A stretch of DNA of 64,000 nucleotides, from NCBI GenBank assembly GCA_017472285.1, contig JAFUQQ010000012.1:2051-66050 (forward strand), given 5' to 3'. Below are positions 1-64,000 of the stretch, one piece after another (the first letter of the stretch is position 1; each line of letters starts with the position of its first letter). Under the pieces are notes generated by a model. The model searched no databases. It was not told the origin of the DNA and saw only the letters and a program-made list of their open reading frames with translations. A program made the position numbers and the translations under genes. The DNA comes from Clostridia bacterium (GTDB lineage: Bacteria > Bacillota > Clostridia > Oscillospirales > CAG-272).

Positions 1-656
1 ATCGTAATATTCTCTTTGAGTATCAACCCACTCGAAACGGTGATCATGCCAAACGTTTTCTTGGGGATTTCTCGGGATATCTTGTTTGCGACGGCTTCGA
101 CGGTTACAACAAGTTGGATACCGTCAAACGCTGCGGATGTTTTGCTCATGTGCGCCGCAAATTTGTCGATGCCTTGCCGCTCGATGAAGCCGCAATCGAA
201 ACATCGGTGTCAGCAATTGGTGTAGCGTGGTGCAACAAAATTTTTGTTTTAGAGCGTGAAATGGCAGAGCTTTCTTCCGAAGAACGCACAATCAAACGGC
301 AGGAGCAAATGAAACCGGCTCTTGACGGCTTTTTCGCATGGGTTGAATCCGTAACCGCCGCCGGTGGTACGAAACTATCTAAGGCTATTCAGTATGCTAA
401 GAATGAGAAGAAATATCTCTACACGTTCTTAGAACATCCGGACGCTCCCATCGATAACAATCGAGCAGAAAACGCAATTCGCCCGTTTTGTGTCGGCCGA
501 AAAAATTGGCTCTTTTCGACTTCGCCCAAAGGAGCAGAAGCGAGCGCCGTCATCTATTCTGTTGCCGCTACCGCATGTGCGAACGGATTGAACATTGAAG
601 ACTATCTCACGAACGTTTTTAAATCGCACGGCAACGAATTGCCTTTGCCGAGATAA
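1..656 (+). CDS. IS66-family transposase, C-terminal portion (5' end outside window)
   Basis: Frame 3 is open from base 3: RNILFEYQPTRNGDHAKRFLGDFSGYLVCDGFDGYNKLDTVKRCGCFAHVRRKF...DNNRAENAIRPFCVGRKNWLFS, typical IS66 TnpC core and C-terminal motifs. Track ORF 114..656 is only the internal-Met version. GGGCTTAC at 712-719 resembles the IS66 terminal repeat. Confidence 0.85.
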   Translation, partial: RNILFEYQPTRNGDHAKRFLGDFSGYLVCDGFDGYNKLDTVKRCGCFAHVRRKFVDALPLDEAAIETSVSAIGVAWCNKIFVLEREMAELSSEERTIKRQEQMKPALDGFFAWVESVTAAGGTKLSKAIQYAKNEKKYLYTFLEHPDAPIDNNRAENAIRPFCVGRKNWLFSTSPKGAEASAVIYSVAATACANGLNIEDYLTNVFKSHGNELPLPR

Positions 657-848
657 CATGTCAACTGACGATTCAGGGGCTTTTTCAGGTTATGGTACGG
701 GGTGTTATTTTGGGCTTACGCTTGAACTTGTCTAAGAAGATTGAATTGAGAAGCTTATGATTACAGATTTTACGGTGGCTATTGCAGGAAAAAGCGTTTG
801 AATGAGATGAAATGAGCGATCGTTGAATAAAATATTTAAGAGTTATTC

Positions 849-877
849 TTGACAATATAACGGTAAGGCGTTATAAT
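849..877 (+). promoter_or_regulatory. sigma-A type promoter
   Basis: TTGACA (849-854), 17-nt spacer, TATAAT (872-877), 25 nt upstream of ATG 903. Confidence 0.6.
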
Positions 878-902
878 ATAGATGATGAAAGGAGGATTTG
901 AT

Positions 903-1469
903 ATGCTTGAAAAAAGATTATCCGATAAGAATATGTCAATATATATGTGTTCCAAGCAAAGTGGAATCCCTTATACAACCTTGTCTGAGGTAATAAGAGG
1001 GAAAACTAAACTTGAAAAATGTTCTGCTGAAACGGTATATAGACTCGCAAAAGTGTTAGATGTATCAATGGAAGATTTATTAAGTGATTGCATGGAACCA
1101 CGTTCAAATTTTGAGATTTTCAAGAGTAATGTATGCCATGCGGTAAAAGATAAAGGTGATTTTGATTTTATTGTTGACGTTTTGCAGAGCGATGATATTA
1201 GTCGCTATTGGAATAAAAAATGGTATCCCGAAGCTTTTTACTTGCTTGCGATGATCGATTACCTGAGCAGGATCAATGATATTCCTTTGTGTACTAAGTA
1301 TGATAATATGCGGGTATGCTCACTTGATCGCACAATTTATCCCAAAGATGTATTGATGACATATAAGTTAAGTGAAGAACTTGATGTAAGGGAACAAAGC
1401 AAACAAGAGGCGATTCCTGAGTTTTTAAGATTTAATATTGTAGAAAGTGAGGTAAGAAATGTCATTTGA
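903..1469 (+). CDS. XRE-family HTH protein with C-terminal extension
   Basis: RBS AAAGGAGG 888-895, ATG 903. N-terminal HTH segment GIPYTTLSEVIRGKTKLEKCSAETVYRLAKVLDVSMEDLL. The 3' end overlaps the next gene start (1459 vs 1469). Confidence 0.7.
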   Translation: MLEKRLSDKNMSIYMCSKQSGIPYTTLSEVIRGKTKLEKCSAETVYRLAKVLDVSMEDLLSDCMEPRSNFEIFKSNVCHAVKDKGDFDFIVDVLQSDDISRYWNKKWYPEAFYLLAMIDYLSRINDIPLCTKYDNMRVCSLDRTIYPKDVLMTYKLSEELDVREQSKQEAIPEFLRFNIVESEVRNVI

Positions 1470-2190
1470 GATTCCTTTTACGAAGGATAATTTAGATTTC
1501 TATTTGAAAGAACTTGCGAAAGAATATAAAAAGCAGGCGCGAGGAATGGATGCAGAATTGATATTAATTGGCGGTGCTTCGGTACTGATCAATTATGGAT
1601 TTCGTGAAATGACATATGATATCGATGCAGTTATTGCAGCGCCGTCGGTCATGAAAGATGCAATTAACACCGTAGGTGATCGTCATAATTTGCCGAACGG
1701 TTGGCTAAATGCAGATTTCAAGAACACAATTTCTTATTCTCCGAAGCTGGCGAGATATTCTGAATATTACAGAACGTATGCGAACGTCCTGCAAATTCGT
1801 ACAGTTCGTGCGGAATATCTTGTGGCAATGAAGTTAGTTTCAGGTAGAAAATATAAAAAAGATTTATCCGATATTGTAGGTGTTTTGTATGAACAACAAC
1901 GTGCTGGAAACCCATTGACCTATGAATTGATCGATAAAGCCATGAATGATCTATATGATGGATGGGATCATGTGTCGGATTATGCAAAAGATTTGCTGAA
2001 TATCGCATTGAAATCTGAACATTTGGATAAATTATTCGTTGAATTAAGCGAAGATGAAGCAACTGCAAAGGCTGCTTTGCTTGAAATGGACAAGAAATAT
2101 CCTAATGTGGTGAACAAAGATAATGTGAATGATATTATTGCAATTGCTATGGCAAAGAAAAAGAAACGCGAAGAAAGAGAAGAACGGTAA
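1459..2190 (+). CDS. nucleotidyltransferase-fold protein (DUF6036-like)
   Basis: ELILIGGASVLINYGFREMTYDIDAVI plus RAEYLVAMKLVSGRKYKKDLSDIVGVL resemble the minimal NTase/DUF6036 pattern. Translationally coupled to the HTH gene. Confidence 0.5.
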   Translation: MSFEIPFTKDNLDFYLKELAKEYKKQARGMDAELILIGGASVLINYGFREMTYDIDAVIAAPSVMKDAINTVGDRHNLPNGWLNADFKNTISYSPKLARYSEYYRTYANVLQIRTVRAEYLVAMKLVSGRKYKKDLSDIVGVLYEQQRAGNPLTYELIDKAMNDLYDGWDHVSDYAKDLLNIALKSEHLDKLFVELSEDEATAKAALLEMDKKYPNVVNKDNVNDIIAIAMAKKKKREEREER

Positions 2191-2197
2191 ATATATC

Positions 2198-2229
2198 AGC
2201 CGAGTAGACGAAAGTTTACTCGGCTTTTT
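2198..2229 (+). terminator. rho-independent terminator
   Basis: AGCCGAGTA / TACTCGGCT stem followed by TTTTT, 8 nt after stop at 2190. Confidence 0.7.
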
Positions 2230-2258
2230 CTATGCCAAAAAGAAGGGAGGTAGATAAG

Positions 2259-2516
2259 ATGAAATATGGAATAGCAGTACGAATTGTGGAAACGGGATAT
2301 GTGGAAATAGAAGCGGAGTGCGAAGCAGAAGCGAAAGCGATTGCCGAGGGCGATGCGATGGAAGGTCTTGTCCTATTCCATGACGTACAAGTTTTGGACA
2401 GTACAGTCGAAAGTATCATTGATGAAAGTGAGGAAGAAACCAAAAATGCAAAACGAAAAAGACGTGCTTCTTGCCGAACTCCGCGAAAAAATGGAACGGG
2501 AAATGAAGCAATATGA
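2259..2516 (+). CDS. small acidic conjugative-element protein (hypothetical)
   Basis: RBS AAGGGAGG then ATG 2259 (MKYGIAVRIVETGYVEIEAECEAEAKAIAEG...). The 3' end overlaps the next ORF in another frame, so the end is uncertain. Confidence 0.4.
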   Translation: MKYGIAVRIVETGYVEIEAECEAEAKAIAEGDAMEGLVLFHDVQVLDSTVESIIDESEEETKNAKRKRRASCRTPRKNGTGNEAI

Positions 2517-2802
2517 AGAAAAACTGATTGCGATGCCACCTGAAAGGATCTTGGAAGAAGCGTATCACTACACCATTTATCGTGAGATTTCCTGTCTTAT
2601 GGAGGAAAGTGATCTGAACGCAAGACAGCTTCGTGCGCTTTTGAAGTCGGAAAATCCGATGGCAGAGATCTATGCACGATGGCTGGATACGGAGATTTCT
2701 TTTTCCGAAGAAGTCAGATCGGTCATTCGTATGGAGGCAACCGCGATCATTCATGCAGAAATGTTGCTTCATCGCAAGCGCGATGAGCGCGACGCAAGGT
2801 GA
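2446..2802 (+). CDS. DUF3848-like conjugative-element protein
   Basis: Internal Met of track ORF 2341..2802: MQNEKDVLLAELREKMEREMKQYEEKLIAMPPERILEEAYHYTIYREI, which matches my recollection of the DUF3848 pattern. Unverified. Confidence 0.45.
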   Translation: MQNEKDVLLAELREKMEREMKQYEEKLIAMPPERILEEAYHYTIYREISCLMEESDLNARQLRALLKSENPMAEIYARWLDTEISFSEEVRSVIRMEATAIIHAEMLLHRKRDERDAR

Positions 2803-2807
2803 TTCGG

Positions 2808-3761
2808 ATGGCTTACGTAACAGAATCAGAGATTGAGAAGGCGAGGAAACTCGACCTTTTTTCATATCTGCAAGTAAAAGAACCGCAGGAGCTTGTGCGG
2901 TGCGGACGAGATGAATACTGCACCAAGACACACGATTCTCTCCGCATTTCCAACGGAAAATGGTTTTGGTGGTCGCGTGGAATCGGCGGTGTCAGCGCAC
3001 TTGACTATCTCGTAAAGGTGAAAGGCATCGACTTTGTTTCGGCGGTAACGTATTTGAATGGGGTTTCAGAAATCCCTCGCATATACGTTTCCGAGAAGAA
3101 AGTGGCACAGAAGATATATCTTCCGCCATGCAATTACCGATGTCAGACCGTGAAACCGTATCTTCTCTCACGCGGAATTGACGGCGAGATTGTCGATATA
3201 TTCATCGAAAACAAGCAGATAGCAGAGGACAGCGAAACGGGATATGCACTTTTCTTTGGCAAAGATGACGAGGGAAATGTGCGCCAATGCTCCGTTCGTG
3301 CAACGGACGGAAGCGTTTGTAAGAAGGAAGTGGCAGGTAGTGATCGTGGATTTTGCTTTCATTACTCGGCAGAAAAAGAGCCAAAAGCTTTGCGCGTGTT
3401 TGAAAGTGCGATTGATCTGATGTCCTTTATGACCTTGGAAAAGAGAAGCGGCAAACCGCTTTGCGGTGCATACCTTTCGCTTTCGGGTGTGTATATGCCG
3501 AAGAAAAATATCGAAGAAAGCAAGCTCCCAAAGGCTTTGCAAACCTATCTTGAAAAGAATCCGATAGAAGAAATTACGCTCCATCTGGATGCAGATTTTG
3601 CAGGAAGACACGGTGCAGAAGCAATTTGTACGATTCTTGACGGGAAATACGATGTGAAATACGTTCCGCCTCCGAGCGGAAAAGACTTCAATGAGTATCT
3701 GCAAAGTCGATGTAGGAGTAGAGAAAAAGTATTAAGAAAACGTGAAGAAATGGAAAGATGA
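2808..3761 (+). CDS. DUF3991/Toprim domain protein (primase-like, ICE-associated)
   Basis: AAGGTGA RBS then ATG 2808. LDLFSYLQ...THDSLRISNGKWFWWSRGIGGVSALDYLVKVKG (DUF3991-like) and C-terminal VFESAIDLMSF...LHLDADFAGR (Toprim-like). Confidence 0.7.
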   Translation: MAYVTESEIEKARKLDLFSYLQVKEPQELVRCGRDEYCTKTHDSLRISNGKWFWWSRGIGGVSALDYLVKVKGIDFVSAVTYLNGVSEIPRIYVSEKKVAQKIYLPPCNYRCQTVKPYLLSRGIDGEIVDIFIENKQIAEDSETGYALFFGKDDEGNVRQCSVRATDGSVCKKEVAGSDRGFCFHYSAEKEPKALRVFESAIDLMSFMTLEKRSGKPLCGAYLSLSGVYMPKKNIEESKLPKALQTYLEKNPIEEITLHLDADFAGRHGAEAICTILDGKYDVKYVPPPSGKDFNEYLQSRCRSREKVLRKREEMER

Positions 3762-3800
3762 GGTGAAAAAAAGAGGGGTGAAAAAGGTCTGCAAATCTTA

Positions 3801-3850
3801 ACAAGCACTGAATTGTGATATCACAATTCGCTTGTGAGGGGAAAATCCCC
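3801..3850. other. candidate oriT (inverted repeats upstream of mobC-relaxase)
   Basis: Perfect 20-bp palindrome GAATTGTGATATCACAATTC at 3810-3829, extendable to ACAAGC..GCTTGT arms. GGGGAAAATCCCC follows at 3838-3850, in the gap before MobC. Confidence 0.4.
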
Positions 3851-3867
3851 TAAAACCCCTTGCAAAT

Positions 3868-4179
3868 ATGAAAAAAGAGAAAGCAATTATTATCAGACTC
3901 ACAAGAGCAGATTTTGATCGTTTGAACGCGCTTGCCCATGTTACGGGGCTTTCCCGCGAGGAATATGCGCGAAGACTCTTTTTAGGTGCGCCGGTCAAAG
4001 AAAATCCGCCCGCCGACTATGGCGAAATACTCCGTGAGCTTCGTTGTATCGGACGCAATGTTGACCAAATTCTTGTAAAAGCAAGATCGCTTGGTTTTAT
4101 TGACAACGTACTTTGCCAAGACGTGGCGAACAGCGTTTTCCAGATGGAGAAAATGTTCCGAAAAACATTTTCCAAGTGA
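3868..4179 (+). CDS. mobC: MobC-family relaxosome accessory protein
   Basis: IIRLTRADFDRLNALAHVTGLSREEYARRLFLG...LRELRCIGRNVDQI, typical MobC ribbon-helix-helix pattern, directly upstream of the relaxase. Confidence 0.75.
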   Translation: MKKEKAIIIRLTRADFDRLNALAHVTGLSREEYARRLFLGAPVKENPPADYGEILRELRCIGRNVDQILVKARSLGFIDNVLCQDVANSVFQMEKMFRKTFSK

Positions 4180-4186
4180 GGTCTAT

Positions 4187-5545
4187 GTGGCAGTAACAGC
4201 AATATGGAGCGTCAAGGGAAATGTGGAAACGGTCATTCGATACACCGCAAATCCGAGTAAGACTTGGAATGAGAACTATGAAGAGGCGGCGTCTTACCAT
4301 GCGCTTGAAAATGTAATGACCTATTCCGCCGATGAAATGAAAACGGAAAAACAACTTTACGTTTCAGGTGTGAATTGTTCGGAAATCCCCGCAGTTGCTG
4401 TCGATCAATTTCATGATACCAAAAGGGCGCATAAGAAAGAGGGCGGTATCGTTTGCTTTCATGGATACCAATCATTTCGTCCCGGTGAGGTGACACCTGA
4501 ACTTGCACACAAGATCGGTGTTGAGCTTGCTAAGCGTTTGTGGGGAGATCGGTTTGAGGTTTTGGTTAGCTCCCATCTTAACACGGGTGTGATTCACAAC
4601 CATTTCTGTCTGAATAGCATTTCGTTTGTGGACGGACTTCGGTATTACGATCAAAAGAAAACCTATGCCCGTATGCGTGAGGTGTCTGATGAACTTTGCC
4701 GTGAATACGGACTATCCGTGATTGAGAACCCCGGACGCGGTAGCCGTTCCATCGGTGAGATCAAAGCGGAGGCAGAGGGCAGATATACCGTTCGCGGTCA
4801 GATTCGTAATGACATAGATTTTGCCATTTCACAGAATACCACGCAGAAGCAGTTTTATCGGACGATGGAGAGCCTTGGATATATCTTTGAGCGCCGAGGC
4901 AGTTTCCTTCGTATCCGTCCCGATGGCGGCAAGAAGTGGTTTCGTCTTGACCGACTTGGCGAAGGATATGGAGAATCAGATATTAACGAACGGCTTTTTG
5001 AGAGATGGAAAAGCGGAAAGCGTTCGCAGTACCGACCGTTTATGCCAAATCCGAGAGAGAAGCCGAAAGGACTTCAAGCGCTGTATCTCTACTATCTGTA
5101 TCTTCTCGGTGAGCTTCCGAAAACGAAGCCGAACCGAAAAGTGATCTATGAAGCCCTGCGCGATGACAAGCGCCGAGCGCATATGTATAGCGAAGAAGCA
5201 AAACTGCTCGGTAAATATGACATTAACACCGATGAGGATCTGAAGCGTTTTACCGAGGGTATCAGCAATTCCTATGAGGTGCTTGCGGTCAATCGTCAGG
5301 AACTTCGCAACAAACTTCGTAAGATGAATGATAGCGAGAAGATGATGCCGATCAAAGCAGAGATCGCGAGAATCACCGATGAGATGGCGGTGTACCGAAA
5401 ACAAATGAAGCTATGCGAGGACATCGCACTCCGAAGCGGTGCGATAGAAGCAGTAGTCAACAAGATATATGAATCAGAAATTCAAATGGAAAAACCAATA
5501 GAAAGGAAAGAACAAGAACATGAATACAAGCGGAGAAGCCGCTGA
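4187..5545 (+). CDS. MobA/VirD2-family relaxase
   Basis: GTG 4187 follows GTGAGG and the MobC stop. The track start 4091 would overlap MobC. HGYQSFRPGE and the histidine cluster HLNTGVIHNHFCLNS (HxDxxHxH-like) are present. Confidence 0.8.
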   Translation: MAVTAIWSVKGNVETVIRYTANPSKTWNENYEEAASYHALENVMTYSADEMKTEKQLYVSGVNCSEIPAVAVDQFHDTKRAHKKEGGIVCFHGYQSFRPGEVTPELAHKIGVELAKRLWGDRFEVLVSSHLNTGVIHNHFCLNSISFVDGLRYYDQKKTYARMREVSDELCREYGLSVIENPGRGSRSIGEIKAEAEGRYTVRGQIRNDIDFAISQNTTQKQFYRTMESLGYIFERRGSFLRIRPDGGKKWFRLDRLGEGYGESDINERLFERWKSGKRSQYRPFMPNPREKPKGLQALYLYYLYLLGELPKTKPNRKVIYEALRDDKRRAHMYSEEAKLLGKYDINTDEDLKRFTEGISNSYEVLAVNRQELRNKLRKMNDSEKMMPIKAEIARITDEMAVYRKQMKLCEDIALRSGAIEAVVNKIYESEIQMEKPIERKEQEHEYKRRSR

Positions 5546-6320
5546 TCAAGTGATGCGTATGATGCTGGAGGGGACGGAAGTTCTCATCAAGCTGTCGGGC
5601 AAGGGCGCGGAAAGAGCCTTTGCCCTTGTATATACCACATTTCGTCAGCAGAAGAAAACTCAAGGCGCGATCAAACTCAGTAATATGCTGCGTTCGGGAA
5701 CGCCTGTAAAGGTCTTTACGTTTCATGAGAGAGACCTTGCAAAATTTAAGGAAGTTGCAAAACAGTACGGTATCCTTTACACGATACTCAAAGAGAAGGA
5801 CAAGACGGGCGGTGTGTTTGACGTATTCGTCCGCGCGGACGATGAAAGCAAAATTCAGAGAATCTCCGAACGCTTTGGTCTTGCACGAATTGATTCCGCA
5901 ACACTCAAAACCGAATTGATAAAAGAGAAAGCGGCGCGCGAAGCATCTGCGGTGGAAACCGAGCAGAAGAAGTCAGAGGTGTCCGAGCCTGTGGATAAGC
6001 AAGCGCATGAAACTGCAGTTGCAGATGATCTTTTAAGTCAAGAGGTGCATGAGGAACGTGTAAACCCCGACGTGGCTCGAACGGACGAAAAAGAAGTCCC
6101 CGCGCAGAAGCAATTACCGTTGAATCCCCCTCCGTTCGAGCCTACCTCCGAAATCATAAGCGAACTTATGGGTGAAGATAGGGAACTATCCCATCGGAAA
6201 AAGCCGTCTGTGAGAAAGAAGCTTGACGAGATCAAAAAAGAGCAAGCGAAACAGAAAAAGACGGAAGTACTCGAACGAAAGAAAACGCGCGGCAAAAAGA
6301 AAAAACACAAAGAACGATAA
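5520..6320 (+). CDS. PcfB/DUF3801 family protein
   Basis: LEGTEVLIKLSGKGAERAFALVY...LRSGTPVKVFTFHERDLAKFKEVAKQYGILYTILKEKDK...VFVRADDESKIQRI, then a low-complexity K/E-rich tail. Confidence 0.75.
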   Translation: MNTSGEAADQVMRMMLEGTEVLIKLSGKGAERAFALVYTTFRQQKKTQGAIKLSNMLRSGTPVKVFTFHERDLAKFKEVAKQYGILYTILKEKDKTGGVFDVFVRADDESKIQRISERFGLARIDSATLKTELIKEKAAREASAVETEQKKSEVSEPVDKQAHETAVADDLLSQEVHEERVNPDVARTDEKEVPAQKQLPLNPPPFEPTSEIISELMGEDRELSHRKKPSVRKKLDEIKKEQAKQKKTEVLERKKTRGKKKKHKER

Positions 6321-6335
6321 GAAAGGAAGAACAGA

Positions 6336-6857
6336 ATGGAAAATTTGGATGAACTCATGAATCAGAGTAAGGCGAAGCCTTCTCAAAACAAGACCTATGC
6401 CGGTAAAGGCGAATCGATCAAGGAAAAGAAGGACCGATGTCAGGCGATGATCGACGAGATGTACGCGGAGGTTCTGAAAACGCCTGACCGTTTGATGGCA
6501 TACCTCGATGTGCAGAGCAGACTTTCTGCTTATTCGGTCGGCAACCAGCTTCTGATCTTGAAGCAGAAGCCGAATGCCACAAAACTGAAAACCTTTGATG
6601 CATGGAAAAAAGAAGAAGTCAACGTCAAAAAGGGTGCAAAGGGAATGATGATCTTGGAACCTAAGCCCTATAAGACAAAGGACGGGAAGACAGGGACATC
6701 TTTTGATCCCAAGACGGTCTTTGATATTTCCGATACCACGGCAGAGGTGGCATTACACGAAGCCGAATTACCGCAGACGAGAAGAACACGGTTCTGCCAA
6801 ATGGGGCGATGTAAAAGCGGTGGACAAGAAGTATCGGCAGGAGCCGATGGAGAATAA
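6336..6857 (+). CDS. ArdC-N-like (ssDNA-binding, DUF1738-like) protein, possibly a truncated fusion remnant
   Basis: YSVGNQLLILKQKPNATKLKTFDAWKKEEVNVKKGAKGMMILEP...VFDISDT resembles the ArdC N-terminal domain. The 3' tail overlaps the T4CP frame by ~155 nt. Confidence 0.4.
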   Translation: MENLDELMNQSKAKPSQNKTYAGKGESIKEKKDRCQAMIDEMYAEVLKTPDRLMAYLDVQSRLSAYSVGNQLLILKQKPNATKLKTFDAWKKEEVNVKKGAKGMMILEPKPYKTKDGKTGTSFDPKTVFDISDTTAEVALHEAELPQTRRTRFCQMGRCKSGGQEVSAGADGE

Positions 6858-8361
6858 CCGTATTTTAACGCAGAATCTTTCCATCGGCTACAACAGCCGA
6901 GAGCATAGGAGAAATCTCAATACCCTCATCGTCGGCGGTAGCGGTTCTGGCAAGACCTTTCATTATGCCAAGCCCAATCTGCTGATGGCAAACACAAGCT
7001 TTGTGTGCTTAGACGTTAAGGGCGAGATCTTACGCGATACGGGAAACGTATTGAGAGAAAACGGATATGAGATTCGCGTATTTGACCTTATCAATATGGA
7101 AAAGAGTCATGGGTATAACCCTTTCGTGTATTTGGATAGCGATAACGATGTGCAGCGGTTGGTAACGAACCTTTTCAAAAGTACAACGCCGAAAGGTACG
7201 CAGTCGCAAGATCCTTTTTGGGATACGGCGGCTTCGATGCTTTTGCTTGCGCTCATCTTTTATCTCAAATATGAAGCCCCCGAAGAGGAACAGAACTTTG
7301 CGATGGTCATGGAAATGCTTCGTGCGGGTGAAGTGGACGAGATGGAAGAGAGTAAGCCAAGTGCGCTTGACGCTTTGTTTGCAGACCTCGAAAGAAAACA
7401 GCCTTATCATATTGCGCTGAAATATTACAAGGCGTATCGAACGGGTTCGGAAAAAACGCTGAAATCCATTCAGATTACATTGATGTCAAAGCTGGAAAAA
7501 TTCAATCTTGATAGCCTTTCTTTTCTTACCGAAGTCGATGAGTTAGATCTTCGCAGTATGGGGGAAAAGAAAGTGGCATTATTTGCGCTGATTCCCGATA
7601 ACGATACGAGCTTTAACTTTTTGGTTTCGATACTTTACACACAGCTATTTCAGCAACTATTCTATGTGGCTGACCATATATACGGCGGTTCGCTCCCTGT
7701 TCCCGTTCATTTCATGATGGACGAGTTCGCAAATGTCGCGCTCCCCGATGATTTTGAAAAAATACTTTCCGTTATGCGTTCTCGCAACGTGTCGGTGAGC
7801 ATCATCTTGCAGAATCTTTCACAGTTAAAGGCGCTCTTTGAAAAGCAATGGGAGAGTATTGTCGGTAACTGTGATGAGTTTGTCTATCTTGGGGGGAATG
7901 AGCAGTCCACGCACAAATACGTTTCGGAACTAATCGGCAAGGAAACCATCGACACCAATAGTTTCGGTAAAAGCGATGGTATGCGAGGAAACTTCTCAAC
8001 GAATTATCAGGTTGCGGGACGAGAACTGCTGACACCCGATGAGGTTCGTATGCTTGATAATCGCTATGCCATCGTTCTGATTCGCGGTGAGCGTCCCGTT
8101 ATGGATGTGAAATACGATATTTTCAAACATCCGAACATTTCCCTCAGCGCGATTGGCGGCGGGGAAGTATACCGTCACGGAAAGGAACGTCTTGCAGCTT
8201 GCGGTATCACCATTGTGAATCTTGCGGATTATCCCGGTAAGCAGATGAAGGATTTTCCGCTGATGGAAAGCGTGGTCGAAGATATTGAAGCTTATGACCA
8301 AGATGAACTTGAAATTTATATTAGTCTAAAGGAGAATATGGAAAATGAAAAAAAGAAATAA
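6847..8361 (+). CDS. VirD4/TraG-type coupling protein (CD1115-like), lacking N-terminal TM region
   Basis: Walker A LIVGGSGSGKTFHYAKPN, plus FVCLDVKGE, YNPFVYL and MMDEFANV. Homology-like sequence (EEHGSAKWGD) continues upstream in-frame to ~6772 without a start codon. First ATG after it is 6847. Confidence 0.8.
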   Translation: MENNRILTQNLSIGYNSREHRRNLNTLIVGGSGSGKTFHYAKPNLLMANTSFVCLDVKGEILRDTGNVLRENGYEIRVFDLINMEKSHGYNPFVYLDSDNDVQRLVTNLFKSTTPKGTQSQDPFWDTAASMLLLALIFYLKYEAPEEEQNFAMVMEMLRAGEVDEMEESKPSALDALFADLERKQPYHIALKYYKAYRTGSEKTLKSIQITLMSKLEKFNLDSLSFLTEVDELDLRSMGEKKVALFALIPDNDTSFNFLVSILYTQLFQQLFYVADHIYGGSLPVPVHFMMDEFANVALPDDFEKILSVMRSRNVSVSIILQNLSQLKALFEKQWESIVGNCDEFVYLGGNEQSTHKYVSELIGKETIDTNSFGKSDGMRGNFSTNYQVAGRELLTPDEVRMLDNRYAIVLIRGERPVMDVKYDIFKHPNISLSAIGGGEVYRHGKERLAACGITIVNLADYPGKQMKDFPLMESVVEDIEAYDQDELEIYISLKENMENEKKK

Positions 8362-8680
8362 CAATATGCCGACGGGTGTGAAAAAACTTTTGAAGGCGTG
8401 GACTTGCCTTGTACTGGTCCTTTGCATGATCGGCTCTCTTACGCTCGTTTGCTTGGCGGATGATGCCAGCGATCCGATTACGGTAATCAACAATTTGTCG
8501 GACTTTATGTTCGGTCTGATCCGTGCGGTCGGTATGATTATCATGGGCTTTGCGGTGGTGCAGATCGGTCTGTCTTTGAAATCCCACGATCCGACACAGA
8601 GAGCGAACGGCTTTTTGACCTTGGCAGGCGGTGTAGTCATTACCTTTGCCAAAGAAATTTTGAACCTCATTACAGGATAA
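8345..8680 (+). CDS. Maff2-family small membrane protein
   Basis: Signal/TM segment, then DPITVINNLSDFMFGLIRAVGMIIMGFAVVQIGLSLKSHDPTQRANGF, the typical Maff2 pattern in this ICE family. Confidence 0.7.
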   Translation: MKKRNNNMPTGVKKLLKAWTCLVLVLCMIGSLTLVCLADDASDPITVINNLSDFMFGLIRAVGMIIMGFAVVQIGLSLKSHDPTQRANGFLTLAGGVVITFAKEILNLITG

Positions 8681-8691
8681 CGAGGTGAGCC

Positions 8692-9528
8692 ATGTCCAAT
8701 AACTGGTTAGTTGAAAATCTTCAAAATGCCCTTGAGACATGGAACAGTAAACTCTCCGAAATATGGCGGCTCCTCTCGGAGTCGCCAACCGAATTTAAGG
8801 GCGGTGGCATTTGGAACGTAATGGTGAATATCAACGGCACACTCAAAGCGATTGGTTACGCTTTGCTTGTGCTGTTTTTTCTTGTCGGTATCATGCGTCA
8901 ATTCCATTCGTTCGCGGAAGTCAAACGTCCCGAACAGATCTTCAAGCTATTTCTCCGTTTCGTTCTTGCGAAAGCGGCGGTAACGTGGGGCTTGGAACTG
9001 ATGATGGCGATGTTCAAAATTGCCCAAGGTATTATTGGTAAGATCATGGAAGCATCGGGCATTGGCGGTGGCGGAGGTGCATACCTGCCATCCGATATGA
9101 TCGAAACGATTGAAGAGTGTTCCTTTTGGGAGAGTATTCCGCTTTGGGCGGTAACGCTCATCGGCAGTTTGCTTGTTACGGTCTTGTCATTCATTATGAT
9201 CTTGACGGTATACGGCAGATTTTTTAGGCTCTACATTTATGCCGCGATTGCACCGATTCCGCTTTCGTCCTTTGCGGGAGAAGAAACGGCAAGCATCGGA
9301 AAATCGTTTGTCAAATCCTTTGCGGCAGTATGCTTGGAGGGAACGGTCATCGTTCTGGCGTGTATTATCTACTCGCTCTTTGCGTCCTCGCCGCCTTCGG
9401 TCGATATTACCGCTTCTGCTGTAACGCAGGTTTGGACGTATATCGGAGAGCTTCTTTTCAATATGCTCGTCCTTGTCGGTACGATCAAATTGTCGGATAG
9501 GGTTATCAAGGAAATGATGGGGTTATAA
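8692..9528 (+). CDS. VirB6/TrbL-like T4SS membrane protein (CD1112-like)
   Basis: Multi-TM 278-aa protein with a GGGGG linker. Conserved position between Maff2 and PrgI/VirB4. Confidence 0.65.
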   Translation: MSNNWLVENLQNALETWNSKLSEIWRLLSESPTEFKGGGIWNVMVNINGTLKAIGYALLVLFFLVGIMRQFHSFAEVKRPEQIFKLFLRFVLAKAAVTWGLELMMAMFKIAQGIIGKIMEASGIGGGGGAYLPSDMIETIEECSFWESIPLWAVTLIGSLLVTVLSFIMILTVYGRFFRLYIYAAIAPIPLSSFAGEETASIGKSFVKSFAAVCLEGTVIVLACIIYSLFASSPPSVDITASAVTQVWTYIGELLFNMLVLVGTIKLSDRVIKEMMGL

Positions 9529-9535
9529 AAACCAC

Positions 9536-9564
9536 TTGACAAACCCCATTAAATAGGGTATAAT
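9536..9564 (+). promoter_or_regulatory. consensus sigma-A promoter
   Basis: TTGACA (9536-9541), 17 nt, TATAAT (9559-9564), upstream of the toxin gene at 9594. Confidence 0.7.
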
Positions 9565-9593
9565 ATAAGTGAAATAAAGGATAGGAGATTTGT

Positions 9594-9941
9594 ATGACAC
9601 GTGCGTTTATAGAGTTGCCGTTATTTCGATCTAAATGGAAAGCTTTGGGGCTTGATGATAATGATCTTCGTAGATTGCAGGAAGAAATTCTTGCTGACCC
9701 GAAAATCGGAAGCGTTATGCAGGGTACAGGCGGTATCCGAAAAATGAGATTTGCCTTTGAACATAGAGGTAAAAGCGGAAGTATCCGTGTGATCTATATT
9801 GATTTTGAAGTATATGAGAAAATTTTTCTGATTACTGCATATCCTAAAAATGAAAAGGATAATTTAACGCAATCGGAAAGAAATGAGCTTCGTCAGTTGA
9901 TTGCCATTTTGGAAAAGCAATTGGAAGATAACGATGTCTGA
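9594..9941 (+). CDS. RelE/HigB-like type II toxin
   Basis: IELPLFRSKWKALGLDDNDLRRLQEEILADPKIGSVMQGTGGIRKMRFAFEHRGKSGSIRVIYIDF...FLITAYPKNEKDNLT, a HigB-2/RelE-type pattern. Confidence 0.7.
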   Translation: MTRAFIELPLFRSKWKALGLDDNDLRRLQEEILADPKIGSVMQGTGGIRKMRFAFEHRGKSGSIRVIYIDFEVYEKIFLITAYPKNEKDNLTQSERNELRQLIAILEKQLEDNDV

Positions 9942-9954
9942 AAGGAGTGCTTAT

Positions 9955-10266
9955 ATGGGTATTTTTGATGAAATCAAACTTGGTGTAGAACAGGCAATCG
10001 CCTATGAAAAAGGTGAATTGAAAGCCAAGAAAGTAACGCTCAGCATTGCGCCGGTTGACGTATTTACGCCGAGCGAGATCAAGTCTATTCGCAACAGTAC
10101 GGGACTGACACAGAATTTGTTTGCGAAATATATGGGTGTTTCTGTCAAAACGGTAGAGGCTTGGGAGTCCGGAAGAAATCATCCCGAAGGTGCTGCTTGC
10201 CGTTTGCTTGCTTTGACAAGAAATGATCCTGCATTCCCCGTTAATTCGGGTATCGTGGTACGATAA
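9955..10266 (+). CDS. HTH (XRE) antitoxin partner
   Basis: AAAGGAG RBS then ATG 9955, 14 nt after the toxin stop. SEIKSIRNSTGLTQNLFAKYMGVSVKTVEAWESGRNHPEGAACRLL. Confidence 0.7.
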   Translation: MGIFDEIKLGVEQAIAYEKGELKAKKVTLSIAPVDVFTPSEIKSIRNSTGLTQNLFAKYMGVSVKTVEAWESGRNHPEGAACRLLALTRNDPAFPVNSGIVVR

Positions 10267-10283
10267 ACAAAAATAATAATCGA

Positions 10284-10320
10284 AAGCATCGTGTTTGAAA
10301 TACACGGTGCTTTTCTTTTT
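10284..10320 (+). terminator. rho-independent terminator
   Basis: AAAGCATCGTGT / ACACGGTGCTTT stem (one wobble) followed by a T-rich run. Confidence 0.55.
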
Positions 10321-10331
10321 GAGGAACTATT

Positions 10332-10661
10332 ATGGAAATAAAGATCAATACAGAAATCAAAGATTACAATGAAACCATGTTTTTCGGTCTTTCGGTCAGA
10401 CAATTCATATTTGCACTTTTGGCTTGCGGTGCGGCGGTCGGTATCTATTTCGGATGCCGACCGTTTTTGCATACGGAGATTTTATCATGGCTTTGTATGC
10501 TTGGTGCGGCACCGTTCGCGGCACTTGGCTTTGTAAAATACAACGGCATGACCGCCGAGCAGATCGTGAAAGCATGGGTACGAAGTGAATTTATGATGCC
10601 GAGATATTTGGTTTTTCATGGGACGAATCGGTATTACAATAAGGAGGAAACAAGGAAATGA
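10332..10661 (+). CDS. PrgI-family T4SS membrane protein
   Basis: INTEIKDYNETMFFGLSVRQFIFALLACGAAVGIYF plus a second TM. ATGA overlap with the VirB4 start. Confidence 0.7.
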   Translation: MEIKINTEIKDYNETMFFGLSVRQFIFALLACGAAVGIYFGCRPFLHTEILSWLCMLGAAPFAALGFVKYNGMTAEQIVKAWVRSEFMMPRYLVFHGTNRYYNKEETRK

Positions 10662-12976
10662 ACCTTTTTGGAGGCAAAAAGAAGGTTGTGGAAACGGATA
10701 AAATTCCAACGACCGTAGAGCAGGCGATCCCGATTCAAGAGATTTATGAGGACGGAATCTGCCTTGTCGGACGAAATTTATGGTCAAAGACCTTTCGTTT
10801 CACCGACATCAATTATGAGGTTGCATCGCGTGAGGATAAGGAAAAAATGTTTCTCGGATATTCCGAGATTTTGAATAGCTTTGACAGCGGTGCGACAACG
10901 AAAATTACCGTCAGCAATCGTAGAATCCTCAGAAGCAATTTTGAAAAGAACAATATGCTTCGGGAAATGGGGGATTCTCTCGATGGCTTGCGGTATGAAT
11001 ACAACATGATCTTGGAACGCAACGTCAATCTTTCGACGGGCGTTTCGCAAGAGAAATATATGACGGTTACGGTGGAAAAACAGACGCTTGAAGAAGCAAG
11101 ACAGTATTTTAACCGTATCTGTGCGGAATTTACAGCACTTTTTTCGACTCTTGGTTCGGTATTTGAAGAAGTGCGCGAGGTAGAAAAACTCCGCATTTTC
11201 TTTGACTTTTTCCATCATGGAGAGGAAGAAGATTTTTGCTATGACCGATGCCTTACCGAGAAAAGAGGACACAGCTTCAAAGATGCGATTGCACCGCAGT
11301 CGATGGAATTTAGAAGCGATCATTTCAAAATTGAGGGTAGATACGGACGTGTTTTGTATCTCAAAGACTATGCGAATTTCATCAAGGACAGCTTTATCGC
11401 GGAACTGACGGGCATTGACCGCCATCTGATGTTATCCATTGACGCAGATCCCATTCCGATTGAAACGGCGATTCGTCAAAGCGAAAACAAACTTCTGTCT
11501 GTTGAAACGAATATATCGAATTGGCAGAGAAAGCAGAATCAGAACAACAATTTCTCTGCGGCGATTCCCTATGACATGGAACGTCAGCGAACGGAGAGCA
11601 GGGAATTTCTCAATGACCTTGTGGCGCGAGATCAACGTATGATTCCAGCGCTCATTACCATCGTTCATACTGCCGACACGAAAGAAGCGCTTGATGCGGA
11701 TACCGAACGCATTCGCTCCTGTGCGAGAAAGCATTTATGTGGGCTGACAATTCTCCGATGGCAGCAGCTTGAAGGTCTGAATAGTTGCTTGCCTTATGGT
11801 TGCAGAAAACTTGGTATTCGCAGAACGCTGACAACGGAATCTCTTGCGGTGTTTATGCCGTTTCGCGTACAGGAAATTTGTCATAGCAAGGGTATCTATC
11901 TTGGCAACAATGCGATTTCCAAGAATCCGATTATCGTAAATCGTTCGGAACTTCTGAACGGCAATTCCTTTATTCTCGGTGTTTCGGGTTCGGGGAAGTC
12001 TATGCTTGCCAAGCAAGAGCTTGTGAATATCTATCTTTCCGATCCGAACGCAGATATTTTCGTAATCGATCCCGAAAGGGAAATGACGGAGATCGTGAAC
12101 ACCTTGGGCGGAGAAAATATCAAGCTTTCTGCCGCAAGTGAGAATCACATCAATGCTTTGGATATGAGCCGAGATTACGGGGATGGAGAAAATCCGTTGA
12201 TTCTCAAAAGCGAATTTATGCTTTCCCTTTGCCGTGATATTGTCGGCAACTTGGGTGCGAAAGAAAAATCGATCATTGACCGTTGCACTTCGATTGTGTA
12301 TCGGGACTATTTGCTTCACGGTTGCGTCGGAGAAGCACCGACGATGAAAGCCTTTTATGATACACTTCTCATGCAAGATGAACTTGAAGCAAAGGAATTG
12401 GCACTTGCCTTGGAACTATATATCAACGGCAATCTGAACATTTTCGCAAAGCCAACGAATGTAAATCTGCAAAGCCGTTTGGTTTGCTATGACATTCATG
12501 GACTTGGCGAGGAATTGATGTCCCCGTCTATGCGAATCGTTCTTGACAGCATCTATAACCGCGTGACCAGCAATAAAGCGAAAGGAAGAAAAACGTATAT
12601 TTTCATTGATGAGATATACATTCTTTTCGCGCATGAGCATTCTGCACAGTTTTTGCATAAGCTTTGGCGCAGAGTACGAAAAGCCGGCGGTTATGTAATC
12701 GGTGTTACGCAGAATGTCGAAGATTTGCTTGATAGTCCGACCGCAAAGTTTATGCTTGCAAACTCCGAGTATGTAATTATGCTCAATCAAGCGGCAACTG
12801 ACCGTATGCGCCTTGCGGAAGTGATGAAGATTTCCGAATCGCAGATGGCGTATTTTACGAATACGGAAGCGGGACACGGACTTGCAAAGATCGGCGGTGC
12901 GTTTGTGCCTTTTGTCAACTGTCTGCCGAAAGATACAGAACTTTACCGCATGATGACAACGAAATTTGGTGAGTAA
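10658..12976 (+). CDS. virB4: VirB4-type conjugal transfer ATPase (CD1110-like)
   Basis: 772 aa. Walker A ILGVSGSGKSMLAK, Walker B-like TYIFIDEIYILF, GVTQNVEDLL. Confidence 0.9.
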   Translation: MNLFGGKKKVVETDKIPTTVEQAIPIQEIYEDGICLVGRNLWSKTFRFTDINYEVASREDKEKMFLGYSEILNSFDSGATTKITVSNRRILRSNFEKNNMLREMGDSLDGLRYEYNMILERNVNLSTGVSQEKYMTVTVEKQTLEEARQYFNRICAEFTALFSTLGSVFEEVREVEKLRIFFDFFHHGEEEDFCYDRCLTEKRGHSFKDAIAPQSMEFRSDHFKIEGRYGRVLYLKDYANFIKDSFIAELTGIDRHLMLSIDADPIPIETAIRQSENKLLSVETNISNWQRKQNQNNNFSAAIPYDMERQRTESREFLNDLVARDQRMIPALITIVHTADTKEALDADTERIRSCARKHLCGLTILRWQQLEGLNSCLPYGCRKLGIRRTLTTESLAVFMPFRVQEICHSKGIYLGNNAISKNPIIVNRSELLNGNSFILGVSGSGKSMLAKQELVNIYLSDPNADIFVIDPEREMTEIVNTLGGENIKLSAASENHINALDMSRDYGDGENPLILKSEFMLSLCRDIVGNLGAKEKSIIDRCTSIVYRDYLLHGCVGEAPTMKAFYDTLLMQDELEAKELALALELYINGNLNIFAKPTNVNLQSRLVCYDIHGLGEELMSPSMRIVLDSIYNRVTSNKAKGRKTYIFIDEIYILFAHEHSAQFLHKLWRRVRKAGGYVIGVTQNVEDLLDSPTAKFMLANSEYVIMLNQAATDRMRLAEVMKISESQMAYFTNTEAGHGLAKIGGAFVPFVNCLPKDTELYRMMTTKFGE

Positions 12977-13026
12977 AAAGAAACGGGCTGCAACCATCGT
13001 TGCGGCCCATTTCATTTGGAGGGGTT

Positions 13027-14073
13027 ATGAAGATTAAGACGAGAGAATCCTTGCGGGATATACGGGTATTTGATAAAACAAAAGATTTATCCGAGAGAAC
13101 AAGAAGCGGTATTGGTGAGTTTTCAAAAAACACAGAATCCTCACAGAGCAGTTCTGCAAATGATTATGCAAGTAATTTTGTAAGTGAGAAAGCCGAGCGT
13201 ATCGGAAAAAGCAGTACGTATGCCGCTGATCGTGCAGGACAAATGGGTGTGCGCGAAACACAGAAAAATATATCGAATCTGAAAAATCGTCCTCATAAGG
13301 TCAAGAAACCAAAAACCAAGGCGAATGTTCCCAAACGCTTGAAATCGGCAGGGAAGAATACGGTGAAGACTTCTGAAAGAATAAAGCAAACGGTTAAGAG
13401 ATTATCCAAAGGCGTGGTAAAAGCGGCGAAAGCTGTGGTGTCGGCGATAAAAGTCATGATTGCCTCAACTAAAAGTATTGTTGCCGCTATTGTCGCGGGC
13501 GGTTGGGTTGCTGTTGTGGTCATTCTTGTTATTTGTCTTGTGGCGGCGATTGCAGGTTCTGTTTATGCAATCTTTCTTCCTCCGGCAGGGGATAGCGGTA
13601 TGACGTTGCAAAACGCAGTACGCATGATTGAAAATGAATACTACGAAACGCGCGATGAGATGATTTCGGGATATGACTACGATGTAATTCATTACAACAG
13701 CGAGCTTGCAACGTGGAAAGAAATGATTGCCTTTTATGCGGTGAAACTGAATCTTGATACAGAAAACCCGACGGAGCTTGCGACATTTAACGAAGAAAAA
13801 GCCGATGAGCTTCAGCAAGTGTTTTGGGATATGAACCGTATTCAGATTCATACCGAAGCGGTAGATGAGGTCAGAAGCACAACTTTTATCGATGAATATG
13901 GGAATGTTTCAACGGTCGAAACGGTGGTTGAAGTTGTGCATTTGTATGTCAATACAGAGATTACAAGTATAGTGAATTTATGTGAAATATATGGTTTCAC
14001 CGAGGTTCAACGTGAGATGCTGGCGGAACTTATGAGTGATGAGAATGATTTGATGTGGGAACCCTCACATTAA
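13027..14073 (+). CDS. T4SS-associated membrane protein, apparently the N-terminal part of a CD1108-like cell-wall hydrolase (truncated)
   Basis: GGAGGGG RBS then ATG 13027. Basic N-terminus, one TM ([25 protein letters not shown]), then a short domain. The ORF stops exactly where the AT-rich island begins, and no hydrolase domain is present. Confidence 0.45.
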
Positions 14074-14108
14074 ATAACTGTGGAATATTTCAAAAAGTCG
14101 AAAAAGGT

Positions 14109-14135
14109 TGTAACTTTTTTCAACTTTTTTCGTTA
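14109..14135 (+). promoter_or_regulatory. ECF-type promoter-like motif, copy 1 (also part of an A/T hairpin + T-tract)
   Basis: TGTAAC (14109-14114), 16 nt, CGTTA (14131-14135). A near-identical ~55-nt block recurs at 17672-17727. Confidence 0.45.
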
Positions 14136-14205
14136 TATAACAACATCATGAAAATTACGGTCGTATAATGTGTTTTTAGATTAAAAAATAATAAGGAGAA
14201 AAAGA

Positions 14206-15282
14206 ATGAAATATTTAGGTTTGCTAATTTCAATTCTTGTCATTGTTGCTGTTTTGGCCATCTTTAAAATGATGACATTAATTGTAAGATATCGTCATAA
14301 TATCTCATTATGGTGGAAAAGATATTCAATATGGAAATTTATTGTAAATGTTTTTCTTCCGTTTGCAATTCCGTTTGTTATCACAATTGTTGTAACTATA
14401 TCCGGCGGAGATGATTATAAACCCTTTAAACCACCATTTTTATTTTTATGTGCAATGTGTGTGTTTGCGATTGTAAATTTGTGTTTCCAGTTGCGATTTT
14501 GGATCAAAGAGCATAAAGAAAGGAAACTTGAATGGAAATACCAAGCTTCACATCATGCTTATTATAGCTTATATGATGTTATTAAAGAAAAGAATATCCA
14601 ATATGGAATCAAATCTATTGAGATAAAAAACGGATATATTCCAGAAAAAATGATTCCGTATAATGTTTTTGATCAAATTCGAAGAATATGCTCTGCATTT
14701 CGTCATGCAGTGGCACATATTACAGGTATTGATACAATTCATATTACTGTATCATTTATTTACCATTATACATACGAGGATACAACGAAAGATGATCGTA
14801 ATTGGCGCTGGATTATGGGTAAAGATTCAGGATTTGACATTTCTCTGAAAGATTTTACGAAACGAGATGAATCTATGTATCACTACTTGATAAATAATAA
14901 CTCAGCGATGGCTTTTTATAATGATAAAAAAGATGCTGCGGAAGACTGTAAATATTATTTTTCGTACAAGGATCGTTTACATAATAATGAAGGTTCTTTA
15001 TTTGCTTCCAAAGTATCCTTTGCCAATAATCTTGGCACATGTTGTGAGGGAATTCTCATGATAACAACATACGGTCAGAAATTTGTAGAATCAAATTCAG
15101 AACATACACCGGATGAATTTAAAAAATTACTATTAGATGAGATATTTCCTTGTTATAAAAATCTTTTGAAGATAGAATTAGGAATGCTATATTTTAGACA
15201 CAAGACAGATAGACATCATTATTCTATAAAAACAATACAAAAAATTATTTCTGATAAAACGAAGAAAGATAATGAAGTGTAG
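14206..15282 (+). CDS. membrane protein of unknown function (N-terminal TM helices + ~230-aa soluble domain)
   Basis: AAGGAGAAAAAG RBS before the ATG. Hydrophobic segments LLISILVIVAVLAIF, IVNVFLPFAIPFVITIVVTI and FLFLCAMCVFAIVNLCF. No recognisable motif in the C-terminal domain. Confidence 0.55.
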   Translation: MKYLGLLISILVIVAVLAIFKMMTLIVRYRHNISLWWKRYSIWKFIVNVFLPFAIPFVITIVVTISGGDDYKPFKPPFLFLCAMCVFAIVNLCFQLRFWIKEHKERKLEWKYQASHHAYYSLYDVIKEKNIQYGIKSIEIKNGYIPEKMIPYNVFDQIRRICSAFRHAVAHITGIDTIHITVSFIYHYTYEDTTKDDRNWRWIMGKDSGFDISLKDFTKRDESMYHYLINNNSAMAFYNDKKDAAEDCKYYFSYKDRLHNNEGSLFASKVSFANNLGTCCEGILMITTYGQKFVESNSEHTPDEFKKLLLDEIFPCYKNLLKIELGMLYFRHKTDRHHYSIKTIQKIISDKTKKDNEV

Positions 15283-15371
15283 TTTCCTATGGATATAGTT
15301 TTTATATTGGCTGCTTGTAATAAATATTTTCGAAAACGTTCTTGAAGATATTGTATTAGGTTGTGACGAAA

Positions 15372-15410
15372 ACAGTCCCTTTTCATTTAGATTGGAAAGG
15401 GACTGTTTTT
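15372..15410. terminator. bidirectional terminator between convergent genes
   Basis: ACAGTCCCTTT / AAAGGGACTGT 11-bp stem, flanked by A-run and T-run. Confidence 0.75.
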
Positions 15411-15729
15411 ATAAATCAGGCTTACTGATATGTTCCAAAAGATCCATAAGCATTTTTATGGTAATACTGTCAGTGTGGCGAACATATTTTAGGAGTTCGT
15501 TTTCAAGCACAGGATTTTCGACACCATCATCGAAAAAATCTTTAGGTGTGATTTCAAAGTATTCGCAAATATAAAGAAATTCTTTCATGGAAGGAAGCGA
15601 TTTGCCTGATGTAATACCTCTAATATAGCTATCACCATGTCCCAATTCGTGACTCAATTTATATTCGGAAATGTTTTTTTGAAGTCGAAGTTGAGTAATT
15701 CTTTTTCGAATATATTCATCGTATTGCAT
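15409..15729 (-). CDS. XRE-family HTH regulator
   Basis: IRKRITQLRLQKNISEYKLSHELGHGDSYIRGITSGKSLPSMKEFLYICEYFEITPKDFF. Confidence 0.75.
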   Translation of the reverse strand: MQYDEYIRKRITQLRLQKNISEYKLSHELGHGDSYIRGITSGKSLPSMKEFLYICEYFEITPKDFFDDGVENPVLENELLKYVRHTDSITIKMLMDLLEHISKPDL

Positions 15730-15802
15730 ATTAATCCCTCCTTCTACCTATATTATACAATAAATATTTATTAAAATATGGTGATTAATAAACCATAAGC
15801 TA

Positions 15803-15831
15803 TTGACTTATAGCGAATAAAAAACTATAAT
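15803..15831 (+). promoter_or_regulatory. sigma-A type promoter for the 15883-17655 operon
   Basis: TTGACT (15803-15808), 17 nt, TATAAT (15826-15831). Confidence 0.55.
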
Positions 15832-15882
15832 TATGGTGTGATATGGTTTTCTATAATCTAATATGTAAGAAAGGCAGTTTTT

Positions 15883-16269
15883 ATGAAATATAGATTTGAC
15901 TATTCAAATGAATTGCAAAAGGATATTCTCTTTTTTAATGATGCAAAAGTAGAACAGATTAAAGATAAAAGTGTTATTGATAAATTAAATCTTATTTCAA
16001 CTCTTATACAATCATTAACGAACCGATCAAATGCGCAACTGTTATATAATTGGAATTCAATTGCAAGGGTTAGGGGTGATATAATTGAGTATGAAAAAAA
16101 TGATTTATATTTGATTATTAGATACTATTTTAATGAATTTCAATCTTTTTTGAAAAACGATAGTTTATTATGTTCTGTAATAGATGATTCCGTATTGCTT
16201 TGTGATTATCTTAATATAAGAAATATTGAAAACTATATAGTGATAGAAATATTCTTGAAATTAGATTGA
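15883..16269 (+). CDS. hypothetical protein
   Basis: 128-aa ORF, AT-rich codon usage consistent with neighbours. The stop overlaps the next ORF. No motif recognised. Confidence 0.4.
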   Translation: MKYRFDYSNELQKDILFFNDAKVEQIKDKSVIDKLNLISTLIQSLTNRSNAQLLYNWNSIARVRGDIIEYEKNDLYLIIRYYFNEFQSFLKNDSLLCSVIDDSVLLCDYLNIRNIENYIVIEIFLKLD

Positions 16270-16346
16270 TTTTTTCTAAGGTCTATGTTATAGTGAAATT
16301 GTTTGAAGCAAGAGAAAATATTCGTTCAAATAAAAAGGGGGAGGCC

Positions 16347-16964
16347 ATGTTACCGATTATTCTCGCTATCAACAATGAGGATGATAGAAATTTTGTGGAA
16401 AAAATCTATGTTCAATATGGGAAAAAGATATACAAGGTGGCATTTAAGGTTTTAAATAATTCTGAAGATGCGGAGGATTGTTTGCATGATGTGATCAAGA
16501 TTATCATTGACCATTTAGATGTATTTCAATCTGCAGACGGGGAACGCTTTATTAAATTACTTGTCACTTGTACTCGTAACGCAGCACTCGATATTTATCG
16601 CAAAAATAAAATTAAACATATCAATGAGAGAAAACATAAACCATATACCAATGATGAAATGGATGCTGATAATGATAATAATCATGATGTTGATATTGAA
16701 AATGTTCCAGATGAGAATATGTTTTCCGATTTGATTTTGATTAATGAAGAAAGTCGCAAACGGATTTCGGAAATGATAGAGGAATTAGACCCTATTTATA
16801 GAGACGTCTTATATTTGCGCTATCAATATTCGATGAAAAATCAAGATATTGCTAAATTATTGAAAGTGTCGGAAAGTGTTGTAAAGGTTAGATATCATAG
16901 AGCTAAAAAGCTATTATTGCAGAAAAGGGGGAAGGAACTCAATGAAATGCGAAAGAATGGATAA
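16347..16964 (+). CDS. sigma-70 family (ECF-like) RNA polymerase sigma factor
   Basis: GGGGGAGG RBS then ATG 16347. Region 2-like EDAEDCLHDVIKIIIDH...TRNAALDIYRK, region 4 HTH YRDVLYLRYQYSMKNQDIAKLLKVSESVVKVRYHRAKKLL. Confidence 0.8.
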   Translation: MLPIILAINNEDDRNFVEKIYVQYGKKIYKVAFKVLNNSEDAEDCLHDVIKIIIDHLDVFQSADGERFIKLLVTCTRNAALDIYRKNKIKHINERKHKPYTNDEMDADNDNNHDVDIENVPDENMFSDLILINEESRKRISEMIEELDPIYRDVLYLRYQYSMKNQDIAKLLKVSESVVKVRYHRAKKLLLQKRGKELNEMRKNG

Positions 16965-17655
16965 GTATGACTATTTGATTGCACTGTCAACCTTGGATGC
17001 AAAAGATGATGATGTGAAGATGTTTATGGAACTTGATGATTCTGATGTGGTGCTTAGCGATCATATTACGGATAAAATCGAGAAGCTGATTCGTAGAGAA
17101 TCTGCATACAAAACTACCGGTTTTGTCCAATTTAAGCGAATTTTGTCAAAAGTTGCAATTATAACACTGGTTGTAATTTCTATCATGTTCACAGCAATGA
17201 TGAGTGTTTCTGCCATCAGATCTGCTATTTGGGAAATTATTACAGAATGGTATGAAGAATATATTGCAGTGGGCTATGTTCCCGAAGAGGGATTTGAAGT
17301 TGTTGAACCTCCTAGTATGATTGAAGAAATTCGCAAACCGACACTTTTGCCGCTTGGGGCGGAAGAAGAGGTAGGAATAAATTTAAAATCTGCGTTTACT
17401 TGTGATTATTATATAGGTGATCGTTGCTATGTTTCATTTAGCCAAAGCTTGCTTACAAGTGATGTTGGAATGTTAGATGGTGATGATGCTACGATGACGG
17501 AAATCATGGTAGGTGAGTATAAGGCATGGCTTTTTACTTATGAGAAGGAAGGATACATATATATATTATGGAATGATACGAAATATTCATACCAAATTTC
17601 TAGTACAGTTTTGAGTGTTAATGAATTAGCTCTAATTGCAGAAAGTATAAAATAA
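16942..17655 (+). CDS. anti-sigma factor-like membrane protein (DUF4367-like C-terminus)
   Basis: Overlaps the sigma gene end. Single TM (VAIITLVVISIMFTAMMSV). C-terminal ...YSYQISSTVLSVNELALIAESIK, typical of DUF4367 anti-sigma partners. Confidence 0.6.
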   Translation: MKCERMDKYDYLIALSTLDAKDDDVKMFMELDDSDVVLSDHITDKIEKLIRRESAYKTTGFVQFKRILSKVAIITLVVISIMFTAMMSVSAIRSAIWEIITEWYEEYIAVGYVPEEGFEVVEPPSMIEEIRKPTLLPLGAEEEVGINLKSAFTCDYYIGDRCYVSFSQSLLTSDVGMLDGDDATMTEIMVGEYKAWLFTYEKEGYIYILWNDTKYSYQISSTVLSVNELALIAESIK

Positions 17656-17690
17656 AAAAATTTATAAAATTTCAAAAAATCCGAAAAAGT

Positions 17691-17717
17691 TGTAACTTTT
17701 TTCGGATTTTTTCGTTA
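17691..17717 (+). promoter_or_regulatory. ECF-type promoter-like motif, copy 2 (also a terminator-like hairpin)
   Basis: TGTAAC (17691-17696), 16 nt, CGTTA (17713-17717). TCCGAAAAAG/CTTTTTTCGGA stem plus T-run. Confidence 0.45.
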
Positions 17718-17752
17718 TATAGCAATATCAAATAATGATTGGGGGATTTCTT

Positions 17753-18163
17753 ATGAAAAAAACTTTGGTAATTATCATTTCTGTAGTATGCGTGTTTATT
17801 TGGGCTGTATTACCCTGTTACGCAGTAAGTTTAACGAATATCGTGCCGAGGTGGAATAATGTAGGTGGTGTCAATACTTCATTAGTTTTTTACGAAAATG
17901 TTGGTGAAGCGGTGGCGTATGTAACTAAAGGTGAGTCTGTAACCACTTTGGAAGGAACAATTACTATCTATAAATTTCAGAATAACGAATGGATATATGA
18001 GGATTCTATTTCAAAGAGTACTACTCGTGCTACATTAAATATGGCAATGGAATTCGAGGGGACAAGCGGTTTGGAATATAGAATGGACTTTGTTGTAATA
18101 GCGTATAGCGGAACAACTGTAATTGAGGAGATTACAGATGTAGAGTATGCCACATGTCCTTAA
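17753..18163 (+). CDS. small secreted protein (signal peptide)
   Basis: GGGGGA RBS then ATG 17753. MKKTLVIIISVVCVFIWAVLPCYA signal-like N-terminus. Confidence 0.55.
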   Translation: MKKTLVIIISVVCVFIWAVLPCYAVSLTNIVPRWNNVGGVNTSLVFYENVGEAVAYVTKGESVTTLEGTITIYKFQNNEWIYEDSISKSTTRATLNMAMEFEGTSGLEYRMDFVVIAYSGTTVIEEITDVEYATCP

Positions 18164-18395
18164 TGAATGATATAGTGATTTTAAGAATGTGAATAAGCTA
18201 TAATATTTTCGAAAGAATATTTGTGACTATTAATATGGTACCCTATTATAAGGATTTAGTTGTAACGAAGTACCGGTGGGGATGGATAGGGGCTCGTGGA
18301 TGTACTGTGTGTTATGTTGGCACTAAAAAGAATTGTATCCGCATCATGGTGTCGTGTATACGTTCAAACTTTAAGATATTAAATTTTGGTGATGT

Positions 18396-19541
18396 ATGAT
18401 GAAAATGATTGAGTTCTCCAATAAGACGAATATTTTGCTCAATGATATTGACGTTGATTTATTGTATTTAAATATTTACTTTGATGTTGGTTTCAAAGAT
18501 GATGTTGACTTTCAAATTGGAGCTGCTCATCTTGCTGAACATATCATTTCAAAAAGTGTAATTAAAAATTTGAATTTGATACAATCGCCATTTAGTTGGA
18601 ACAATGCTTATGTGAGTAAAGAATATACTTGTTTGTGGCATGTAATAAAAAAGGAAGATGAAAATCGCATTGTTTCGTACATTAAGGAATATCTTTCTCT
18701 TATTCAAAATGTAAATAAATACAATTTAATAAATATTGATGGAGAAAAAGAAAGGTTTTATGCTGAGAATGATGCTATTCTTGCAAACACTTTATTGATG
18801 AATTTGCTTTATATTGAATATCAGCTTTTTACAGACGGATATTCAATCCCAAGTTTTTTCTGTGACACAGAAGAAAACTATTTTACTAAATTAAAAGAAA
18901 ATTCGATTCATATGCTTTCAGATCGCTATAAAAATAGCCGTATTACAATAGTAATAACAGGAAAAATTTCCTCTGATATCTTGCAATCATTAACTAATAT
19001 GTGTGTAACGAGAAAGGTTGACGATTGCGAAATTATAAATAAGGTTTATGAAAATATAAAATTCCCACATTATAAAAAGTTGTGTTACATTGCATATAAA
19101 ATATGTATATATGAATTGGAGGGCTCTATTTATCAGCTCGATATATTGGCAAGGTTTTATCAAATTATTTCCAGCAATTATACATACAGAAAAGTTATTT
19201 GTAATTATCAAATTAAGGTTATAGATAATGAAATCCTATTTGCTGTGTTTTTTTATGATAAGAAAGGGATGGATGCTTTTTGCAGTATAGATTTTAACCA
19301 TGCCTTATTATCAAGTGTAGAACTGATTTTCTCAATAAAAAACGAATTAGCTTTCACCTTGGCTAAGAATCTCTCCGATCCTTTTAAGATGAATTTTCAG
19401 ATATATAAGGCTTATCGCGATATGCATAAGCTTCTCAATAAAATGGAGGTTTTACAAACCGTTTATAATATTACTGAAAATGATTTGCAATGCGTTCACA
19501 ATTTAGTAAGAAAAAATGAGGCTCTTAGATATTCTGAGTGA
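18396..19541 (+). CDS. M16 (pitrilysin/insulinase)-family peptidase, candidate leader peptidase
   Basis: Inverted zinc motif HxxEH present as GAAHLAEHIISK near the N-terminus. First gene of the colinear cluster. Confidence 0.65.
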   Translation: MMKMIEFSNKTNILLNDIDVDLLYLNIYFDVGFKDDVDFQIGAAHLAEHIISKSVIKNLNLIQSPFSWNNAYVSKEYTCLWHVIKKEDENRIVSYIKEYLSLIQNVNKYNLINIDGEKERFYAENDAILANTLLMNLLYIEYQLFTDGYSIPSFFCDTEENYFTKLKENSIHMLSDRYKNSRITIVITGKISSDILQSLTNMCVTRKVDDCEIINKVYENIKFPHYKKLCYIAYKICIYELEGSIYQLDILARFYQIISSNYTYRKVICNYQIKVIDNEILFAVFFYDKKGMDAFCSIDFNHALLSSVELIFSIKNELAFTLAKNLSDPFKMNFQIYKAYRDMHKLLNKMEVLQTVYNITENDLQCVHNLVRKNEALRYSE

Positions 19542-19561
19542 TATAGGGGGGATAATTAAAA

Positions 19562-20965
19562 TTGGATAATAGAATTTTTCGTTTGAATCCGGAGTGTAAA
19601 CTTGTCATTTCCAATAATAAAGGTGTTTTATTGTTATGTAAACCTTATTGTAATAATCCAGAAAACAATTCGGAACATTATAGAATATCGTATATTACAG
19701 CACTAATCATTAATAATTTGGATGGTCGGCACACAGTAAATGAAGTTGCTCAAATATTAGGTCATTTATTTAATCAAAAAGACAAGGTCGATTATTTAGA
19801 ATCACGAGTATGTGCAGTAATTTGCATGTTTGAAAAAGCATTTGACGCTTTATCAACAAAGGATATTCTAGTAAAACGTATATATTCGGATGAATATATT
19901 ATTAAAACGATTGCTTATTATGACAAAAGCGAATTTAAGTTACAGAGACTTTCGTTCCCCAGACAAATAGTGATGAGAATCACTAATTTGTGTGACAAAA
20001 AATGCATATATTGCTATCAGTGTTCATATAAAAATGAATCTGATCTTGAATATTTGACAATGGATCGAATGTCTGATATATTGAAAGAAGCGGCTGGAAA
20101 CGGGACTGAAAATTTGATTGTTACTGGTGGTGAACCATTTGTAAGAAAAGACATTTACAAGATCATAGAAATGGCATCGAATCAAAAGCTAAAGGTTTTT
20201 GTATCCACAAAACGGGCATTGAGCCAAGAGCAGTTGCAATTGCTTTTTTTCAGCGGTATATCTGAGTTGCAGTTCAGTGTTGACACAAACAATACACAAA
20301 TATTGCAAAAATTGACAGGCGGTAATACTGATTTTAGTGAATATCTCTCCTCTATCAAAATGGCTTTGAAATTAAATATTAATGTTATTGTTAAAGCGGT
20401 CATAACGTCTTTGAATATCAAGACTATTCCGCTGTATGTAGAGGAACTACAACAAATTGGCGTGAAACATATTAAATTGAATTATTATGAGTTAAACTGT
20501 AAGAGCAATGATTTTGGCTTGTTGCCAGACATATCGTCAATGAAATGGTTGGATGATAATATGAAAATAATATGTAAAAGGGCGCAAGCAAAAATCGAGT
20601 ATGATTATGATATGGCTAAAATGATACTCGATAAGAAGTATCGCGATTTACATAGAAAAAGATGTTTGGCATTCAAGGATACGATATATATTAGAGAAGA
20701 CGGAAAGGTTTCTTTCTGCGAAATGCTGATGGACTATCCTGAATTTATCGTTGGTGATTTGCGTACTCACACTATCCTTGATATTTGGAATTCTAACGAG
20801 ATAGATTCATATATTGTTCCAGATAAAACAAAATTCGAGAATACAGTTTGTTATACTTGCCATGATTTTTATACTTGCTTTGAAAAAAGGTGCTTTATGA
20901 GGACATATGCACAATATCATAAAAAATTTATGCCTGATCCATGGTGCAATAAATATGAGAATTGA
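19562..20965 (+). CDS. radical SAM/SPASM peptide maturase 1
   Basis: TTG start after GGGGGG RBS. CxxxCxxC = CDKKCIYC. C-terminal auxiliary-cluster cysteines (CLAF..FCEM...CYTCHDFYTCFEKRC). The N-terminal ~100 aa could be a PqqD-like RRE (inference). Confidence 0.8.
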   Translation: MDNRIFRLNPECKLVISNNKGVLLLCKPYCNNPENNSEHYRISYITALIINNLDGRHTVNEVAQILGHLFNQKDKVDYLESRVCAVICMFEKAFDALSTKDILVKRIYSDEYIIKTIAYYDKSEFKLQRLSFPRQIVMRITNLCDKKCIYCYQCSYKNESDLEYLTMDRMSDILKEAAGNGTENLIVTGGEPFVRKDIYKIIEMASNQKLKVFVSTKRALSQEQLQLLFFSGISELQFSVDTNNTQILQKLTGGNTDFSEYLSSIKMALKLNINVIVKAVITSLNIKTIPLYVEELQQIGVKHIKLNYYELNCKSNDFGLLPDISSMKWLDDNMKIICKRAQAKIEYDYDMAKMILDKKYRDLHRKRCLAFKDTIYIREDGKVSFCEMLMDYPEFIVGDLRTHTILDIWNSNEIDSYIVPDKTKFENTVCYTCHDFYTCFEKRCFMRTYAQYHKKFMPDPWCNKYEN

Positions 20966-20982
20966 AAGGACGGAGATGACTG

Positions 20983-22017
20983 ATGAATATCGATGATTAT
21001 GTTATAATCGCACCACAGAAGAAGCATCCCGATGTTGTGTTTTTTAATACAAGACAAGGCTCAATTCAAATTAATACTAACATTGATCATGTTGAAAGAT
21101 TCATAACCGATGATAATTATATTAGTGATACAGCCAAAGGAAATATTATAGGTTCTGTGAGCATAATTTGCAAACCTGGGTTGTTCAAAAATGAAGTTAA
21201 TCAATATGCTGATGGTCAATTTATAAAAAAGGAGGATTTGATCTATAGTGTTGGTGTAGAAAACACTATTTTTTGCAATGAAGAATCAAATTTGCTAATC
21301 AATCATTACCCAGTTTGCAATTTGCTTTATTTTAATACTAATCATAACTATGCGCTATGTGTTATACCGAGTGAGGATGTTGCTGGGTTTCTAGCAAAAA
21401 TGGCTATCAAAAGACTATCTGCGAATTATAATTACAGAACCAAGGCATATTTTTCATTACATGCATCTTGTGTAACTTATTTGGATATGGCTTTTGTTTT
21501 TATTGCTGGCGGCAGAGCAGGTAAAACGACATCCTATTTAAACTTAGTAAGCGATAGATATTTTCCAATGAATGATGATGTTTTGTTTTGGAAATGTGAA
21601 CAAGATGATATTACTATTGACAGCATCCCACTAAAAGTAAACATAAGAGAAAATAGTCTTCGTTATTTGAGATTTCCACTTGATTTAACTATATGCAATA
21701 AAGGTTTTGATAATGAATTATATGTAAGCACGGATAAACTCTTTAATAAAACAATCAGCTCTCCAAGCAAATTAAAAGCAATATTTATTCCTGAGATTAA
21801 TCATAAAATTACAACAATAAAGAGAATAAATTCTAAGGATTATTTAAAGCGCATTTTAAGATCTTGTATGACGCATGACCAATTAACGCTAGACGAAAAT
21901 TTTGTAGAATCATTTAACCGATTGATGAAATATTCAATTTACAAAATTGAAATTTCAGACGATGCAGAAGAATTCTTGACATGTTTCAACGCTTTTGTTA
22001 ATACTGTTAGCATTTGA
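20983..22017 (+). CDS. HPr-kinase-like P-loop protein
   Basis: LHASCVTYLDMAFVFIAGGRAGKTTSYLNLVSDRYFPMNDDVLFW matches the HprK C-terminal core pattern (H..v....gvl..G.sG.GKS....L...G....DD). Confidence 0.55.
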   Translation: MNIDDYVIIAPQKKHPDVVFFNTRQGSIQINTNIDHVERFITDDNYISDTAKGNIIGSVSIICKPGLFKNEVNQYADGQFIKKEDLIYSVGVENTIFCNEESNLLINHYPVCNLLYFNTNHNYALCVIPSEDVAGFLAKMAIKRLSANYNYRTKAYFSLHASCVTYLDMAFVFIAGGRAGKTTSYLNLVSDRYFPMNDDVLFWKCEQDDITIDSIPLKVNIRENSLRYLRFPLDLTICNKGFDNELYVSTDKLFNKTISSPSKLKAIFIPEINHKITTIKRINSKDYLKRILRSCMTHDQLTLDENFVESFNRLMKYSIYKIEISDDAEEFLTCFNAFVNTVSI

Positions 22018-22042
22018 AAATGGTGAAGAAGGAGCTGTTTTG

Positions 22043-22189
22043 ATGTCAAATTGCATATTATATGAGTTAACAAAACTTATTGAGGAATGGGAGTATTCAA
22101 TTGATGATTTGGACAATATTAAAATTTTGGAATTATGCACAGGGGGAGCATATTCCCTGGCGTGTCAGAATGGCTGTCAACAGAGGTGA
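22043..22189 (+). CDS. RiPP precursor peptide paralog a (48 aa, 3 Cys, shortened core)
   Basis: GAAGGAG RBS, ATG 22043. MSNCILYELTKLIEEWEYSIDDLDNIKILELCTGGAYSLACQNGCQQR. The leader is homologous to b and c. Confidence 0.7.
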   Translation: MSNCILYELTKLIEEWEYSIDDLDNIKILELCTGGAYSLACQNGCQQR

Positions 22190-22323
22190 TCTTGCTACCC
22201 AACATGAATATCGAGCGAATAAGATGAAGGCGTGGACGATGGAAAAAATCATCCGAATATAAAATATTTGACAGATTATGCAGGAATGTTATGAATATAA
22301 AAACATTGTAAGGGGGTGCAATA

Positions 22324-22482
22324 ATGGATCTTAAACTGGATGAGCTTCGCGAATTGATTGATGAATTGGGATATTCTTTGAACGATCTCGATAATATTGA
22401 AATATTAGCAGCGTGTACAGGAGTTGCTTGTCAACAAAGCTGCCAGCCGGCTTGCCAGCCTGGATGCAGTAATAAACCTTAA
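22324..22482 (+). CDS. RiPP precursor peptide paralog b (52 aa, 5 Cys); not in ORF track
   Basis: AAGGGGG RBS, ATG 22324, TAA 22480-22482. MDLKLDELRELIDELGYSLNDLDNIEILAACTGVACQQSCQPACQPGCSNKP. Confidence 0.8.
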   Translation: MDLKLDELRELIDELGYSLNDLDNIEILAACTGVACQQSCQPACQPGCSNKP

Positions 22483-22853
22483 TGATGATTTGTTTGTAAA
22501 AAGCAAACTCTTTACTGCAACAGTTTACAAACAAGATTCCGATACTGATCATTTTGAATTTTTCTTTCAGAAAATGTGATGCGTAATGTTTAAATATATC
22601 ATGTTTCGATTCATTTTGGTTAGCGGCTCGAATGCGCATATCTGCTGGTAACTCAGCAGATATGCGGAAAAACTGCTTAATCGAATCTGTATTATAAGGC
22701 GATGTATGGTGCTTTTCATTGGCGAACTTGAGGTTCTAATATAAATCTGTCAAGCTGTTATCACTTTATTGTAACAGAAATATGCATAGCTACAAATACT
22801 GTCGTGGCGTCGGCTGCAGCTATGGTTATTTTACACCAAAGGAGTATAATATC

Positions 22854-23015
22854 ATGGAGTATAATTTGGACGAATTAAAAAGCATTATTGAGGAATTGGG
22901 ATATTCACTTGATGATTTGGCGAATATTGAAATATTGGCATCCTGCACAGGAGTTTCATGTTCCTCTGCGTGTCAAAACGGCTGTCAACAAGGGTGCTCT
23001 GCTACAAGCAAGTAA
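22854..23015 (+). CDS. RiPP precursor peptide paralog c (53 aa, 5 Cys)
   Basis: AAAGGAG RBS, ATG 22854. MEYNLDELKSIIEELGYSLDDLANIEILASCTGVSCSSACQNGCQQGCSATSK. Confidence 0.8.
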   Translation: MEYNLDELKSIIEELGYSLDDLANIEILASCTGVSCSSACQNGCQQGCSATSK

Positions 23016-23061
23016 TTAATCATTGTCGGATTATTCCCTATTTTACTTAAACATGGAACAA

Positions 23062-23204
23062 GTCGTACAAGCAATGTCATTAAGTTAAGAAAAAAGGTAT
23101 TCGCCCGAGATCCTTCGGCATAGGCTCCCACTGTCATTCTTGAGTGCCTACGCCTCGAGGGTGACACGGGCGTCATGCTTATCTTAATGACATTGGTCGT
23201 ACAA
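23062..23204. mobile_element. MITE-like insertion (13-bp terminal inverted repeats, 9-bp direct-repeat flanks)
   Basis: CAATGTCATTAAG (23072-23084) and its exact reverse complement CTTAATGACATTG (23183-23195) enclose a GC-richer hairpin-rich core. GTCGTACAA occurs at 23062-23070 and 23196-23204. Confidence 0.55.
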
Positions 23205-23239
23205 TTATTCGTATTATCTCAACGTAGGAGTGGAACATA

Positions 23240-25042
23240 ATGAGGACCGTTAAAAATATAATGAAGACTATCAAGAATATAGTGAAGATGTTCGACCAAG
23301 CGGTGATGCTTGATAAAGGGTTTATATTTGTTTTCATTCTTTATACTGTACTATCATCGCTGGCAAATATCATTTTACTTTATATCCCCAAATTTTCAGC
23401 TGAGCTTGTCGGAGCAAATTTCAAAAATGTTAACCTATTATATCTTACCGCTCTCGCCATTGTTTTGACTGCCATCTTTGAGTTCGGTTCCGAGTGGATG
23501 TTTGATATATTCAATAGCAGAATATTTCCCATTCGTTTTGGCTTTATCGGGAAGCTGAGTGAAAAGTTTTCTTCATTGGATTATTGCAAAATCATGCAGG
23601 AAGAGTATGTTACGAAAGGTTCTTTTGCTTTTAATGCCATGAAATCCAATGATGTGGGTGTTCAATGTGTCTTACGTGAAATCTTTGTCATATTTTCGTC
23701 CCTCCTATCCATTATTTTGGCGACTGGAATTCTTTCAAACCTTCATATTAGTATTGTTCTTTTATGTGTTATTTTTGCCGTGGTATCATTTGTTCTGCAA
23801 AAAGAAAGAGATAAGCTCTATTTCAAATTTGCTAAAGATAGAGTGAAACTTGACAATAGAGTATCAAATTCATTGAATTTATTATACGATATCCGATATG
23901 GTAAAGAGCTTAGGATGTACGATACCAATAAGCTGATTCTGAATCAGTATTCTTCTTTAATGAAAGAACAACGAAAAAGAAATAACAGGAATAATCTGAA
24001 GTTCCAGATCTTCAACATATGCGGTGTCATATTGGATAAAGGCAAGAATATCTGTATTTATTTTGTGCTGATCTACTTGTATTTTCAAAGTAATATGTCT
24101 CTTGGTGATTTTATTTTATTTATCGGCGCCAGTACAGAATTGTCTTTGTGGCTGAAGAACTTTATTATTCATTTTTCCGCGATTGCAAACAACGGGAGAT
24201 ACATCAATGAATATTATGACTTTTTGAGTATCAGCGATGAATCCTCAAAAACAGAGGAGCTTCATGTTGATCATGTGAAGGATATGACGATAGAATTCAG
24301 AGATGTAAGCTTCCGTTATCCGGAAAGTAATAAATATGTGTTGCAGAATGTTTCTTTGACCATTCACAATGGAGATACGGTTGCTTTAGCTGGATTAAAC
24401 GGTGCGGGAAAGACCACTTTTATATATTTGCTCATGAGACTGTATGAACCGACGGAAGGCGCAATTTTTCTCAACGGAGTCAACATAAATCGGTATTATA
24501 AAAAAGAGTATTGGACGCTGATTAATCCGCTGTTTCAGGATTTCAATATTTTCGCCTTTGACATACGACAGAATGTTTCGCTGAAGACGAAAAAACTTAC
24601 GGATGACCAAAAGGTGGAAAAAGCCTTGGGAAAAATCAATCTTCTTGAAAAAATCAAACAATTGCCGACCAGTACGAAAACGATGTTGACGAAAGAAATT
24701 GACTCGGATGGTTTGCAATTTTCTGGAGGAGAGAGTCAGCGATTGGCGTTTGCCCGTACACTGTACAGGGATAATTCTCTGCTACTAATATTAGACGAGC
24801 CCTCCGCGTCGCTTGATCCCTTGGCAGAAGCGGATCTTTATAAAGAATTCAAAGAATTGAGCCGTGGAAAAACATCTTTGTTTATTTCACATAGGTTTGC
24901 CAGCGTTTCCTTTTGTGACTATGTTATCTTTTTGAATGATGGAAAAGTATCGGAGATCGGCACACACAAAGAATTGATAGAGAAAAATGGTACTTATGCG
25001 GAATTGTACAAAATACAATCTGACTTTTTCCATTCTAAATAA
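23240..25042 (+). CDS. ABC exporter, fused permease/ATPase (half-transporter 1)
   Basis: N-terminal TM domain. Walker A GLNGAGKTT, signature FSGGESQRL, Walker B LLILDEPSASLD. Confidence 0.9.
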   Translation: MRTVKNIMKTIKNIVKMFDQAVMLDKGFIFVFILYTVLSSLANIILLYIPKFSAELVGANFKNVNLLYLTALAIVLTAIFEFGSEWMFDIFNSRIFPIRFGFIGKLSEKFSSLDYCKIMQEEYVTKGSFAFNAMKSNDVGVQCVLREIFVIFSSLLSIILATGILSNLHISIVLLCVIFAVVSFVLQKERDKLYFKFAKDRVKLDNRVSNSLNLLYDIRYGKELRMYDTNKLILNQYSSLMKEQRKRNNRNNLKFQIFNICGVILDKGKNICIYFVLIYLYFQSNMSLGDFILFIGASTELSLWLKNFIIHFSAIANNGRYINEYYDFLSISDESSKTEELHVDHVKDMTIEFRDVSFRYPESNKYVLQNVSLTIHNGDTVALAGLNGAGKTTFIYLLMRLYEPTEGAIFLNGVNINRYYKKEYWTLINPLFQDFNIFAFDIRQNVSLKTKKLTDDQKVEKALGKINLLEKIKQLPTSTKTMLTKEIDSDGLQFSGGESQRLAFARTLYRDNSLLLILDEPSASLDPLAEADLYKEFKELSRGKTSLFISHRFASVSFCDYVIFLNDGKVSEIGTHKELIEKNGTYAELYKIQSDFFHSK

Positions 25043-25054
25043 TCGGAGGCCTGT

Positions 25055-26821
25055 ATGTTTAATAGGAGAAAAATACTGCAATATTCAATGAAATATGTTT
25101 TGGAAAACAAAACAGCGCCGTTCTGGTTTATTCTTTATACGTTATTAAGTATAACGATTCCGCTGATGGCAATTTATTATCCCAAGATTATTCTGGATTT
25201 TATCGAAAAGGAAAATCAGTGGGCCGCGATGATGAGTGTTGTGTGCTTTATTTCGCTGGAAGCCGTATTATATATAGCAAATTCCTTGATACAGACCAAG
25301 ATTCAGGATATTCAAACTATTGTCAACGCACAGATTAATGAGGATATAGCGGATGTAAATATCTCTGTCCCTTATATGATTAGTGAGAGCAGCGAGTTTA
25401 TTGAGAATAAGAACAAGGCTATAGCGGGACTTAACATTCAAAGCGGAACTATCGGCATATATCTGACACTGTGTAATATTGTGGCTGCAATCATCCGGGT
25501 CATTCTTTCCAGCGTTGCTCTGTCTATGCTCAATCCATGGTTTTCTATCGTCATTTTAATTACGGTTTTGATTAACGCTTTTGTTTATAGTTATATCAAT
25601 AAGCTTGAGGAAAAATTTTGGAACTCTCTTATATGTTTTAACCGAATGTTTTCTTATATTTTTATGAAGTTATCCTGTGGTTTCAGATTTGCAAAAGAAA
25701 ATCGTCTTTATGCGATGTCAGATATTATAGACGAAAAAAACAACGAGTATATTCAGTATACAAAAAATAAGTTTCAGCAAAAGTATAAGGAGGCTCTGCC
25801 GTATAAGATTTTACACCAGGCAATTGGACAATCCCAGATGCTGCTTATCTACGGTTGCTTATTATATTCGGCTTATGTAAAGGGAATAAGCGTCGCTGAT
25901 TTTACAGTTATGCTCAGCATTGCGCTGTCCCTGAAGGGATGGCTGAATACCATAATTTATGGGGTTGTCGATATCAATATCTCGTGTGACTATTTACAGT
26001 ATTTTTATAACTTGAGTAAGTATAAAGTAAACAACTCCTCAAAGTCTTCGGAAAATAAGCTTGATCCTGACTCGCGGAATATCATAGAATTTAAAAATGT
26101 CTGCTTTAGATATGAGAACGCGGAATCATATGCATTATCTGATGTATCCGTCAAAATTTCGTCAAATGAAAATCTTGCAATCATCGGCACGAATGGTTCA
26201 GGGAAAACCACATTTATAAAGCTCTTGCTGGGATTTTATCGGCCGACAAGCGGAACGATAACGGTAAATGGGAAAGATATCAGCGAGTACGAAGCAGAGG
26301 AGTATCTGAAACTGTTCAGTGCGGTCTTTCAGGATTATAGTATCTATCCAATGTCGATAAAGGATAATATTGTTTTCGGCGAACCTTTTGACGAGGATAA
26401 AGTGAACAGAATTTTGACGGAACTTGCGCTGATGCCCTCTATCAATAATATGCCAGATGGTATCGAGAGCGTGTTGAATGATAACAGCCAGCCGAATGTA
26501 TTGAAATTGTCCGGCGGACAAGAGCAAAAACTTGCCATCGCGCGTGCTCTGTATAAAAAAGCTCCTATAGTCATTATGGATGAACCGACAGCGTCTTTGG
26601 ATTCGTTATCGGAGTATAAGATATATCAAAACGCGTTTCAAATAGCAAAAGAACGACATATGATCTTCACTTCGCACCGTGTATCCTGCTGTAAAAATGC
26701 GGATAGAGTGCTTGTCTTTGATAACGGTTTTTTGGTTCAGGATGGTGTACATCGGGATTTGATAGAGATACCAGGTGTTTACAGGCAGCTTTACTCTACA
26801 CAGGAACATTATTATACATAA
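25055..26821 (+). CDS. ABC exporter, fused permease/ATPase (half-transporter 2)
   Basis: N-terminal TM domain. Walker A GTNGSGKTT, signature LSGGQEQKL, Walker B VIMDEPTASLD. Confidence 0.9.
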   Translation: MFNRRKILQYSMKYVLENKTAPFWFILYTLLSITIPLMAIYYPKIILDFIEKENQWAAMMSVVCFISLEAVLYIANSLIQTKIQDIQTIVNAQINEDIADVNISVPYMISESSEFIENKNKAIAGLNIQSGTIGIYLTLCNIVAAIIRVILSSVALSMLNPWFSIVILITVLINAFVYSYINKLEEKFWNSLICFNRMFSYIFMKLSCGFRFAKENRLYAMSDIIDEKNNEYIQYTKNKFQQKYKEALPYKILHQAIGQSQMLLIYGCLLYSAYVKGISVADFTVMLSIALSLKGWLNTIIYGVVDINISCDYLQYFYNLSKYKVNNSSKSSENKLDPDSRNIIEFKNVCFRYENAESYALSDVSVKISSNENLAIIGTNGSGKTTFIKLLLGFYRPTSGTITVNGKDISEYEAEEYLKLFSAVFQDYSIYPMSIKDNIVFGEPFDEDKVNRILTELALMPSINNMPDGIESVLNDNSQPNVLKLSGGQEQKLAIARALYKKAPIVIMDEPTASLDSLSEYKIYQNAFQIAKERHMIFTSHRVSCCKNADRVLVFDNGFLVQDGVHRDLIEIPGVYRQLYSTQEHYYT

Positions 26822-27008
26822 ATTTGCACAAAATCTCAAATTATCGTGAGTTCTATACAGCATAAAAAACTTATATTATGTGAATTTTCGGAGTTTTAGT
26901 GGTCGAAGTATACATATAAATAATAAAATCAATAGCTGATTAAGGTAAAAAAGGCGATAAAATGGGATAGCGTGTTATATATTTACTGAATTTAACCTAA
27001 AAGAGAAG

Positions 27009-28442
27009 GTGAACAATTTGAAAAGATATGTTTTGCGATCATTTATTAAAATAGATAAAATCGAAAATAAGATGTATTTGGTTTCTAGAATAATGCCAAA
27101 CATTAAGTATGCCTATTTAGATCCATTGGTCGCTCTTGTCGTTTATAAACTTAACACTGGTAATAGCGTCGAGGAAGTTGCAAGTGAGGTGGCTGACTTC
27201 CTACAATGTGAATACACGATTGCTGAAGAAAAAGTGAACAATATTGTATTTATTCTTAGAGATTATTTGATAGAAACAAACAGCACGAAGAATATACGCA
27301 GATCAATCGATTTAAAGAATATACTGGTGGAAGGAAGCCGAGATTTTGAACCTATTGTCCCGCGAAGTTCTGTTCCTAAAAAAATTAGTTTTAATTTAAC
27401 AGAATATTGTCCAAGACAATGCATTTACTGCTTTAATGGCGCAAAACTTTCTGCCAATAATGCCATTCCAAACACTTTTCTGTCACCTGCACGGTTTAAA
27501 GAAGTTATAGACGAGGTTTTGGCACTTGGTATACCTTTTATTGAAATTGGGGGCGGAGATCCATTAATTAATCCTGATATATTGCAGTATATTCAGATAT
27601 TATCTGCTGTTGACGATTCAAAAAAGGGGATTTCTACTAAATCATATGTTAGCCCAGAGTTTGCTATTCAGCTTCGTGAACATGGATTAAATGAAATTCA
27701 AGTTAGTATAGACAGTCTTAATCCCCAAACAGCAGATATGCTGATGGGTGTAAAAAATTCTTACAGGGAAGTAACCGAAACTATAAACAACCTGAGAAAA
27801 GCAGGAATTAATGTAACAATAAAAGCAGTAATTACTTCGTTTAACATTTACGATATACCATCTCTATTTGAGAATTTCATTGATTCGGGAATCAAAAAAA
27901 TTCTATTTAATTATTATAACTTCTCATCTAATCGTCACTCTAAAAAACTTTTCCCCACAAATAGTCAGCTAACATGGTTAAGCGCAAATATGGAAAAATT
28001 GCTCAAAAAGGCTGAGCAAGAACAGGTATATACTGATTATAGAGATATAACTTACGAGGATATTCGATCTACTGATTGTTCCATGATGCTGAAAAGCTAT
28101 ACTAGAAATCAATGTGGTGGTATGAAAGGTGAATTTACTGTTCGCTATGATGGAAAAGTCATCTTTTGTCCAACAATTTGTTATTGTGATGACTTTGTCG
28201 TTGGAGATCTTAAGATTGATGGAATATATGATATTTGGACTTCGTCATTGTTAGATGAATGGGATCGACCGGAAAGCAAACGGGAAAAATACCATGGCAC
28301 GGAGTGCTATGATTGTAAACTGTATGATAAGTGTCATTTCAGAAGATGTTATATTCGGCAATACGATGCCAATAATCGATTTTTTTCAAAAGATCCATTG
28401 TGTCCTTATGGTGATCCTAATTATTCACAATTCATAGAATAA
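27009..28442 (+). CDS. radical SAM/SPASM peptide maturase 2
   Basis: GTG start after AAGAGAAGG. CPRQCIYC. C-terminal Cys cluster (QCGGM..FCPTICYC...CYDCKLYDKCHFRRC). Overall architecture parallels 19562-20965. Confidence 0.8.
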   Translation: MNNLKRYVLRSFIKIDKIENKMYLVSRIMPNIKYAYLDPLVALVVYKLNTGNSVEEVASEVADFLQCEYTIAEEKVNNIVFILRDYLIETNSTKNIRRSIDLKNILVEGSRDFEPIVPRSSVPKKISFNLTEYCPRQCIYCFNGAKLSANNAIPNTFLSPARFKEVIDEVLALGIPFIEIGGGDPLINPDILQYIQILSAVDDSKKGISTKSYVSPEFAIQLREHGLNEIQVSIDSLNPQTADMLMGVKNSYREVTETINNLRKAGINVTIKAVITSFNIYDIPSLFENFIDSGIKKILFNYYNFSSNRHSKKLFPTNSQLTWLSANMEKLLKKAEQEQVYTDYRDITYEDIRSTDCSMMLKSYTRNQCGGMKGEFTVRYDGKVIFCPTICYCDDFVVGDLKIDGIYDIWTSSLLDEWDRPESKREKYHGTECYDCKLYDKCHFRRCYIRQYDANNRFFSKDPLCPYGDPNYSQFIE

Positions 28443-28775
28443 TATCGCGAATCAATAATTGATGTCTTTGCATATGTTCGCCACGCACGTCAACAATGGT
28501 GTAATATCCAGTTATGTATGGACATAAATAGTGGGCAGAACGAATAAAAAATCATAGTAGTTTTAAAACCGCAGGGAGTGGTATCATAACTGTGACTATG
28601 CCTCGCGCTACTGATGAGTAGGAATAATTATGGCGTTACTGTGCTCAATCACACTTTAGTGTGGATTACCCGAACACATAAACAAAGCAGTTTTCTCAAT
28701 GTGCGCAATATACATTGTCCTAATAAAGTTATTTTATGTCTATTTATTCTGATATGTGCCGCAAAGGAGTTTTTT

Positions 28776-29042
28776 ATGAAAGAAATAATAAAGAAAAGAG
28801 TATTAGAAATCGTCAATTCTAATCTGGAATATGAAAAAATCACAATGGAACAATGCGAAGATGATTTGCTTGAATATGGAATGGATTCCATTCGTTTTAT
28901 TCAGACGATTGTTTCCCTTGAAGAAGAATTTGAGTGTGAAGTACCGGATTCAAAATTGCTTTTAGTTGAAATGAATACTATAAATAAAATATATGAAGTG
29001 CTGATTTCTATTGATTCAAATGAATCTAATATTGTTTATTAA
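28776..29042 (+). CDS. acyl carrier protein
   Basis: AAAGGAG RBS then ATG 28776. 88 aa with the phosphopantetheine-site motif LEYGMDSIRFIQ. The track ORF 28614 is a 5' over-extension. Confidence 0.75.
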   Translation: MKEIIKKRVLEIVNSNLEYEKITMEQCEDDLLEYGMDSIRFIQTIVSLEEEFECEVPDSKLLLVEMNTINKIYEVLISIDSNESNIVY

Positions 29043-29269
29043 GTAAATAAAATTAAAGCAGTTCTGTATGGCATGAAAATTAGATGTTTGTTGCACGGTG
29101 TTTTCTTTGATGGTGAATCTGCGATTATGCTTGTTTTTGCCAGGCTGAGGCGTGTTAAGAAAAAGAGGGATGGTGTGTAGATGATATCTTTATATAAAAT
29201 ATTTTGGTGATATTGGCTGTGTGATTCTGTATATTGCGGGGTGTCAGTGAAAGTTTATCGTGTTTGAAT

Positions 29270-29624
29270 CATTGTAAAAATATCGCAAAAAGCATAAATA
29301 TTTATGAAAAACTTGGTTACACCAGAGGTACAGATATTGTTGTTGATCGAATTTAAAATAACAGAATTGTATTTATAGAACGTCTTGATATGACACAATG
29401 GAGCGAGTTGATTGAACCAATTGATAAAGAATCCTCAGTGTATAATTTTAAAGAAAGGTATCATCATATCTGTTACGATGTTAGTGATATTCTATATTTT
29501 TTCTTATTTCAAGTCAATGAAGATTGGTAAGTTATTTACAGAACCAATACAAACTCTAGCAATAAATGATCGACATATTTTTTTTGGGATTAAGCAACAG
29601 TATGTTTGTAGAATTTTGTTGTAA
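29270..29624 (+). pseudogene. VOC/glyoxalase-family (methylmalonyl-CoA-epimerase-like) pseudogene
   Basis: NIAKSINIYEKLGYTRGTDIVVDRI*NNRIVFIE...ELIEPIDKESSVYNFKERYHHICYDVSDI has an in-frame TAA at 29354-29356. The C-terminal half (KIGKLFTEPIQTLAINDRHIFFG) is in another frame. Confidence 0.6.
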
Positions 29625-29879
29625 AGGTGGTTGTTTCATTGTTGAATAAATAACTACGACAAAAGTATTGAAATTACCAAAAAATAGCTTATAAAGAATA
29701 TAATGTTTATAGAATAGTTTAGATTATTTTTATTTATACTAAGGTATTTGGCGTTTTACCATAAAAAATATGTCTTATGTTTTATAAGATTTATTTATGA
29801 TTGAAAATCGCATCCCTATGACATTGTTCAAATTGGAACATAAGTGAATTTTAAATATATTAAAACAAGGGAGATCATA

Positions 29880-31421
29880 ATGGAAAAATTAAAAATCACT
29901 TGGATTTCAAATATACAATTCGAGCCATATTTGCGGTCATGTATTGTTGATGTTTTTGCTCCTTTAAGTTTAACTCCATATACGACATATATTTCATTTA
30001 ATGAGTATTCAGAAAAAATTATGGAAATATCTGATAGTGATTATATTGTTGTCTGCTTAAATCTTGATGAAATATATCCTAATCTTATTAATAATTTGAT
30101 TTCTAATGCAGTATCTGAGGATGCAATTATATCGGATATTGTGGCAAAATGTCAATCGTTTTATAACGCGATAAGATGTTATACATTAACACCAATAATA
30201 TGGATTGGTTTTGAAGACTATTGTTATCATATTGATTATATTGATGGTCAAATACCAATATTAGAATTCCTGACGGACAGATTAAACATAAATGTTTTTC
30301 AAATGTTTAATGGGCAAGATGTCTATATTGATCTTAAACATTTAATTGCAAGGAATGGGATTAATAGATCCTATAATTTAAAAGGGAAATTTCGTTGGAA
30401 TTCTCCATATTCAAAAGAACTAATTTTGTTAATGGTGCAAGAGTTATATAAGCAGTATTTGATATATATAGGTCGAACAAAAAAATGCATTGTGATTGAT
30501 TGCGATAATGTTCTCTGGGGAGGAATTCTTTTAGAAGATGGTATCGAAGGAATTCAACTTGGAAGTTACGGATTAGGACGGCAATATCAAGATTTCCAAA
30601 GATTTTTGCTGACTATGTATTATCAAGGAGTTATACTAGCAGTATGTAGCAAAAACGATGAGCCCGATGTTCTTAAAGTTTTTCGAGAGCATAGTGAAAT
30701 GATTTTAAAGAAAGAATACATTTCTTGCTTTCAATGTAATTGGGATAATAAGCCTGATAATATTCAAAAAATTGCGTATACATTGAATATTGGGATAGAC
30801 AGTATGATTTTTGTTGATGATTCAAAATCTGAAATAGAAGCAGTTAAATCAATGCTACCGAATATTGAAGCTTTTCAATATGACTGTAATACCATATATG
30901 AACAGTTCTCATGTTTTAATCTGAACTCAAAAAGTGATTTGACAAATATCAAAAAAAGAACTGAGACTTATAGAACCAACATTCAACGAGAAAAACTGAA
31001 ATCAGACTTTATATCATCTGATGAATATTTGATGTTGCTTCATACAAAAATTGATATTCACAAGTCACTTTCCATAGAAATGTCACGTATATCAGAACTG
31101 ACACAACGAACCAATAAATTTACAAATGGAATTCGATATACAGTTAATCAGTTAAAAGAGAAAATAAATCGTTTTGGATATGTGTTATATACAGTATCAG
31201 TATCAGACAGATTTTCAGATTTGGGTGTTGTAGGTGTGATAGGTATATATGAAAATAAGTTGGATCTGTTTTCACTTTCATGTAGAGCAATGGGGAGACA
31301 CGTTGAAGATGTTATGATTAATCATATCAAACAATGTAATATAAAAACATGCACATTTGTTTCGACTGGGAAAAATGACATGTTGTATGAAAAATTTAAA
31401 AATTATTTCAATTTTAACTAG
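29880..31421 (+). CDS. FkbH-like HAD-IIIC phosphatase/acyl-ACP-forming enzyme with C-terminal GNAT-like domain
   Basis: AAGGGAG RBS then ATG 29880. CIVIDCDNVLWGGILLEDGIEGIQLG...AVCSKNDEPDV...NWDNKPDNIQKIAYTLNIGIDSMIFVDDSKSEIEAV. C-terminus DRFSDLGVVGVI...LSCRAMGRHVED. Confidence 0.8.
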   Translation: MEKLKITWISNIQFEPYLRSCIVDVFAPLSLTPYTTYISFNEYSEKIMEISDSDYIVVCLNLDEIYPNLINNLISNAVSEDAIISDIVAKCQSFYNAIRCYTLTPIIWIGFEDYCYHIDYIDGQIPILEFLTDRLNINVFQMFNGQDVYIDLKHLIARNGINRSYNLKGKFRWNSPYSKELILLMVQELYKQYLIYIGRTKKCIVIDCDNVLWGGILLEDGIEGIQLGSYGLGRQYQDFQRFLLTMYYQGVILAVCSKNDEPDVLKVFREHSEMILKKEYISCFQCNWDNKPDNIQKIAYTLNIGIDSMIFVDDSKSEIEAVKSMLPNIEAFQYDCNTIYEQFSCFNLNSKSDLTNIKKRTETYRTNIQREKLKSDFISSDEYLMLLHTKIDIHKSLSIEMSRISELTQRTNKFTNGIRYTVNQLKEKINRFGYVLYTVSVSDRFSDLGVVGVIGIYENKLDLFSLSCRAMGRHVEDVMINHIKQCNIKTCTFVSTGKNDMLYEKFKNYFNFN

Positions 31422-31583
31422 GGCTTGTTTGAAAATTAAAAATATGCACAAAAGCGAGGGATTTTTTCGTAGAACAAGCCGATTTTTCGCAGGAATACTG
31501 AACGTATTTTAAGGAAAATCAGCGCAGTTATGCGGAAAAATAACCTTTTCTTGGGCGTGTTGAGATTTTTCAAACAAGCCCTA
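31419..31583. repeat. 17-bp perfect inverted repeat bracketing a 131-bp GC-richer segment
   Basis: TAGGGCTTGTTTGAAAA (31419-31435) and TTTTCAAACAAGCCCTA (31567-31583). The left arm begins with the FkbH stop codon. No flanking direct repeat seen. Confidence 0.6.
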
Positions 31584-31654
31584 ATCAAAGAAAAGCTATA
31601 GTTGTGAAACTAATAATTCAGCTAATATTAAAATTATATGCAAAATTAATTTTG

Positions 31655-32614
31655 ATGGAAAAGATGGGGGTGAAATGTTTGAAATATAATATTGAAAATA
31701 ACAATTTACACAAAAAACAAAAAGCGAATGTTATTAGAAATTTAATGATGTATCACTATTGTGATCCAGTATTTGAAAAATTACAAAATATCCCATATGC
31801 GGTTATTAAAGGCGAAGTGTTATCAATAATAGCGTATGGCGAAGTGGGCTTTCGCGCTTGTGGAGATTTGGATATTTTAATTCCTCGCTCATATGCCGAG
31901 ATAGTAAAAAAAATTTTAATAGAAAACGGTTTTGAGAAAGATTTACATGATGGGGAAAAACAACGTGATGTGACACGAAAAGAGAAAATTATGTTTATGA
32001 ATTCTCATCAGACAGAACCGTATGTAAAAATTATTGATGGAAAAAGACTTGTTCACATTGATATAAATGTCGACATTTTTTGGGGAGAATATAGGGGTAA
32101 GAGAATTGATTTGAATTCTTTTTTGTCGGATACACATGTAATGGAAATTTATAAAAAACATGTAAAAATACTTTCAAATATTAAACATTTTATCGTTTTA
32201 TGTTTGCATCATTATAAAGAAATGAATGCTATATACCATTTTGCTATTAAAAATGCATTTAATGAAAAAATGTTTGAAGATATATATAAATTATATTTAA
32301 AACTTACTGTTGATGATTTGGAGAAGCTGGATGAATTTGTTTTTACATATCAATTAGAAGAAATATTTTATTATATGTTGTATTATACGAGTCTTGTATT
32401 TAGCGATTCAAATTTGAAATTACAAGCTAGTCATTATGAAACAAAGGAAGGAATAGATCATCTCGATTATTATGGATTAACAAATAAAGAACGAAAAAGG
32501 TGGTCTATCCCCTTTGTTGAGAGAATGAACCATCCGAATATATTTGAGATTATTAAAAAAGATTTATCCATAGATGATATAAACAAAATGAATTTAGCTT
32601 TGAGCATATTTTGA
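31655..32614 (+). CDS. NTP_transf_5-like nucleotidyltransferase-fold protein
   Basis: AVIKGEVLSIIAYGEVGFRACGDLDILIPRSYAEIVKKILIENGF is the typical GDxD(I/L)L pattern of the uncharacterised nucleotidyltransferase family seen in RiPP loci. Start is ambiguous (GTG 31604, ATG 31655 or 31664). Confidence 0.6.
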   Translation: MEKMGVKCLKYNIENNNLHKKQKANVIRNLMMYHYCDPVFEKLQNIPYAVIKGEVLSIIAYGEVGFRACGDLDILIPRSYAEIVKKILIENGFEKDLHDGEKQRDVTRKEKIMFMNSHQTEPYVKIIDGKRLVHIDINVDIFWGEYRGKRIDLNSFLSDTHVMEIYKKHVKILSNIKHFIVLCLHHYKEMNAIYHFAIKNAFNEKMFEDIYKLYLKLTVDDLEKLDEFVFTYQLEEIFYYMLYYTSLVFSDSNLKLQASHYETKEGIDHLDYYGLTNKERKRWSIPFVERMNHPNIFEIIKKDLSIDDINKMNLALSIF

Positions 32615-32975
32615 GTATTTAGCGGTATTATAGTGAAAATTTTATATGTGGATGTGACTATACTGTTTAAATTTACTTATCTATAGTAATTGCAAAATCA
32701 ATTATAAAATTCATTTACATAATGGTTTATGTTGTGCTGAATTGGATGTTGTATATATTTATGATTTTTTTGTAAAAATATTTGATGCAGATTGGAAATT
32801 CTTATGAATTTTTCCAATATTCATTTCCGTATGAATTGCGACCACATTCAATTTTTGCTAAATTTTATTCACGCTTCTGTAATTATAGTTGGCAGATTTA
32901 ATTAGAATTTTGTGGAGAATATGTTATTAAGTCCGACAAAATCGTAAATTTTTATATAAAGGAGTTAAGGTATTA

Positions 32976-34013
32976 ATGAAAAGAGTATTATCTGTTATAG
33001 ATCCTATTATTACACACACACCTCCTATTGCAAATCTTTTTTCTATACTTGGAACAAATCCAAATACAGAAAGTTGGATTATGAATAATTTTGTTAATAT
33101 ATATATCCATGAAAATGAAATCTTTGATAATTTTTATGATCGCAACACTTTTTTCTATGGTTGTCCTTGGATACAGGTGGTTCAAATACGGCGAGAAATT
33201 GTTTTGCGAATTTGTGACCGTATCATAGACTATGTAAAAGCACTTATTGATGAGGGATTCTATGTTTATGTTGCTGGAAATACAGAATGTATTCCTGCAT
33301 ATCCCAACGATTCTTACGGGGCTCATAATTTCATGGTATATGGATATGATGACGAAAATAAAGAATTTTATTTTTCGGATTTTTTTTTGAATAGTAAATA
33401 TGCACGTGGAAAATGTTCTTATTCTGAGCTCGAGGAAGCATTGAAGACATCAAATATGAATCGGTATTTTGTTAATCTAATATATGGGTTGAAACTTAAA
33501 GACATTGAATATAAATTTGAAATTGACTTACTCTCTGAGAAGTTGACTGATTATTTAAACTCAACAAATTTATTCTGCAAATTTAAGACTAGAAAAGATG
33601 AAGAGTTTTATAGTAATAAGGGCGGAAATACTTATAACTATTTCAGTTATGCTGAAATGAAATCCTTATATTTTTTTGGCTTATCATATTATGATAAACT
33701 TACAGAGATGGTCCAAAAAAAATCAAAAAAACTAAAAAGGCCGCTTGATTTATTGTATGAACATAAGTTTTTAATGAGTAGACGCATAAATTTTCTTTAT
33801 CAAAATAAATATATCATTGAATCTGAGTACGAAGGCTTAATAACGATGTGTAAAGATATTTCAAAACTATCTTTAATTAATAGAAATGGATATATAAAAT
33901 ATCAAATGAAACCTTCTGATTTGCTGTTAAGACGCATTAATGAAAGAATTATAGAGACAAAAGAAAAGGATTGTCTTTTTACTGAAAGGCTATTGAAAGC
34001 ACTTGATAGATAG
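32976..34013 (+). CDS. hypothetical protein (weak papain-fold/C39-BtrH-like hint)
   Basis: AAGGAG RBS. 345 aa. The only hint is GAHNFMVYGYDDENKEFYFSDF (His-then-Asp pattern as in C39-like/BtrH-like folds) with upstream FYGCPW. Unverified. Confidence 0.5.
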   Translation: MKRVLSVIDPIITHTPPIANLFSILGTNPNTESWIMNNFVNIYIHENEIFDNFYDRNTFFYGCPWIQVVQIRREIVLRICDRIIDYVKALIDEGFYVYVAGNTECIPAYPNDSYGAHNFMVYGYDDENKEFYFSDFFLNSKYARGKCSYSELEEALKTSNMNRYFVNLIYGLKLKDIEYKFEIDLLSEKLTDYLNSTNLFCKFKTRKDEEFYSNKGGNTYNYFSYAEMKSLYFFGLSYYDKLTEMVQKKSKKLKRPLDLLYEHKFLMSRRINFLYQNKYIIESEYEGLITMCKDISKLSLINRNGYIKYQMKPSDLLLRRINERIIETKEKDCLFTERLLKALDR

Positions 34014-34299
34014 ATTTATATTTAAATAGCCACGGGATGAGTACCGCAAAAAAGCCAATCGTAATACTTTTATTTGCTGAAAGGGCAGAGATAGGATAAT
34101 ATGGCATACAAATCTTTTACAAATTATATCATCAACCTAATGTAATGGATGAGGACAATTACATTGATTGGATGACATATAGGGAAAATCAACCCATAAA
34201 TTATGAATATAGTAATGTAACATCGGAGCGCTTCAACTCGTTGTGAACATAAGTGTAATTGACGGCTACATAGGTCCGTTCAATTGGGAACTTGTTTAG

Positions 34300-34467
34300 G
34301 AAGAACATGTTGTAAATTTCAGCGTTTCGTCAGGTAAATTTTGCGATAAAATTGCTGTATTGGATGGAGGTGAGTTGATTCAACTTGGCAAGTATGTAGA
34401 ATTGCTCGAAATCCAGAATAGCAAATATGGTGAAATGTGGTATATACAAGCGCAGTATTATAAATGA
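34300..34467 (+). pseudogene. ABC-transporter ATPase C-terminal remnant
   Basis: After a TAG: EEHVVNFSVSSGKFCDKIAVLDGGELIQLGKYVELLEIQNSKYGEMWYIQAQYYK*, the typical C-terminal tail (..aDkIaVLd.G.i.e.G.h.eLl...g.Y..lw..Q). Confidence 0.6.
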
Positions 34468-34519
34468 ATTTAATAGTTTTATTTTTGATTTTTAGACTAG
34501 AAAATTTTAAAATTCAATT

Positions 34520-34691
34520 GGAACAAGCTTGCTTTCTTCTGAAATTCTGACTGATATTATTCAAAAAGTTTTTGATTTGAGTCCGAAAGGTAGCATAGAA
34601 TCCTTAAATTTGAAAAAATGATTTATCGAGATACTGCTTGTTACGGTTATTTTCTCAGGGAAACTGTTATCTTCCCTGAGAAAAATAGATA
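34520..34691 (+). pseudogene. metK: S-adenosylmethionine synthetase (metK) C-terminal remnant, frameshifted
   Basis: SEILTDIIQKVFDLSPKGSIESLNLKK, then after a frameshift IYRDTACYGYFLRETVIFPEKNR*. This matches the MetK C-terminus (..FDLRP..II..L.L..PIY..TA.YGHFGR..FPWE). Confidence 0.6.
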
Positions 34692-34951
34692 AGGTTGAGT
34701 ATATTAAAGAAGAATTGAGAAACATTGTGGACACAGGTCCCGAACGTACTGCAACATGAATTTCTCCGACAATTATTCACATGTGTATATGATAAAGTCT
34801 ATATGCACGAAGCACCCAAGGATTCTCCTTTGCGAGAATCCTTGGGAACCATCAAATTACTGTCTTTTATTTATATTTCTATTGAAAATATAAAAAAAGT
34901 ACGTTTGTTTTCCTAAAGGGAAACATGAAATATAGGAAAGGCGGTAATGGA

Positions 34952-35338
34952 ATGAGAATGATATTCGGAGAATACATACATCAGAAGCGCATCAATAAAG
35001 AGATTCCGTTGAGAGAATTTGCAAGACGTATCGGTGTTTCAGCAGAATACATTTGCAATATCGAAAAAGGAAGAAAAGCTGCTCCGTCGAGTGATGTTCT
35101 TGAAAAAATTATTGTAGTCTTGTCTTTAACTAATCAAGAAATTGAACAGGTATATGATCTTGCTGCGAGTTCCAAGGCTGCGGAAAATGCTGTCCCGGAA
35201 GATTTGGCATATTTCTTGAACGAGAATAAGTATGTGATCAAAATTCTTCGCATTGTTAGAGATTTGAATGTTTCCCAAGAAGAATGGGATAGCTTTTTAC
35301 AGTTATTAAAACTAAACAGAAAAAATACGGAAGTATAG
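34952..35338 (+). CDS. XRE-family HTH regulator
   Basis: IHQKRINKEIPLREFARRIGVSAEYICNIEKGRKAAPSSDVLEKI. Start ATG 34952 or 34958 preferred over 34925 on RBS grounds. Confidence 0.7.
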   Translation: MRMIFGEYIHQKRINKEIPLREFARRIGVSAEYICNIEKGRKAAPSSDVLEKIIVVLSLTNQEIEQVYDLAASSKAAENAVPEDLAYFLNENKYVIKILRIVRDLNVSQEEWDSFLQLLKLNRKNTEV

Positions 35339-35414
35339 ATGATTGGGCGGATATGCTCCACCAATCATATATTTTCACCAAGGTGTTTCCCAAGGGGGAA
35401 ACGAAGGAGACAAA

Positions 35415-35620
35415 ATGAAGTCATATGTTGTGTGTCCCGATTGCGGTACGGTATTCGGCGTGGCTGAAAAAATTGAAAATAGGAGATTCGCTGTCATAAA
35501 TGCCGTGGCAAAATGATTGTCAATGTAAATGAAAAAGGTTTATTTGTTACACGTATGCAACAAGTGAAAACCATTGAAAACGCAAAACAGATTCATATTA
35601 CTGCGGACATTAAACTGTGA
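35415..35620 (+). pseudogene. small zinc-ribbon protein, apparently frameshifted
   Basis: GAAGGAG RBS, MKSYVVCPDCGTVFGVAEKIENRR. The second Cys pair (EIRCHKCRGKMIVNVNEKG...ADIKL*) continues in the +1 frame after the A-run at ~35470-35485. Confidence 0.45.
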
Positions 35621-35743
35621 ATTCATAAGAAAATTAAATAGCGGAAGATAGAATTCATAAGACTGTATTTGGCATAGAACCATCAAGAGTTACCGTTCTA
35701 TCAGATGTTTGCCAAAGTGTCGAACTTGACAAAGAATCATGAA

Positions 35744-35796
35744 GGACCTGACGTGCTTATCTTACGAGATAAGTCTGTTTGTCAGGTTCTTTTTTT
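35744..35796 (+). terminator. rho-independent terminator (nested hairpins)
   Basis: GGACCTGAC...GTCAGGTTC outer stem with inner CTTATCT/AGATAAG, followed by TTTTTTT. Confidence 0.6.
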
Positions 35797-35879
35797 ATAT
35801 TGTAGGAAATTGCTCAAAATCGACCACGCCGTTTTGATTTATTTGGATGCGGAAAAATTAAAAAAGGCGAGAAATCGGG

Positions 35880-35900
35880 AGCGGGCACTGCCCGCTTTTT
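35880..35900 (+). terminator. rho-independent terminator
   Basis: AGCGGG-CACTG-CCCGCT followed by TTTT. Confidence 0.55.
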
Positions 35901-36004
35901 ATAAAAAATTTTGAAAAAATTGAAATTATTTTTATAACTCCCCATTAGGTGGGGAGTTAAGGATTTACAATTAAGACACAAAGCAAGGAAGGAGGTGTGA
36001 ACAC

Positions 36005-36298
36005 ATGAAAGTAACGACCGAACGCCGTCAGCTTATGATTGAATATATATGCCAAGTTCGTTATACAACAAGACCGATTTTAATGCGAGAGTTCAATATT
36101 TCAAAAAATACAGTTGATCGTGATTTGGAAATACTCATGTGTTCATACCCCATAGAAACATCGAAAGGAAAAGGTAGAGGTGTTCGTATTGCTGATGATT
36201 ATCGATTTGGCAAAAGATATTTAACCGAGAAACAGAAAGATTTGCTGGAACGTTTGTCGCATAATCTCGAAGGCGAGGATCTGATCACTATCAATTAG
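36005..36298 (+). CDS. small HTH-domain protein (DeoR/YafY-like N-terminal HTH)
   Basis: AAGGAGG RBS. RRQLMIEYICQVRYTTRPILMREFNISKNTVDRDLEIL. Confidence 0.55.
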   Translation: MKVTTERRQLMIEYICQVRYTTRPILMREFNISKNTVDRDLEILMCSYPIETSKGKGRGVRIADDYRFGKRYLTEKQKDLLERLSHNLEGEDLITIN

Positions 36299-36399
36299 AT
36301 ATTGCTGACATTCAAAAACCCTGTTCCCAATTAAATTTTTACATAAAAATGTTCATTGACAATTGAATATCATTCATCGAATACGTTGCCTATGTTGAT

Positions 36400-36745
36400 T
36401 TCGTGAGGAACGAGCAAGCCGATCTCATAACTGCGCCATGACCTTTCTATAAAGCGAGCGAGACACATTTATGAGTGAATCTAAGTTGCTCTTGGAGCGA
36501 GGCTATAACAGACGATAGGTGATAATGATACTTCCGTAGCAGAAATGCGCGGCTGGCGGAGTACCCGGCAGAGGTGAGATTCCTATGAGTTCGGTTCGCA
36601 ATCGAGCGTTCGATGATTTCCCATATAGATCATAGATCTACACATCGGGGATGTCGAGGACAAATACGATGTGTAAGGCACTTACGGTCAAATGGCGATT
36701 CACCTTTGACATAGAATTGTCTTCGTAAGTGCTGATACATAGTTT
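36400..36745 (+). other. hairpin-rich, GC-elevated non-coding leader upstream of the mazF-like gene (structured RNA or decayed gene)
   Basis: Stops in all + frames. Nested stems: CACATCG..CGATGTG, GGCACTTACG..CGTAAGTGCT enclosing GTCAAA..TTTGAC. One minus-strand frame reads ~120 codons with 3 stops, so a decayed gene cannot be excluded. Confidence 0.3.
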
Positions 36746-36769
36746 GAAAAAATAATAAGGAGTCTTGAA

Positions 36770-37207
36770 ATGAAAAGAAAATATAAACGCGGAGAAATCT
36801 ATTATGCAGATTTAAGTCCGGTGGTTGGTTCAGAACAGGGTGGTTATCGTACGGTTTTAGTTCTTCAGAATAATAAAGGGAACAAGTACAGTTCCACAGT
36901 AATCGTGGCTTCTATTACAAGCAGACTTGGCAAGCATAAACTTCCCACCCATGTAGATATGAGTTCTATCAGATTGAAAAAACATTCTATCGCGCTTTTG
37001 GAGCAACTCCGAACGATTGATAAGTCGAGAATGAAAGAATACATAGGGAAGGCAACAAAAGCAGAGATGACAGAAATCGAAACGGCGTTGCTGATCAGTG
37101 TTGGTATACAGCAGGAATTTTTAATGAATCCGAAGCTGGTAATGTTTATGCTTAGTGTGATAAGGAAATACTTTGATCGAGTGCTTGACATTTATCCTAT
37201 AATATGA
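36770..37207 (+). CDS. MazF/PemK-family endoribonuclease toxin (with ~30-codon 3' extension)
   Basis: AAGGAG RBS. KRGEIYYADLSPVVGSEQGGYRTVLVLQNNKGNKYSSTVIVASITS...LLEQLRTIDKSRM. The ORF tail runs through the next promoter. Confidence 0.8.
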   Translation: MKRKYKRGEIYYADLSPVVGSEQGGYRTVLVLQNNKGNKYSSTVIVASITSRLGKHKLPTHVDMSSIRLKKHSIALLEQLRTIDKSRMKEYIGKATKAEMTEIETALLISVGIQQEFLMNPKLVMFMLSVIRKYFDRVLDIYPII

Positions 37208-37213
37208 TATAAT
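37185..37213 (+). promoter_or_regulatory. consensus sigma-A promoter
   Basis: TTGACA (37185-37190), 17 nt, TATAAT (37208-37213). Confidence 0.65.
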
Positions 37214-37219
37214 ACAAGT

Positions 37220-37479
37220 GAAAGTAGTAATGCTTTCGGTGTGAGAGCACCGCAAAAAGTTGTGCTGGATATGGGACAGGATAAACGCCCATAGCTATTT
37301 GACACTTTCACTGGGTGTCGCGCCCGACAGCGGGGAGCAAAGGCTGTAGTCCATGCAGGGGACTTAATGATTCCTGCACCTCACAACATCTTTCATGGAT
37401 GTTACGGCTGACAACCAGCAGAAAACTCTCTGTCAAGCAAACAAAGAGGAGTGGTGTATATCCATTCCTCTTATTTTTT
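37220..37479 (+). ncRNA. candidate ~260-nt structured RNA (sRNA or cis-regulatory leader), family unknown
   Basis: Bounded by the consensus promoter and a strong terminator (AAGAGGAGTGG / CCATTCCTCTT, loop TGTATAT, then TTTTTT; 37444-37479). GC-elevated with several stems (TGCAGG..CCTGCA, GGTGTCG..CGACAG). No convincing ORF. Confidence 0.45.
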
Positions 37480-37505
37480 GAAGTTATGTCGAAAGAAGAA
37501 GAAAA

Positions 37506-38165
37506 ATGCAAACAAAGAAAGATAAACGTGAATATATCCGTAGTCAAATTATTGCGGCATCACATATTTATCGAGATCATCTTGCCGGTAAAGTGTTCCT
37601 GTATGTGCATGGAGAATCCTATTTTGAAGTGGTTTTCAAAACGGATCGCTTTATGCATTTGACAGGTGTAAGCTCTCCATTGAATGCAAGTTCATTTTAC
37701 GAAAAAGCAAAAGCTTCTAAGCTTACAACCGGACAGATTGTGTTTGACAGTAAGCATCCGTATGAAGGAGCAAAGAAAAAATTACCGTGTCTTTTGAAAT
37801 TGCCATCACTGACAGAAGAACTTGTTTGTGTGGTAAAGGATATGCAAACGCTTACACTTACATATAAGATCGGTGTTACGAATCTTGATTTTACGATTGG
37901 ACTGACTGAAAATATAGATTTTGAGGGCAATAAGATCAATGATTGGTTTTTGCCGAGAACATTGCGTGTGAGAGACAAAGCGATTGAAAATAGTCCGTCT
38001 GCGGAATTTGTTGATTTTATTTTCTGTAAAGATGCTTCGCATGAAAAATATTCGACACTAACTTTTTCGGATGAATTAAAAGATATTCCTTCTGTGATTG
38101 AGAAGTTTCTTTCATCAGAATTGCTTGAATCGTTGAAAAAAGATAAAAGTGAAATTACAACTTAA
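37506..38165 (+). CDS. 219-aa protein, tentatively PBECR4-like (Barnase/EndoU/colicin-RelE-like nuclease domain family)
   Basis: YRDHLAGKVFLYVHGESYFEVVFKTDRFMHLTGV...LTLTYKIGVTNLDFTIGL resembles my recollection of PBECR4 proteins. Unverified. Confidence 0.55.
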   Translation: MQTKKDKREYIRSQIIAASHIYRDHLAGKVFLYVHGESYFEVVFKTDRFMHLTGVSSPLNASSFYEKAKASKLTTGQIVFDSKHPYEGAKKKLPCLLKLPSLTEELVCVVKDMQTLTLTYKIGVTNLDFTIGLTENIDFEGNKINDWFLPRTLRVRDKAIENSPSAEFVDFIFCKDASHEKYSTLTFSDELKDIPSVIEKFLSSELLESLKKDKSEITT

Positions 38166-38171
38166 ATAGTG

Positions 38172-38206
38172 AAAAGCACAGAGTTTTTGATACCCTGTGC
38201 TTTTTT
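38172..38206 (+). terminator. rho-independent terminator
   Basis: AAAAGCACAG / CTGTGCTTTT stem followed by a T-run. Confidence 0.65.
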
Positions 38207-38314
38207 ATTTTATGATAGAATACATTGGCTTATTGCAGGATGAAAACGATTAAGATATGGGGGACGCTTCGGCGTTCCTTTTTCTATATAAGATATATGA
38301 TGGAGGTAAATCGA

Positions 38315-38467
38315 ATGGATGAAGATATTCGCCGCCAGAGCATTTATTTAGCATCGGTTGATTTGTTGCGACGGTTACTGCGAGATGAAAAATTTGAAAA
38401 ATCGATCCTTGATCGCTTGAATCGAAAAAATGCTGAAACAATGGGTTGTAAGGTTATAGATCTCTAA
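38315..38467 (+). CDS. small conserved protein upstream of serine recombinases (function unknown)
   Basis: GGAGGT RBS then ATG 38315. MDEDIRRQSIYLASVDLLRRLLRDEKFEKSILDRLNRKNAETMGCKVIDL. Confidence 0.4.
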   Translation: MDEDIRRQSIYLASVDLLRRLLRDEKFEKSILDRLNRKNAETMGCKVIDL

Positions 38468-38522
38468 AAATTTGCATCCTTGCAAAAAAATGAGGAATCC
38501 GTAAAATATAAGTACACGGGAG

Positions 38523-39096
38523 GTGAGAAAGGTGAAAGCAAAAAACAAAACAGTACAAATTATTAAACCGACCATCGGAACGGAAGCGGAACGCATGATA
38601 AGGGTTGCTGCCTATTGCCGATTCAGTACGGACTCGGAGGATCAAGCCAACGCCTTTCTCGCCCAAGTACGCTACTATTCCGATTTCATTCAATCACAGG
38701 AAAACATGCTTCTTGTGGATATTTACGCCGATGAGGGTATCACGGGAACTTGTATGAACAAGCGAAAGGATTTCAAACGGCTGATTTACGATTGTAGTAT
38801 TGGACGTATTGATCGAATCTATGTTAAAAGCGTATCGAGATTTTCAAGAAATTCTTTAGAGTGCATTGAAACAATTCGAAAGTTAAAAGAATGCTGATGC
38901 GATTATGGAGTGTGCTTCCGAAAAATATGCGTGTTGCGAAATATTATGTCATGCCGAGCTTACCGAAGAGATACTTGCAGAGTATATAAAAACAACGGTT
39001 CTTGATGAGAAACTCATCGAAAGAACCATTGATAAAATCTATGTGGATGCTGATGGTAGGATTACTTTGAAACTTATCAGCGGTGCTATAATATAA
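38523..39096 (+). pseudogene. large serine recombinase with internal deletion
   Basis: Resolvase N-terminal domain (RVAAYCRFSTDSEDQ...SVSRFSRNSLECIETIRKLKEC*) stops at 38897. A C-terminal tail (..LIERTIDKIYVDADGRITLKLISGAII*) follows in 38905-39096. The ~400-aa middle is missing. Confidence 0.65.
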
Positions 39097-39114
39097 AAAG
39101 GAAAGGGAAAAGTC

Positions 39115-40740
39115 ATGAATACAGATATGCCAAGAACAATCACAAAAATAGAAGCTAATCCGCTTTTAGCAAAAGGAAAAGATGATTTCCGAATCAAAAG
39201 GGTAGCGGCATATTGCCGAGTATCCACAGATGATGAAGATCAGCTTAATAGCTACGAAGCGCAGATTGCTTATTACACCGAGGTGATTGCCAAAAATCCG
39301 AATTGGCAATTTGCAGGAATCTATGCAGACGAGGGAATCACAGGAACAGCAACGAAAAAGAGAAAAGATTTTCTTCGTCTGATGCGCGATTGTGAACATG
39401 GCAAAGTGGACTATATTCTCACAAAGTCGATTTCCCGTTTTGCAAGAAATACCGTCGATAGTTTAACTTGGGTTCGCAAACTTCGTGTGAAAGGTATCGG
39501 TGTCTATTTTGAAGAACAGGCGATTGATTCTTTGAAAGCGGAAAACGAAATGCTGATCGGTTTATTTAGCGTAATTGCACAGTCAGAGAGCGAGAATATC
39601 GGTGCTAATGTCAAATGGGGTATCCGTCAGAGCATGAAAAGCGGAACCTATTGTACGAATTTTTCTTGTTACGGTTATCGACGCGGTGATGATGGGATTC
39701 CTATTATCGTTGAGGATGAAGCAACAGTAATCAGAGAAATTTATAAGCAATTTCTTGATGGAAAAAGCACACTTGCGATCAGTCGTTATTTGACAGAACA
39801 ACATATACTAACCTTTTCGGGCAAGACCGAATGGAATAAAAGTAGAGTCAGAGATCTTTTATCCAATGAAAAATATGTAGGAGACGTTCTTCTGCAAAAA
39901 ACATATGTTGTTGATCCCATATCAAAACAGACAAAGACAAATAACGGCGAGCTTGCGAAATATTTGATTGCCAATAATCATCCTGCCATTATTGATCGTG
40001 ATACATACAACGCTGTTCAAATGGAGCTTGCCGCAAGAAACAGTAAATCTAAAAGATCAGAAAGAGGGATTACTGAGAAAGGGAAGTACAGCTCCAAGTA
40101 TGCGCTTACCGATGTTTTAATCTGTGGGTGCTGCGGTAGTTATTATCGCAGAACAGGGAAAACGGTCAAGGGAAAAGTGCAGCACGTTTGGCGTTGTATC
40201 GGACGAATCGAACATCGTTGCAAAGATGCCGTAGGCATCGAAGAAACAAAATTACATACGGCAATCTGCAAATGTCTTTCGCAGATGATGAATCACCGAG
40301 AGGATGTTATCAATCTTTGCCGTGCCAATTTACAGTATGCCTTAATAGGTGATACACAGGTTCTTGATGTGTTTGCAATTGAAAATCAAATTGAGCATAA
40401 CCAAGACCTCATTGATGACCTTATGGAAAAAGCAGAGAAGACAACGGGGGATCCGGAGCGTTATGAAAGGGAAATTATAAAACTGTATGAACAAATCGCA
40501 GTTTTAAGAGATCAGCTAAAACTTGCTAAGACACAAGCAGAACAAAACGTGAGTGTCAATGCTGAAATCGAGCGATTTATCAAAGCAGTACAAGAGTACG
40601 ATGACGCTGATTTTACGGAGTACAACGATGTCATGATTCGCCGTCTTGTCGAATGTATTCGAGTGATTCCGGATAGGAGTATTGAGGTGGTGTTAAAGAA
40701 CGGTGAAAAAGAAAGCGTAGAAATGAAATTTTTAGATTGA
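39115..40740 (+). CDS. large serine recombinase (intact)
   Basis: RVAAYCRVSTDDEDQLNSYEAQ, SRFARNTVD, recombinase and zinc-ribbon region (CGCCGSYY...WRC), coiled-coil C-terminus. 541 aa. Confidence 0.9.
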   Translation: MNTDMPRTITKIEANPLLAKGKDDFRIKRVAAYCRVSTDDEDQLNSYEAQIAYYTEVIAKNPNWQFAGIYADEGITGTATKKRKDFLRLMRDCEHGKVDYILTKSISRFARNTVDSLTWVRKLRVKGIGVYFEEQAIDSLKAENEMLIGLFSVIAQSESENIGANVKWGIRQSMKSGTYCTNFSCYGYRRGDDGIPIIVEDEATVIREIYKQFLDGKSTLAISRYLTEQHILTFSGKTEWNKSRVRDLLSNEKYVGDVLLQKTYVVDPISKQTKTNNGELAKYLIANNHPAIIDRDTYNAVQMELAARNSKSKRSERGITEKGKYSSKYALTDVLICGCCGSYYRRTGKTVKGKVQHVWRCIGRIEHRCKDAVGIEETKLHTAICKCLSQMMNHREDVINLCRANLQYALIGDTQVLDVFAIENQIEHNQDLIDDLMEKAEKTTGDPERYEREIIKLYEQIAVLRDQLKLAKTQAEQNVSVNAEIERFIKAVQEYDDADFTEYNDVMIRRLVECIRVIPDRSIEVVLKNGEKESVEMKFLD

Positions 40741-40798
40741 AGTGATAAAAAATACGGAACTATTTTTATGTAGTAATTTAATTCAAATATAAAAATAA

Positions 40799-40839
40799 AA
40801 TACACCAAGAATAGATGGCATTATTACTTGGTGTATTTT
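40799..40839 (+). terminator. rho-independent terminator
   Basis: AATACACCAAG / CTTGGTGTATT stem followed by TTTT. Confidence 0.65.
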
Positions 40840-40889
40840 GTTAATTTTAAAATTTGGATTGCTATGAAAATATTTTCACAAAAAGCAAT

Positions 40890-42167
40890 TTATTTCCATT
40901 CAATGTTAATAGAATATTTTGCATAAAAAGAATACATTGCGGCTCCGAATGCGGGAGATAAGGTTCCAATTTGTGATGCATATACATTACAATCTCCTCG
41001 ATTAAATTTAAGATTATTTTCATCAGTGGTTTGCTCGATAAATTTGTGTAGTAAATCCATGCTTTTATACAACTTCCCAGTAAAAATAACTAAATCTACA
41101 TTTAAGATTGCTGAAAGTATATTAGTAATATACCCGAGAAGAGTACCCAAAAATCTCGCTTTTGAAGGATGGGAATTTAAAAATGTTCTCATTTCGTCAC
41201 TATTCATATTTTTAAAATCATCATCACAAAAATCAAACACGATCGAACGCATGATATGGTCAAAACAACCTGCTGAGCCACATAAGCATTTGCTATTTAT
41301 ATCAAATGAGATATCTTTAAATAAATTTTCAAATTGTATCAATAATGTTGCTGGGACTGCAATATGCCCAATTTCACCAGCGTATCCATTTGCGCCAAAA
41401 AATAATCTTCCATCTATTATAAATCCTGCACCTAGTCCATATTCGAGATATATTGCGGCAATATTTTTCTGGTTCTTGTAGTCACTATCAAATTTATACA
41501 ATCGTTCTTTTTCGGACAGTACAGCCGCGGTACTGTTTTGGATCAAGAATAACTTTATGTTATAATTTTGAAAAAAAACTTTTTTATCTAAATAGTAGAA
41601 ATCGGTAATTTTGCGTTTTTCCAAGTAAGGCAAATTATGTGATTGGTTAATGATTTGCTTTTGTTCGTCAATAATTCCAGTACTTGAAATACCTATACTT
41701 AATAAATTTAGTTTGTCATCAAGGATCATTGTTCTAATAACTTCAAAAATATAATTTAGTTGTTCTTTTAAATCACTAAAATTATTTGGTGTTTCAAAAC
41801 ATATATAATTGCTATCTTTTGTCGCTTTATCCTTTAGTACAATGTTGTAAGGTGATGGCTCCGCAAAATATTTTTTGAATGATTGAAATTCTTGATGTGT
41901 ATATTCTGAAAAATCAAAATGTAAAAAAACGACTTTGCATAAAGAGGTTCCCACGGAAATACCCATAAGAGTTCCTACATTGGGGTTTATATTGGAATCA
42001 CTATCAACGATATTCTTGTTTTTTAAATCATCTAATGATTTATATAATGTTGGTATTGACACATCAATTTTTTCAGCAATTTTGCTTTTTTCTAATCCAG
42101 GATATAATCTAAGTATCTGGATTAAGGTATTATGTTGATAAATTGCCTTTTCTTGTTCTTCAAACAT
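40890..42167 (-). CDS. ROK-family transcriptional regulator
   Basis: N-terminal wHTH (LEKSKIAEKIDVSIPTLYKSLDDL), ROK signature GANGYAGEIGHI and zinc motif CLCGSAGCFDH. Confidence 0.8.
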   Translation of the reverse strand: MFEEQEKAIYQHNTLIQILRLYPGLEKSKIAEKIDVSIPTLYKSLDDLKNKNIVDSDSNINPNVGTLMGISVGTSLCKVVFLHFDFSEYTHQEFQSFKKYFAEPSPYNIVLKDKATKDSNYICFETPNNFSDLKEQLNYIFEVIRTMILDDKLNLLSIGISSTGIIDEQKQIINQSHNLPYLEKRKITDFYYLDKKVFFQNYNIKLFLIQNSTAAVLSEKERLYKFDSDYKNQKNIAAIYLEYGLGAGFIIDGRLFFGANGYAGEIGHIAVPATLLIQFENLFKDISFDINSKCLCGSAGCFDHIMRSIVFDFCDDDFKNMNSDEMRTFLNSHPSKARFLGTLLGYITNILSAILNVDLVIFTGKLYKSMDLLHKFIEQTTDENNLKFNRGDCNVYASQIGTLSPAFGAAMYSFYAKYSINIEWK

Positions 42168-42284
42168 GGGAAGCCTCCTAAATGTTTTATAATAAATATA
42201 TTATATTATAAAATGTTATTTCTTGCAAGTTTTTGATAGAAATTATTATGATAATGCTATATGATTCAATGTGCTGAATATTGA

Positions 42285-42905
42285 GTGGGAAAGTAGTAAT
42301 CAAAGGCGTGACTAAATGTACATATGTTGTATTTAGTGTTCAGATGGGCGATTATAAAGATGATCTTAACATTGGGATAAAAGCGCATAGATTCCTGAAA
42401 TCCTAGTTTTTCGTGATGCATAAATTCAAAAATTAAGAGTGTTTATGTAGATGGATTGAATGGATTTAAGGAAGCAATCAATGTCGTTTTCTAAATCGCA
42501 GTTTCAATGTTGTGTTATCAGATATTTGCAAAAAACATATAAGCGACAAAGATATTAAGGCTGTTATGGCAGATCTAAAAAATTTATTTGGCAATCGACG
42601 AATAAGAAATGTTCTAAATATAATTTAAAGAAAATTGGGGCAAAAACGTATCCCAGCTACAGGAGAAGCTGGGATGAGAATAATGAATATTCTTTTTGCG
42701 TTTTTTGTATATCTTATCGAAGTTTGCAAAATACATACTATATTAGATTAATATTATCAAAGGTTTGAATCGAAGTTCCGAAAAATCAGAGAGAACAAGA
42801 CTTCTTATACAAACCATGATTCACTTAGAAAAATCTTGTATCTTGCATTACAAATATTGTCTAATTGATCTCTTTTACTTAAAACTTTTTTGCAGTGTCT
42901 TAGAA
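42285..42905 (+). pseudogene. IS256-family transposase remnant (many stops and frameshifts)
   Basis: Fragments YVVFSVQMGDYKDDLNIGI, VYVDGLNGFKEAINVVF, ENWGKNVS and NRSSEKIRENKTSYTNHDSLRKILYLALQI follow the order of IS256 transposase motifs (..DGLKGF.EAI..VFP.., ..F...W.kkYP.., ..N.iE..n+.l++.tk....FpnddsllKllyLa..). Confidence 0.6.
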
Positions 42906-42909
42906 TCTT

Positions 42910-43398
42910 TTATTGTAAATAGAGGATTTGACTTTTAACCGGAAGCTCAGGAATTGATTTTGGTTTATATGTTTCAACGATTGAAATAGTTAAAAGCATT
43001 ACATAGATGGGATCGTTCGATAAACAAGAAGCTTGAATGTCGCTTTTTAATTGTTCAAAACTATGAGTTGTACCAAGATTGTTAATGATAATCTCCAATT
43101 GTCTTTTTGTGATTAATTGGGGTGCTTTTGTATGACACATCGAAAAATAGGCGTTTTTTGTTCTTGTCAAACAATCATTAAGCATAAAATAGTATCTCGA
43201 TTCTGCCATAAAATTGCTGTTATCAATAACAAATTTTATCACATCACAAGCAATAGTCTCAGCTTTGATTTTTATGCCGATAAAAAAATTCTTAATTCCG
43301 TCCATATGTGTTTCCTCCAAATATTTTATTCTTCTTTGTGATGAATATTTGTTTAAAACAAATACTATAAGAGGTTCGACATATGCATCTTTCATCAC
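42910..43398 (-). CDS. hypothetical protein
   Basis: 162-aa ORF, no recognisable motif. Confidence 0.35.
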   Translation of the reverse strand: MMKDAYVEPLIVFVLNKYSSQRRIKYLEETHMDGIKNFFIGIKIKAETIACDVIKFVIDNSNFMAESRYYFMLNDCLTRTKNAYFSMCHTKAPQLITKRQLEIIINNLGTTHSFEQLKSDIQASCLSNDPIYVMLLTISIVETYKPKSIPELPVKSQILYLQ

Positions 43399-43849
43399 TA
43401 ATAGCAGATATCTTCCTCGTTATTATGAAACATATCGTTCACTTCCTTTTATTTGATATTATAATTATATATTAAATTTTATAAAAAATCAATTCATTTA
43501 TTTAACAAAAAATATATTTATAATTATATATTTTTAACAAACAGCGAGAAAAACAAGCTAAACAACACCTCAAAATGAACCAACGATGTTCAAGTTGAGG
43601 TGTTTTCTTTATGTGAAAAAGTCTTGCGGTGCAAGGCTTTTTCTGCTTTTGAGGCACTGATGATTTTATCTGTGGTGCGTGTCAATTTTACTAGAGTTAG
43701 ATGTCGATTTTGTTAAATGTAATCTATTCGAACCTGAGATGTACAATTTGATAATAGCTATTTTTATATGAGATTTCTATATTTAGTTGATTTACAAATA
43801 AATCGTATTATGATATAATTGATTTAATTATATTGAAAGGAGAAAAACT

Positions 43850-44626
43850 ATGATACTTACAGAATTTGATAGTAATCAAAGAGCAATTATCAATCCGGAT
43901 ACGTTTCACCCGATTTTAAAAGAAATGCCTAAAACTTGTGTTTCATTTTTTTCTAAATCCATCATGAAAGAAATTGTTGAGCATTATCCTGTCAAAAAAA
44001 TTGCGTGTATATCGAATGCAACGGCTGATTTTCCCATATATAAAATCAATATTAAAGGTGTGGATATCGCCATTTATCAATCTGCTGTTGGTGCGCCTGC
44101 CTGTGTTTGCAATTATGAGGAATTGATTGCGATGGGCGTGAAGAATTTTTTGCTTGTGGGTTGTTGCGGTTGTTTGGATGAGCGTTTAGAAGAATATTCG
44201 ATCATCATACCGACTGCTGCCATTAGAGATGAGGGTACGAGTTATCATTATGCGCCTGCGAGTGATGAAACGATTATCAATCAAAAGGTTGTCGATATTT
44301 TGGAAAATACACTTTCCTCACTTTCCTTGCATTACAGTAAAGGTAAAACTTGGACGACAGATGCTCTTTTCAGAGAAACAAAGGAAAAGATGGAAAGACG
44401 GAAAGCGCAAGGTGCAATCACCGTGGATATGGAATGTTCTGCAATGAACGTGGTATCCGATTTCAGAGGGGTTAATTTCGGTCAAATTTTCTATGCCGCC
44501 GATAATTTGGGTGGGGAAGAATATGATCCCAGAAATTTGATACAAGGCGTGGAAAGCTTTGATAGTAAGAAAAAAATTATACCGATTGCTTTTGAATGTG
44601 CATTAGCGATGGATAAAGAATTATAA
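43850..44626 (+). CDS. nucleoside phosphorylase (PNP/UDP family)
   Basis: AGGAGAAAAA RBS. GVDIAIYQSAVGAPACV...LLVGCCGCL...IRDEGTSYHY...TVDMECSA is the typical family pattern. Confidence 0.7.
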   Translation: MILTEFDSNQRAIINPDTFHPILKEMPKTCVSFFSKSIMKEIVEHYPVKKIACISNATADFPIYKINIKGVDIAIYQSAVGAPACVCNYEELIAMGVKNFLLVGCCGCLDERLEEYSIIIPTAAIRDEGTSYHYAPASDETIINQKVVDILENTLSSLSLHYSKGKTWTTDALFRETKEKMERRKAQGAITVDMECSAMNVVSDFRGVNFGQIFYAADNLGGEEYDPRNLIQGVESFDSKKKIIPIAFECALAMDKEL

Positions 44627-44690
44627 TTACATAGGCAAAAATCAAGCCGACTTTATAACACCGAAATGGTGAAATAAGGTCGGCTTTAAA
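44627..44690. repeat. cassette-array module copy 0 (TACATAGGC box + hairpin only)
   Basis: ATTACATAGGCAAAAATC then hairpin AAGCCGACTTTAT..ATAAGGTCGGCTT (44644-44686). Confidence 0.7.
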
Positions 44691-44727
44691 TCTTGATATG
44701 TATTTGAGTTATGAGAGGGTTGTGTTA

Positions 44728-45273
44728 TTAAATAATGGAAGATTTTGTTTTCCACATATAGGCTTGTTTTAATAATTTCTCAATTAACTCTTGTTTGCCT
44801 GCTGTGTAATATCCTCTATTATCAGCAAATTCTAATGCTAATTTTTTCTTTAATGCATCATATTCCTTTGCATATTCAGGAAAAGCATTCAGATAATCTC
44901 TAAAATTTATGTAATTATTCCAAGCAACACTGTTCCATTCAACAACATGAATATGATGAGTTCGAAATTCTCTTTCAAAATTTCCAATCACAAACAATAA
45001 TTGTTCTTTCACATCCTCTTTTCTGAACATAATGCCGTTTTCCGCTAATACGCCTATATATGGTTTGATATTATTCAAATTATCGACTGCAACAGCGATA
45101 TCAATAATGGGTTTAGCATGTATATTTTGAATAGCAGTACTACCAATATGCTGAATATCAATAGCGACATCGTTTAATATTTCCTTTAACAGATGGATTG
45201 TTCCTGCTGCTTTAGTTTCCCATATCATTTGGTGAGGAAGCAATTCCACAGTGCCCCTTTTCAGTCCAATCAT
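44728..45273 (-). CDS. GrpB-family protein
   Basis: IQHIGSTAI..AKPIIDIAVAV...THHIHVV...W.NYINFRDYL...EYAKEYDALKKKLA is the typical GrpB/UPF0157 pattern. Confidence 0.8.
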   Translation of the reverse strand: MIGLKRGTVELLPHQMIWETKAAGTIHLLKEILNDVAIDIQHIGSTAIQNIHAKPIIDIAVAVDNLNNIKPYIGVLAENGIMFRKEDVKEQLLFVIGNFEREFRTHHIHVVEWNSVAWNNYINFRDYLNAFPEYAKEYDALKKKLALEFADNRGYYTAGKQELIEKLLKQAYMWKTKSSII

Positions 45274-45341
45274 TGTAATACCTCCAATGCCTATAAGTTA
45301 AATGCTTACTAATTCCAATAAATTGAAATATAGCTAATTCA

Positions 45342-46097
45342 TTATTTTTTTAATTCCCAGTATAAGTACAATGGAATCTTTTTTAGCCATGCCAATGCGA
45401 CAGATATTGATGCCTGTTCGTCGCTTGCCTGAGGTTCATTCAAATCGACAATCGTTAATCCTACTTTGAGAAATGTTTTCACATAATCTTCTAACGTCCT
45501 ATGTCTCCAAATTACAGGAGTTGTTCCTTTCCAAAGAGGAGCTTCCCATTCTTTCGGCTCGAAATAATTCATAACAACCACTTGTCTTTCGATACCGACA
45601 CCCTGCCGTCCTATGCCAGTTTCATGATTTCCATCAAAACAAGGGTGCAAAACACTTGCAAACAATCGTCCATTTGGTTTTAATACACGAACCACTTCAC
45701 GTAAAGTCCCTTCAAGATCCTCACAATCCATTAGCATCATGGAGCAAAGTACAATATCAAACTGATGAGATTCGATATCAAATAGATCATTGCTGTTTCG
45801 GATAAAGTGCTCAATATGAAGATTTTCTTCTTTTGCGAAAGCAGTCGAAAATTCAATAGCTTTCTTTGAACAGTCAATAGAGACAAGTTGTGCGCCTCTT
45901 TTGGCAAGCTCTCTCGAATAGCCACCTTCACCACAGCCCAAATCTAAAATCTTTTTACCCTTCACATTACCCATGAATTTGAGCATATTGGGCATGATAA
46001 AACACATTCTGCTTTCGCCTGTTTGAGCCAGTTCAACCCATTCATCACCCATTGCATTCCATGCAATCGTGGAACTATCATGTTTCATCTCTTTCAA
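45342..46097 (-). CDS. class I SAM-dependent methyltransferase
   Basis: Motif I ILDLGCGEGGYSRELAKRG. Start TTG 46097 or ATG 46088 downstream of GAAGGAGG. The track start 46121 lies inside the RBS. Confidence 0.8.
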   Translation of the reverse strand: MKEMKHDSSTIAWNAMGDEWVELAQTGESRMCFIMPNMLKFMGNVKGKKILDLGCGEGGYSRELAKRGAQLVSIDCSKKAIEFSTAFAKEENLHIEHFIRNSNDLFDIESHQFDIVLCSMMLMDCEDLEGTLREVVRVLKPNGRLFASVLHPCFDGNHETGIGRQGVGIERQVVVMNYFEPKEWEAPLWKGTTPVIWRHRTLEDYVKTFLKVGLTIVDLNEPQASDEQASISVALAWLKKIPLYLYWELKK

Positions 46098-46121
46098 CGC
46101 TACTACCTCCTTCAATTTCAA

Positions 46122-46250
46122 GTTTATTTATGAGAAGATATTATAGCATGGTATTTTAGAATAGTCAATAGAAAAGCAATAAATTACATAGGCAAAAATA
46201 TAAGCCGACTTTATCGCACCGAGGTGGTGAAATAAGGTCGGCTTTTTGCG
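46122..46250. repeat. cassette-array module copy 1 (leader + promoter + TACATAGGC box + hairpin)
   Basis: Minus-strand TTGACT (46168-46163), 17 nt, TATAAT (46145-40). Box AATTACATAGGC. Hairpin 46202-46244 plus T-run. Confidence 0.75.
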
Positions 46251-46307
46251 TATTTCTTTTATTGGTTGCATATTAGGGTATATCTTGAAAATTGGAATTG
46301 GTCAAGA

Positions 46308-46913
46308 TTATATTTCAAAGTCTGGAATAACACCATTTATTACACATCTAATAATATTCATTGCCTCGCCTTTTGCCCGTTCAACACCCACTGCTGTATT
46401 CATCCAATTATCCCGTCTCGTATTGTTATCATTTGCTGGACAAGGAATGATAGCAATATGTGTTGGGAACAAATATCGTGCGATAGCCAAACTGCGTCTC
46501 ATATGATAGGCTGTTGTAACCAACAACACTCTGCGAACTCTATTCAGCCAGAAAGTTCGTTGTAATTCTACCAATGCAAAGAGGATATTCTCGACTGTGT
46601 TCTGTGATGAATTCTCTAAAATAACATTTTCTTCAGATATACCTAATTCTAAAACAGCTTTATACATATGCTCGGCTTCGCTACATTTTCCAACAGAAAA
46701 ATCTCGTAATGCACCACCGCATAACATGATTTTTCTGGCTCTTCCTGCCTTATAAGCATCAACCGCAACAGGCACTCTATACTTTGTAGCCTTTACGCTT
46801 CCTAATACAATAATGCAATCGGCACTTTCACCTGTATCTTCTAAATCTTGAAATAATAACCTGTCTACTATTTCAGGCGTCAGGTCTTCCTCTTTTATTT
46901 TTGATACTAACAT
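46308..46913 (-). CDS. YdcF/DUF218-family protein
   Basis: ADCIIVLGSVKATKYRVPVAVDAYKAGRARKIMLCGG...LLVTTAYHMRRS. Confidence 0.75.
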   Translation of the reverse strand: MLVSKIKEEDLTPEIVDRLLFQDLEDTGESADCIIVLGSVKATKYRVPVAVDAYKAGRARKIMLCGGALRDFSVGKCSEAEHMYKAVLELGISEENVILENSSQNTVENILFALVELQRTFWLNRVRRVLLVTTAYHMRRSLAIARYLFPTHIAIIPCPANDNNTRRDNWMNTAVGVERAKGEAMNIIRCVINGVIPDFEI

Positions 46914-47061
46914 TTTTCTTCCTCACAAATTCAAGTTTATGTATTAGTTGACATTATATCATGAAGTATAGAATTAGTAAATAGAAAAGCTGAAAAAATA
47001 CATAGGCGCAAATTAAGCCGACTTTATCGCACCGATGTGGTGAAATATGGTCGGCTTTTTC
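46914..47061. repeat. cassette-array module copy 2
   Basis: Minus-strand TTTACT (46981-46976), 17 nt, TATAAT (46958-53). The leader GTCAACTAATACATAAACTTGAATTTG is nearly identical to copy 4. Hairpin 47015-47057. Confidence 0.75.
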
Positions 47062-47074
47062 ATTATTATCGTTT

Positions 47075-47695
47075 TTATTTAAATCTACGAACAACTATTT
47101 TATTTGATGCATGTAAATGCTTTGGCACACCGGGATGCTCATCTTCAAAGATATATGACTTAAATTGTAAGACTTCCCAATCTTTATACAAATCAATGAT
47201 CTCTTCATCTTTTGCTAAGCCAATTGCAAATGGGGCAATATCTTCTGATGCCGGTACGCTATCGGTAAATATCTGCATTATGTGTATTCCACCAATATTT
47301 GTGTGTAATTTTGCGTTATTGAGAAAATTTTTCCAATCATCTTTACTTAGAAAATGTAAAGTACCAAAGCAGATAATCATGTCATAATTCTTTTCAAATT
47401 GATATGTGGTCATGTCGGCAACATAAGCATTAAGTTGTGTACCAAGTAGTTGACATCTATGTTTTACCTTGGCTATTGCGTTTTCTGATAAGTCAAATGC
47501 ATCAGTATTGCAATACCCTTGTTGTGCTAAGTATATAGCATTTTGACCTTCTCCACAACCAGCTTCTAAAATTTTTGATTGCTTACTTAGTAAGTTTTCA
47601 AATTCTTTGACCGTTGGATTCGGTTTAACTGAAAAAGTGATAATATCTTTTTCTTGATATGTTTTTTCCCAAAATGGAATTATCTCTTTGCCCAT
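47075..47695 (-). CDS. class I SAM-dependent methyltransferase (TehB-like)
   Basis: ILEAGCGEGQNAIYLAQQG. ATG 47695 follows GGGGTGA, and the track start 47704 overlaps the RBS. Confidence 0.8.
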   Translation of the reverse strand: MGKEIIPFWEKTYQEKDIITFSVKPNPTVKEFENLLSKQSKILEAGCGEGQNAIYLAQQGYCNTDAFDLSENAIAKVKHRCQLLGTQLNAYVADMTTYQFEKNYDMIICFGTLHFLSKDDWKNFLNNAKLHTNIGGIHIMQIFTDSVPASEDIAPFAIGLAKDEEIIDLYKDWEVLQFKSYIFEDEHPGVPKHLHASNKIVVRRFK

Positions 47696-47704
47696 GCAAA
47701 TCAC

Positions 47705-47868
47705 CCCAATGAATTTAGATTTATTTTAATAAAACTTTATATCACAAAATATAAAGAAAGTCAATAGTAAGTTTCTTTTCATAGTGAAAATAATTGTGAA
47801 AAATTACATAGGCACTAATCAAGCCGACTTTATCGCACCGAAGTGGTGAAATAAGGTCGGCTTTTTTG
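47705..47868. repeat. cassette-array module copy 3
   Basis: Minus-strand TTGACT (47764-47759), 17 nt, TATAAA (47741-36). Box AATTACATAGGC. Hairpin 47821-47863 plus T-run. Confidence 0.75.
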
Positions 47869-47926
47869 CTTATTCTAGTTACTGATTGTGTCTTATAATA
47901 TATCTGATAAATTGGAATTTGTCAAT

Positions 47927-48451
47927 CTATTTCATGGATTCTATACTGTCGATTCCGTTATACCAATTCAATAAATCAGCATATGTGCCTCTAAAATGAT
48001 AACTGATTCCATTTTTGTTTTCGCCTACTATTGTTAGTCCTAATTTGCCGAGAATACCGACTGATTTGATGTTCCTCTTGTCTGCGTATGCTTCAACAAC
48101 ACAGACCCCATCTCTCATGTTATCTAAAACGAATTTGTAAATTTTTTCAAAAATATTGTATTTACCTTGATAAGACTTTCTTATCTGTATCTCTTCCATA
48201 AAAAACACATCATTTTGCACGGAGTATTTAAAAAAGCCTGCGATTTCATTTATTTCTTTTTGAACAATAATGATAATGTGTCGATTTTCATTTTTCAGTT
48301 CTTCTTTATTCGCATCAAACCAACACGAAAAAGCTTCTTCACGGCTATTTCCGATAGGTGCAATCCAACTCATATTATCATATAAAACTGAAAATAACGC
48401 CTCGGCATATTGTTCAAACTCATCCTGTCTTAAAAAGTTAATATCAAACAT
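47927..48451 (-). CDS. GNAT-family N-acetyltransferase
   Basis: 174 aa. FMEEIQIRKSYQGKYNIFEKIYKFVLDNM...VEAYADKRNIKSVGILGKLGL is a GNAT-like core. Confidence 0.7.
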   Translation of the reverse strand: MFDINFLRQDEFEQYAEALFSVLYDNMSWIAPIGNSREEAFSCWFDANKEELKNENRHIIIIVQKEINEIAGFFKYSVQNDVFFMEEIQIRKSYQGKYNIFEKIYKFVLDNMRDGVCVVEAYADKRNIKSVGILGKLGLTIVGENKNGISYHFRGTYADLLNWYNGIDSIESMK

Positions 48452-48560
48452 GTTATTCCTCCGTCAAATTCAAGTTTATGTATTAGTTAACATTATAGCG
48501 CGATATTCTCAAATAGTCAATAGAAATCCATAAAAATTGCATAGGCGCAAATCAAAAGCC
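48452..48560. repeat. cassette-array module copy 4 (leader + promoter + TGCATAGGC box; hairpin replaced)
   Basis: Minus-strand TTGACT (48520-48515), 17 nt, TATAAT (48497-92). Leader GTTAACTAATACATAAACTTGAATTTG. Box ATTGCATAGGCGCAAATC. Confidence 0.7.
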
Positions 48561-48762
48561 CAAGTGTGCTTTTCCGACCAAATGGAGATTTTTTCTCCGT
48601 TTGATATGTTTACACGAAATTGTCGTTATGTTATAATACTTTGCAGATAGTAATATTGAAAAAAATAAATAAAAAATTTTTTCAATATTTAACCGAAAGG
48701 GGTTTTGTTCCACTATATAAGTGAAATCACCGGTGATGATGAAAAGCAAAGGAGGTGTTAAA

Positions 48763-50328
48763 TTGGATAGACAAGAACTTGATGCAAAGGTTGAAGATAT
48801 GGCAAAAACTCTTTTATCTTATTGTTCTGCCCGAACATCCAATCATTTTGAAGCCGAAGATTTGGCACAGGATATCATTTTGGAGATATATAAATCTGCC
48901 GATAACATCCGTAATATTGATGCGGTTTATGGTTTTATGTGGGCAGTCGCAGGAAATGTCTATAAACAGTGGTGTAAAAACAAAGCTAAGGATAAAGAAT
49001 GTGAACTGACAGATCATCTGCCGGATGTGGCTGAATTATTGGATGCAGACGATTCTTCACTCCAACTGCTCCGACGGGAATTGACATTACTTTCAGAGAA
49101 ATATCGAAAAGCTGTTGTTTTATACTACATTGAAAATAAATCTTGTTCAGAAATATCCGATTGCCTTTCGATCAGTGAAAACATGGTAAAATATTTGCTT
49201 TTCAAATCCCGACAAATTTTGAAAGAAGGTATGAGTATGGAACGAAACTATGGTAAGCAGAGTTATCACCCAAAAGAGCTTTCTCTTTTATTCTGGGGGA
49301 ATGGTGCGAATCGCTATTATCATTTGTGTGATAGTAGAATATCACAAAACATTTTGTTTGCTTGTTACAATGACAAACTGAGTGCAGAGCAAATCAGCTT
49401 GGAAATCGGCGTATCTCTCCCATACATGGAGGATAAGTTGGCAGAACTTTGTGAGTATGAATTTTTAAAAAAAGATGGTAACCGATATTACACAAATATC
49501 GTGATTTTCACAAAAGATTTTGCAAGCGAAGTGAATGTTAAAACGGCTGACTTACGAAAAAATATTGCGGATATGCTAATAGCAGCCATTTCCGAACAGG
49601 AGAAAGCCGTTCGCAATATAGGATTTTACGGTGCTGAGATGAATCATAATGCTTTTTCTTGGCAAATGGTCAGCTTTATTTTGTATCGTGCAGTGGTGGA
49701 AAATCTCCAAAATAAAATTGAGATCGTTTACCCTAAAGATAAATTCGGAACCGAGTGTTTTATCTGGGGAAGCGAGAATGATGCTCAAAACTCGTGGAGA
49801 TCTGAATTTGGATTTGGTATCTCCAATGTTGTCAACAGCAACGGAGATTACGTGCAGTTTATGGATTTTCCGATCAACGGAGAAATGGTGCATCATTACT
49901 GTTTTAACCGTCAGAACGTTACAAATGTATTTCTGGATATTGCCAAAGGTCACACAGCGCATTTCAGTGATAACGATAAGGCATTGGCGGCTGATATGGT
50001 TCGTAAGGGATATGTCATTTCAAACGATAAAGGGCTTTTTGTCAATGCGCCTGTATTTACGGAAGCTCAGTATCAAGCTTTAAAGAATATTTTTGCTGAA
50101 ACAGTTGAGAAAATTGCCGATGAAGCCGAAACATTGATGGAAACGGTCACAAAAATCCTGAAAAATCACATGCCTGGACATTTAAAGAAGTTTGCAAAAG
50201 ATATGGCATATTTTCGTCTGTTTGAAGATGCAATATCTGCGCCGGTTGCAATTTTGTATGATCGCAAATATTTGTTGCCGTATGATAAAAAGGATATTCT
50301 TCCTACGACTTATGTTATTTTGAAATGA
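48763..50328 (+). CDS. sigma-70-family (ECF-like) protein with ~340-aa C-terminal extension
   Basis: AAAGGAGG RBS then TTG 48763. Region 2-like AEDLAQDIILEIYKS...WAVAGNVYKQW, region 4 KYRKAVVLYYIENKSCSEISDCLSISENMVKYLLFKSRQIL. Confidence 0.7.
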   Translation: MDRQELDAKVEDMAKTLLSYCSARTSNHFEAEDLAQDIILEIYKSADNIRNIDAVYGFMWAVAGNVYKQWCKNKAKDKECELTDHLPDVAELLDADDSSLQLLRRELTLLSEKYRKAVVLYYIENKSCSEISDCLSISENMVKYLLFKSRQILKEGMSMERNYGKQSYHPKELSLLFWGNGANRYYHLCDSRISQNILFACYNDKLSAEQISLEIGVSLPYMEDKLAELCEYEFLKKDGNRYYTNIVIFTKDFASEVNVKTADLRKNIADMLIAAISEQEKAVRNIGFYGAEMNHNAFSWQMVSFILYRAVVENLQNKIEIVYPKDKFGTECFIWGSENDAQNSWRSEFGFGISNVVNSNGDYVQFMDFPINGEMVHHYCFNRQNVTNVFLDIAKGHTAHFSDNDKALAADMVRKGYVISNDKGLFVNAPVFTEAQYQALKNIFAETVEKIADEAETLMETVTKILKNHMPGHLKKFAKDMAYFRLFEDAISAPVAILYDRKYLLPYDKKDILPTTYVILK

Positions 50329-50354
50329 AAATTTTGATTCTGTAAGTTTAAAAG

Positions 50355-50390
50355 AAACTCCGCTTTCTGAGGAAGGCGGAGTTTTGTTTG
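50355..50390 (+). terminator. rho-independent terminator
   Basis: AAACTCCGCTTTC-TGAG-GAAGGCGGAGTTT followed by a T-rich run. Confidence 0.6.
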
Positions 50391-50488
50391 TATGATTATC
50401 AACCACAGGTTGAAAAAATTAAACCGATGATTGCTTGTTCTGAAGGAGCATATGTGTTATAATGAAATCAATGAAAGGAGTTGACGGT

Positions 50489-51016
50489 ATGGAAAACGTA
50501 AACGTGATATTAGCTGCAAATATTTTAAAATACAGAAAGAAAAACGGTCTGAGTCAAAATGAGCTTGCACAAAAATTAGGTGTTTCTTTCCAAGCGGTTT
50601 CTAAATGGGAAAAGGGAAAATCCGCGCCGGATATCGCTTTTTTGCCGATCATGGCGGATATGTTCGGTTGTCATATCGATGAATTGTTTTCAAGAGAGGT
50701 GAAAACGGAAATTCATTACGATCATTGCGCAGAATTTCCTTGACCTGATGACAATACCATCAGAATTTTTCAAACGCTCGGTAAAAAAATTTTGAAGTCG
50801 CAAGAAGACAGCTCTTATATAGAAGTGACTTTTCCTCGAAATTGTAATGAAACGACCAGACAATATTTTAAGGTTGAGTTTTTTGGCAATATTGTGTCTG
50901 ATAGCAGCATCAATGGGGACGTGGTTTGTCACGGAAAAATTGATTGTCATGATATCAACGGAGATGTCAAAGCTCTTGGAGATATCAGTGCCGATCATAT
51001 CAATAAATGCAATTGA
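50489..51016 (+). pseudogene. HTH (XRE) regulator with C-terminal repeat domain, interrupted by an in-frame TGA
   Basis: AAAGGAG RBS then ATG 50489. LKYRKKNGLSQNELAQKLGVSFQAVSKWEKGKSAPD. TGA at 50741-50743 (..AEFP*PDDNTIRIF..) and the same frame continues to 51016. Confidence 0.55.
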
Positions 51017-51179
51017 TTATCACAGTTCAACATCAAAAGCTCCGTTTTTTGAAAAAGTGTAGATGAGAGGTTTCATCAGCGGAAGGCGATGACGGCTTAT
51101 CAAGAAAATTCTTGACAGTATATATTCATATATGATATAATATTTATATATGATTTGAAAAAAGGGGAATAAACCGAAA

Positions 51180-52028
51180 ATGCCGAAACTTGATAAAATT
51201 TTGAAGAGTTTACAACGAAATGAAATCTCTGTTACCGTTTGTGAAACACAGAGCGATGCGTCACCTTACAGAAGTAAATTCGGCGGAAAACCCGCTGTTT
51301 CCGCGGATTTTGTCTGGCCGTATTTTGAAGCGGAAAATTATGAGGGGGAAGTGGCAAACAGACCGCTTTCTTTCCTCGGTCAGATCAATCTTCAGGAAAT
51401 GCATCCTTATGATAAAGAAAATTTACTGCCGGATAAAGGTCTGCTCCTTTTCTTTTATGAAATGGATTCGATGTGTTGGGGCTACGATCCTGCAGATGAC
51501 GATTGTGCACGGGTATATTATTTTGAAGATATCGAACAACTGAAAGAGGCAGATTTTCCGAAAGATTTGCAAAAAGGTTATGAACTCAAAGAATACGCGC
51601 TCTCTTTTTCCTCAAAAGCCTCTTATCCCGATTTTGAAGAAGTGGATTGTTATATTGATCTCGACTGCGATTGGGACGACTATGATGAAGCTCTTGAGAA
51701 CATGGGATATGAGCTCGAATCTGAACGTCATAAACTGCTTGGATATGCTGATCTGGTACAAAGTGAAATGCTGACCGAATGTGAAAGAACCGCAAGAGGC
51801 TTGTATTGCGGTGATGCGGAAAGTTATCGGAAATTATCCGAAGAAGAAAAAGAGGATATCAAAAAGTCTGCGACTGATTGGATTTTGCTATTTCAATTGG
51901 CATCCATTCAGGATGATGATTATGAATTGATGTTTGGTGATCTTGGTAATCTTTATTTTTATATCCGTAAACAAGATCTGAAAGAACGCCGTTTTGATAA
52001 GGTCAGATTGGTTTTGCAATGCGGATAA
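51180..52028 (+). CDS. YwqG/DUF1963-family protein
   Basis: SKFGGKPAV...PLSFLGQINL...LLLFFY...HKLLGYADLVQ...WILLFQLAS...MFGDLGNLYFYI. Confidence 0.75.
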   Translation: MPKLDKILKSLQRNEISVTVCETQSDASPYRSKFGGKPAVSADFVWPYFEAENYEGEVANRPLSFLGQINLQEMHPYDKENLLPDKGLLLFFYEMDSMCWGYDPADDDCARVYYFEDIEQLKEADFPKDLQKGYELKEYALSFSSKASYPDFEEVDCYIDLDCDWDDYDEALENMGYELESERHKLLGYADLVQSEMLTECERTARGLYCGDAESYRKLSEEEKEDIKKSATDWILLFQLASIQDDDYELMFGDLGNLYFYIRKQDLKERRFDKVRLVLQCG

Positions 52029-52050
52029 TACCGATGGATAGGAGAACCGT

Positions 52051-52620
52051 ATGAAAAAATTATTGGTGTTTTGTTTGATTCTCTGTTTTTTGCTTGTTGG
52101 ATGCGGAGAAAAACGGATTGTTAACTGTACATTGAATTCCCGATTGGTGCAGGAGGATGAAGTTTGTCAGATGCTTTTGCAAAGCGATGCGTTATTTGCT
52201 TTTGAAGTGAGCAAGGATGAGGAAACGACCGTTCAGACGGTTTACGTTTGGGATAATCTGCTTCGCAGAGAGCTTTGGGATGATGTTTATTTGCTTTGGA
52301 AACATCTTTCCGATGAGGAAAAGATCATTACTTTGGAAGTCGGAGATGAAATCTGTATAGATGGCGAGCGGATTGATTTTTCTTATACGTCGGATACGTC
52401 ACGCGCCGTTCTGACTTCTGTTTTGCCGAAACTCGCAGATGTTAACCTTCATGATTTCAAATTGCAACTGCGGCTTTGGTTTATCCGATTGGAAACATAT
52501 GAAGCACTTGGCGATACGGAAGTGATCGCGATCGAAACGAGAATATCAGACGAGGAAAAGATGCGATTGGATTTTCAGAGCTTGAATGAAATTCAATTGA
52601 TTAACGATCTGAATTTCTAA
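52051..52620 (+). CDS. lipoprotein (unknown function)
   Basis: MKKLLVFCLILCFLLVGCGE: signal peptide with lipobox L-V-G-C. Confidence 0.65.
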   Translation: MKKLLVFCLILCFLLVGCGEKRIVNCTLNSRLVQEDEVCQMLLQSDALFAFEVSKDEETTVQTVYVWDNLLRRELWDDVYLLWKHLSDEEKIITLEVGDEICIDGERIDFSYTSDTSRAVLTSVLPKLADVNLHDFKLQLRLWFIRLETYEALGDTEVIAIETRISDEEKMRLDFQSLNEIQLINDLNF

Positions 52621-52628
52621 ACATAAAG

Positions 52629-52660
52629 ACATCTGCTTTCTGAGGAGGCAGATGTTTTTT
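52629..52660 (+). terminator. rho-independent terminator
   Basis: ACATCTGC / GCAGATGT stem with a TTTCTGAGGAG loop, followed by TTTTTT. Confidence 0.7.
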
Positions 52661-52811
52661 GAATTATAGGAAATTGCGCAAAACCGACCTTGCCGCTTTT
52701 TTGCTTTCAATAGTTTACAAAAACAAGAATTGACAAAATCTTTGCATTGTGATACAATAATTTGAGTAAAATGCGGATCATATCCGTGGGAATGATGAAT
52801 GGTAAAAAAAT

Positions 52812-53567
52812 ATGAATATGAAAAAACGAAAATTGACTCCGATATGTATTCTTCATTATATTAAACTTTCGTATCGCTCTTTGCTTTTGATTTTGGCGGG
52901 TGTGCTTTATGTGATCGGCAGAATCCAAAACTCAGAAGGGCTTTTTTTAGGCTATGAACACGAATACTGGCTTCTCGGCGCGATATGGTTGGTATATGCT
53001 GTCGAAATGGCGTTCCGATTTTTCCCCTCCAAATTGGAAAGTATGGGATGTCAGAAGCAATTTAAACGGAATTATCAGCCGACAGGAGAAGAAAAACCTG
53101 TATTGCAATCATGGAAACGCACGTTTGCCGTTGCACTCGCGTGGTTTATCCTGAACGGTCTGATCGGTCTTTTTTATTATCTGCATATCATCGATACGGG
53201 AATCCTGATCTTGATTAGCCTTGCTTACGGTGTATGCGATATGATATGTATCCTCTTTTTCTGTCCGTTTCAGACGTGGTTTATGAAAAACAGATGTTGC
53301 ACGGTTTGCAGAATTTATAATTGGGATTTTGCCATGATGTTCACGCCTTTCGTTTTTATTCCGAATCCTTATGCATGGAGCTTATTGGCGATGTCGTTGA
53401 TTCTTCTTCTTCGTTGGGAAATTACGCTGCAGCGATCGCCTGAACGCTTTTCCGATCGTACCAATGCCTGTCTTTCTTGTCAGAATTGCGAAGAAAAACT
53501 TTGTCATCATAAAAAACAGCTTCGTCATTTCTGGAAAAAGAATCAGTCAAGATTCAGATTCAAATAA
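52812..53567 (+). CDS. polytopic membrane protein with Cys-rich C-terminus (unknown function)
   Basis: Several hydrophobic helices. CPFQTWFMKNRCCTVCRIYNWD and CLSCQNCEEKLCHH. Confidence 0.5.
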   Translation: MNMKKRKLTPICILHYIKLSYRSLLLILAGVLYVIGRIQNSEGLFLGYEHEYWLLGAIWLVYAVEMAFRFFPSKLESMGCQKQFKRNYQPTGEEKPVLQSWKRTFAVALAWFILNGLIGLFYYLHIIDTGILILISLAYGVCDMICILFFCPFQTWFMKNRCCTVCRIYNWDFAMMFTPFVFIPNPYAWSLLAMSLILLLRWEITLQRSPERFSDRTNACLSCQNCEEKLCHHKKQLRHFWKKNQSRFRFK

Positions 53568-53684
53568 CAGCGCCTTCAAATATCTTGACAAATGATTTTC
53601 AGGGTGATATAATAAAGAGGTATGGAATCTTTGCCATCCGAAATGATCGGCATGGCAGAAGTACGCGAAAGGAAGCTTTTATCT

Positions 53685-54335
53685 ATGTCAAAATTTTTAA
53701 AATGGCTTGATAATTATTGGTATCATTATAAGTGGCCGACGATCATCGTTTCATTTTTTGTCATTATTGGCACGATTTCTGTCGTTCAGCTTTTCAACAG
53801 GGTATCGTATGATGCTTATATCATGTACGTTGGTGATGAAACTATCCCCGATACGCAATATCAGGATATTATGGATTCCTTGAAAAAAGTATCCAAAGAT
53901 TATAATGGCGATAAGGAACACAATATCAATTTCTCAAAAATGGCTTTCATTTCCGATGAAAATCATGAAATGGCTTCCACGGTCAATGCAAGCACGGTAC
54001 AATATCTTTCCAATATGGTTGTGCAACCGTATTATATCTATTTGATGTCACCTGAAGTCTATGACACGTATAAAGACAGCGGAATATTCGTTCCGATCTC
54101 CGAGGTCGTTACGGATGTTCCTGAGGATTGGTATTATGATGATACGGCAATTTATTTCGATAAGACGGATTATGCCAACAGCTTCGCCGGTGTGAACGAT
54201 CTCGGTGAAGATACGCTCCTCGTTCTCAAGATTATCCCGTATTCTGCTTCCAAATCTGCGCAGAAGGCGGAAAGAACCGCTTATGAAAATCATCTGGATC
54301 TGTTAAAAAACATTCTTTCATACAGAAAGAAATGA
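53685..54335 (+). CDS. membrane-anchored protein (unknown function)
   Basis: AAAGGAAG RBS then ATG 53685. N-terminal TM WPTIIVSFFVIIGTISVVQLF. Confidence 0.5.
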   Translation: MSKFLKWLDNYWYHYKWPTIIVSFFVIIGTISVVQLFNRVSYDAYIMYVGDETIPDTQYQDIMDSLKKVSKDYNGDKEHNINFSKMAFISDENHEMASTVNASTVQYLSNMVVQPYYIYLMSPEVYDTYKDSGIFVPISEVVTDVPEDWYYDDTAIYFDKTDYANSFAGVNDLGEDTLLVLKIIPYSASKSAQKAERTAYENHLDLLKNILSYRKK

Positions 54336-54356
54336 TTAAAGAAAGGATATATCATT

Positions 54357-55100
54357 ATGAAAATTCTTGCAATCGGCAACAGCTTTTCTCAGGATGCGAC
54401 AACGTATATCGAAGATATCGCAAACTCTATGGGAATCGAAGACATTACGGCAGCAAACCTTTATATCCCCGGCTGTCCTCTGACCAAACACGCGGAAAAT
54501 CTCAAAACAGATGAACTTGAATATGAATATCAGCTCCGCGGCAAGGGCATTTATAAGACTTCTATCCATGCAGCACTCGCTGCAGACGATTGGGACGTGA
54601 TTACCATGCAGCAGGTCAGCGGCGACTCCGGTATTTACGATACGTTTCATCCTTATATCGATGAACTTTATGCGGAAGTCAAACGTCTTTGCCCCAATGC
54701 AAAGGTTCTTTTACATCGTACATGGGCTTATGAAGAAAGAAGCGGTCATCACCGTTTCAAAGATTACGGTTGCGATCATGACACGATGGATGCGGCAATT
54801 GAAGAAACCTTCCAGAAGATTTCCGAAGATCTCGGCGGTCTTGAGATCATTCCTTGCGGTAACGTGGTTCATGAAATCAAAAAGGTTCTTCCTGAATTCG
54901 ACGTATTGAACGGCGGCGCATCTCTTTACAGAGATCGTTTCCATATGGGTAACTGCTACGGTAGATATATCGTTGCTTGTGTATGGCTTAAGAAGGTTTG
55001 CGGTATCGAAGATATCTCTCCTGCGAAGTTTGTTCCCAACGAAGCATATCCTCCGCTCATCAGAAAACTCAACGAATATATCAATAATATGCAGTTTTGA
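54357..55100 (+). CDS. DUF4886/SGNH-like hydrolase-fold protein
   Basis: MKILAIGNSFSQDATTYIEDIA at the N-terminus and ..DRFHMGNCYGRYI.. near the C-terminus. Confidence 0.65.
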   Translation: MKILAIGNSFSQDATTYIEDIANSMGIEDITAANLYIPGCPLTKHAENLKTDELEYEYQLRGKGIYKTSIHAALAADDWDVITMQQVSGDSGIYDTFHPYIDELYAEVKRLCPNAKVLLHRTWAYEERSGHHRFKDYGCDHDTMDAAIEETFQKISEDLGGLEIIPCGNVVHEIKKVLPEFDVLNGGASLYRDRFHMGNCYGRYIVACVWLKKVCGIEDISPAKFVPNEAYPPLIRKLNEYINNMQF

Positions 55101-55159
55101 TTTCGTTTACATATAAAACGAAAATATTCAAAAATTTTCAAAAAATTTCAAAAAAGGTA

Positions 55160-55188
55160 TTGACATTTTGAAAGGAATGTGATATTAT
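55160..55188 (+). promoter_or_regulatory. tRNA operon promoter with A/T-rich UP-like region
   Basis: TTGACA (55160-55165), 17 nt, TATTAT (55183-55188). Preceded by repeated CAAAAAATTT tracts. Confidence 0.6.
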
Positions 55189-55220
55189 ATATGAGCGGTC
55201 GACAGAGAGCCGCCCATATT

Positions 55221-55294
55221 GCGGGTGTAGTTCAATGGTAGAACTCCAGCCTTCCAAGCTGGTCGCGTGGGTTCGATTCCCATCATCCGCTCCA
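55221..55294 (+). tRNA. tRNA-Gly (anticodon UCC)
   Basis: Acceptor GCGGGTG/CATCCGC, TAGTTCAATGGTA D-arm, anticodon loop CTTCCAA, GGTTCGATTCC T-arm, encoded CCA. Confidence 0.9.
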
Positions 55295-55302
55295 TAATAT
55301 TT

Positions 55303-55379
55303 GTGCCTTTAGCTCAGCTGGATAGAGCAACTGCCTTCTAAGCAGTAGGTCGGGGGTTCGAGTCCCTCAAGGCACGCCA
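55303..55379 (+). tRNA. tRNA-Arg (anticodon UCU)
   Basis: Acceptor GTGCCTT/AAGGCAC, TAGCTCAGCTGGATAGAGC D-arm, anticodon loop CTTCTAA, GGTTCGAGTCC T-arm, encoded CCA. Confidence 0.9.
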
Positions 55380-55393
55380 TTCCTTCAATATAT

Positions 55394-55471
55394 GGTGGAT
55401 ATAGCTCAGCTGGTTAGAGCGCCAGGTTGTGGCCCTGGAGGTCGTCGGTTCGAACCCGATTATCCACCCCA
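55394..55471 (+). tRNA. tRNA-His (anticodon GUG, with G-1)
   Basis: Extra 5' G pairing with C73, anticodon loop TTGTGGC, GGTTCGAACCC T-arm, encoded CCA. Confidence 0.9.
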
Positions 55472-55476
55472 GATCA

Positions 55477-55503
55477 AAGCACTTGCTTAGGCAAGTGCTT
55501 TTT
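55477..55503 (+). terminator. rho-independent terminator of the tRNA operon
   Basis: AAGCACTTGC-TTAG-GCAAGTGCTT followed by TTT. Confidence 0.75.
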
Positions 55504-55649
55504 GCTTTATCGTTCCCAATGAAAAAAAGATATAGATTGGATTTGGGGGGGACATGAGGTTTGCTGAAAAAGGTGCGCCCATCGAGAAAGCTTTTTGAAG
55601 GGATTTAAAAAGGGGAACTTTTTCTCGAAAAAGTTCCCCTTTTTATTTG

Positions 55650-56459
55650 TTATCCCTTACAATTTTTCCACGGTGTGTTGACAAGCCCGATTTCTTTGAA
55701 ATCTTCAAAATGATGACGGATGATATGATCGATATACGAAACTACCATCTTTGCCGTGAGCGCGTAACCGCAAGCATTCAGATGTCCGTTCAGATAAAAT
55801 TTTTCCTTGAATGATTCATCGTAAACAGGAGCGTATTTCCGTAGATCAATGACGTAAGCATTGGAAAAATAAGAAGCAAAATCATACATAAGCGCAGAAT
55901 GAGCGTCTTTCAGTGCTTGTAACGGTTGACGGTTGTGTTCTTCGGGCATCGTCATGAAGAAAAATTTCGCGTCGGGAGCGATCATTTTGAGCCTTTGTAC
56001 GATCATCGCATAATAGCCCGCAAACGTCGGTCTGTTCCTGCGGTAATCCTCCGCGCAAATATCCTCCAAAGAACCGATCTCATCATGATTATTCAGAATA
56101 TCGTTGACACCGAGCGCAATGATATACGCTTTGCATTTCTTTTCGGGATTCCAGAAATCTTTTTCATTCGCAAAGGTTTCCATATATTGCTTCGCATTCA
56201 TGCCGCCACGTGAAAAATTATAGACAGTAATCCCCGCCATACGCGCCATGAATTGCCCCCATGAATAATCAAAAACATCATAATAATGATGTCCTCCTTC
56301 ACGATCAAGCGTTTCAAATTCACCCGAGGAAAGACTGTCGCCGATACAGCCGACGGTGCGTAAAATGCCGCAAAGACCGCCGTCTTCACAAAGTACGTCC
56401 AACGGCTTTTCTTCGGGATTCGTTAAGTTTTCCATGTATTCTTTGATATTCATATGCAT
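55650..56459 (-). CDS. SGNH/GDSL-family hydrolase
   Basis: Block I VGCIGDSLSSGEF, block III ALGVNDI. Confidence 0.75.
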   Translation of the reverse strand: MHMNIKEYMENLTNPEEKPLDVLCEDGGLCGILRTVGCIGDSLSSGEFETLDREGGHHYYDVFDYSWGQFMARMAGITVYNFSRGGMNAKQYMETFANEKDFWNPEKKCKAYIIALGVNDILNNHDEIGSLEDICAEDYRRNRPTFAGYYAMIVQRLKMIAPDAKFFFMTMPEEHNRQPLQALKDAHSALMYDFASYFSNAYVIDLRKYAPVYDESFKEKFYLNGHLNACGYALTAKMVVSYIDHIIRHHFEDFKEIGLVNTPWKNCKG

Positions 56460-56613
56460 TCTCCTGTTTTGATTGATACTTTATTATAAAATGAAATAGG
56501 GAAGCGGTCAAGGCGATTTTTGGAAAATCTCGCTTTTTGTATTGAAATAATGCCCAAATTATGATATACTAAATATAATCCACATATAAAGCAGAGAGAA
56601 GGAGCTTTGATTT

Positions 56614-57630
56614 ATGGGCAGATATGCAATTTACGGCGCAGGATCACTGGGAACGGTGCTCGGCGCATATATCACTAAAAACGGAGGTACGATCGATCTG
56701 ATCAACCGCAACCGTGCGCACGTTGCCGCTCTGAACGAAAAAGGTGCGAAAATTACGGGTACTGTGGAAATGACGGTTCCTGTCAAAGCCATAACGCCCG
56801 ATCAGATGAACGGAAAATACGATATCATCCTTTTGATGACCAAACAGCTCTATAATACCGAAGTCGTAACGATGCTGAAAGATTATCTTTCGGAAAACGG
56901 CGTGATCGTGACCTTGCAGAACGGTCTTCCCGAACCGAAGATCGCAGAGATCGTCGGCGCATCTCATACGATGGGGTGCGTTGTGGAATGGGGTGCGGCA
57001 CTGATTGCTCCTGGTGTTTGTGAATTGACAAGTGTTCCCGACAGCCTTTCTTTCCATATGGGCAAAATGGACGGTATTTCCGATGCACAGTTCAGCGAAG
57101 TCAAAGCATTGCTTGAAAAAATGTGTCCCGTTCATGAGGAAACAAATCTCATCGGCGCACGTTGGTCTAAACTTTTGATCAATGCGACGTTTTCGGGACT
57201 TGGAACCGTCGTTGGCGGCGCATTCGGTGACGTTTCCGAAAATAAGGATGCAAAAAAGATCGCTGTCCGTTGCATGAAAGAATGTATCGACGTGGGTCAC
57301 GCGGCGGGCGCGGTCTTCGCACCCGTGCAAGGTAAGGATATTACAAAGCTTTTCTATTATAAAAATAAACTCAAATATACCTTTGCTCTGTTCTTGCTTC
57401 CGATCGCCATGAAAAAACACCGTGCGATCGTTCCGTCCATGCTTCAGGATATCCGCAACGGAAAACCTTGTGAAATCGATGCCATCAACGGTATCGTTTG
57501 TGAAAATGGCAAACAGTACGGTGTGAAAACACCGATCAATGACAGGATTGTTTCCGTCATCAAGAGGATCGAAGCGGGGGAACTCAAAGCAGAGGCTTCC
57601 AATATCCGTCTTTTTGATGATCTTCTGTAA
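56614..57630 (+). CDS. ketopantoate reductase (PanE/ApbA) family oxidoreductase
   Basis: N-terminal Rossmann YAIYGAGSLGTVLGAYI, LQNGL, and C-terminal SMLQDIRNGKPCEIDAINGIV. Confidence 0.8.
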   Translation: MGRYAIYGAGSLGTVLGAYITKNGGTIDLINRNRAHVAALNEKGAKITGTVEMTVPVKAITPDQMNGKYDIILLMTKQLYNTEVVTMLKDYLSENGVIVTLQNGLPEPKIAEIVGASHTMGCVVEWGAALIAPGVCELTSVPDSLSFHMGKMDGISDAQFSEVKALLEKMCPVHEETNLIGARWSKLLINATFSGLGTVVGGAFGDVSENKDAKKIAVRCMKECIDVGHAAGAVFAPVQGKDITKLFYYKNKLKYTFALFLLPIAMKKHRAIVPSMLQDIRNGKPCEIDAINGIVCENGKQYGVKTPINDRIVSVIKRIEAGELKAEASNIRLFDDLL

Positions 57631-57651
57631 TTGGAAAGCGAGGATTTTTGT

Positions 57652-58443
57652 ATGTCAAACGTAAAGATCGTGACCTATAATCTGCGAAACGTATGGCTTT
57701 GGACAAAAGAGGGCATTAACTGTTTTGCTTTTCGCGCGGGTCTTGTTTACGATAAGATCGGCCGTGAAAAGCCCGACGTGATTGCCTTCCAGGAAATAGT
57801 GCCCACACATCTGGACATATTGCAGAAGCTGCTTCCCGAATATGAATTTTACGGACAGTATCGCAATGCGGATTACACGGGCGAGGGACTCTATACGGCG
57901 ATCCGTAAAGAAAATTTTCAACTCATTTCCTATGAAACTTTCTGGATCAGTCCCACACCTTTCGTTTCCGGCTCACGTTTTCCCAATCAGAGCGATTGCC
58001 CGCGTATTTGTGTCGTGACGACTGTTCGCCACAGAGAAAGCGGAAAGATGCTCCGTCTTTATAATATCCATCTCGATCATATCTCCGATGCGGCGCGTAT
58101 CGAAGGTATCCAATGCGTACTTGCGCAGATGCGAAGAATCAATGAAACGACGTTTGAAGCACCAACGCTGATTCTTGGTGATTATAACGCAAGACCCGAA
58201 AGCGAAACCATCCGTTTTTGCTGTGAGCATCAGGAGCCCGTGATTAAGGATATCACATCGCATATTGAAAATACTTGTCATGATTATGGCAAACAGGTTC
58301 TGAAGATCGATTACATTTTCGTTTCCGAAGATCTGGAAAAAGCGGTCGTGACGGCAGATACCTGGAAAACCTGTTTCAACGGTGTCTATCTTTCCGATCA
58401 TTATCCCGTTTTTGCCGATATCGACCTTGATAAAATCGGCTGA
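57652..58443 (+). CDS. endonuclease/exonuclease/phosphatase (EEP) family protein, paralog 1
   Basis: GAGGA RBS then ATG 57652. KIVTYNLR...PDVIAFQE...ILGDYNARPES...IDYIFVS...LSDHYPVFADI. Confidence 0.8.
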   Translation: MSNVKIVTYNLRNVWLWTKEGINCFAFRAGLVYDKIGREKPDVIAFQEIVPTHLDILQKLLPEYEFYGQYRNADYTGEGLYTAIRKENFQLISYETFWISPTPFVSGSRFPNQSDCPRICVVTTVRHRESGKMLRLYNIHLDHISDAARIEGIQCVLAQMRRINETTFEAPTLILGDYNARPESETIRFCCEHQEPVIKDITSHIENTCHDYGKQVLKIDYIFVSEDLEKAVVTADTWKTCFNGVYLSDHYPVFADIDLDKIG

Positions 58444-58477
58444 TGTTTGAACGATATTCAATGAAATGAGGAACATC

Positions 58478-59269
58478 ATGTCAACTGTAAAAATCGTTAC
58501 ATATAATTTGAGATACGTATGGCTTTGGACGAGCGAGGGGATCAATAACTTTGCATTTCGCGCGGGGCTTATCTATGACAAGATCAGCAAAGAAAAACCC
58601 GATGTGATCGCGTTTCAGGAGGTCGTGCCGACACATCTCAACATATTGCAAAAATTACTTCCCGAATATGAATTTTACGGTCATTACCGCAATGCTGATT
58701 ATACGGGCGAAGGACTTTATACCGCGATTCGCAAGGAAAGTTTTCAGCTCATCGCATATGAAACTTTCTGGTTAAGTCCGACACCGTTTATTCCCGGCTC
58801 CCGTTTTCCCGATCAGAGCAATAATCCGCGTATGTGCGTCGTGACGACCGTGCGCCATCAGCAACAGAATCGGATGCTTCGCCTTTATAATATCCATCTG
58901 GATGATATTTCGGATGCGGCGCGCATCGAGGGAATCAAATGTGTTTTATCTCAGATGAAACGCATCAATGATACTACAGTGGCTTTGCCTTCATTGATTT
59001 TGGGCGACTATAATGCAATACCCGAAAGTGAAACCATCCGTTTCTGCTGTGAGAACAAAACTCCCGTTATCAAAGATATTACGGAGCATATTGAAATGAC
59101 GTATCATGATTACGGTCGGGCGGCACAAAAAATCGATTATATTTTTGCAACGGAAGATATCGTGAAAGCGGTTGAAAAGGCTGATATCTGGAAAACCTGT
59201 TTCAACGGTGTCTATCTTTCCGACCATTATCCCGTTTTTGCCGATATCGACCTTGATAAAATCGGTTGA
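58478..59269 (+). CDS. EEP family protein, paralog 2 (tandem duplicate)
   Basis: GAGGAA RBS then ATG 58478. Same motif set as paralog 1. The last ~85 nt are nearly identical to paralog 1. Confidence 0.8.
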   Translation: MSTVKIVTYNLRYVWLWTSEGINNFAFRAGLIYDKISKEKPDVIAFQEVVPTHLNILQKLLPEYEFYGHYRNADYTGEGLYTAIRKESFQLIAYETFWLSPTPFIPGSRFPDQSNNPRMCVVTTVRHQQQNRMLRLYNIHLDDISDAARIEGIKCVLSQMKRINDTTVALPSLILGDYNAIPESETIRFCCENKTPVIKDITEHIEMTYHDYGRAAQKIDYIFATEDIVKAVEKADIWKTCFNGVYLSDHYPVFADIDLDKIG

Positions 59270-59344
59270 TGTTTATACTTTGAGCGATATTCAAAAAATA
59301 CAAAAATAAAAATTGAACGATATTCAATAGAAAGAGGAATCATT

Positions 59345-59911
59345 ATGGCTGAAAACAAAAAGAACCTTTATGAAAGCTTCAAAGAAATCCAAGTCGGCAG
59401 AGAAGAAATCTTTGACGGCGTGATCGTCCACCTCGTTCGTGATACCGTTATCATTCCGAACGGTTCCAGAGCAACACGCGAAGTTTGTCTGCATCACGGC
59501 GCGGTCTGCATCGTTCCGATTACGGATGAAGGTGAGATCGTTATGGAACGTCAATTCCGTTATCCTTTTGGCAAAGTGCTTTGGGAAATTCCCGCAGGCA
59601 AGCTCGATAAAGATGAATTTGACCATCTGGAAGCGGCAAAACGTGAATTGCGTGAAGAAACCGGCTATACGGCTGAAAACTTTACGTTCATCGGTGAATA
59701 TTATCCTTCTCCCGCGATTCTCAGCGAAAGCATTCATATGTACGTTGCAACCGGACTGAAAAAAGGCGAACAGGATCTTGACGAAGATGAATTCCTCGAT
59801 GTTTCCAAGATTCCCTTTGATGATGTTGTAAAGATGATCCTCAACAATGAAATCACAGACGGTAAGACACAGGCGGCTGTCCTCAAAGCAAAACTCCTTC
59901 TCGGTAAATAA
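59345..59911 (+). CDS. NUDIX hydrolase (ADP-ribose pyrophosphatase-like)
   Basis: Nudix box GKLDKDEFDHLEAAKRELREETGY. Confidence 0.85.
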   Translation: MAENKKNLYESFKEIQVGREEIFDGVIVHLVRDTVIIPNGSRATREVCLHHGAVCIVPITDEGEIVMERQFRYPFGKVLWEIPAGKLDKDEFDHLEAAKRELREETGYTAENFTFIGEYYPSPAILSESIHMYVATGLKKGEQDLDEDEFLDVSKIPFDDVVKMILNNEITDGKTQAAVLKAKLLLGK

Positions 59912-59920
59912 TGCGTTGTA

Positions 59921-59949
59921 AAGCGGACGGGTTTTCTGTCCGCTTTTTT
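59921..59949 (+). terminator. rho-independent terminator
   Basis: AAGCGGAC / GTCCGCTT stem followed by TTTT. Confidence 0.75.
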
Positions 59950-59996
59950 ACAGGAATTGGGGAGGCGGCGAGTCGCCGTCGGAAAGGAAATTTTTT

Positions 59997-61061
59997 ATGA
60001 TCGTTACAAGAGAAATGGGAACGGTGCTTCGTGATACCACGATGGAATCACCCGTATATATTGACGTGCGGAAAGAACCGATGACGTTGCACGGTTTTTC
60101 GGAACCTTTTCGCCGTATTCCGCAGGCAGTCGCTGAGAGGACGAGTGAATGTATTTCAAGGCTTTCCCGTGTGACAGCGGGCGGCAGAGTGCGGTTCCGC
60201 ACAACTTCTGATTTTATCGTTGTTCATGCAGAAGTGATCTCTGCATCAACTTCTGCCAATTCTGCACCCAATGCAAGCACAAGCTTTGATATTTATTTCA
60301 AGGAGGACGGAAAACATCGTTTCCGCGGTGTTTTCACCCCGTCGCAAGGTGAGGGAAAGAGCTACGTGGAGAGCCGTCTGAAATTTCATAATCATGAATG
60401 GAAGGACGTGATCGTTTATTTTCCTTTGAATGCATCTTTGTCAGAGGTTTATATTGGTCTGCGGGAGGGAAGTGAACTGGATTATGCAAGCGCATATACC
60501 TATCCGAAGCCTGTCGTTTTCTATGGTTCTTCGATCGTGCATGGCGGCGGTTCGCGTTCGAGCTCTCCGTATTCTTCCGTACTTTCAAGAAGATTGGATA
60601 CGGAATTTATCAATCTCGGTTTTGGCGGCGGTGCGAAAGCGGAAAAAGAGATCATGGAATATATTGCGGGATTGGATATGAGTGTTTTCGTTTATGATTA
60701 CGATCATAACGCGCCGACTTTGGAATACCTCCGTGATACGCATTATGAAGGTTATAAAATTTTCCGCAGCAAACAGCCAAAAACCCCTGTTGTCATGGCA
60801 TCCCGTCCGGACTATTGGTCACGTAATTTTGCGCTCGAATATTATAGCGTTGAAGAAACGGAAAAACGCCGCCGTTTGATCGAGGATCATTATAAACGCG
60901 CGCGCGCCGAGGGCGATGACAACGTATATTTCGTTGACGGTTCGCTGATGTTTCCCGAAGCACTTCGGGATGAATGTACATCGGACGGTTGTCATCCGAA
61001 TGATCTCGGTTATCATTTCATGGCGGATGCTTTTGAAAAGGTGCTGAAAAAAGTACTCTGA
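59997..61061 (+). CDS. SGNH/GDSL-family hydrolase with N-terminal beta-rich domain
   Basis: VVFYGSSIVHGGG (block I-like) and DGCHPNDLGY (DxxH block V). Confidence 0.7.
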   Translation: MIVTREMGTVLRDTTMESPVYIDVRKEPMTLHGFSEPFRRIPQAVAERTSECISRLSRVTAGGRVRFRTTSDFIVVHAEVISASTSANSAPNASTSFDIYFKEDGKHRFRGVFTPSQGEGKSYVESRLKFHNHEWKDVIVYFPLNASLSEVYIGLREGSELDYASAYTYPKPVVFYGSSIVHGGGSRSSSPYSSVLSRRLDTEFINLGFGGGAKAEKEIMEYIAGLDMSVFVYDYDHNAPTLEYLRDTHYEGYKIFRSKQPKTPVVMASRPDYWSRNFALEYYSVEETEKRRRLIEDHYKRARAEGDDNVYFVDGSLMFPEALRDECTSDGCHPNDLGYHFMADAFEKVLKKVL

Positions 61062-61171
61062 AAAACTCTGTTTTTTTTCATCGATATTGACAATACTATC
61101 GAAAAGTGATAAAATAAATCCCATAAATTAGTATTTTCAAGCTGTTTTTCCGACAGCAGATAGGAGTTTAT

Positions 61172-62158
61172 ATGAGTATTCGTGTTGGTATTTTCGGTTA
61201 CGGCAATCTTGGACGCGGTGTGGAATGTGCGCTCCGTCAGAACGGGGATATGGAGCTTGTTGCCGTATTCACGCGCCGTGACCCTTCGACAGTCAGGATT
61301 TTGACGGAAAATGTTCCCGTTTATCATGCGGATGATGCGATGAAAATGGCAGACAAGATCGACGTGATGATTCTTTGCGGCGGCAGTGCAACGGACCTTC
61401 CCGTGCAGACACCCGCGCTTGCAAAACTTTATAATGTCATTGACAGCTTTGATACACACGCTAAAATTCCCGAACATTTCGCAAACGTGGATAAAGCGGC
61501 TTCCGAAGCGGGCAATGTTGCCATTATTTCAGTGGGTTGGGATCCCGGTCTGTTCTCGCTCAATCGTCTGTATGGCGGTGCGATTCTTCCCGATGGCAAG
61601 GATTATACCTTCTGGGGCAAGGGTGTCAGCCAAGGTCATTCCGATGCGATCAGACGCGTGGAAGGTGTTAAGAATGGCAAGCAGTACACGATCCCTGTGG
61701 AAAGCGCGCTGGAAGCCGTTCGCAGCGGTGAAAACCCCGAATTGACAACAAGAGAAAAACATACGAGAGAATGTTTTGTCGTTGCGGAGGAGGGCGCAGA
61801 CAAGGCGCGTATCGAAGCGGAGATCAAAAATATGCCCAATTATTTTGCGGATTATGATACGACGGTACATTTCATTTCCGAAGAAGAATTGAAAGCCAAT
61901 CATAGCGGAATCCCACATGGCGGTTTCGTTATCCGTAGCGGTAAAACGGGCTGGAATCTGGAACATCAGCATATCATTGAATATAGCTTGAAGCTCGATT
62001 CCAATCCCGAATTTACGTCTTCCGTTCTCGTTGCGTATGCACGCGCGGCATATCGCTTGAAAAAAGAAGGCACTTGCGGTTGTAAGACGGTTCTGGATAT
62101 TGCACCTGCATATCTCAGCCCGAAATCCGCAGAGGAGCTTCGCGCATCCTTGCTCTAA
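61172..62158 (+). CDS. ddh: meso-diaminopimelate D-dehydrogenase
   Basis: MSIRVGIFGYGNLGRGVECALRQNGDMELVAVFTRRDP..., WDPGLFS, GVSQGHSDA. 328 aa, typical Ddh length and motifs. Confidence 0.85.
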   Translation: MSIRVGIFGYGNLGRGVECALRQNGDMELVAVFTRRDPSTVRILTENVPVYHADDAMKMADKIDVMILCGGSATDLPVQTPALAKLYNVIDSFDTHAKIPEHFANVDKAASEAGNVAIISVGWDPGLFSLNRLYGGAILPDGKDYTFWGKGVSQGHSDAIRRVEGVKNGKQYTIPVESALEAVRSGENPELTTREKHTRECFVVAEEGADKARIEAEIKNMPNYFADYDTTVHFISEEELKANHSGIPHGGFVIRSGKTGWNLEHQHIIEYSLKLDSNPEFTSSVLVAYARAAYRLKKEGTCGCKTVLDIAPAYLSPKSAEELRASLL

Positions 62159-62260
62159 GTGGGCAACGCCCACATGAAGTTGCTCGCCTAACGAAATTTT
62201 TCCATGTCCAAAAGAAGCAAAACGGCGAGGGCGGATTTTCTTAATTTCGTATAGTTAAAA

Positions 62261-62287
62261 AACGGCAGAAATTTCTGCCGTTTTTTC
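62261..62287 (+). terminator. rho-independent terminator
   Basis: ACGGCAGAAA / TTTCTGCCGT stem followed by TTTTTT. Confidence 0.75.
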
Positions 62288-62320
62288 ATATTTGGATACA
62301 GAAAAATTTCAAAAAATGTC

Positions 62321-62349
62321 TTGACAAATGGAAAACCATATGGTAATAT
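62321..62349 (+). promoter_or_regulatory. sigma-A type promoter
   Basis: TTGACA (62321-62326), 17 nt, TAATAT (62344-62349). Confidence 0.55.
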
Positions 62350-62389
62350 GAAATCGGAATTCCGAAATCACAACTTCAGGAGGGTAACG

Positions 62390-62803
62390 ATGAAAGCAAC
62401 TTACAATGATTTTTTAAAAGAACACGTCAATTGTTCAGGTCTTGCATCCAATGAAGATGCCAAAAAGGTATTTGATTTTCTGAATACCGATGAAACGATC
62501 ATTAAAATGATCGAATCTTCCGAACAGGGAAAACCCGCGCTTGCCGGTTGCGTAAACGAATTGGAAGCACTTTATGATGCGATGAACGCTCCAAAGATCA
62601 AATTCACCGAAGATTTCACAAGACAAGCTGTCGGCAGAATGATCAAAACCATCCTTGACCCGTTTGGTTATCGTGTGACGAAGAAAAAAGATATCAGCAG
62701 AGAAAAGAAAGCAAAATATTTCAAAGCCGCTTCCTGTTATGAAAAATTGGGTGAAGCCACGATGCGCGTTGTGAAACGGATTGAAATGATTGCGGAAAAT
62801 TAA
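62390..62803 (+). CDS. hypothetical protein
   Basis: AGGAGGG RBS then ATG 62390. 137 aa, no motif recognised. Confidence 0.5.
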   Translation: MKATYNDFLKEHVNCSGLASNEDAKKVFDFLNTDETIIKMIESSEQGKPALAGCVNELEALYDAMNAPKIKFTEDFTRQAVGRMIKTILDPFGYRVTKKKDISREKKAKYFKAASCYEKLGEATMRVVKRIEMIAEN

Positions 62804-62879
62804 GCTGAAAATACTTGATTTTTCTTTTGGTTTCCTTTATAATTTTCTTAACCAATAAAATAAAAAAGGAGATTTTCCT

Positions 62880-64000
62880 ATGAAGCTTACGTTTATGGGT
62901 GCGGGCAGTACCGTTTTTGCAAGAAACGTGATCGGTGACTGTCTTTGTTCTGAAATTCTGAGAGATAGTGTTTTCGCATTGTATGATATCGATGCGGAAC
63001 GCTTGGAACAAAGCCGTGTGATTCTCGAAGCAATGAGAACTTCTCTCGGCGGTTACGGTAAGATCGAATGTTATCACGGTGTTGAAAACCGCAAGGATGC
63101 GCTGCGCGGTGCGGATTTCGTTGTCAATGCGATTCAGGTCGGTCTTTATGATCCTTGCACGATCATTGACTTTGAAGTGCCGAAAAAATACGGTCTTCAT
63201 CAGACGATTGCAGATACGCTCGGTATTGGCGGTATCATGCGTGCGCTCCGCACGATCCCCGTGATGAAGGATTTTGCCGACGATATGGCAGAAGTTTGTC
63301 CGGATGCGCTTTTCCTTAACTATACGAATCCGATGGCGATGCTTTCCGGTTTCATGCAGAGATATACGCCCATTCAGACGGTCGGTCTTTGCCATAGCGT
63401 ACAGGTCTGCTCCGAGCATCTTCTCAAAGGTCTTGGCATGCATGAATACCTCGATGGCAGAAAAGAGAAGATCGCGGGTATCAATCATATGGGCTGGCTT
63501 CTCGAGATCAAAGATAAAAATGGTGTCGATCTTTATCCCGAGATCAAAAAGAGAGTTCCCGCAAAGCTTGCCGATCCTGATTGCAAAGATAAAGTCCGTC
63601 TGGATTATATCAATCATTTCGGCTATTATTGCACGGAATCTAGCGAACACAACGCGGAATATAATATGTTTTATATCAAATCCAAATATCCCGAACTCAT
63701 CGACCGTTACAATATTCCGCTGGATGAATATCCCAGACGCTGTGTGAATCAGATCGCGGGTTGGGAAAAAGAATACAAAGAGATTCTTGAAAATGGTGTG
63801 AAAGAACATAAGCGTTCTCACGAATATGCATCCCGTATCATGGAAGCCGTTATGACCGATACGCCCTATCAGATCGGCGGTAACGTCCTCAATAATGAAT
63901 TTTATATCAGCAATCTCCCTCGTGAAGCCTGTGTCGAGGTGCCTTGTATCGTCAAAGGCAACGGCATCAATCCGCTCCACGTCGGTGCTTTGCCCGTACA
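62880..64000 (+). CDS. GH4-family alpha-galactosidase/alpha-glucosidase (3' end outside window); not in ORF track
   Basis: AAAGGAG RBS then ATG 62880, open to the window edge. MKLTFMGAGSTVFARN (NAD fold), NYTNPMAM, GLCHSV, GINHMGW and ESSEHNAEY are classic GH4 motifs. Confidence 0.85.
   Translation, partial: MKLTFMGAGSTVFARNVIGDCLCSEILRDSVFALYDIDAERLEQSRVILEAMRTSLGGYGKIECYHGVENRKDALRGADFVVNAIQVGLYDPCTIIDFEVPKKYGLHQTIADTLGIGGIMRALRTIPVMKDFADDMAEVCPDALFLNYTNPMAMLSGFMQRYTPIQTVGLCHSVQVCSEHLLKGLGMHEYLDGRKEKIAGINHMGWLLEIKDKNGVDLYPEIKKRVPAKLADPDCKDKVRLDYINHFGYYCTESSEHNAEYNMFYIKSKYPELIDRYNIPLDEYPRRCVNQIAGWEKEYKEILENGVKEHKRSHEYASRIMEAVMTDTPYQIGGNVLNNEFYISNLPREACVEVPCIVKGNGINPLHVGALPV

Follow-up and report, generated by a model that had tools for sequence, protein, structure and literature searches.

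An array of small-enzyme genes, each set in a near-identical terminator-promoter frame, occupies 43.75 to 48.6 kb of the 64-kb stretch of DNA analyzed here (the window), from an uncultured gut Clostridia bacterium. With moderate confidence, we read this region as a series of self-contained expression units, each with one gene except for a unit of two, that belongs to a dispersed mobile family.

Genes of the array

Pfam searches confirmed four of the five minus-strand genes named in the preliminary description (GrpB, a class I SAM-MTase, DUF218, and a TehB-like MTase). The fifth has only a weak GNAT match (E 5e-4), under the Pfam cutoff. According to Pfam, the repeats separate ORFs that have no relation to one another, which supports the earlier view that unrelated ORFs sit in one conserved expression frame. 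The PNP gene has the opposite orientation to the other genes and shares the same hairpin framework. The genes and units are as follows.

43755-44643, plus strand: PNP_UDP_1 unit, running to the shared hairpin; CDS 43850-44626 (Pfam)
44728-46121, minus strand: two-gene unit, SAM-MTase then GrpB (Pfam and sequence)
44728-45273, minus strand: GrpB (Pfam)
45342-46097, or to 46121 from a TTG start, minus strand: class I SAM-MTase (Pfam)
46308-46913, minus strand: DUF218/YdcF cassette ORF (Pfam)
47075-47704, minus strand: TehB-like SAM-MTase cassette ORF (Pfam)
47927-48451, minus strand: GNAT-like cassette ORF, 174 aa (weak Pfam Acetyltransf_3 match)

The predicted terminator-promoter module

Read on the gene strand, the module consists of a hairpin, a U-rich tract, a GCCTATGTAAT box, a promoter with -35 and -10 elements 17 nt apart, and a short leader. 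Three families of direct repeats, D1 (hairpin and box), D2 (promoter and leader, 91 nt, 64 to 79% identical), and D3 (3' flank, 63 nt, 73%), match the module coordinates reported earlier. The following elements were located.

43791-43819, plus strand: PNP unit promoter, TTTACA-17-TATAAT (promoter scan)
44644-44689, both strands: hairpin copy 1, -24 to -25 kcal/mol on both strands
46168-46140, minus strand: MTase promoter, TTGACT-17-TATAAT with a TG extension (promoter scan)
46193-46183, minus strand: box GCCTATGTAAT of the MTase module (sequence search)
46202-46247, both strands: hairpin copy 2 (pattern match and folding)
46981-46953, minus strand: DUF218 promoter, TTTACT-17-TATAAT with a TG extension (promoter scan)
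47008-46998, minus strand: box GCCTATGTATT of the DUF218 module (repeat analysis)
47015-47060, both strands: hairpin copy 3 (pattern match and folding)
47764-47736, minus strand: TehB-like promoter, TTGACT-17-TATAAA (read from the sequence, not in the promoter scan)
47813-47803, minus strand: box GCCTATGTAAT of the TehB-like module (sequence search)
47821-47866, both strands: hairpin copy 4, -25 kcal/mol on the gene strand and -28.6 on the plus strand
48520-48492, minus strand: GNAT promoter, TTGACT-17-TATAAT (promoter scan)
48462-48600, minus strand: the array's first module, with L site, promoter, box variant GCCTATGCAAT, and hairpin remnant

Three of the four modules previously described as full proved to be so; the fourth (48452-48560) has the box, promoter, and leader, with only a decayed remnant of the hairpin (about 48555-48600). 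The 17-nt spacer attributed to all four promoters was recovered in three by the promoter scan and in the fourth from the sequence. The near-identical leader noted for two copies was also found, AACTAATACATAAACTTGAATTTG being identical at 46926-46949 and 48465-48488. As estimated from the position of the -10 element, the leader covers about 25 to 35 nt before the ribosome-binding site. The PNP stop codon adjoins the box, TAA being followed directly by TTACATAGGC (44627-44636).

The 46-nt hairpin gave four matches in 64 kb at three or fewer mismatches, against 0.03 expected by chance, and the copies differ mainly in the loop, as the preliminary description had stated. All four lie within 44.6 to 47.9 kb and share one orientation, and fuzzy searches revealed no further copies elsewhere in the 64-kb window. 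Folding gave -21 to -29 kcal/mol on either strand (z -4.5 to -7). The hairpin is flanked by a T-run on the plus strand, in agreement with the earlier account of an antisense T-tract, and by a U-rich tract, TTrATTTTTG, on the gene strand (TTGATTTTTG, TTATATTTTTG, TTAATTTGCG, and TTGATTAGTG, 3' of the hairpin), which indicates that it is not purely antisense. The interrupted hairpins were not among the terminators listed by a consensus terminator scan.

The module is best read as a predicted two-way intrinsic terminator joined to a predicted housekeeping-type promoter, in most cases with a TG extension, insulating single-gene units. Hairpin copy 1 is predicted to be a two-way terminator common to the convergent PNP (plus) and GrpB (minus) genes, and copy 2 to terminate the DUF218 unit and insulate the MTase promoter. 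With a terminator and a promoter in each unit, each small enzyme would be transcribed alone, from its own promoter to the next hairpin, and read-through would be blocked both ways.

Units in other genomes

Nine or more further contigs or MAGs from uncultured Clostridia also carry the hairpin-plus-box core (five loci of four MAGs, two metagenome contigs, and L034 to L036); the counts for MAGs and metagenome contigs come from strict-pattern scans of public collections, which few copies matched, and are lower bounds. From genome to genome, the hairpin sequence hardly varies. Locus L006 holds a complete module-ORF-hairpin unit with a different ORF, of which L001 carries a truncated copy.

The DUF218 unit was found in three unrelated contexts: in the window, in L034 beside an ABC transporter, and in L035 between BNR_2 and ABC genes. 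Comparison of the three loci gave identities of 95 to 98% for the CDS, 88 to 97% for the R site and spacer, 81 to 91% for the box, promoter, and L site, and 45 to 87% for the flanking hairpins, with no detectable similarity beyond the unit. Given the identity of the CDS, the genomes with this unit may be close relatives, and part of the pattern may therefore be rearrangement within one species. The PNP unit of the window is 92% identical over 936 nt to that of L007, which has the module on both sides, and the flanks (about 30%) are unrelated. The situations that the preliminary description had set against its own reading, a module found only here with a strictly conserved gene order or no polymorphism at the cassette boundaries, do not hold: the module is present in other genomes, and the neighbors of a cassette vary among relatives, the DUF218 and PNP units standing in three and two contexts, respectively.

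The arrangement of the window recurs in four long contigs with the same gene order and identical proteins and is thus not an assembly artifact. Most homologue contigs are shorter than 5 kb. Contig L009 is exactly the SAM-MTase and GrpB unit, both ends breaking inside hairpin modules, and L006 and L034 also break inside modules. Such breaks and short contigs are compatible with repeats that have variable neighbors.

Palindromic sites around the ORFs

An imperfect palindrome of about 20 bp, GACAAATT-kG-AATTTGTC, stands in inverted copies on the two sides of the DUF218 and GNAT ORFs; it reads ATAAAyTTGAATTTG at the L site and TTGACmAATTCCAATTT at the R site. The similarity between 3' flanks that had been reported is real (D3), but the shared 3' flank and the leader end are inverted copies of one such site, a relation that went unnoticed, as did this palindromic layer as a whole. 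The sites in the array are listed here.

46110-46129, minus strand: L site of the MTase cassette, AAATAAACTTGAAATTGAAG, directly 5' of the ribosome-binding site (PWM scan, 16.2 bits)
46285-46304, minus strand: R site of the DUF218 cassette, gene strand TTGACCAATTCCAATTTTCAAG, beginning 4 nt past the stop codon (PWM scan)
46923-46942, minus strand: L site of the DUF218 cassette, ACATAAACTTGAATTTGTGA (PWM scan)
about 47716-47731, minus strand: degenerate L-like motif of the TehB-like ORF, ATAAATCTAAATTCAT (PWM, 9.4 bits)
47905-47924, minus strand: R site of the GNAT cassette, gene strand TTGACAAATTCCAATTTATCAG, the best palindrome, TGAyAAATT-CC-AATTTrTCA (PWM, 25.8 bits)
48481-48462, minus strand: L site of the GNAT cassette (PWM scan)

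The PWM gave 18 matches against 4.4 expected in 182 kb, a count that is largely circular, as 15 of these sites built the model. In an independent test, a PWM from the DUF218 flanks alone ranked the flanks of the GNAT, MTase, and L003 ORFs at the top of 344 ORFs, the MTase L site being fifth among the 344 upstream regions. Weaker or partial L and R motifs lie beside the MTase, TehB-like, and GrpB ORFs and beside two ORFs at other loci. For the TehB-like, GrpB, and PNP genes, the motif is weak or missing, and the TehB-like ORF has no recognizable R site. In the 68-nt SAM-MTase/GrpB junction (45274-45341), whose sequence showed neither hairpin nor promoter, two degenerate motifs, one R-like and one L-like, lie end to end (TTTCAATTTATTGGAATTAG).

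The L and R sites remain distinguishable (CTTG versus TTGG); all cassettes show the same mismatches, and none has a compensatory change. They stay with the DUF218 and GNAT ORFs in distant genomes where the module is missing and other promoters and terminators are present. DUF218 homologues number more than 1300, and those 80 to 99% identical occupy at least six genomic contexts; at loci in four unrelated contexts, shared homology begins at L and stops at R. GNAT homologues of 72 to 87% identity, with those of L023 and L025 carrying the same sites, likewise keep L and R in unrelated contexts. No target-site duplication was seen at L or R sites when the sequences of the cassette loci were compared. 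We regard the palindromes as the better candidate boundaries of the cassettes.

Alternative explanations

REP/BIME elements are short, dispersed, intergenic imperfect palindromes at gene 3' ends that can terminate transcription or stabilize mRNA, and by this general description the hairpin, which is short, conserved, imperfect, and dispersed at gene 3' ends, resembles them. Only the 62-nt core of box and hairpin might then be mobile or amplified, as in a REP/BIME- or MITE-like repeat, having settled as a terminator or mRNA stabilizer between resident genes that are not cassettes. The core does stand alone 3' of unrelated genes (ylqC in L001, RHS-like fragments in L002 and L004, a 54-aa ORF in L007 and L035, and PNP), and hairpin variants tend to follow the host locus, not the cassette. 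We nevertheless consider this unlikely: a box and a full promoter adjoin the hairpin, which moves with genes as a unit, the whole promoter-ORF-spacer interior being 81 to 98% identical at unrelated loci; unrelated ORFs have identical leaders and similar 3' flanks; and L and R sites accompany ORFs in genomes that have no module. Moreover, the module sequence has no REP-type GTAG motif, no RAYT gene was seen for the array, and the only transposase-type domain reported in the window is an IS66 fragment (114-656). The palindromes could also be operators for a dimeric regulator, or paired 5' and 3' UTR elements of the mRNA, and not recombination or transposition sites. In its favor, the L site occupies a classic operator position, 3' of the -10 element and 5' of the ribosome-binding site; the site is an AT-rich palindrome of 8-2-8 architecture; L and R as RNA could pair at 11 of 13 positions, as counted by hand; and in L011 the DUF218 cassette comes after MarR and MatE genes. 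Homology between contexts ends at the sites, however, an R site has no regulatory rationale, the L and R identities are fixed, and no common regulator gene lies near the different copies, which makes this a rather improbable explanation.

Integron cassettes are usually promoterless and rely on a common Pc. Here, the likeness to integron arrays, including integrase-less attC clusters (CALIN), lies in compact cassettes of one ORF with conserved, internally mismatched imperfect hairpins between them, in a cargo of proteins of unknown function and of small enzymes, the latter typical of chromosomal integrons, and in the same cassette appearing in different contexts, with identity falling at the hairpins. 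The hairpins would then be attC sites, folded as single strands and served by an IntI-type tyrosine recombinase encoded elsewhere. We reject the integron-like organization proposed earlier because no RYYYAAC...GTTRRRY (R''/R') core pair exists in any intergenic region of the array, the scanned ORFs of the window include no tyrosine recombinase (IntI), and every cassette brings a promoter and a terminator of its own. In addition, attC sites share structure and not sequence, unlike this hairpin, and the array ORFs have separate double-stranded palindromic sites at both ends. Surveyed Firmicutes genomes include none with complete integrons (PMC4889954), and an integron-type array is highly improbable. 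Hairpin-guided single-strand transposition like that of IS200/IS605 elements and their nonautonomous derivatives would have a Y1 HUH transposase encoded elsewhere, the gene as cargo, and, for left and right ends, direct-repeat hairpins together with the box set 7 to 8 nt from the hairpin foot. It would fit the uniform hairpin orientation, the conserved motif (containing TTAC on the plus strand) whose distance to the hairpin foot is fixed, and the start of the L035 unit exactly at TACATAG. It is very unlikely, given that TTAC is variable (ATAC and TTGC occur), the other L035 boundary lies inside a hairpin, PNP is inverted within the same framework, and the domains reported for the window include neither a Y1 transposase nor a TnpB type. 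A reading without mobility, in which this lineage duplicated one promoter/terminator region locally in tandem, would agree with the clustering of all window copies within 4 kb and with the gene order and identical proteins of the four long contigs. It is already contradicted by the lack of relation among the ORFs and by the presence of the module, and of entire units, in further genomes and contexts, and we find it hardly credible.

Proposed mobility of the cassettes

In pdif modules of Acinetobacter plasmids, gene modules lie between inverted short recombinase sites with no linked dedicated recombinase, and the modules described here are similarly discrete, bounded by inverted short sites, and found in varied contexts. 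The dif site has 11-6-11 XerC/XerD arms, whereas the array sites are 8-2-8 or 10-2-10 and not dif-like. Mobile insertion cassettes (MICs) of the Bacillus cereus group and Xanthomonas (PMC6542083, PMC4337579) hold passenger genes between IS-type terminal inverted repeats and are moved in trans. Likewise, the DUF218 and GNAT ORFs, which are non-transposition genes, lie between imperfect inverted repeats of 13 to 20 bp, with no transposase inside the cassettes and copies in many contexts. They differ from MICs in that neither a target-site duplication nor a cognate IS with matching ends was found, and each site is itself palindromic. The sites also lie directly against the ribosome-binding site and the stop codon, which makes the cargo an ORF with no promoter of its own, set precisely behind one.

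No array-specific recombinase or transposase is encoded beside the array, in line with the integrase reported as missing, and no common gene of either kind lies within about 8 kb of the other cassette copies. That report had overlooked a large serine recombinase (39115-40740), 4 kb from the array at the end of a conjugative element, which is most simply that element's integrase. Neither empty sites nor circular forms nor inverted copies of the units were observed, and we infer movement from comparison only.

The comparison of loci shows that the units did not arise by local duplication and form a dispersed family in uncultured gut Clostridia, which would move at two nested levels. At one level, the hairpin-to-hairpin unit (box, promoter, leader, ORF, and 3' spacer), near-identical at unrelated loci, would move, most likely with the repeated modules as recombination substrates; a circle would be excised between direct-repeat modules and reenter at another copy of the module. 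At the other, the DUF218 or GNAT ORF with its ribosome-binding site would move between L and R sites, most likely through a trans-acting dimeric recombinase or transposase that recognizes the palindromes. Judged from sequence, the array points to a cassette-shuffling system, not an integron, that would be served by a postulated mobilizing enzyme, and movement of ORFs between L and R sites would account for how unrelated ORFs come to share one frame.

Genes and repeated module of the array

The five minus-strand genes of the preliminary description are all present at 44.7 to 48.5 kb, interleaved with hairpins and predicted promoters.

Genes, hairpins and promoters of the array (window coordinates)
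43850-44626, plus strand, nucleoside-phosphorylase-like gene PNP_UDP_1 (PNP)
44644, 46202, 47015 and 47821, hairpin copies 1 to 4, AAGCCGACTTTATcgCACCGnnnTGGTGAAATAaGGTCGGCTT on the plus strand
44728-45273, minus strand, GrpB
45342-46121, minus strand, class I SAM methyltransferase (MTase)
46308-46913, minus strand, DUF218/YdcF
47075-47704, minus strand, TehB-like methyltransferase
47927-48451, minus strand, GNAT-like ORF, weak match
46168-46140, 46981-46953 and 48520-48492, minus strand, promoters TTGACT or TTTACT-17 nt-TATAAT, promoter scan (10-11/12 matches)
47764-47736, minus strand, promoter TTGACT-17-TATAAA, read from the sequence

The repeated hairpin was confirmed, with four matches at ≤3 mismatches versus 0.03 expected. 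A repeat finder resolved three families, namely hairpin plus box (four copies, 73-100% identical), promoter plus leader (three copies, 91 nt) and 3′ flank (two copies, 63 nt). Fuzzy searches of the 64-kb window gave no good copy elsewhere of the hairpin arms, the GCCTATGTAAT box, the leader or the 3′ flank box. The 17-nt spacer claimed for all four promoters was borne out, three being found by the scan and one by reading, and a TG extension is present in three of the four. With these −35 and −10 hexamers and this spacer, the module promoters are predicted to be of the Sigma-70/SigA type. One of the four modules described as full, the copy 5′ of the GNAT gene (48452-48600), retains the box, promoter and leader, but its hairpin has decayed.

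The RNA fold of the hairpin reaches −21 to −29 kcal/mol (z −4.5 to −7) on either strand. On the plus strand, a 13-bp lower stem closed by a G.U pair is followed by a T-run (TTTTT, or TTT at copy 1), the antisense T-tract originally described. The gene strand, however, is also U-rich directly after each hairpin; there, an A.C mismatch stands in place of the G.U pair of the lower stem, and the tract that follows is interrupted (TTGATTTTTG, TTATATTTTTG, TTAATTTGCG or TTGATTAGTG). Immediately after the U-rich tract lies the 11-nt box; an AT-rich spacer of about 14 nt separates the box from the promoter, and a short leader links the promoter to the ribosome-binding site. This anatomy is that of a predicted two-way Rho-independent (intrinsic) terminator; the simple terminator scan used lists no hairpins with interrupted stems. 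Copy 1, between the convergent PNP (plus) and GrpB (minus) genes, is predicted to serve as terminator for both. As a combination of terminator and promoter, the module is likely to act as an insulator that would make each gene its own transcription unit, with the MTase-GrpB pair predicted to share one. Rfam 15 gave no match in the array region at gathering thresholds, and at E ≤ 1 the sole match was one spurious microRNA inside a coding sequence. Because the hairpin stems are almost invariant across the aligned copies, their covariation gives no information.

Occurrence of the module in other loci

When one genome per species was scanned for the exact pattern, four MAGs, labelled Eubacteriales, Clostridia or Oscillospiraceae, proved to carry the hairpin at five loci in almost unchanged form. 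A metagenome scan added two further contigs, and more module copies were found in loci fetched through cassette homologues (loci and contigs from related uncultured Clostridia are numbered L001 to L036). At least nine other contigs or MAGs carry the 62-nt core (hairpin and box), and the 13.9-kb locus L035 has three or four copies of it; on this sequence evidence the module is not local. The array arrangement is repeated in four long contigs and is therefore not an assembly artifact; the window itself lies inside a 99-kb ENA contig.

Module copies in other loci
L006, complete unit: hairpin, box, promoter, leader, a different ORF, hairpin
L001, truncated copy of the L006 unit, directly after the ffh-rpsP-ylqC genes
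L003, R box (see below), hairpin, box and half promoter after an unannotated 107-aa ORF, adjoining a tRNA gene
L005, hairpin after an HD-domain gene that is itself 3′ of a GrpB gene
L007 and L035, box and hairpin directly 3′ of the stop codon of a conserved 54-aa ORF, as at PNP (TAA followed by TTACATAGGC)

The GrpB gene of L005 aligns with that of the window over the coding region only. A MazG-like identity considered for the 107-aa ORF of L003 found no support. The 54-aa ORF (MKKYQMIRKLKLTDFEIRVAIDALAAYRRKQIENNIEHDSTNELLLRLLDLLEE) lies at 217-381 in L007 and at about 11929-12100 in L035 (minus strand) and has no Pfam match. Two loci of one MAG, L002 (613-801) and L004 (906-1093), have in common a repeat of about 190 nt in which a terminator-like hairpin and a fragment with a YD/RHS-type motif (YDANGNT) precede the conserved hairpin, here without the box. 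The array and one module had no match in phage and plasmid collections (megablast, blastn), and scans of viral contigs found neither the hairpin nor DUF218.

Whole units in different contexts

Over 936 nt, the window and L007 share 92% identity in the PNP unit, which is composed of its own promoter, gene, box and hairpin. The flanks of the unit are no more alike than unrelated sequences. In L007 the module lies on both sides of this unit, and the neighboring genes differ from those in the window. For the DUF218 unit three contexts were found. Besides its place in the window array, it adjoins a branched-chain amino-acid ABC transporter in L034, where the protein is 99% identical, and has a BNR_2 gene on one side and an ABC gene on the other in L035/L036 (protein 93%).

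Identity of the DUF218 unit between contexts, by block
Coding sequence, 95-98%
R site and 3′ spacer, 88-97%
Box, promoter and L site, 81-91%
Two bounding hairpins, 45-87%
Outside the unit, about 30% or less, the level of unrelated sequence

These block identities indicate that the interior moves as a block, with mosaic boundaries at the hairpins. The subtype of a hairpin tends to go with the host locus, the TGCGCC variant being found at both ends in L034. Three independent contigs (L006, L009 and L034) end inside modules, and most contigs with DUF218 or GNAT homologues measure less than 5 kb, as is expected of repeats with variable neighbors. The preliminary description called for a comparison of cassette presence and absence; the same cassette was found in different contexts (three for the DUF218 unit, two for the PNP unit). 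Taken from comparison, in which no intermediate was seen, both the units and the ORF cassettes are probably mobile.

Palindromic sites around the ORFs

Homologues of DUF218 at 80-93% identity also occur in wholly different neighborhoods without the hairpin module: the L011 copy follows MarR and MatE genes, the L015 copy adjoins a large serine recombinase and the L019 copy stands among core genes, from YebC to a Mur ligase. In their alignment, homology begins about 25 nt 5′ of the start codon, at TAAAyTTGAATTTG (L site), and stops about 22 nt 3′ of the stop codon, at TCTTGACCAATTCCrATTT (R site). The same motifs surround the GNAT homologues (72-87% identity) of L023 and L025. L and R are inverted copies of one site, since L (AAACTTGAATTTG) matches the reverse complement of R (AAATTGGAATTTG) at 11/13 positions and, for the GNAT cassette, L (ATAAACTTGAATTTGACG) matches the reverse complement of R, ATAAATTGGAATTTGTCA, at 14/18. 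Each is an imperfect palindrome (GACAAATT-kG-AATTTGTC) that keeps a distinct center, CTTG in L and TTGG in R. The half-site on the ORF side is conserved with the ORF, and the outer one varies more with context.

A PWM made from the L and R sites gave 18 matches versus 4.4 expected in 182 kb, the strong ones all flanking these cassettes, a count that is largely circular, as 15 of those sites went into the model. As an independent test, PWMs trained on DUF218 flanks only were scored against 344 ORFs, and they placed the following flanks at or near the top.

Scores of other flanks with the DUF218-trained PWMs
Window GNAT, L 20.1 bits and R 19.2 bits
Window MTase, 16.3 bits
L025 GNAT, 13.3 and 13.0 bits
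L003 ORF, R 10.9 bits

The TehB-like, GrpB and HD genes gave weak scores (7-9 bits), and for PNP the same scoring of 344 ORFs gave no convincing L or R site. Between the window GNAT and DUF218 genes, the frames show no difference as far as the end of L, and their similarity resumes where R begins, which implies that unrelated ORFs have been exchanged precisely between the sites. The promoter that the scan placed on an R site (TTGACA-17-TATATT) was judged incidental, as it is without conservation in other copies.

Two loci carry such sites apart from an ORF. In L025, positions 7860-7991 hold a pair of L-type sites (AGACAAACTTGAATTTGGCG and CGACAAACTTGAATTGGACG), directly oriented and 112 nt apart, upstream of a GNAT cassette; no ORF lies between them, and they may be a decayed or emptied cassette slot. 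In L034 (9780-9860), a nearly perfect stand-alone palindrome, TTGATAAATTTCAATTTATCTG, with no ORF attached, is a candidate unoccupied site 15 nt upstream of a hairpin.

Cargo and genomic setting

The cargo consists of small enzymes acting on metabolites or nucleotides: a GNAT-like protein, two SAM methyltransferases, DUF218/YdcF, GrpB and a nucleoside-phosphorylase-like protein, with an HD-domain protein in another locus. No cargo enzyme scored above the curated cut-offs of NCBIfam and PADLOC for a named function, resistance or defense. The G+C content is 32-37% in the array, 28-30% at 41-44 kb and 42-46% in the chromosome beyond 54 kb, a contrast that fits acquired DNA. A tRNA cluster (Gly-TCC, Arg-TCT, His-GTG) at 55221-55471, where G+C reaches 42-46%, may mark the distal limit of the acquired region. 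The stretch 42400-42900 (28-30% G+C) has no ORF over about 57 aa, and by eye its three reading frames recall a frameshifted transposase; the joined fragments had no match in Pfam, so that a transposase-like remnant here is unconfirmed.

The gene next to the array, at 48763-50328, encodes a 521-aa protein whose N terminus is of the ECF sigma type (regions 2 and 4) and whose C terminus is extended by about 350 aa without a family match. It has hundreds of homologues at 65-86% identity, but could not serve as an anchor for presence/absence comparison of the array, because the alignment covers no more than the gene and about 90 nt upstream of it and the neighbors differ in every genome examined.

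Upstream of the array, 1-40800 looks like an integrative conjugative element, in which the cargo at 19562-29042 looks like a modified-peptide biosynthesis cluster.

Features of the putative conjugative element (window coordinates where given)
114-656, IS66 transposase fragment
Toprim/DUF3991 gene
4091-5545, relaxase
ArdC-like gene
6703-8361, coupling protein
10658-12976, VirB4-like ATPase
Sigma factor and DUF4367 protein (sigma/anti-sigma pair)
19562-20965 and 27009-28442, radical-SAM/SPASM enzymes (cargo)
23240-26821, two ABC transporter genes (cargo)
28614-29042, PP-binding protein (cargo)
36522-37207 region, pemK RNA motif (Rfam RF02913, 74 bits), about 180 nt upstream of the PemK toxin gene
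36770-37207, PemK toxin
37506-38165, PBECR4 nuclease, after PemK
38532-38897, resolvase fragment
39115-40740, large serine recombinase, last gene of the element

The large serine recombinase is most simply the integrase of this element. It was rejected as a dedicated cassette enzyme, given that it ends the element and is only 31% identical to the recombinase beside the L015 DUF218 gene. No recombinase is common to the other cassette contexts examined.

Comparison with known systems and alternative explanations

Integrons are the standard example of cassette capture, and complete integrons were absent from all Firmicutes genomes surveyed (PMC4889954). A true attC array would have in common with the present one that the same cassette is found in different contexts (three for DUF218, two for PNP). 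In attC sites, RYYYAAC (R″) and GTTRRRY (R′) flank an imperfect palindrome of 57-141 nt; a regular expression found no such pair on either strand of 44600-48620, and neither core site is present in any module-bearing intergenic region of the array. No tyrosine-recombinase domain was found in the main window ORFs or in precomputed annotations of 34.7-55.2 kb. Whereas integron cassettes are mostly promoterless and have a common Pc, each array unit has its own −35/17/−10 promoter. The array hairpin is, moreover, conserved in sequence, beyond shape alone, which argues against membership. On these grounds, the array was rejected as an integron; of the integron-like label, only the functional analogy stands, that is, modular capture and display of single genes. 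The array is probably best placed with mobile gene-cassette arrays, as a variant.

REP/BIME elements are short imperfect palindromes dispersed over many intergenic regions of a genome; the array core was found in nine or more other contigs or MAGs, with three or four copies in the locus L035. The GTAG of REP/BIME is absent next to the hairpin in a 16-copy alignment, and no RAYT (Y1 transposase) domain is reported in the window. Hairpin-guided single-strand transposition is a further, unlikely rival. Mobility of the 62-nt core only would suit the occurrence of the core by itself after unrelated genes, but is opposed by the joint movement of the whole DUF218 interior (81-98% identity) between unrelated contexts. 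Plain local duplication agrees with the clustering of copies inside the window and disagrees with the copies in other MAGs. Terminal inverted repeats that bracket a passenger ORF (DUF218 and GNAT, in unrelated contexts) are a likeness to mobile insertion cassettes or MITEs; by eye, no direct repeat flanks L and R as a target-site duplication in the DUF218 and GNAT locus sequences, and no cognate IS with L/R-type ends was found in the loci examined. L and R might instead be operators or paired UTR elements, as the position of L between the −10 element and the ribosome-binding site would allow; against this, homology between contexts stops at the two sites.

Possible mechanism and significance

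Two processes are favored, with low confidence. In one, directly repeated modules would provide portable homology: recombination between two modules would release a circle that could re-enter at any other module, giving arrays with a module between all cassettes and mosaic boundaries at the hairpins. In the other, a trans-acting enzyme would bind the 8-2-8 palindromes as a dimer and swap promoterless ORFs; candidates are a serine-type recombinase or a transposase using the sites as terminal inverted repeats. There is a real, though minor, chance that the array is a gene-capture system of Clostridia with its own enzyme, distinct from integrons. Such a system would use a trans-acting recombinase for site-specific insertion of promoterless ORF cassettes, bounded by the palindromic site of about 20 bp, into repeated docking frames (terminator, promoter, site, terminator), where each captured gene would be expressed and insulated alone; it would be integron-like in working and built otherwise. 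Narrow full-text literature searches found no account of such a system.

The 62-nt core and the 20-bp palindrome provide search handles for the cassette pool, for empty sites and, by co-occurrence, for the enzyme. Gut Clostridia may shuffle single genes separately from integrons, each with its own predicted strong promoter and two-way terminator. If so, the array would be a natural example of insulated expression units, and small-molecule-modifying enzymes, possibly drug- or xenobiotic-modifying ones, would have a new means of spreading in the gut microbiome.
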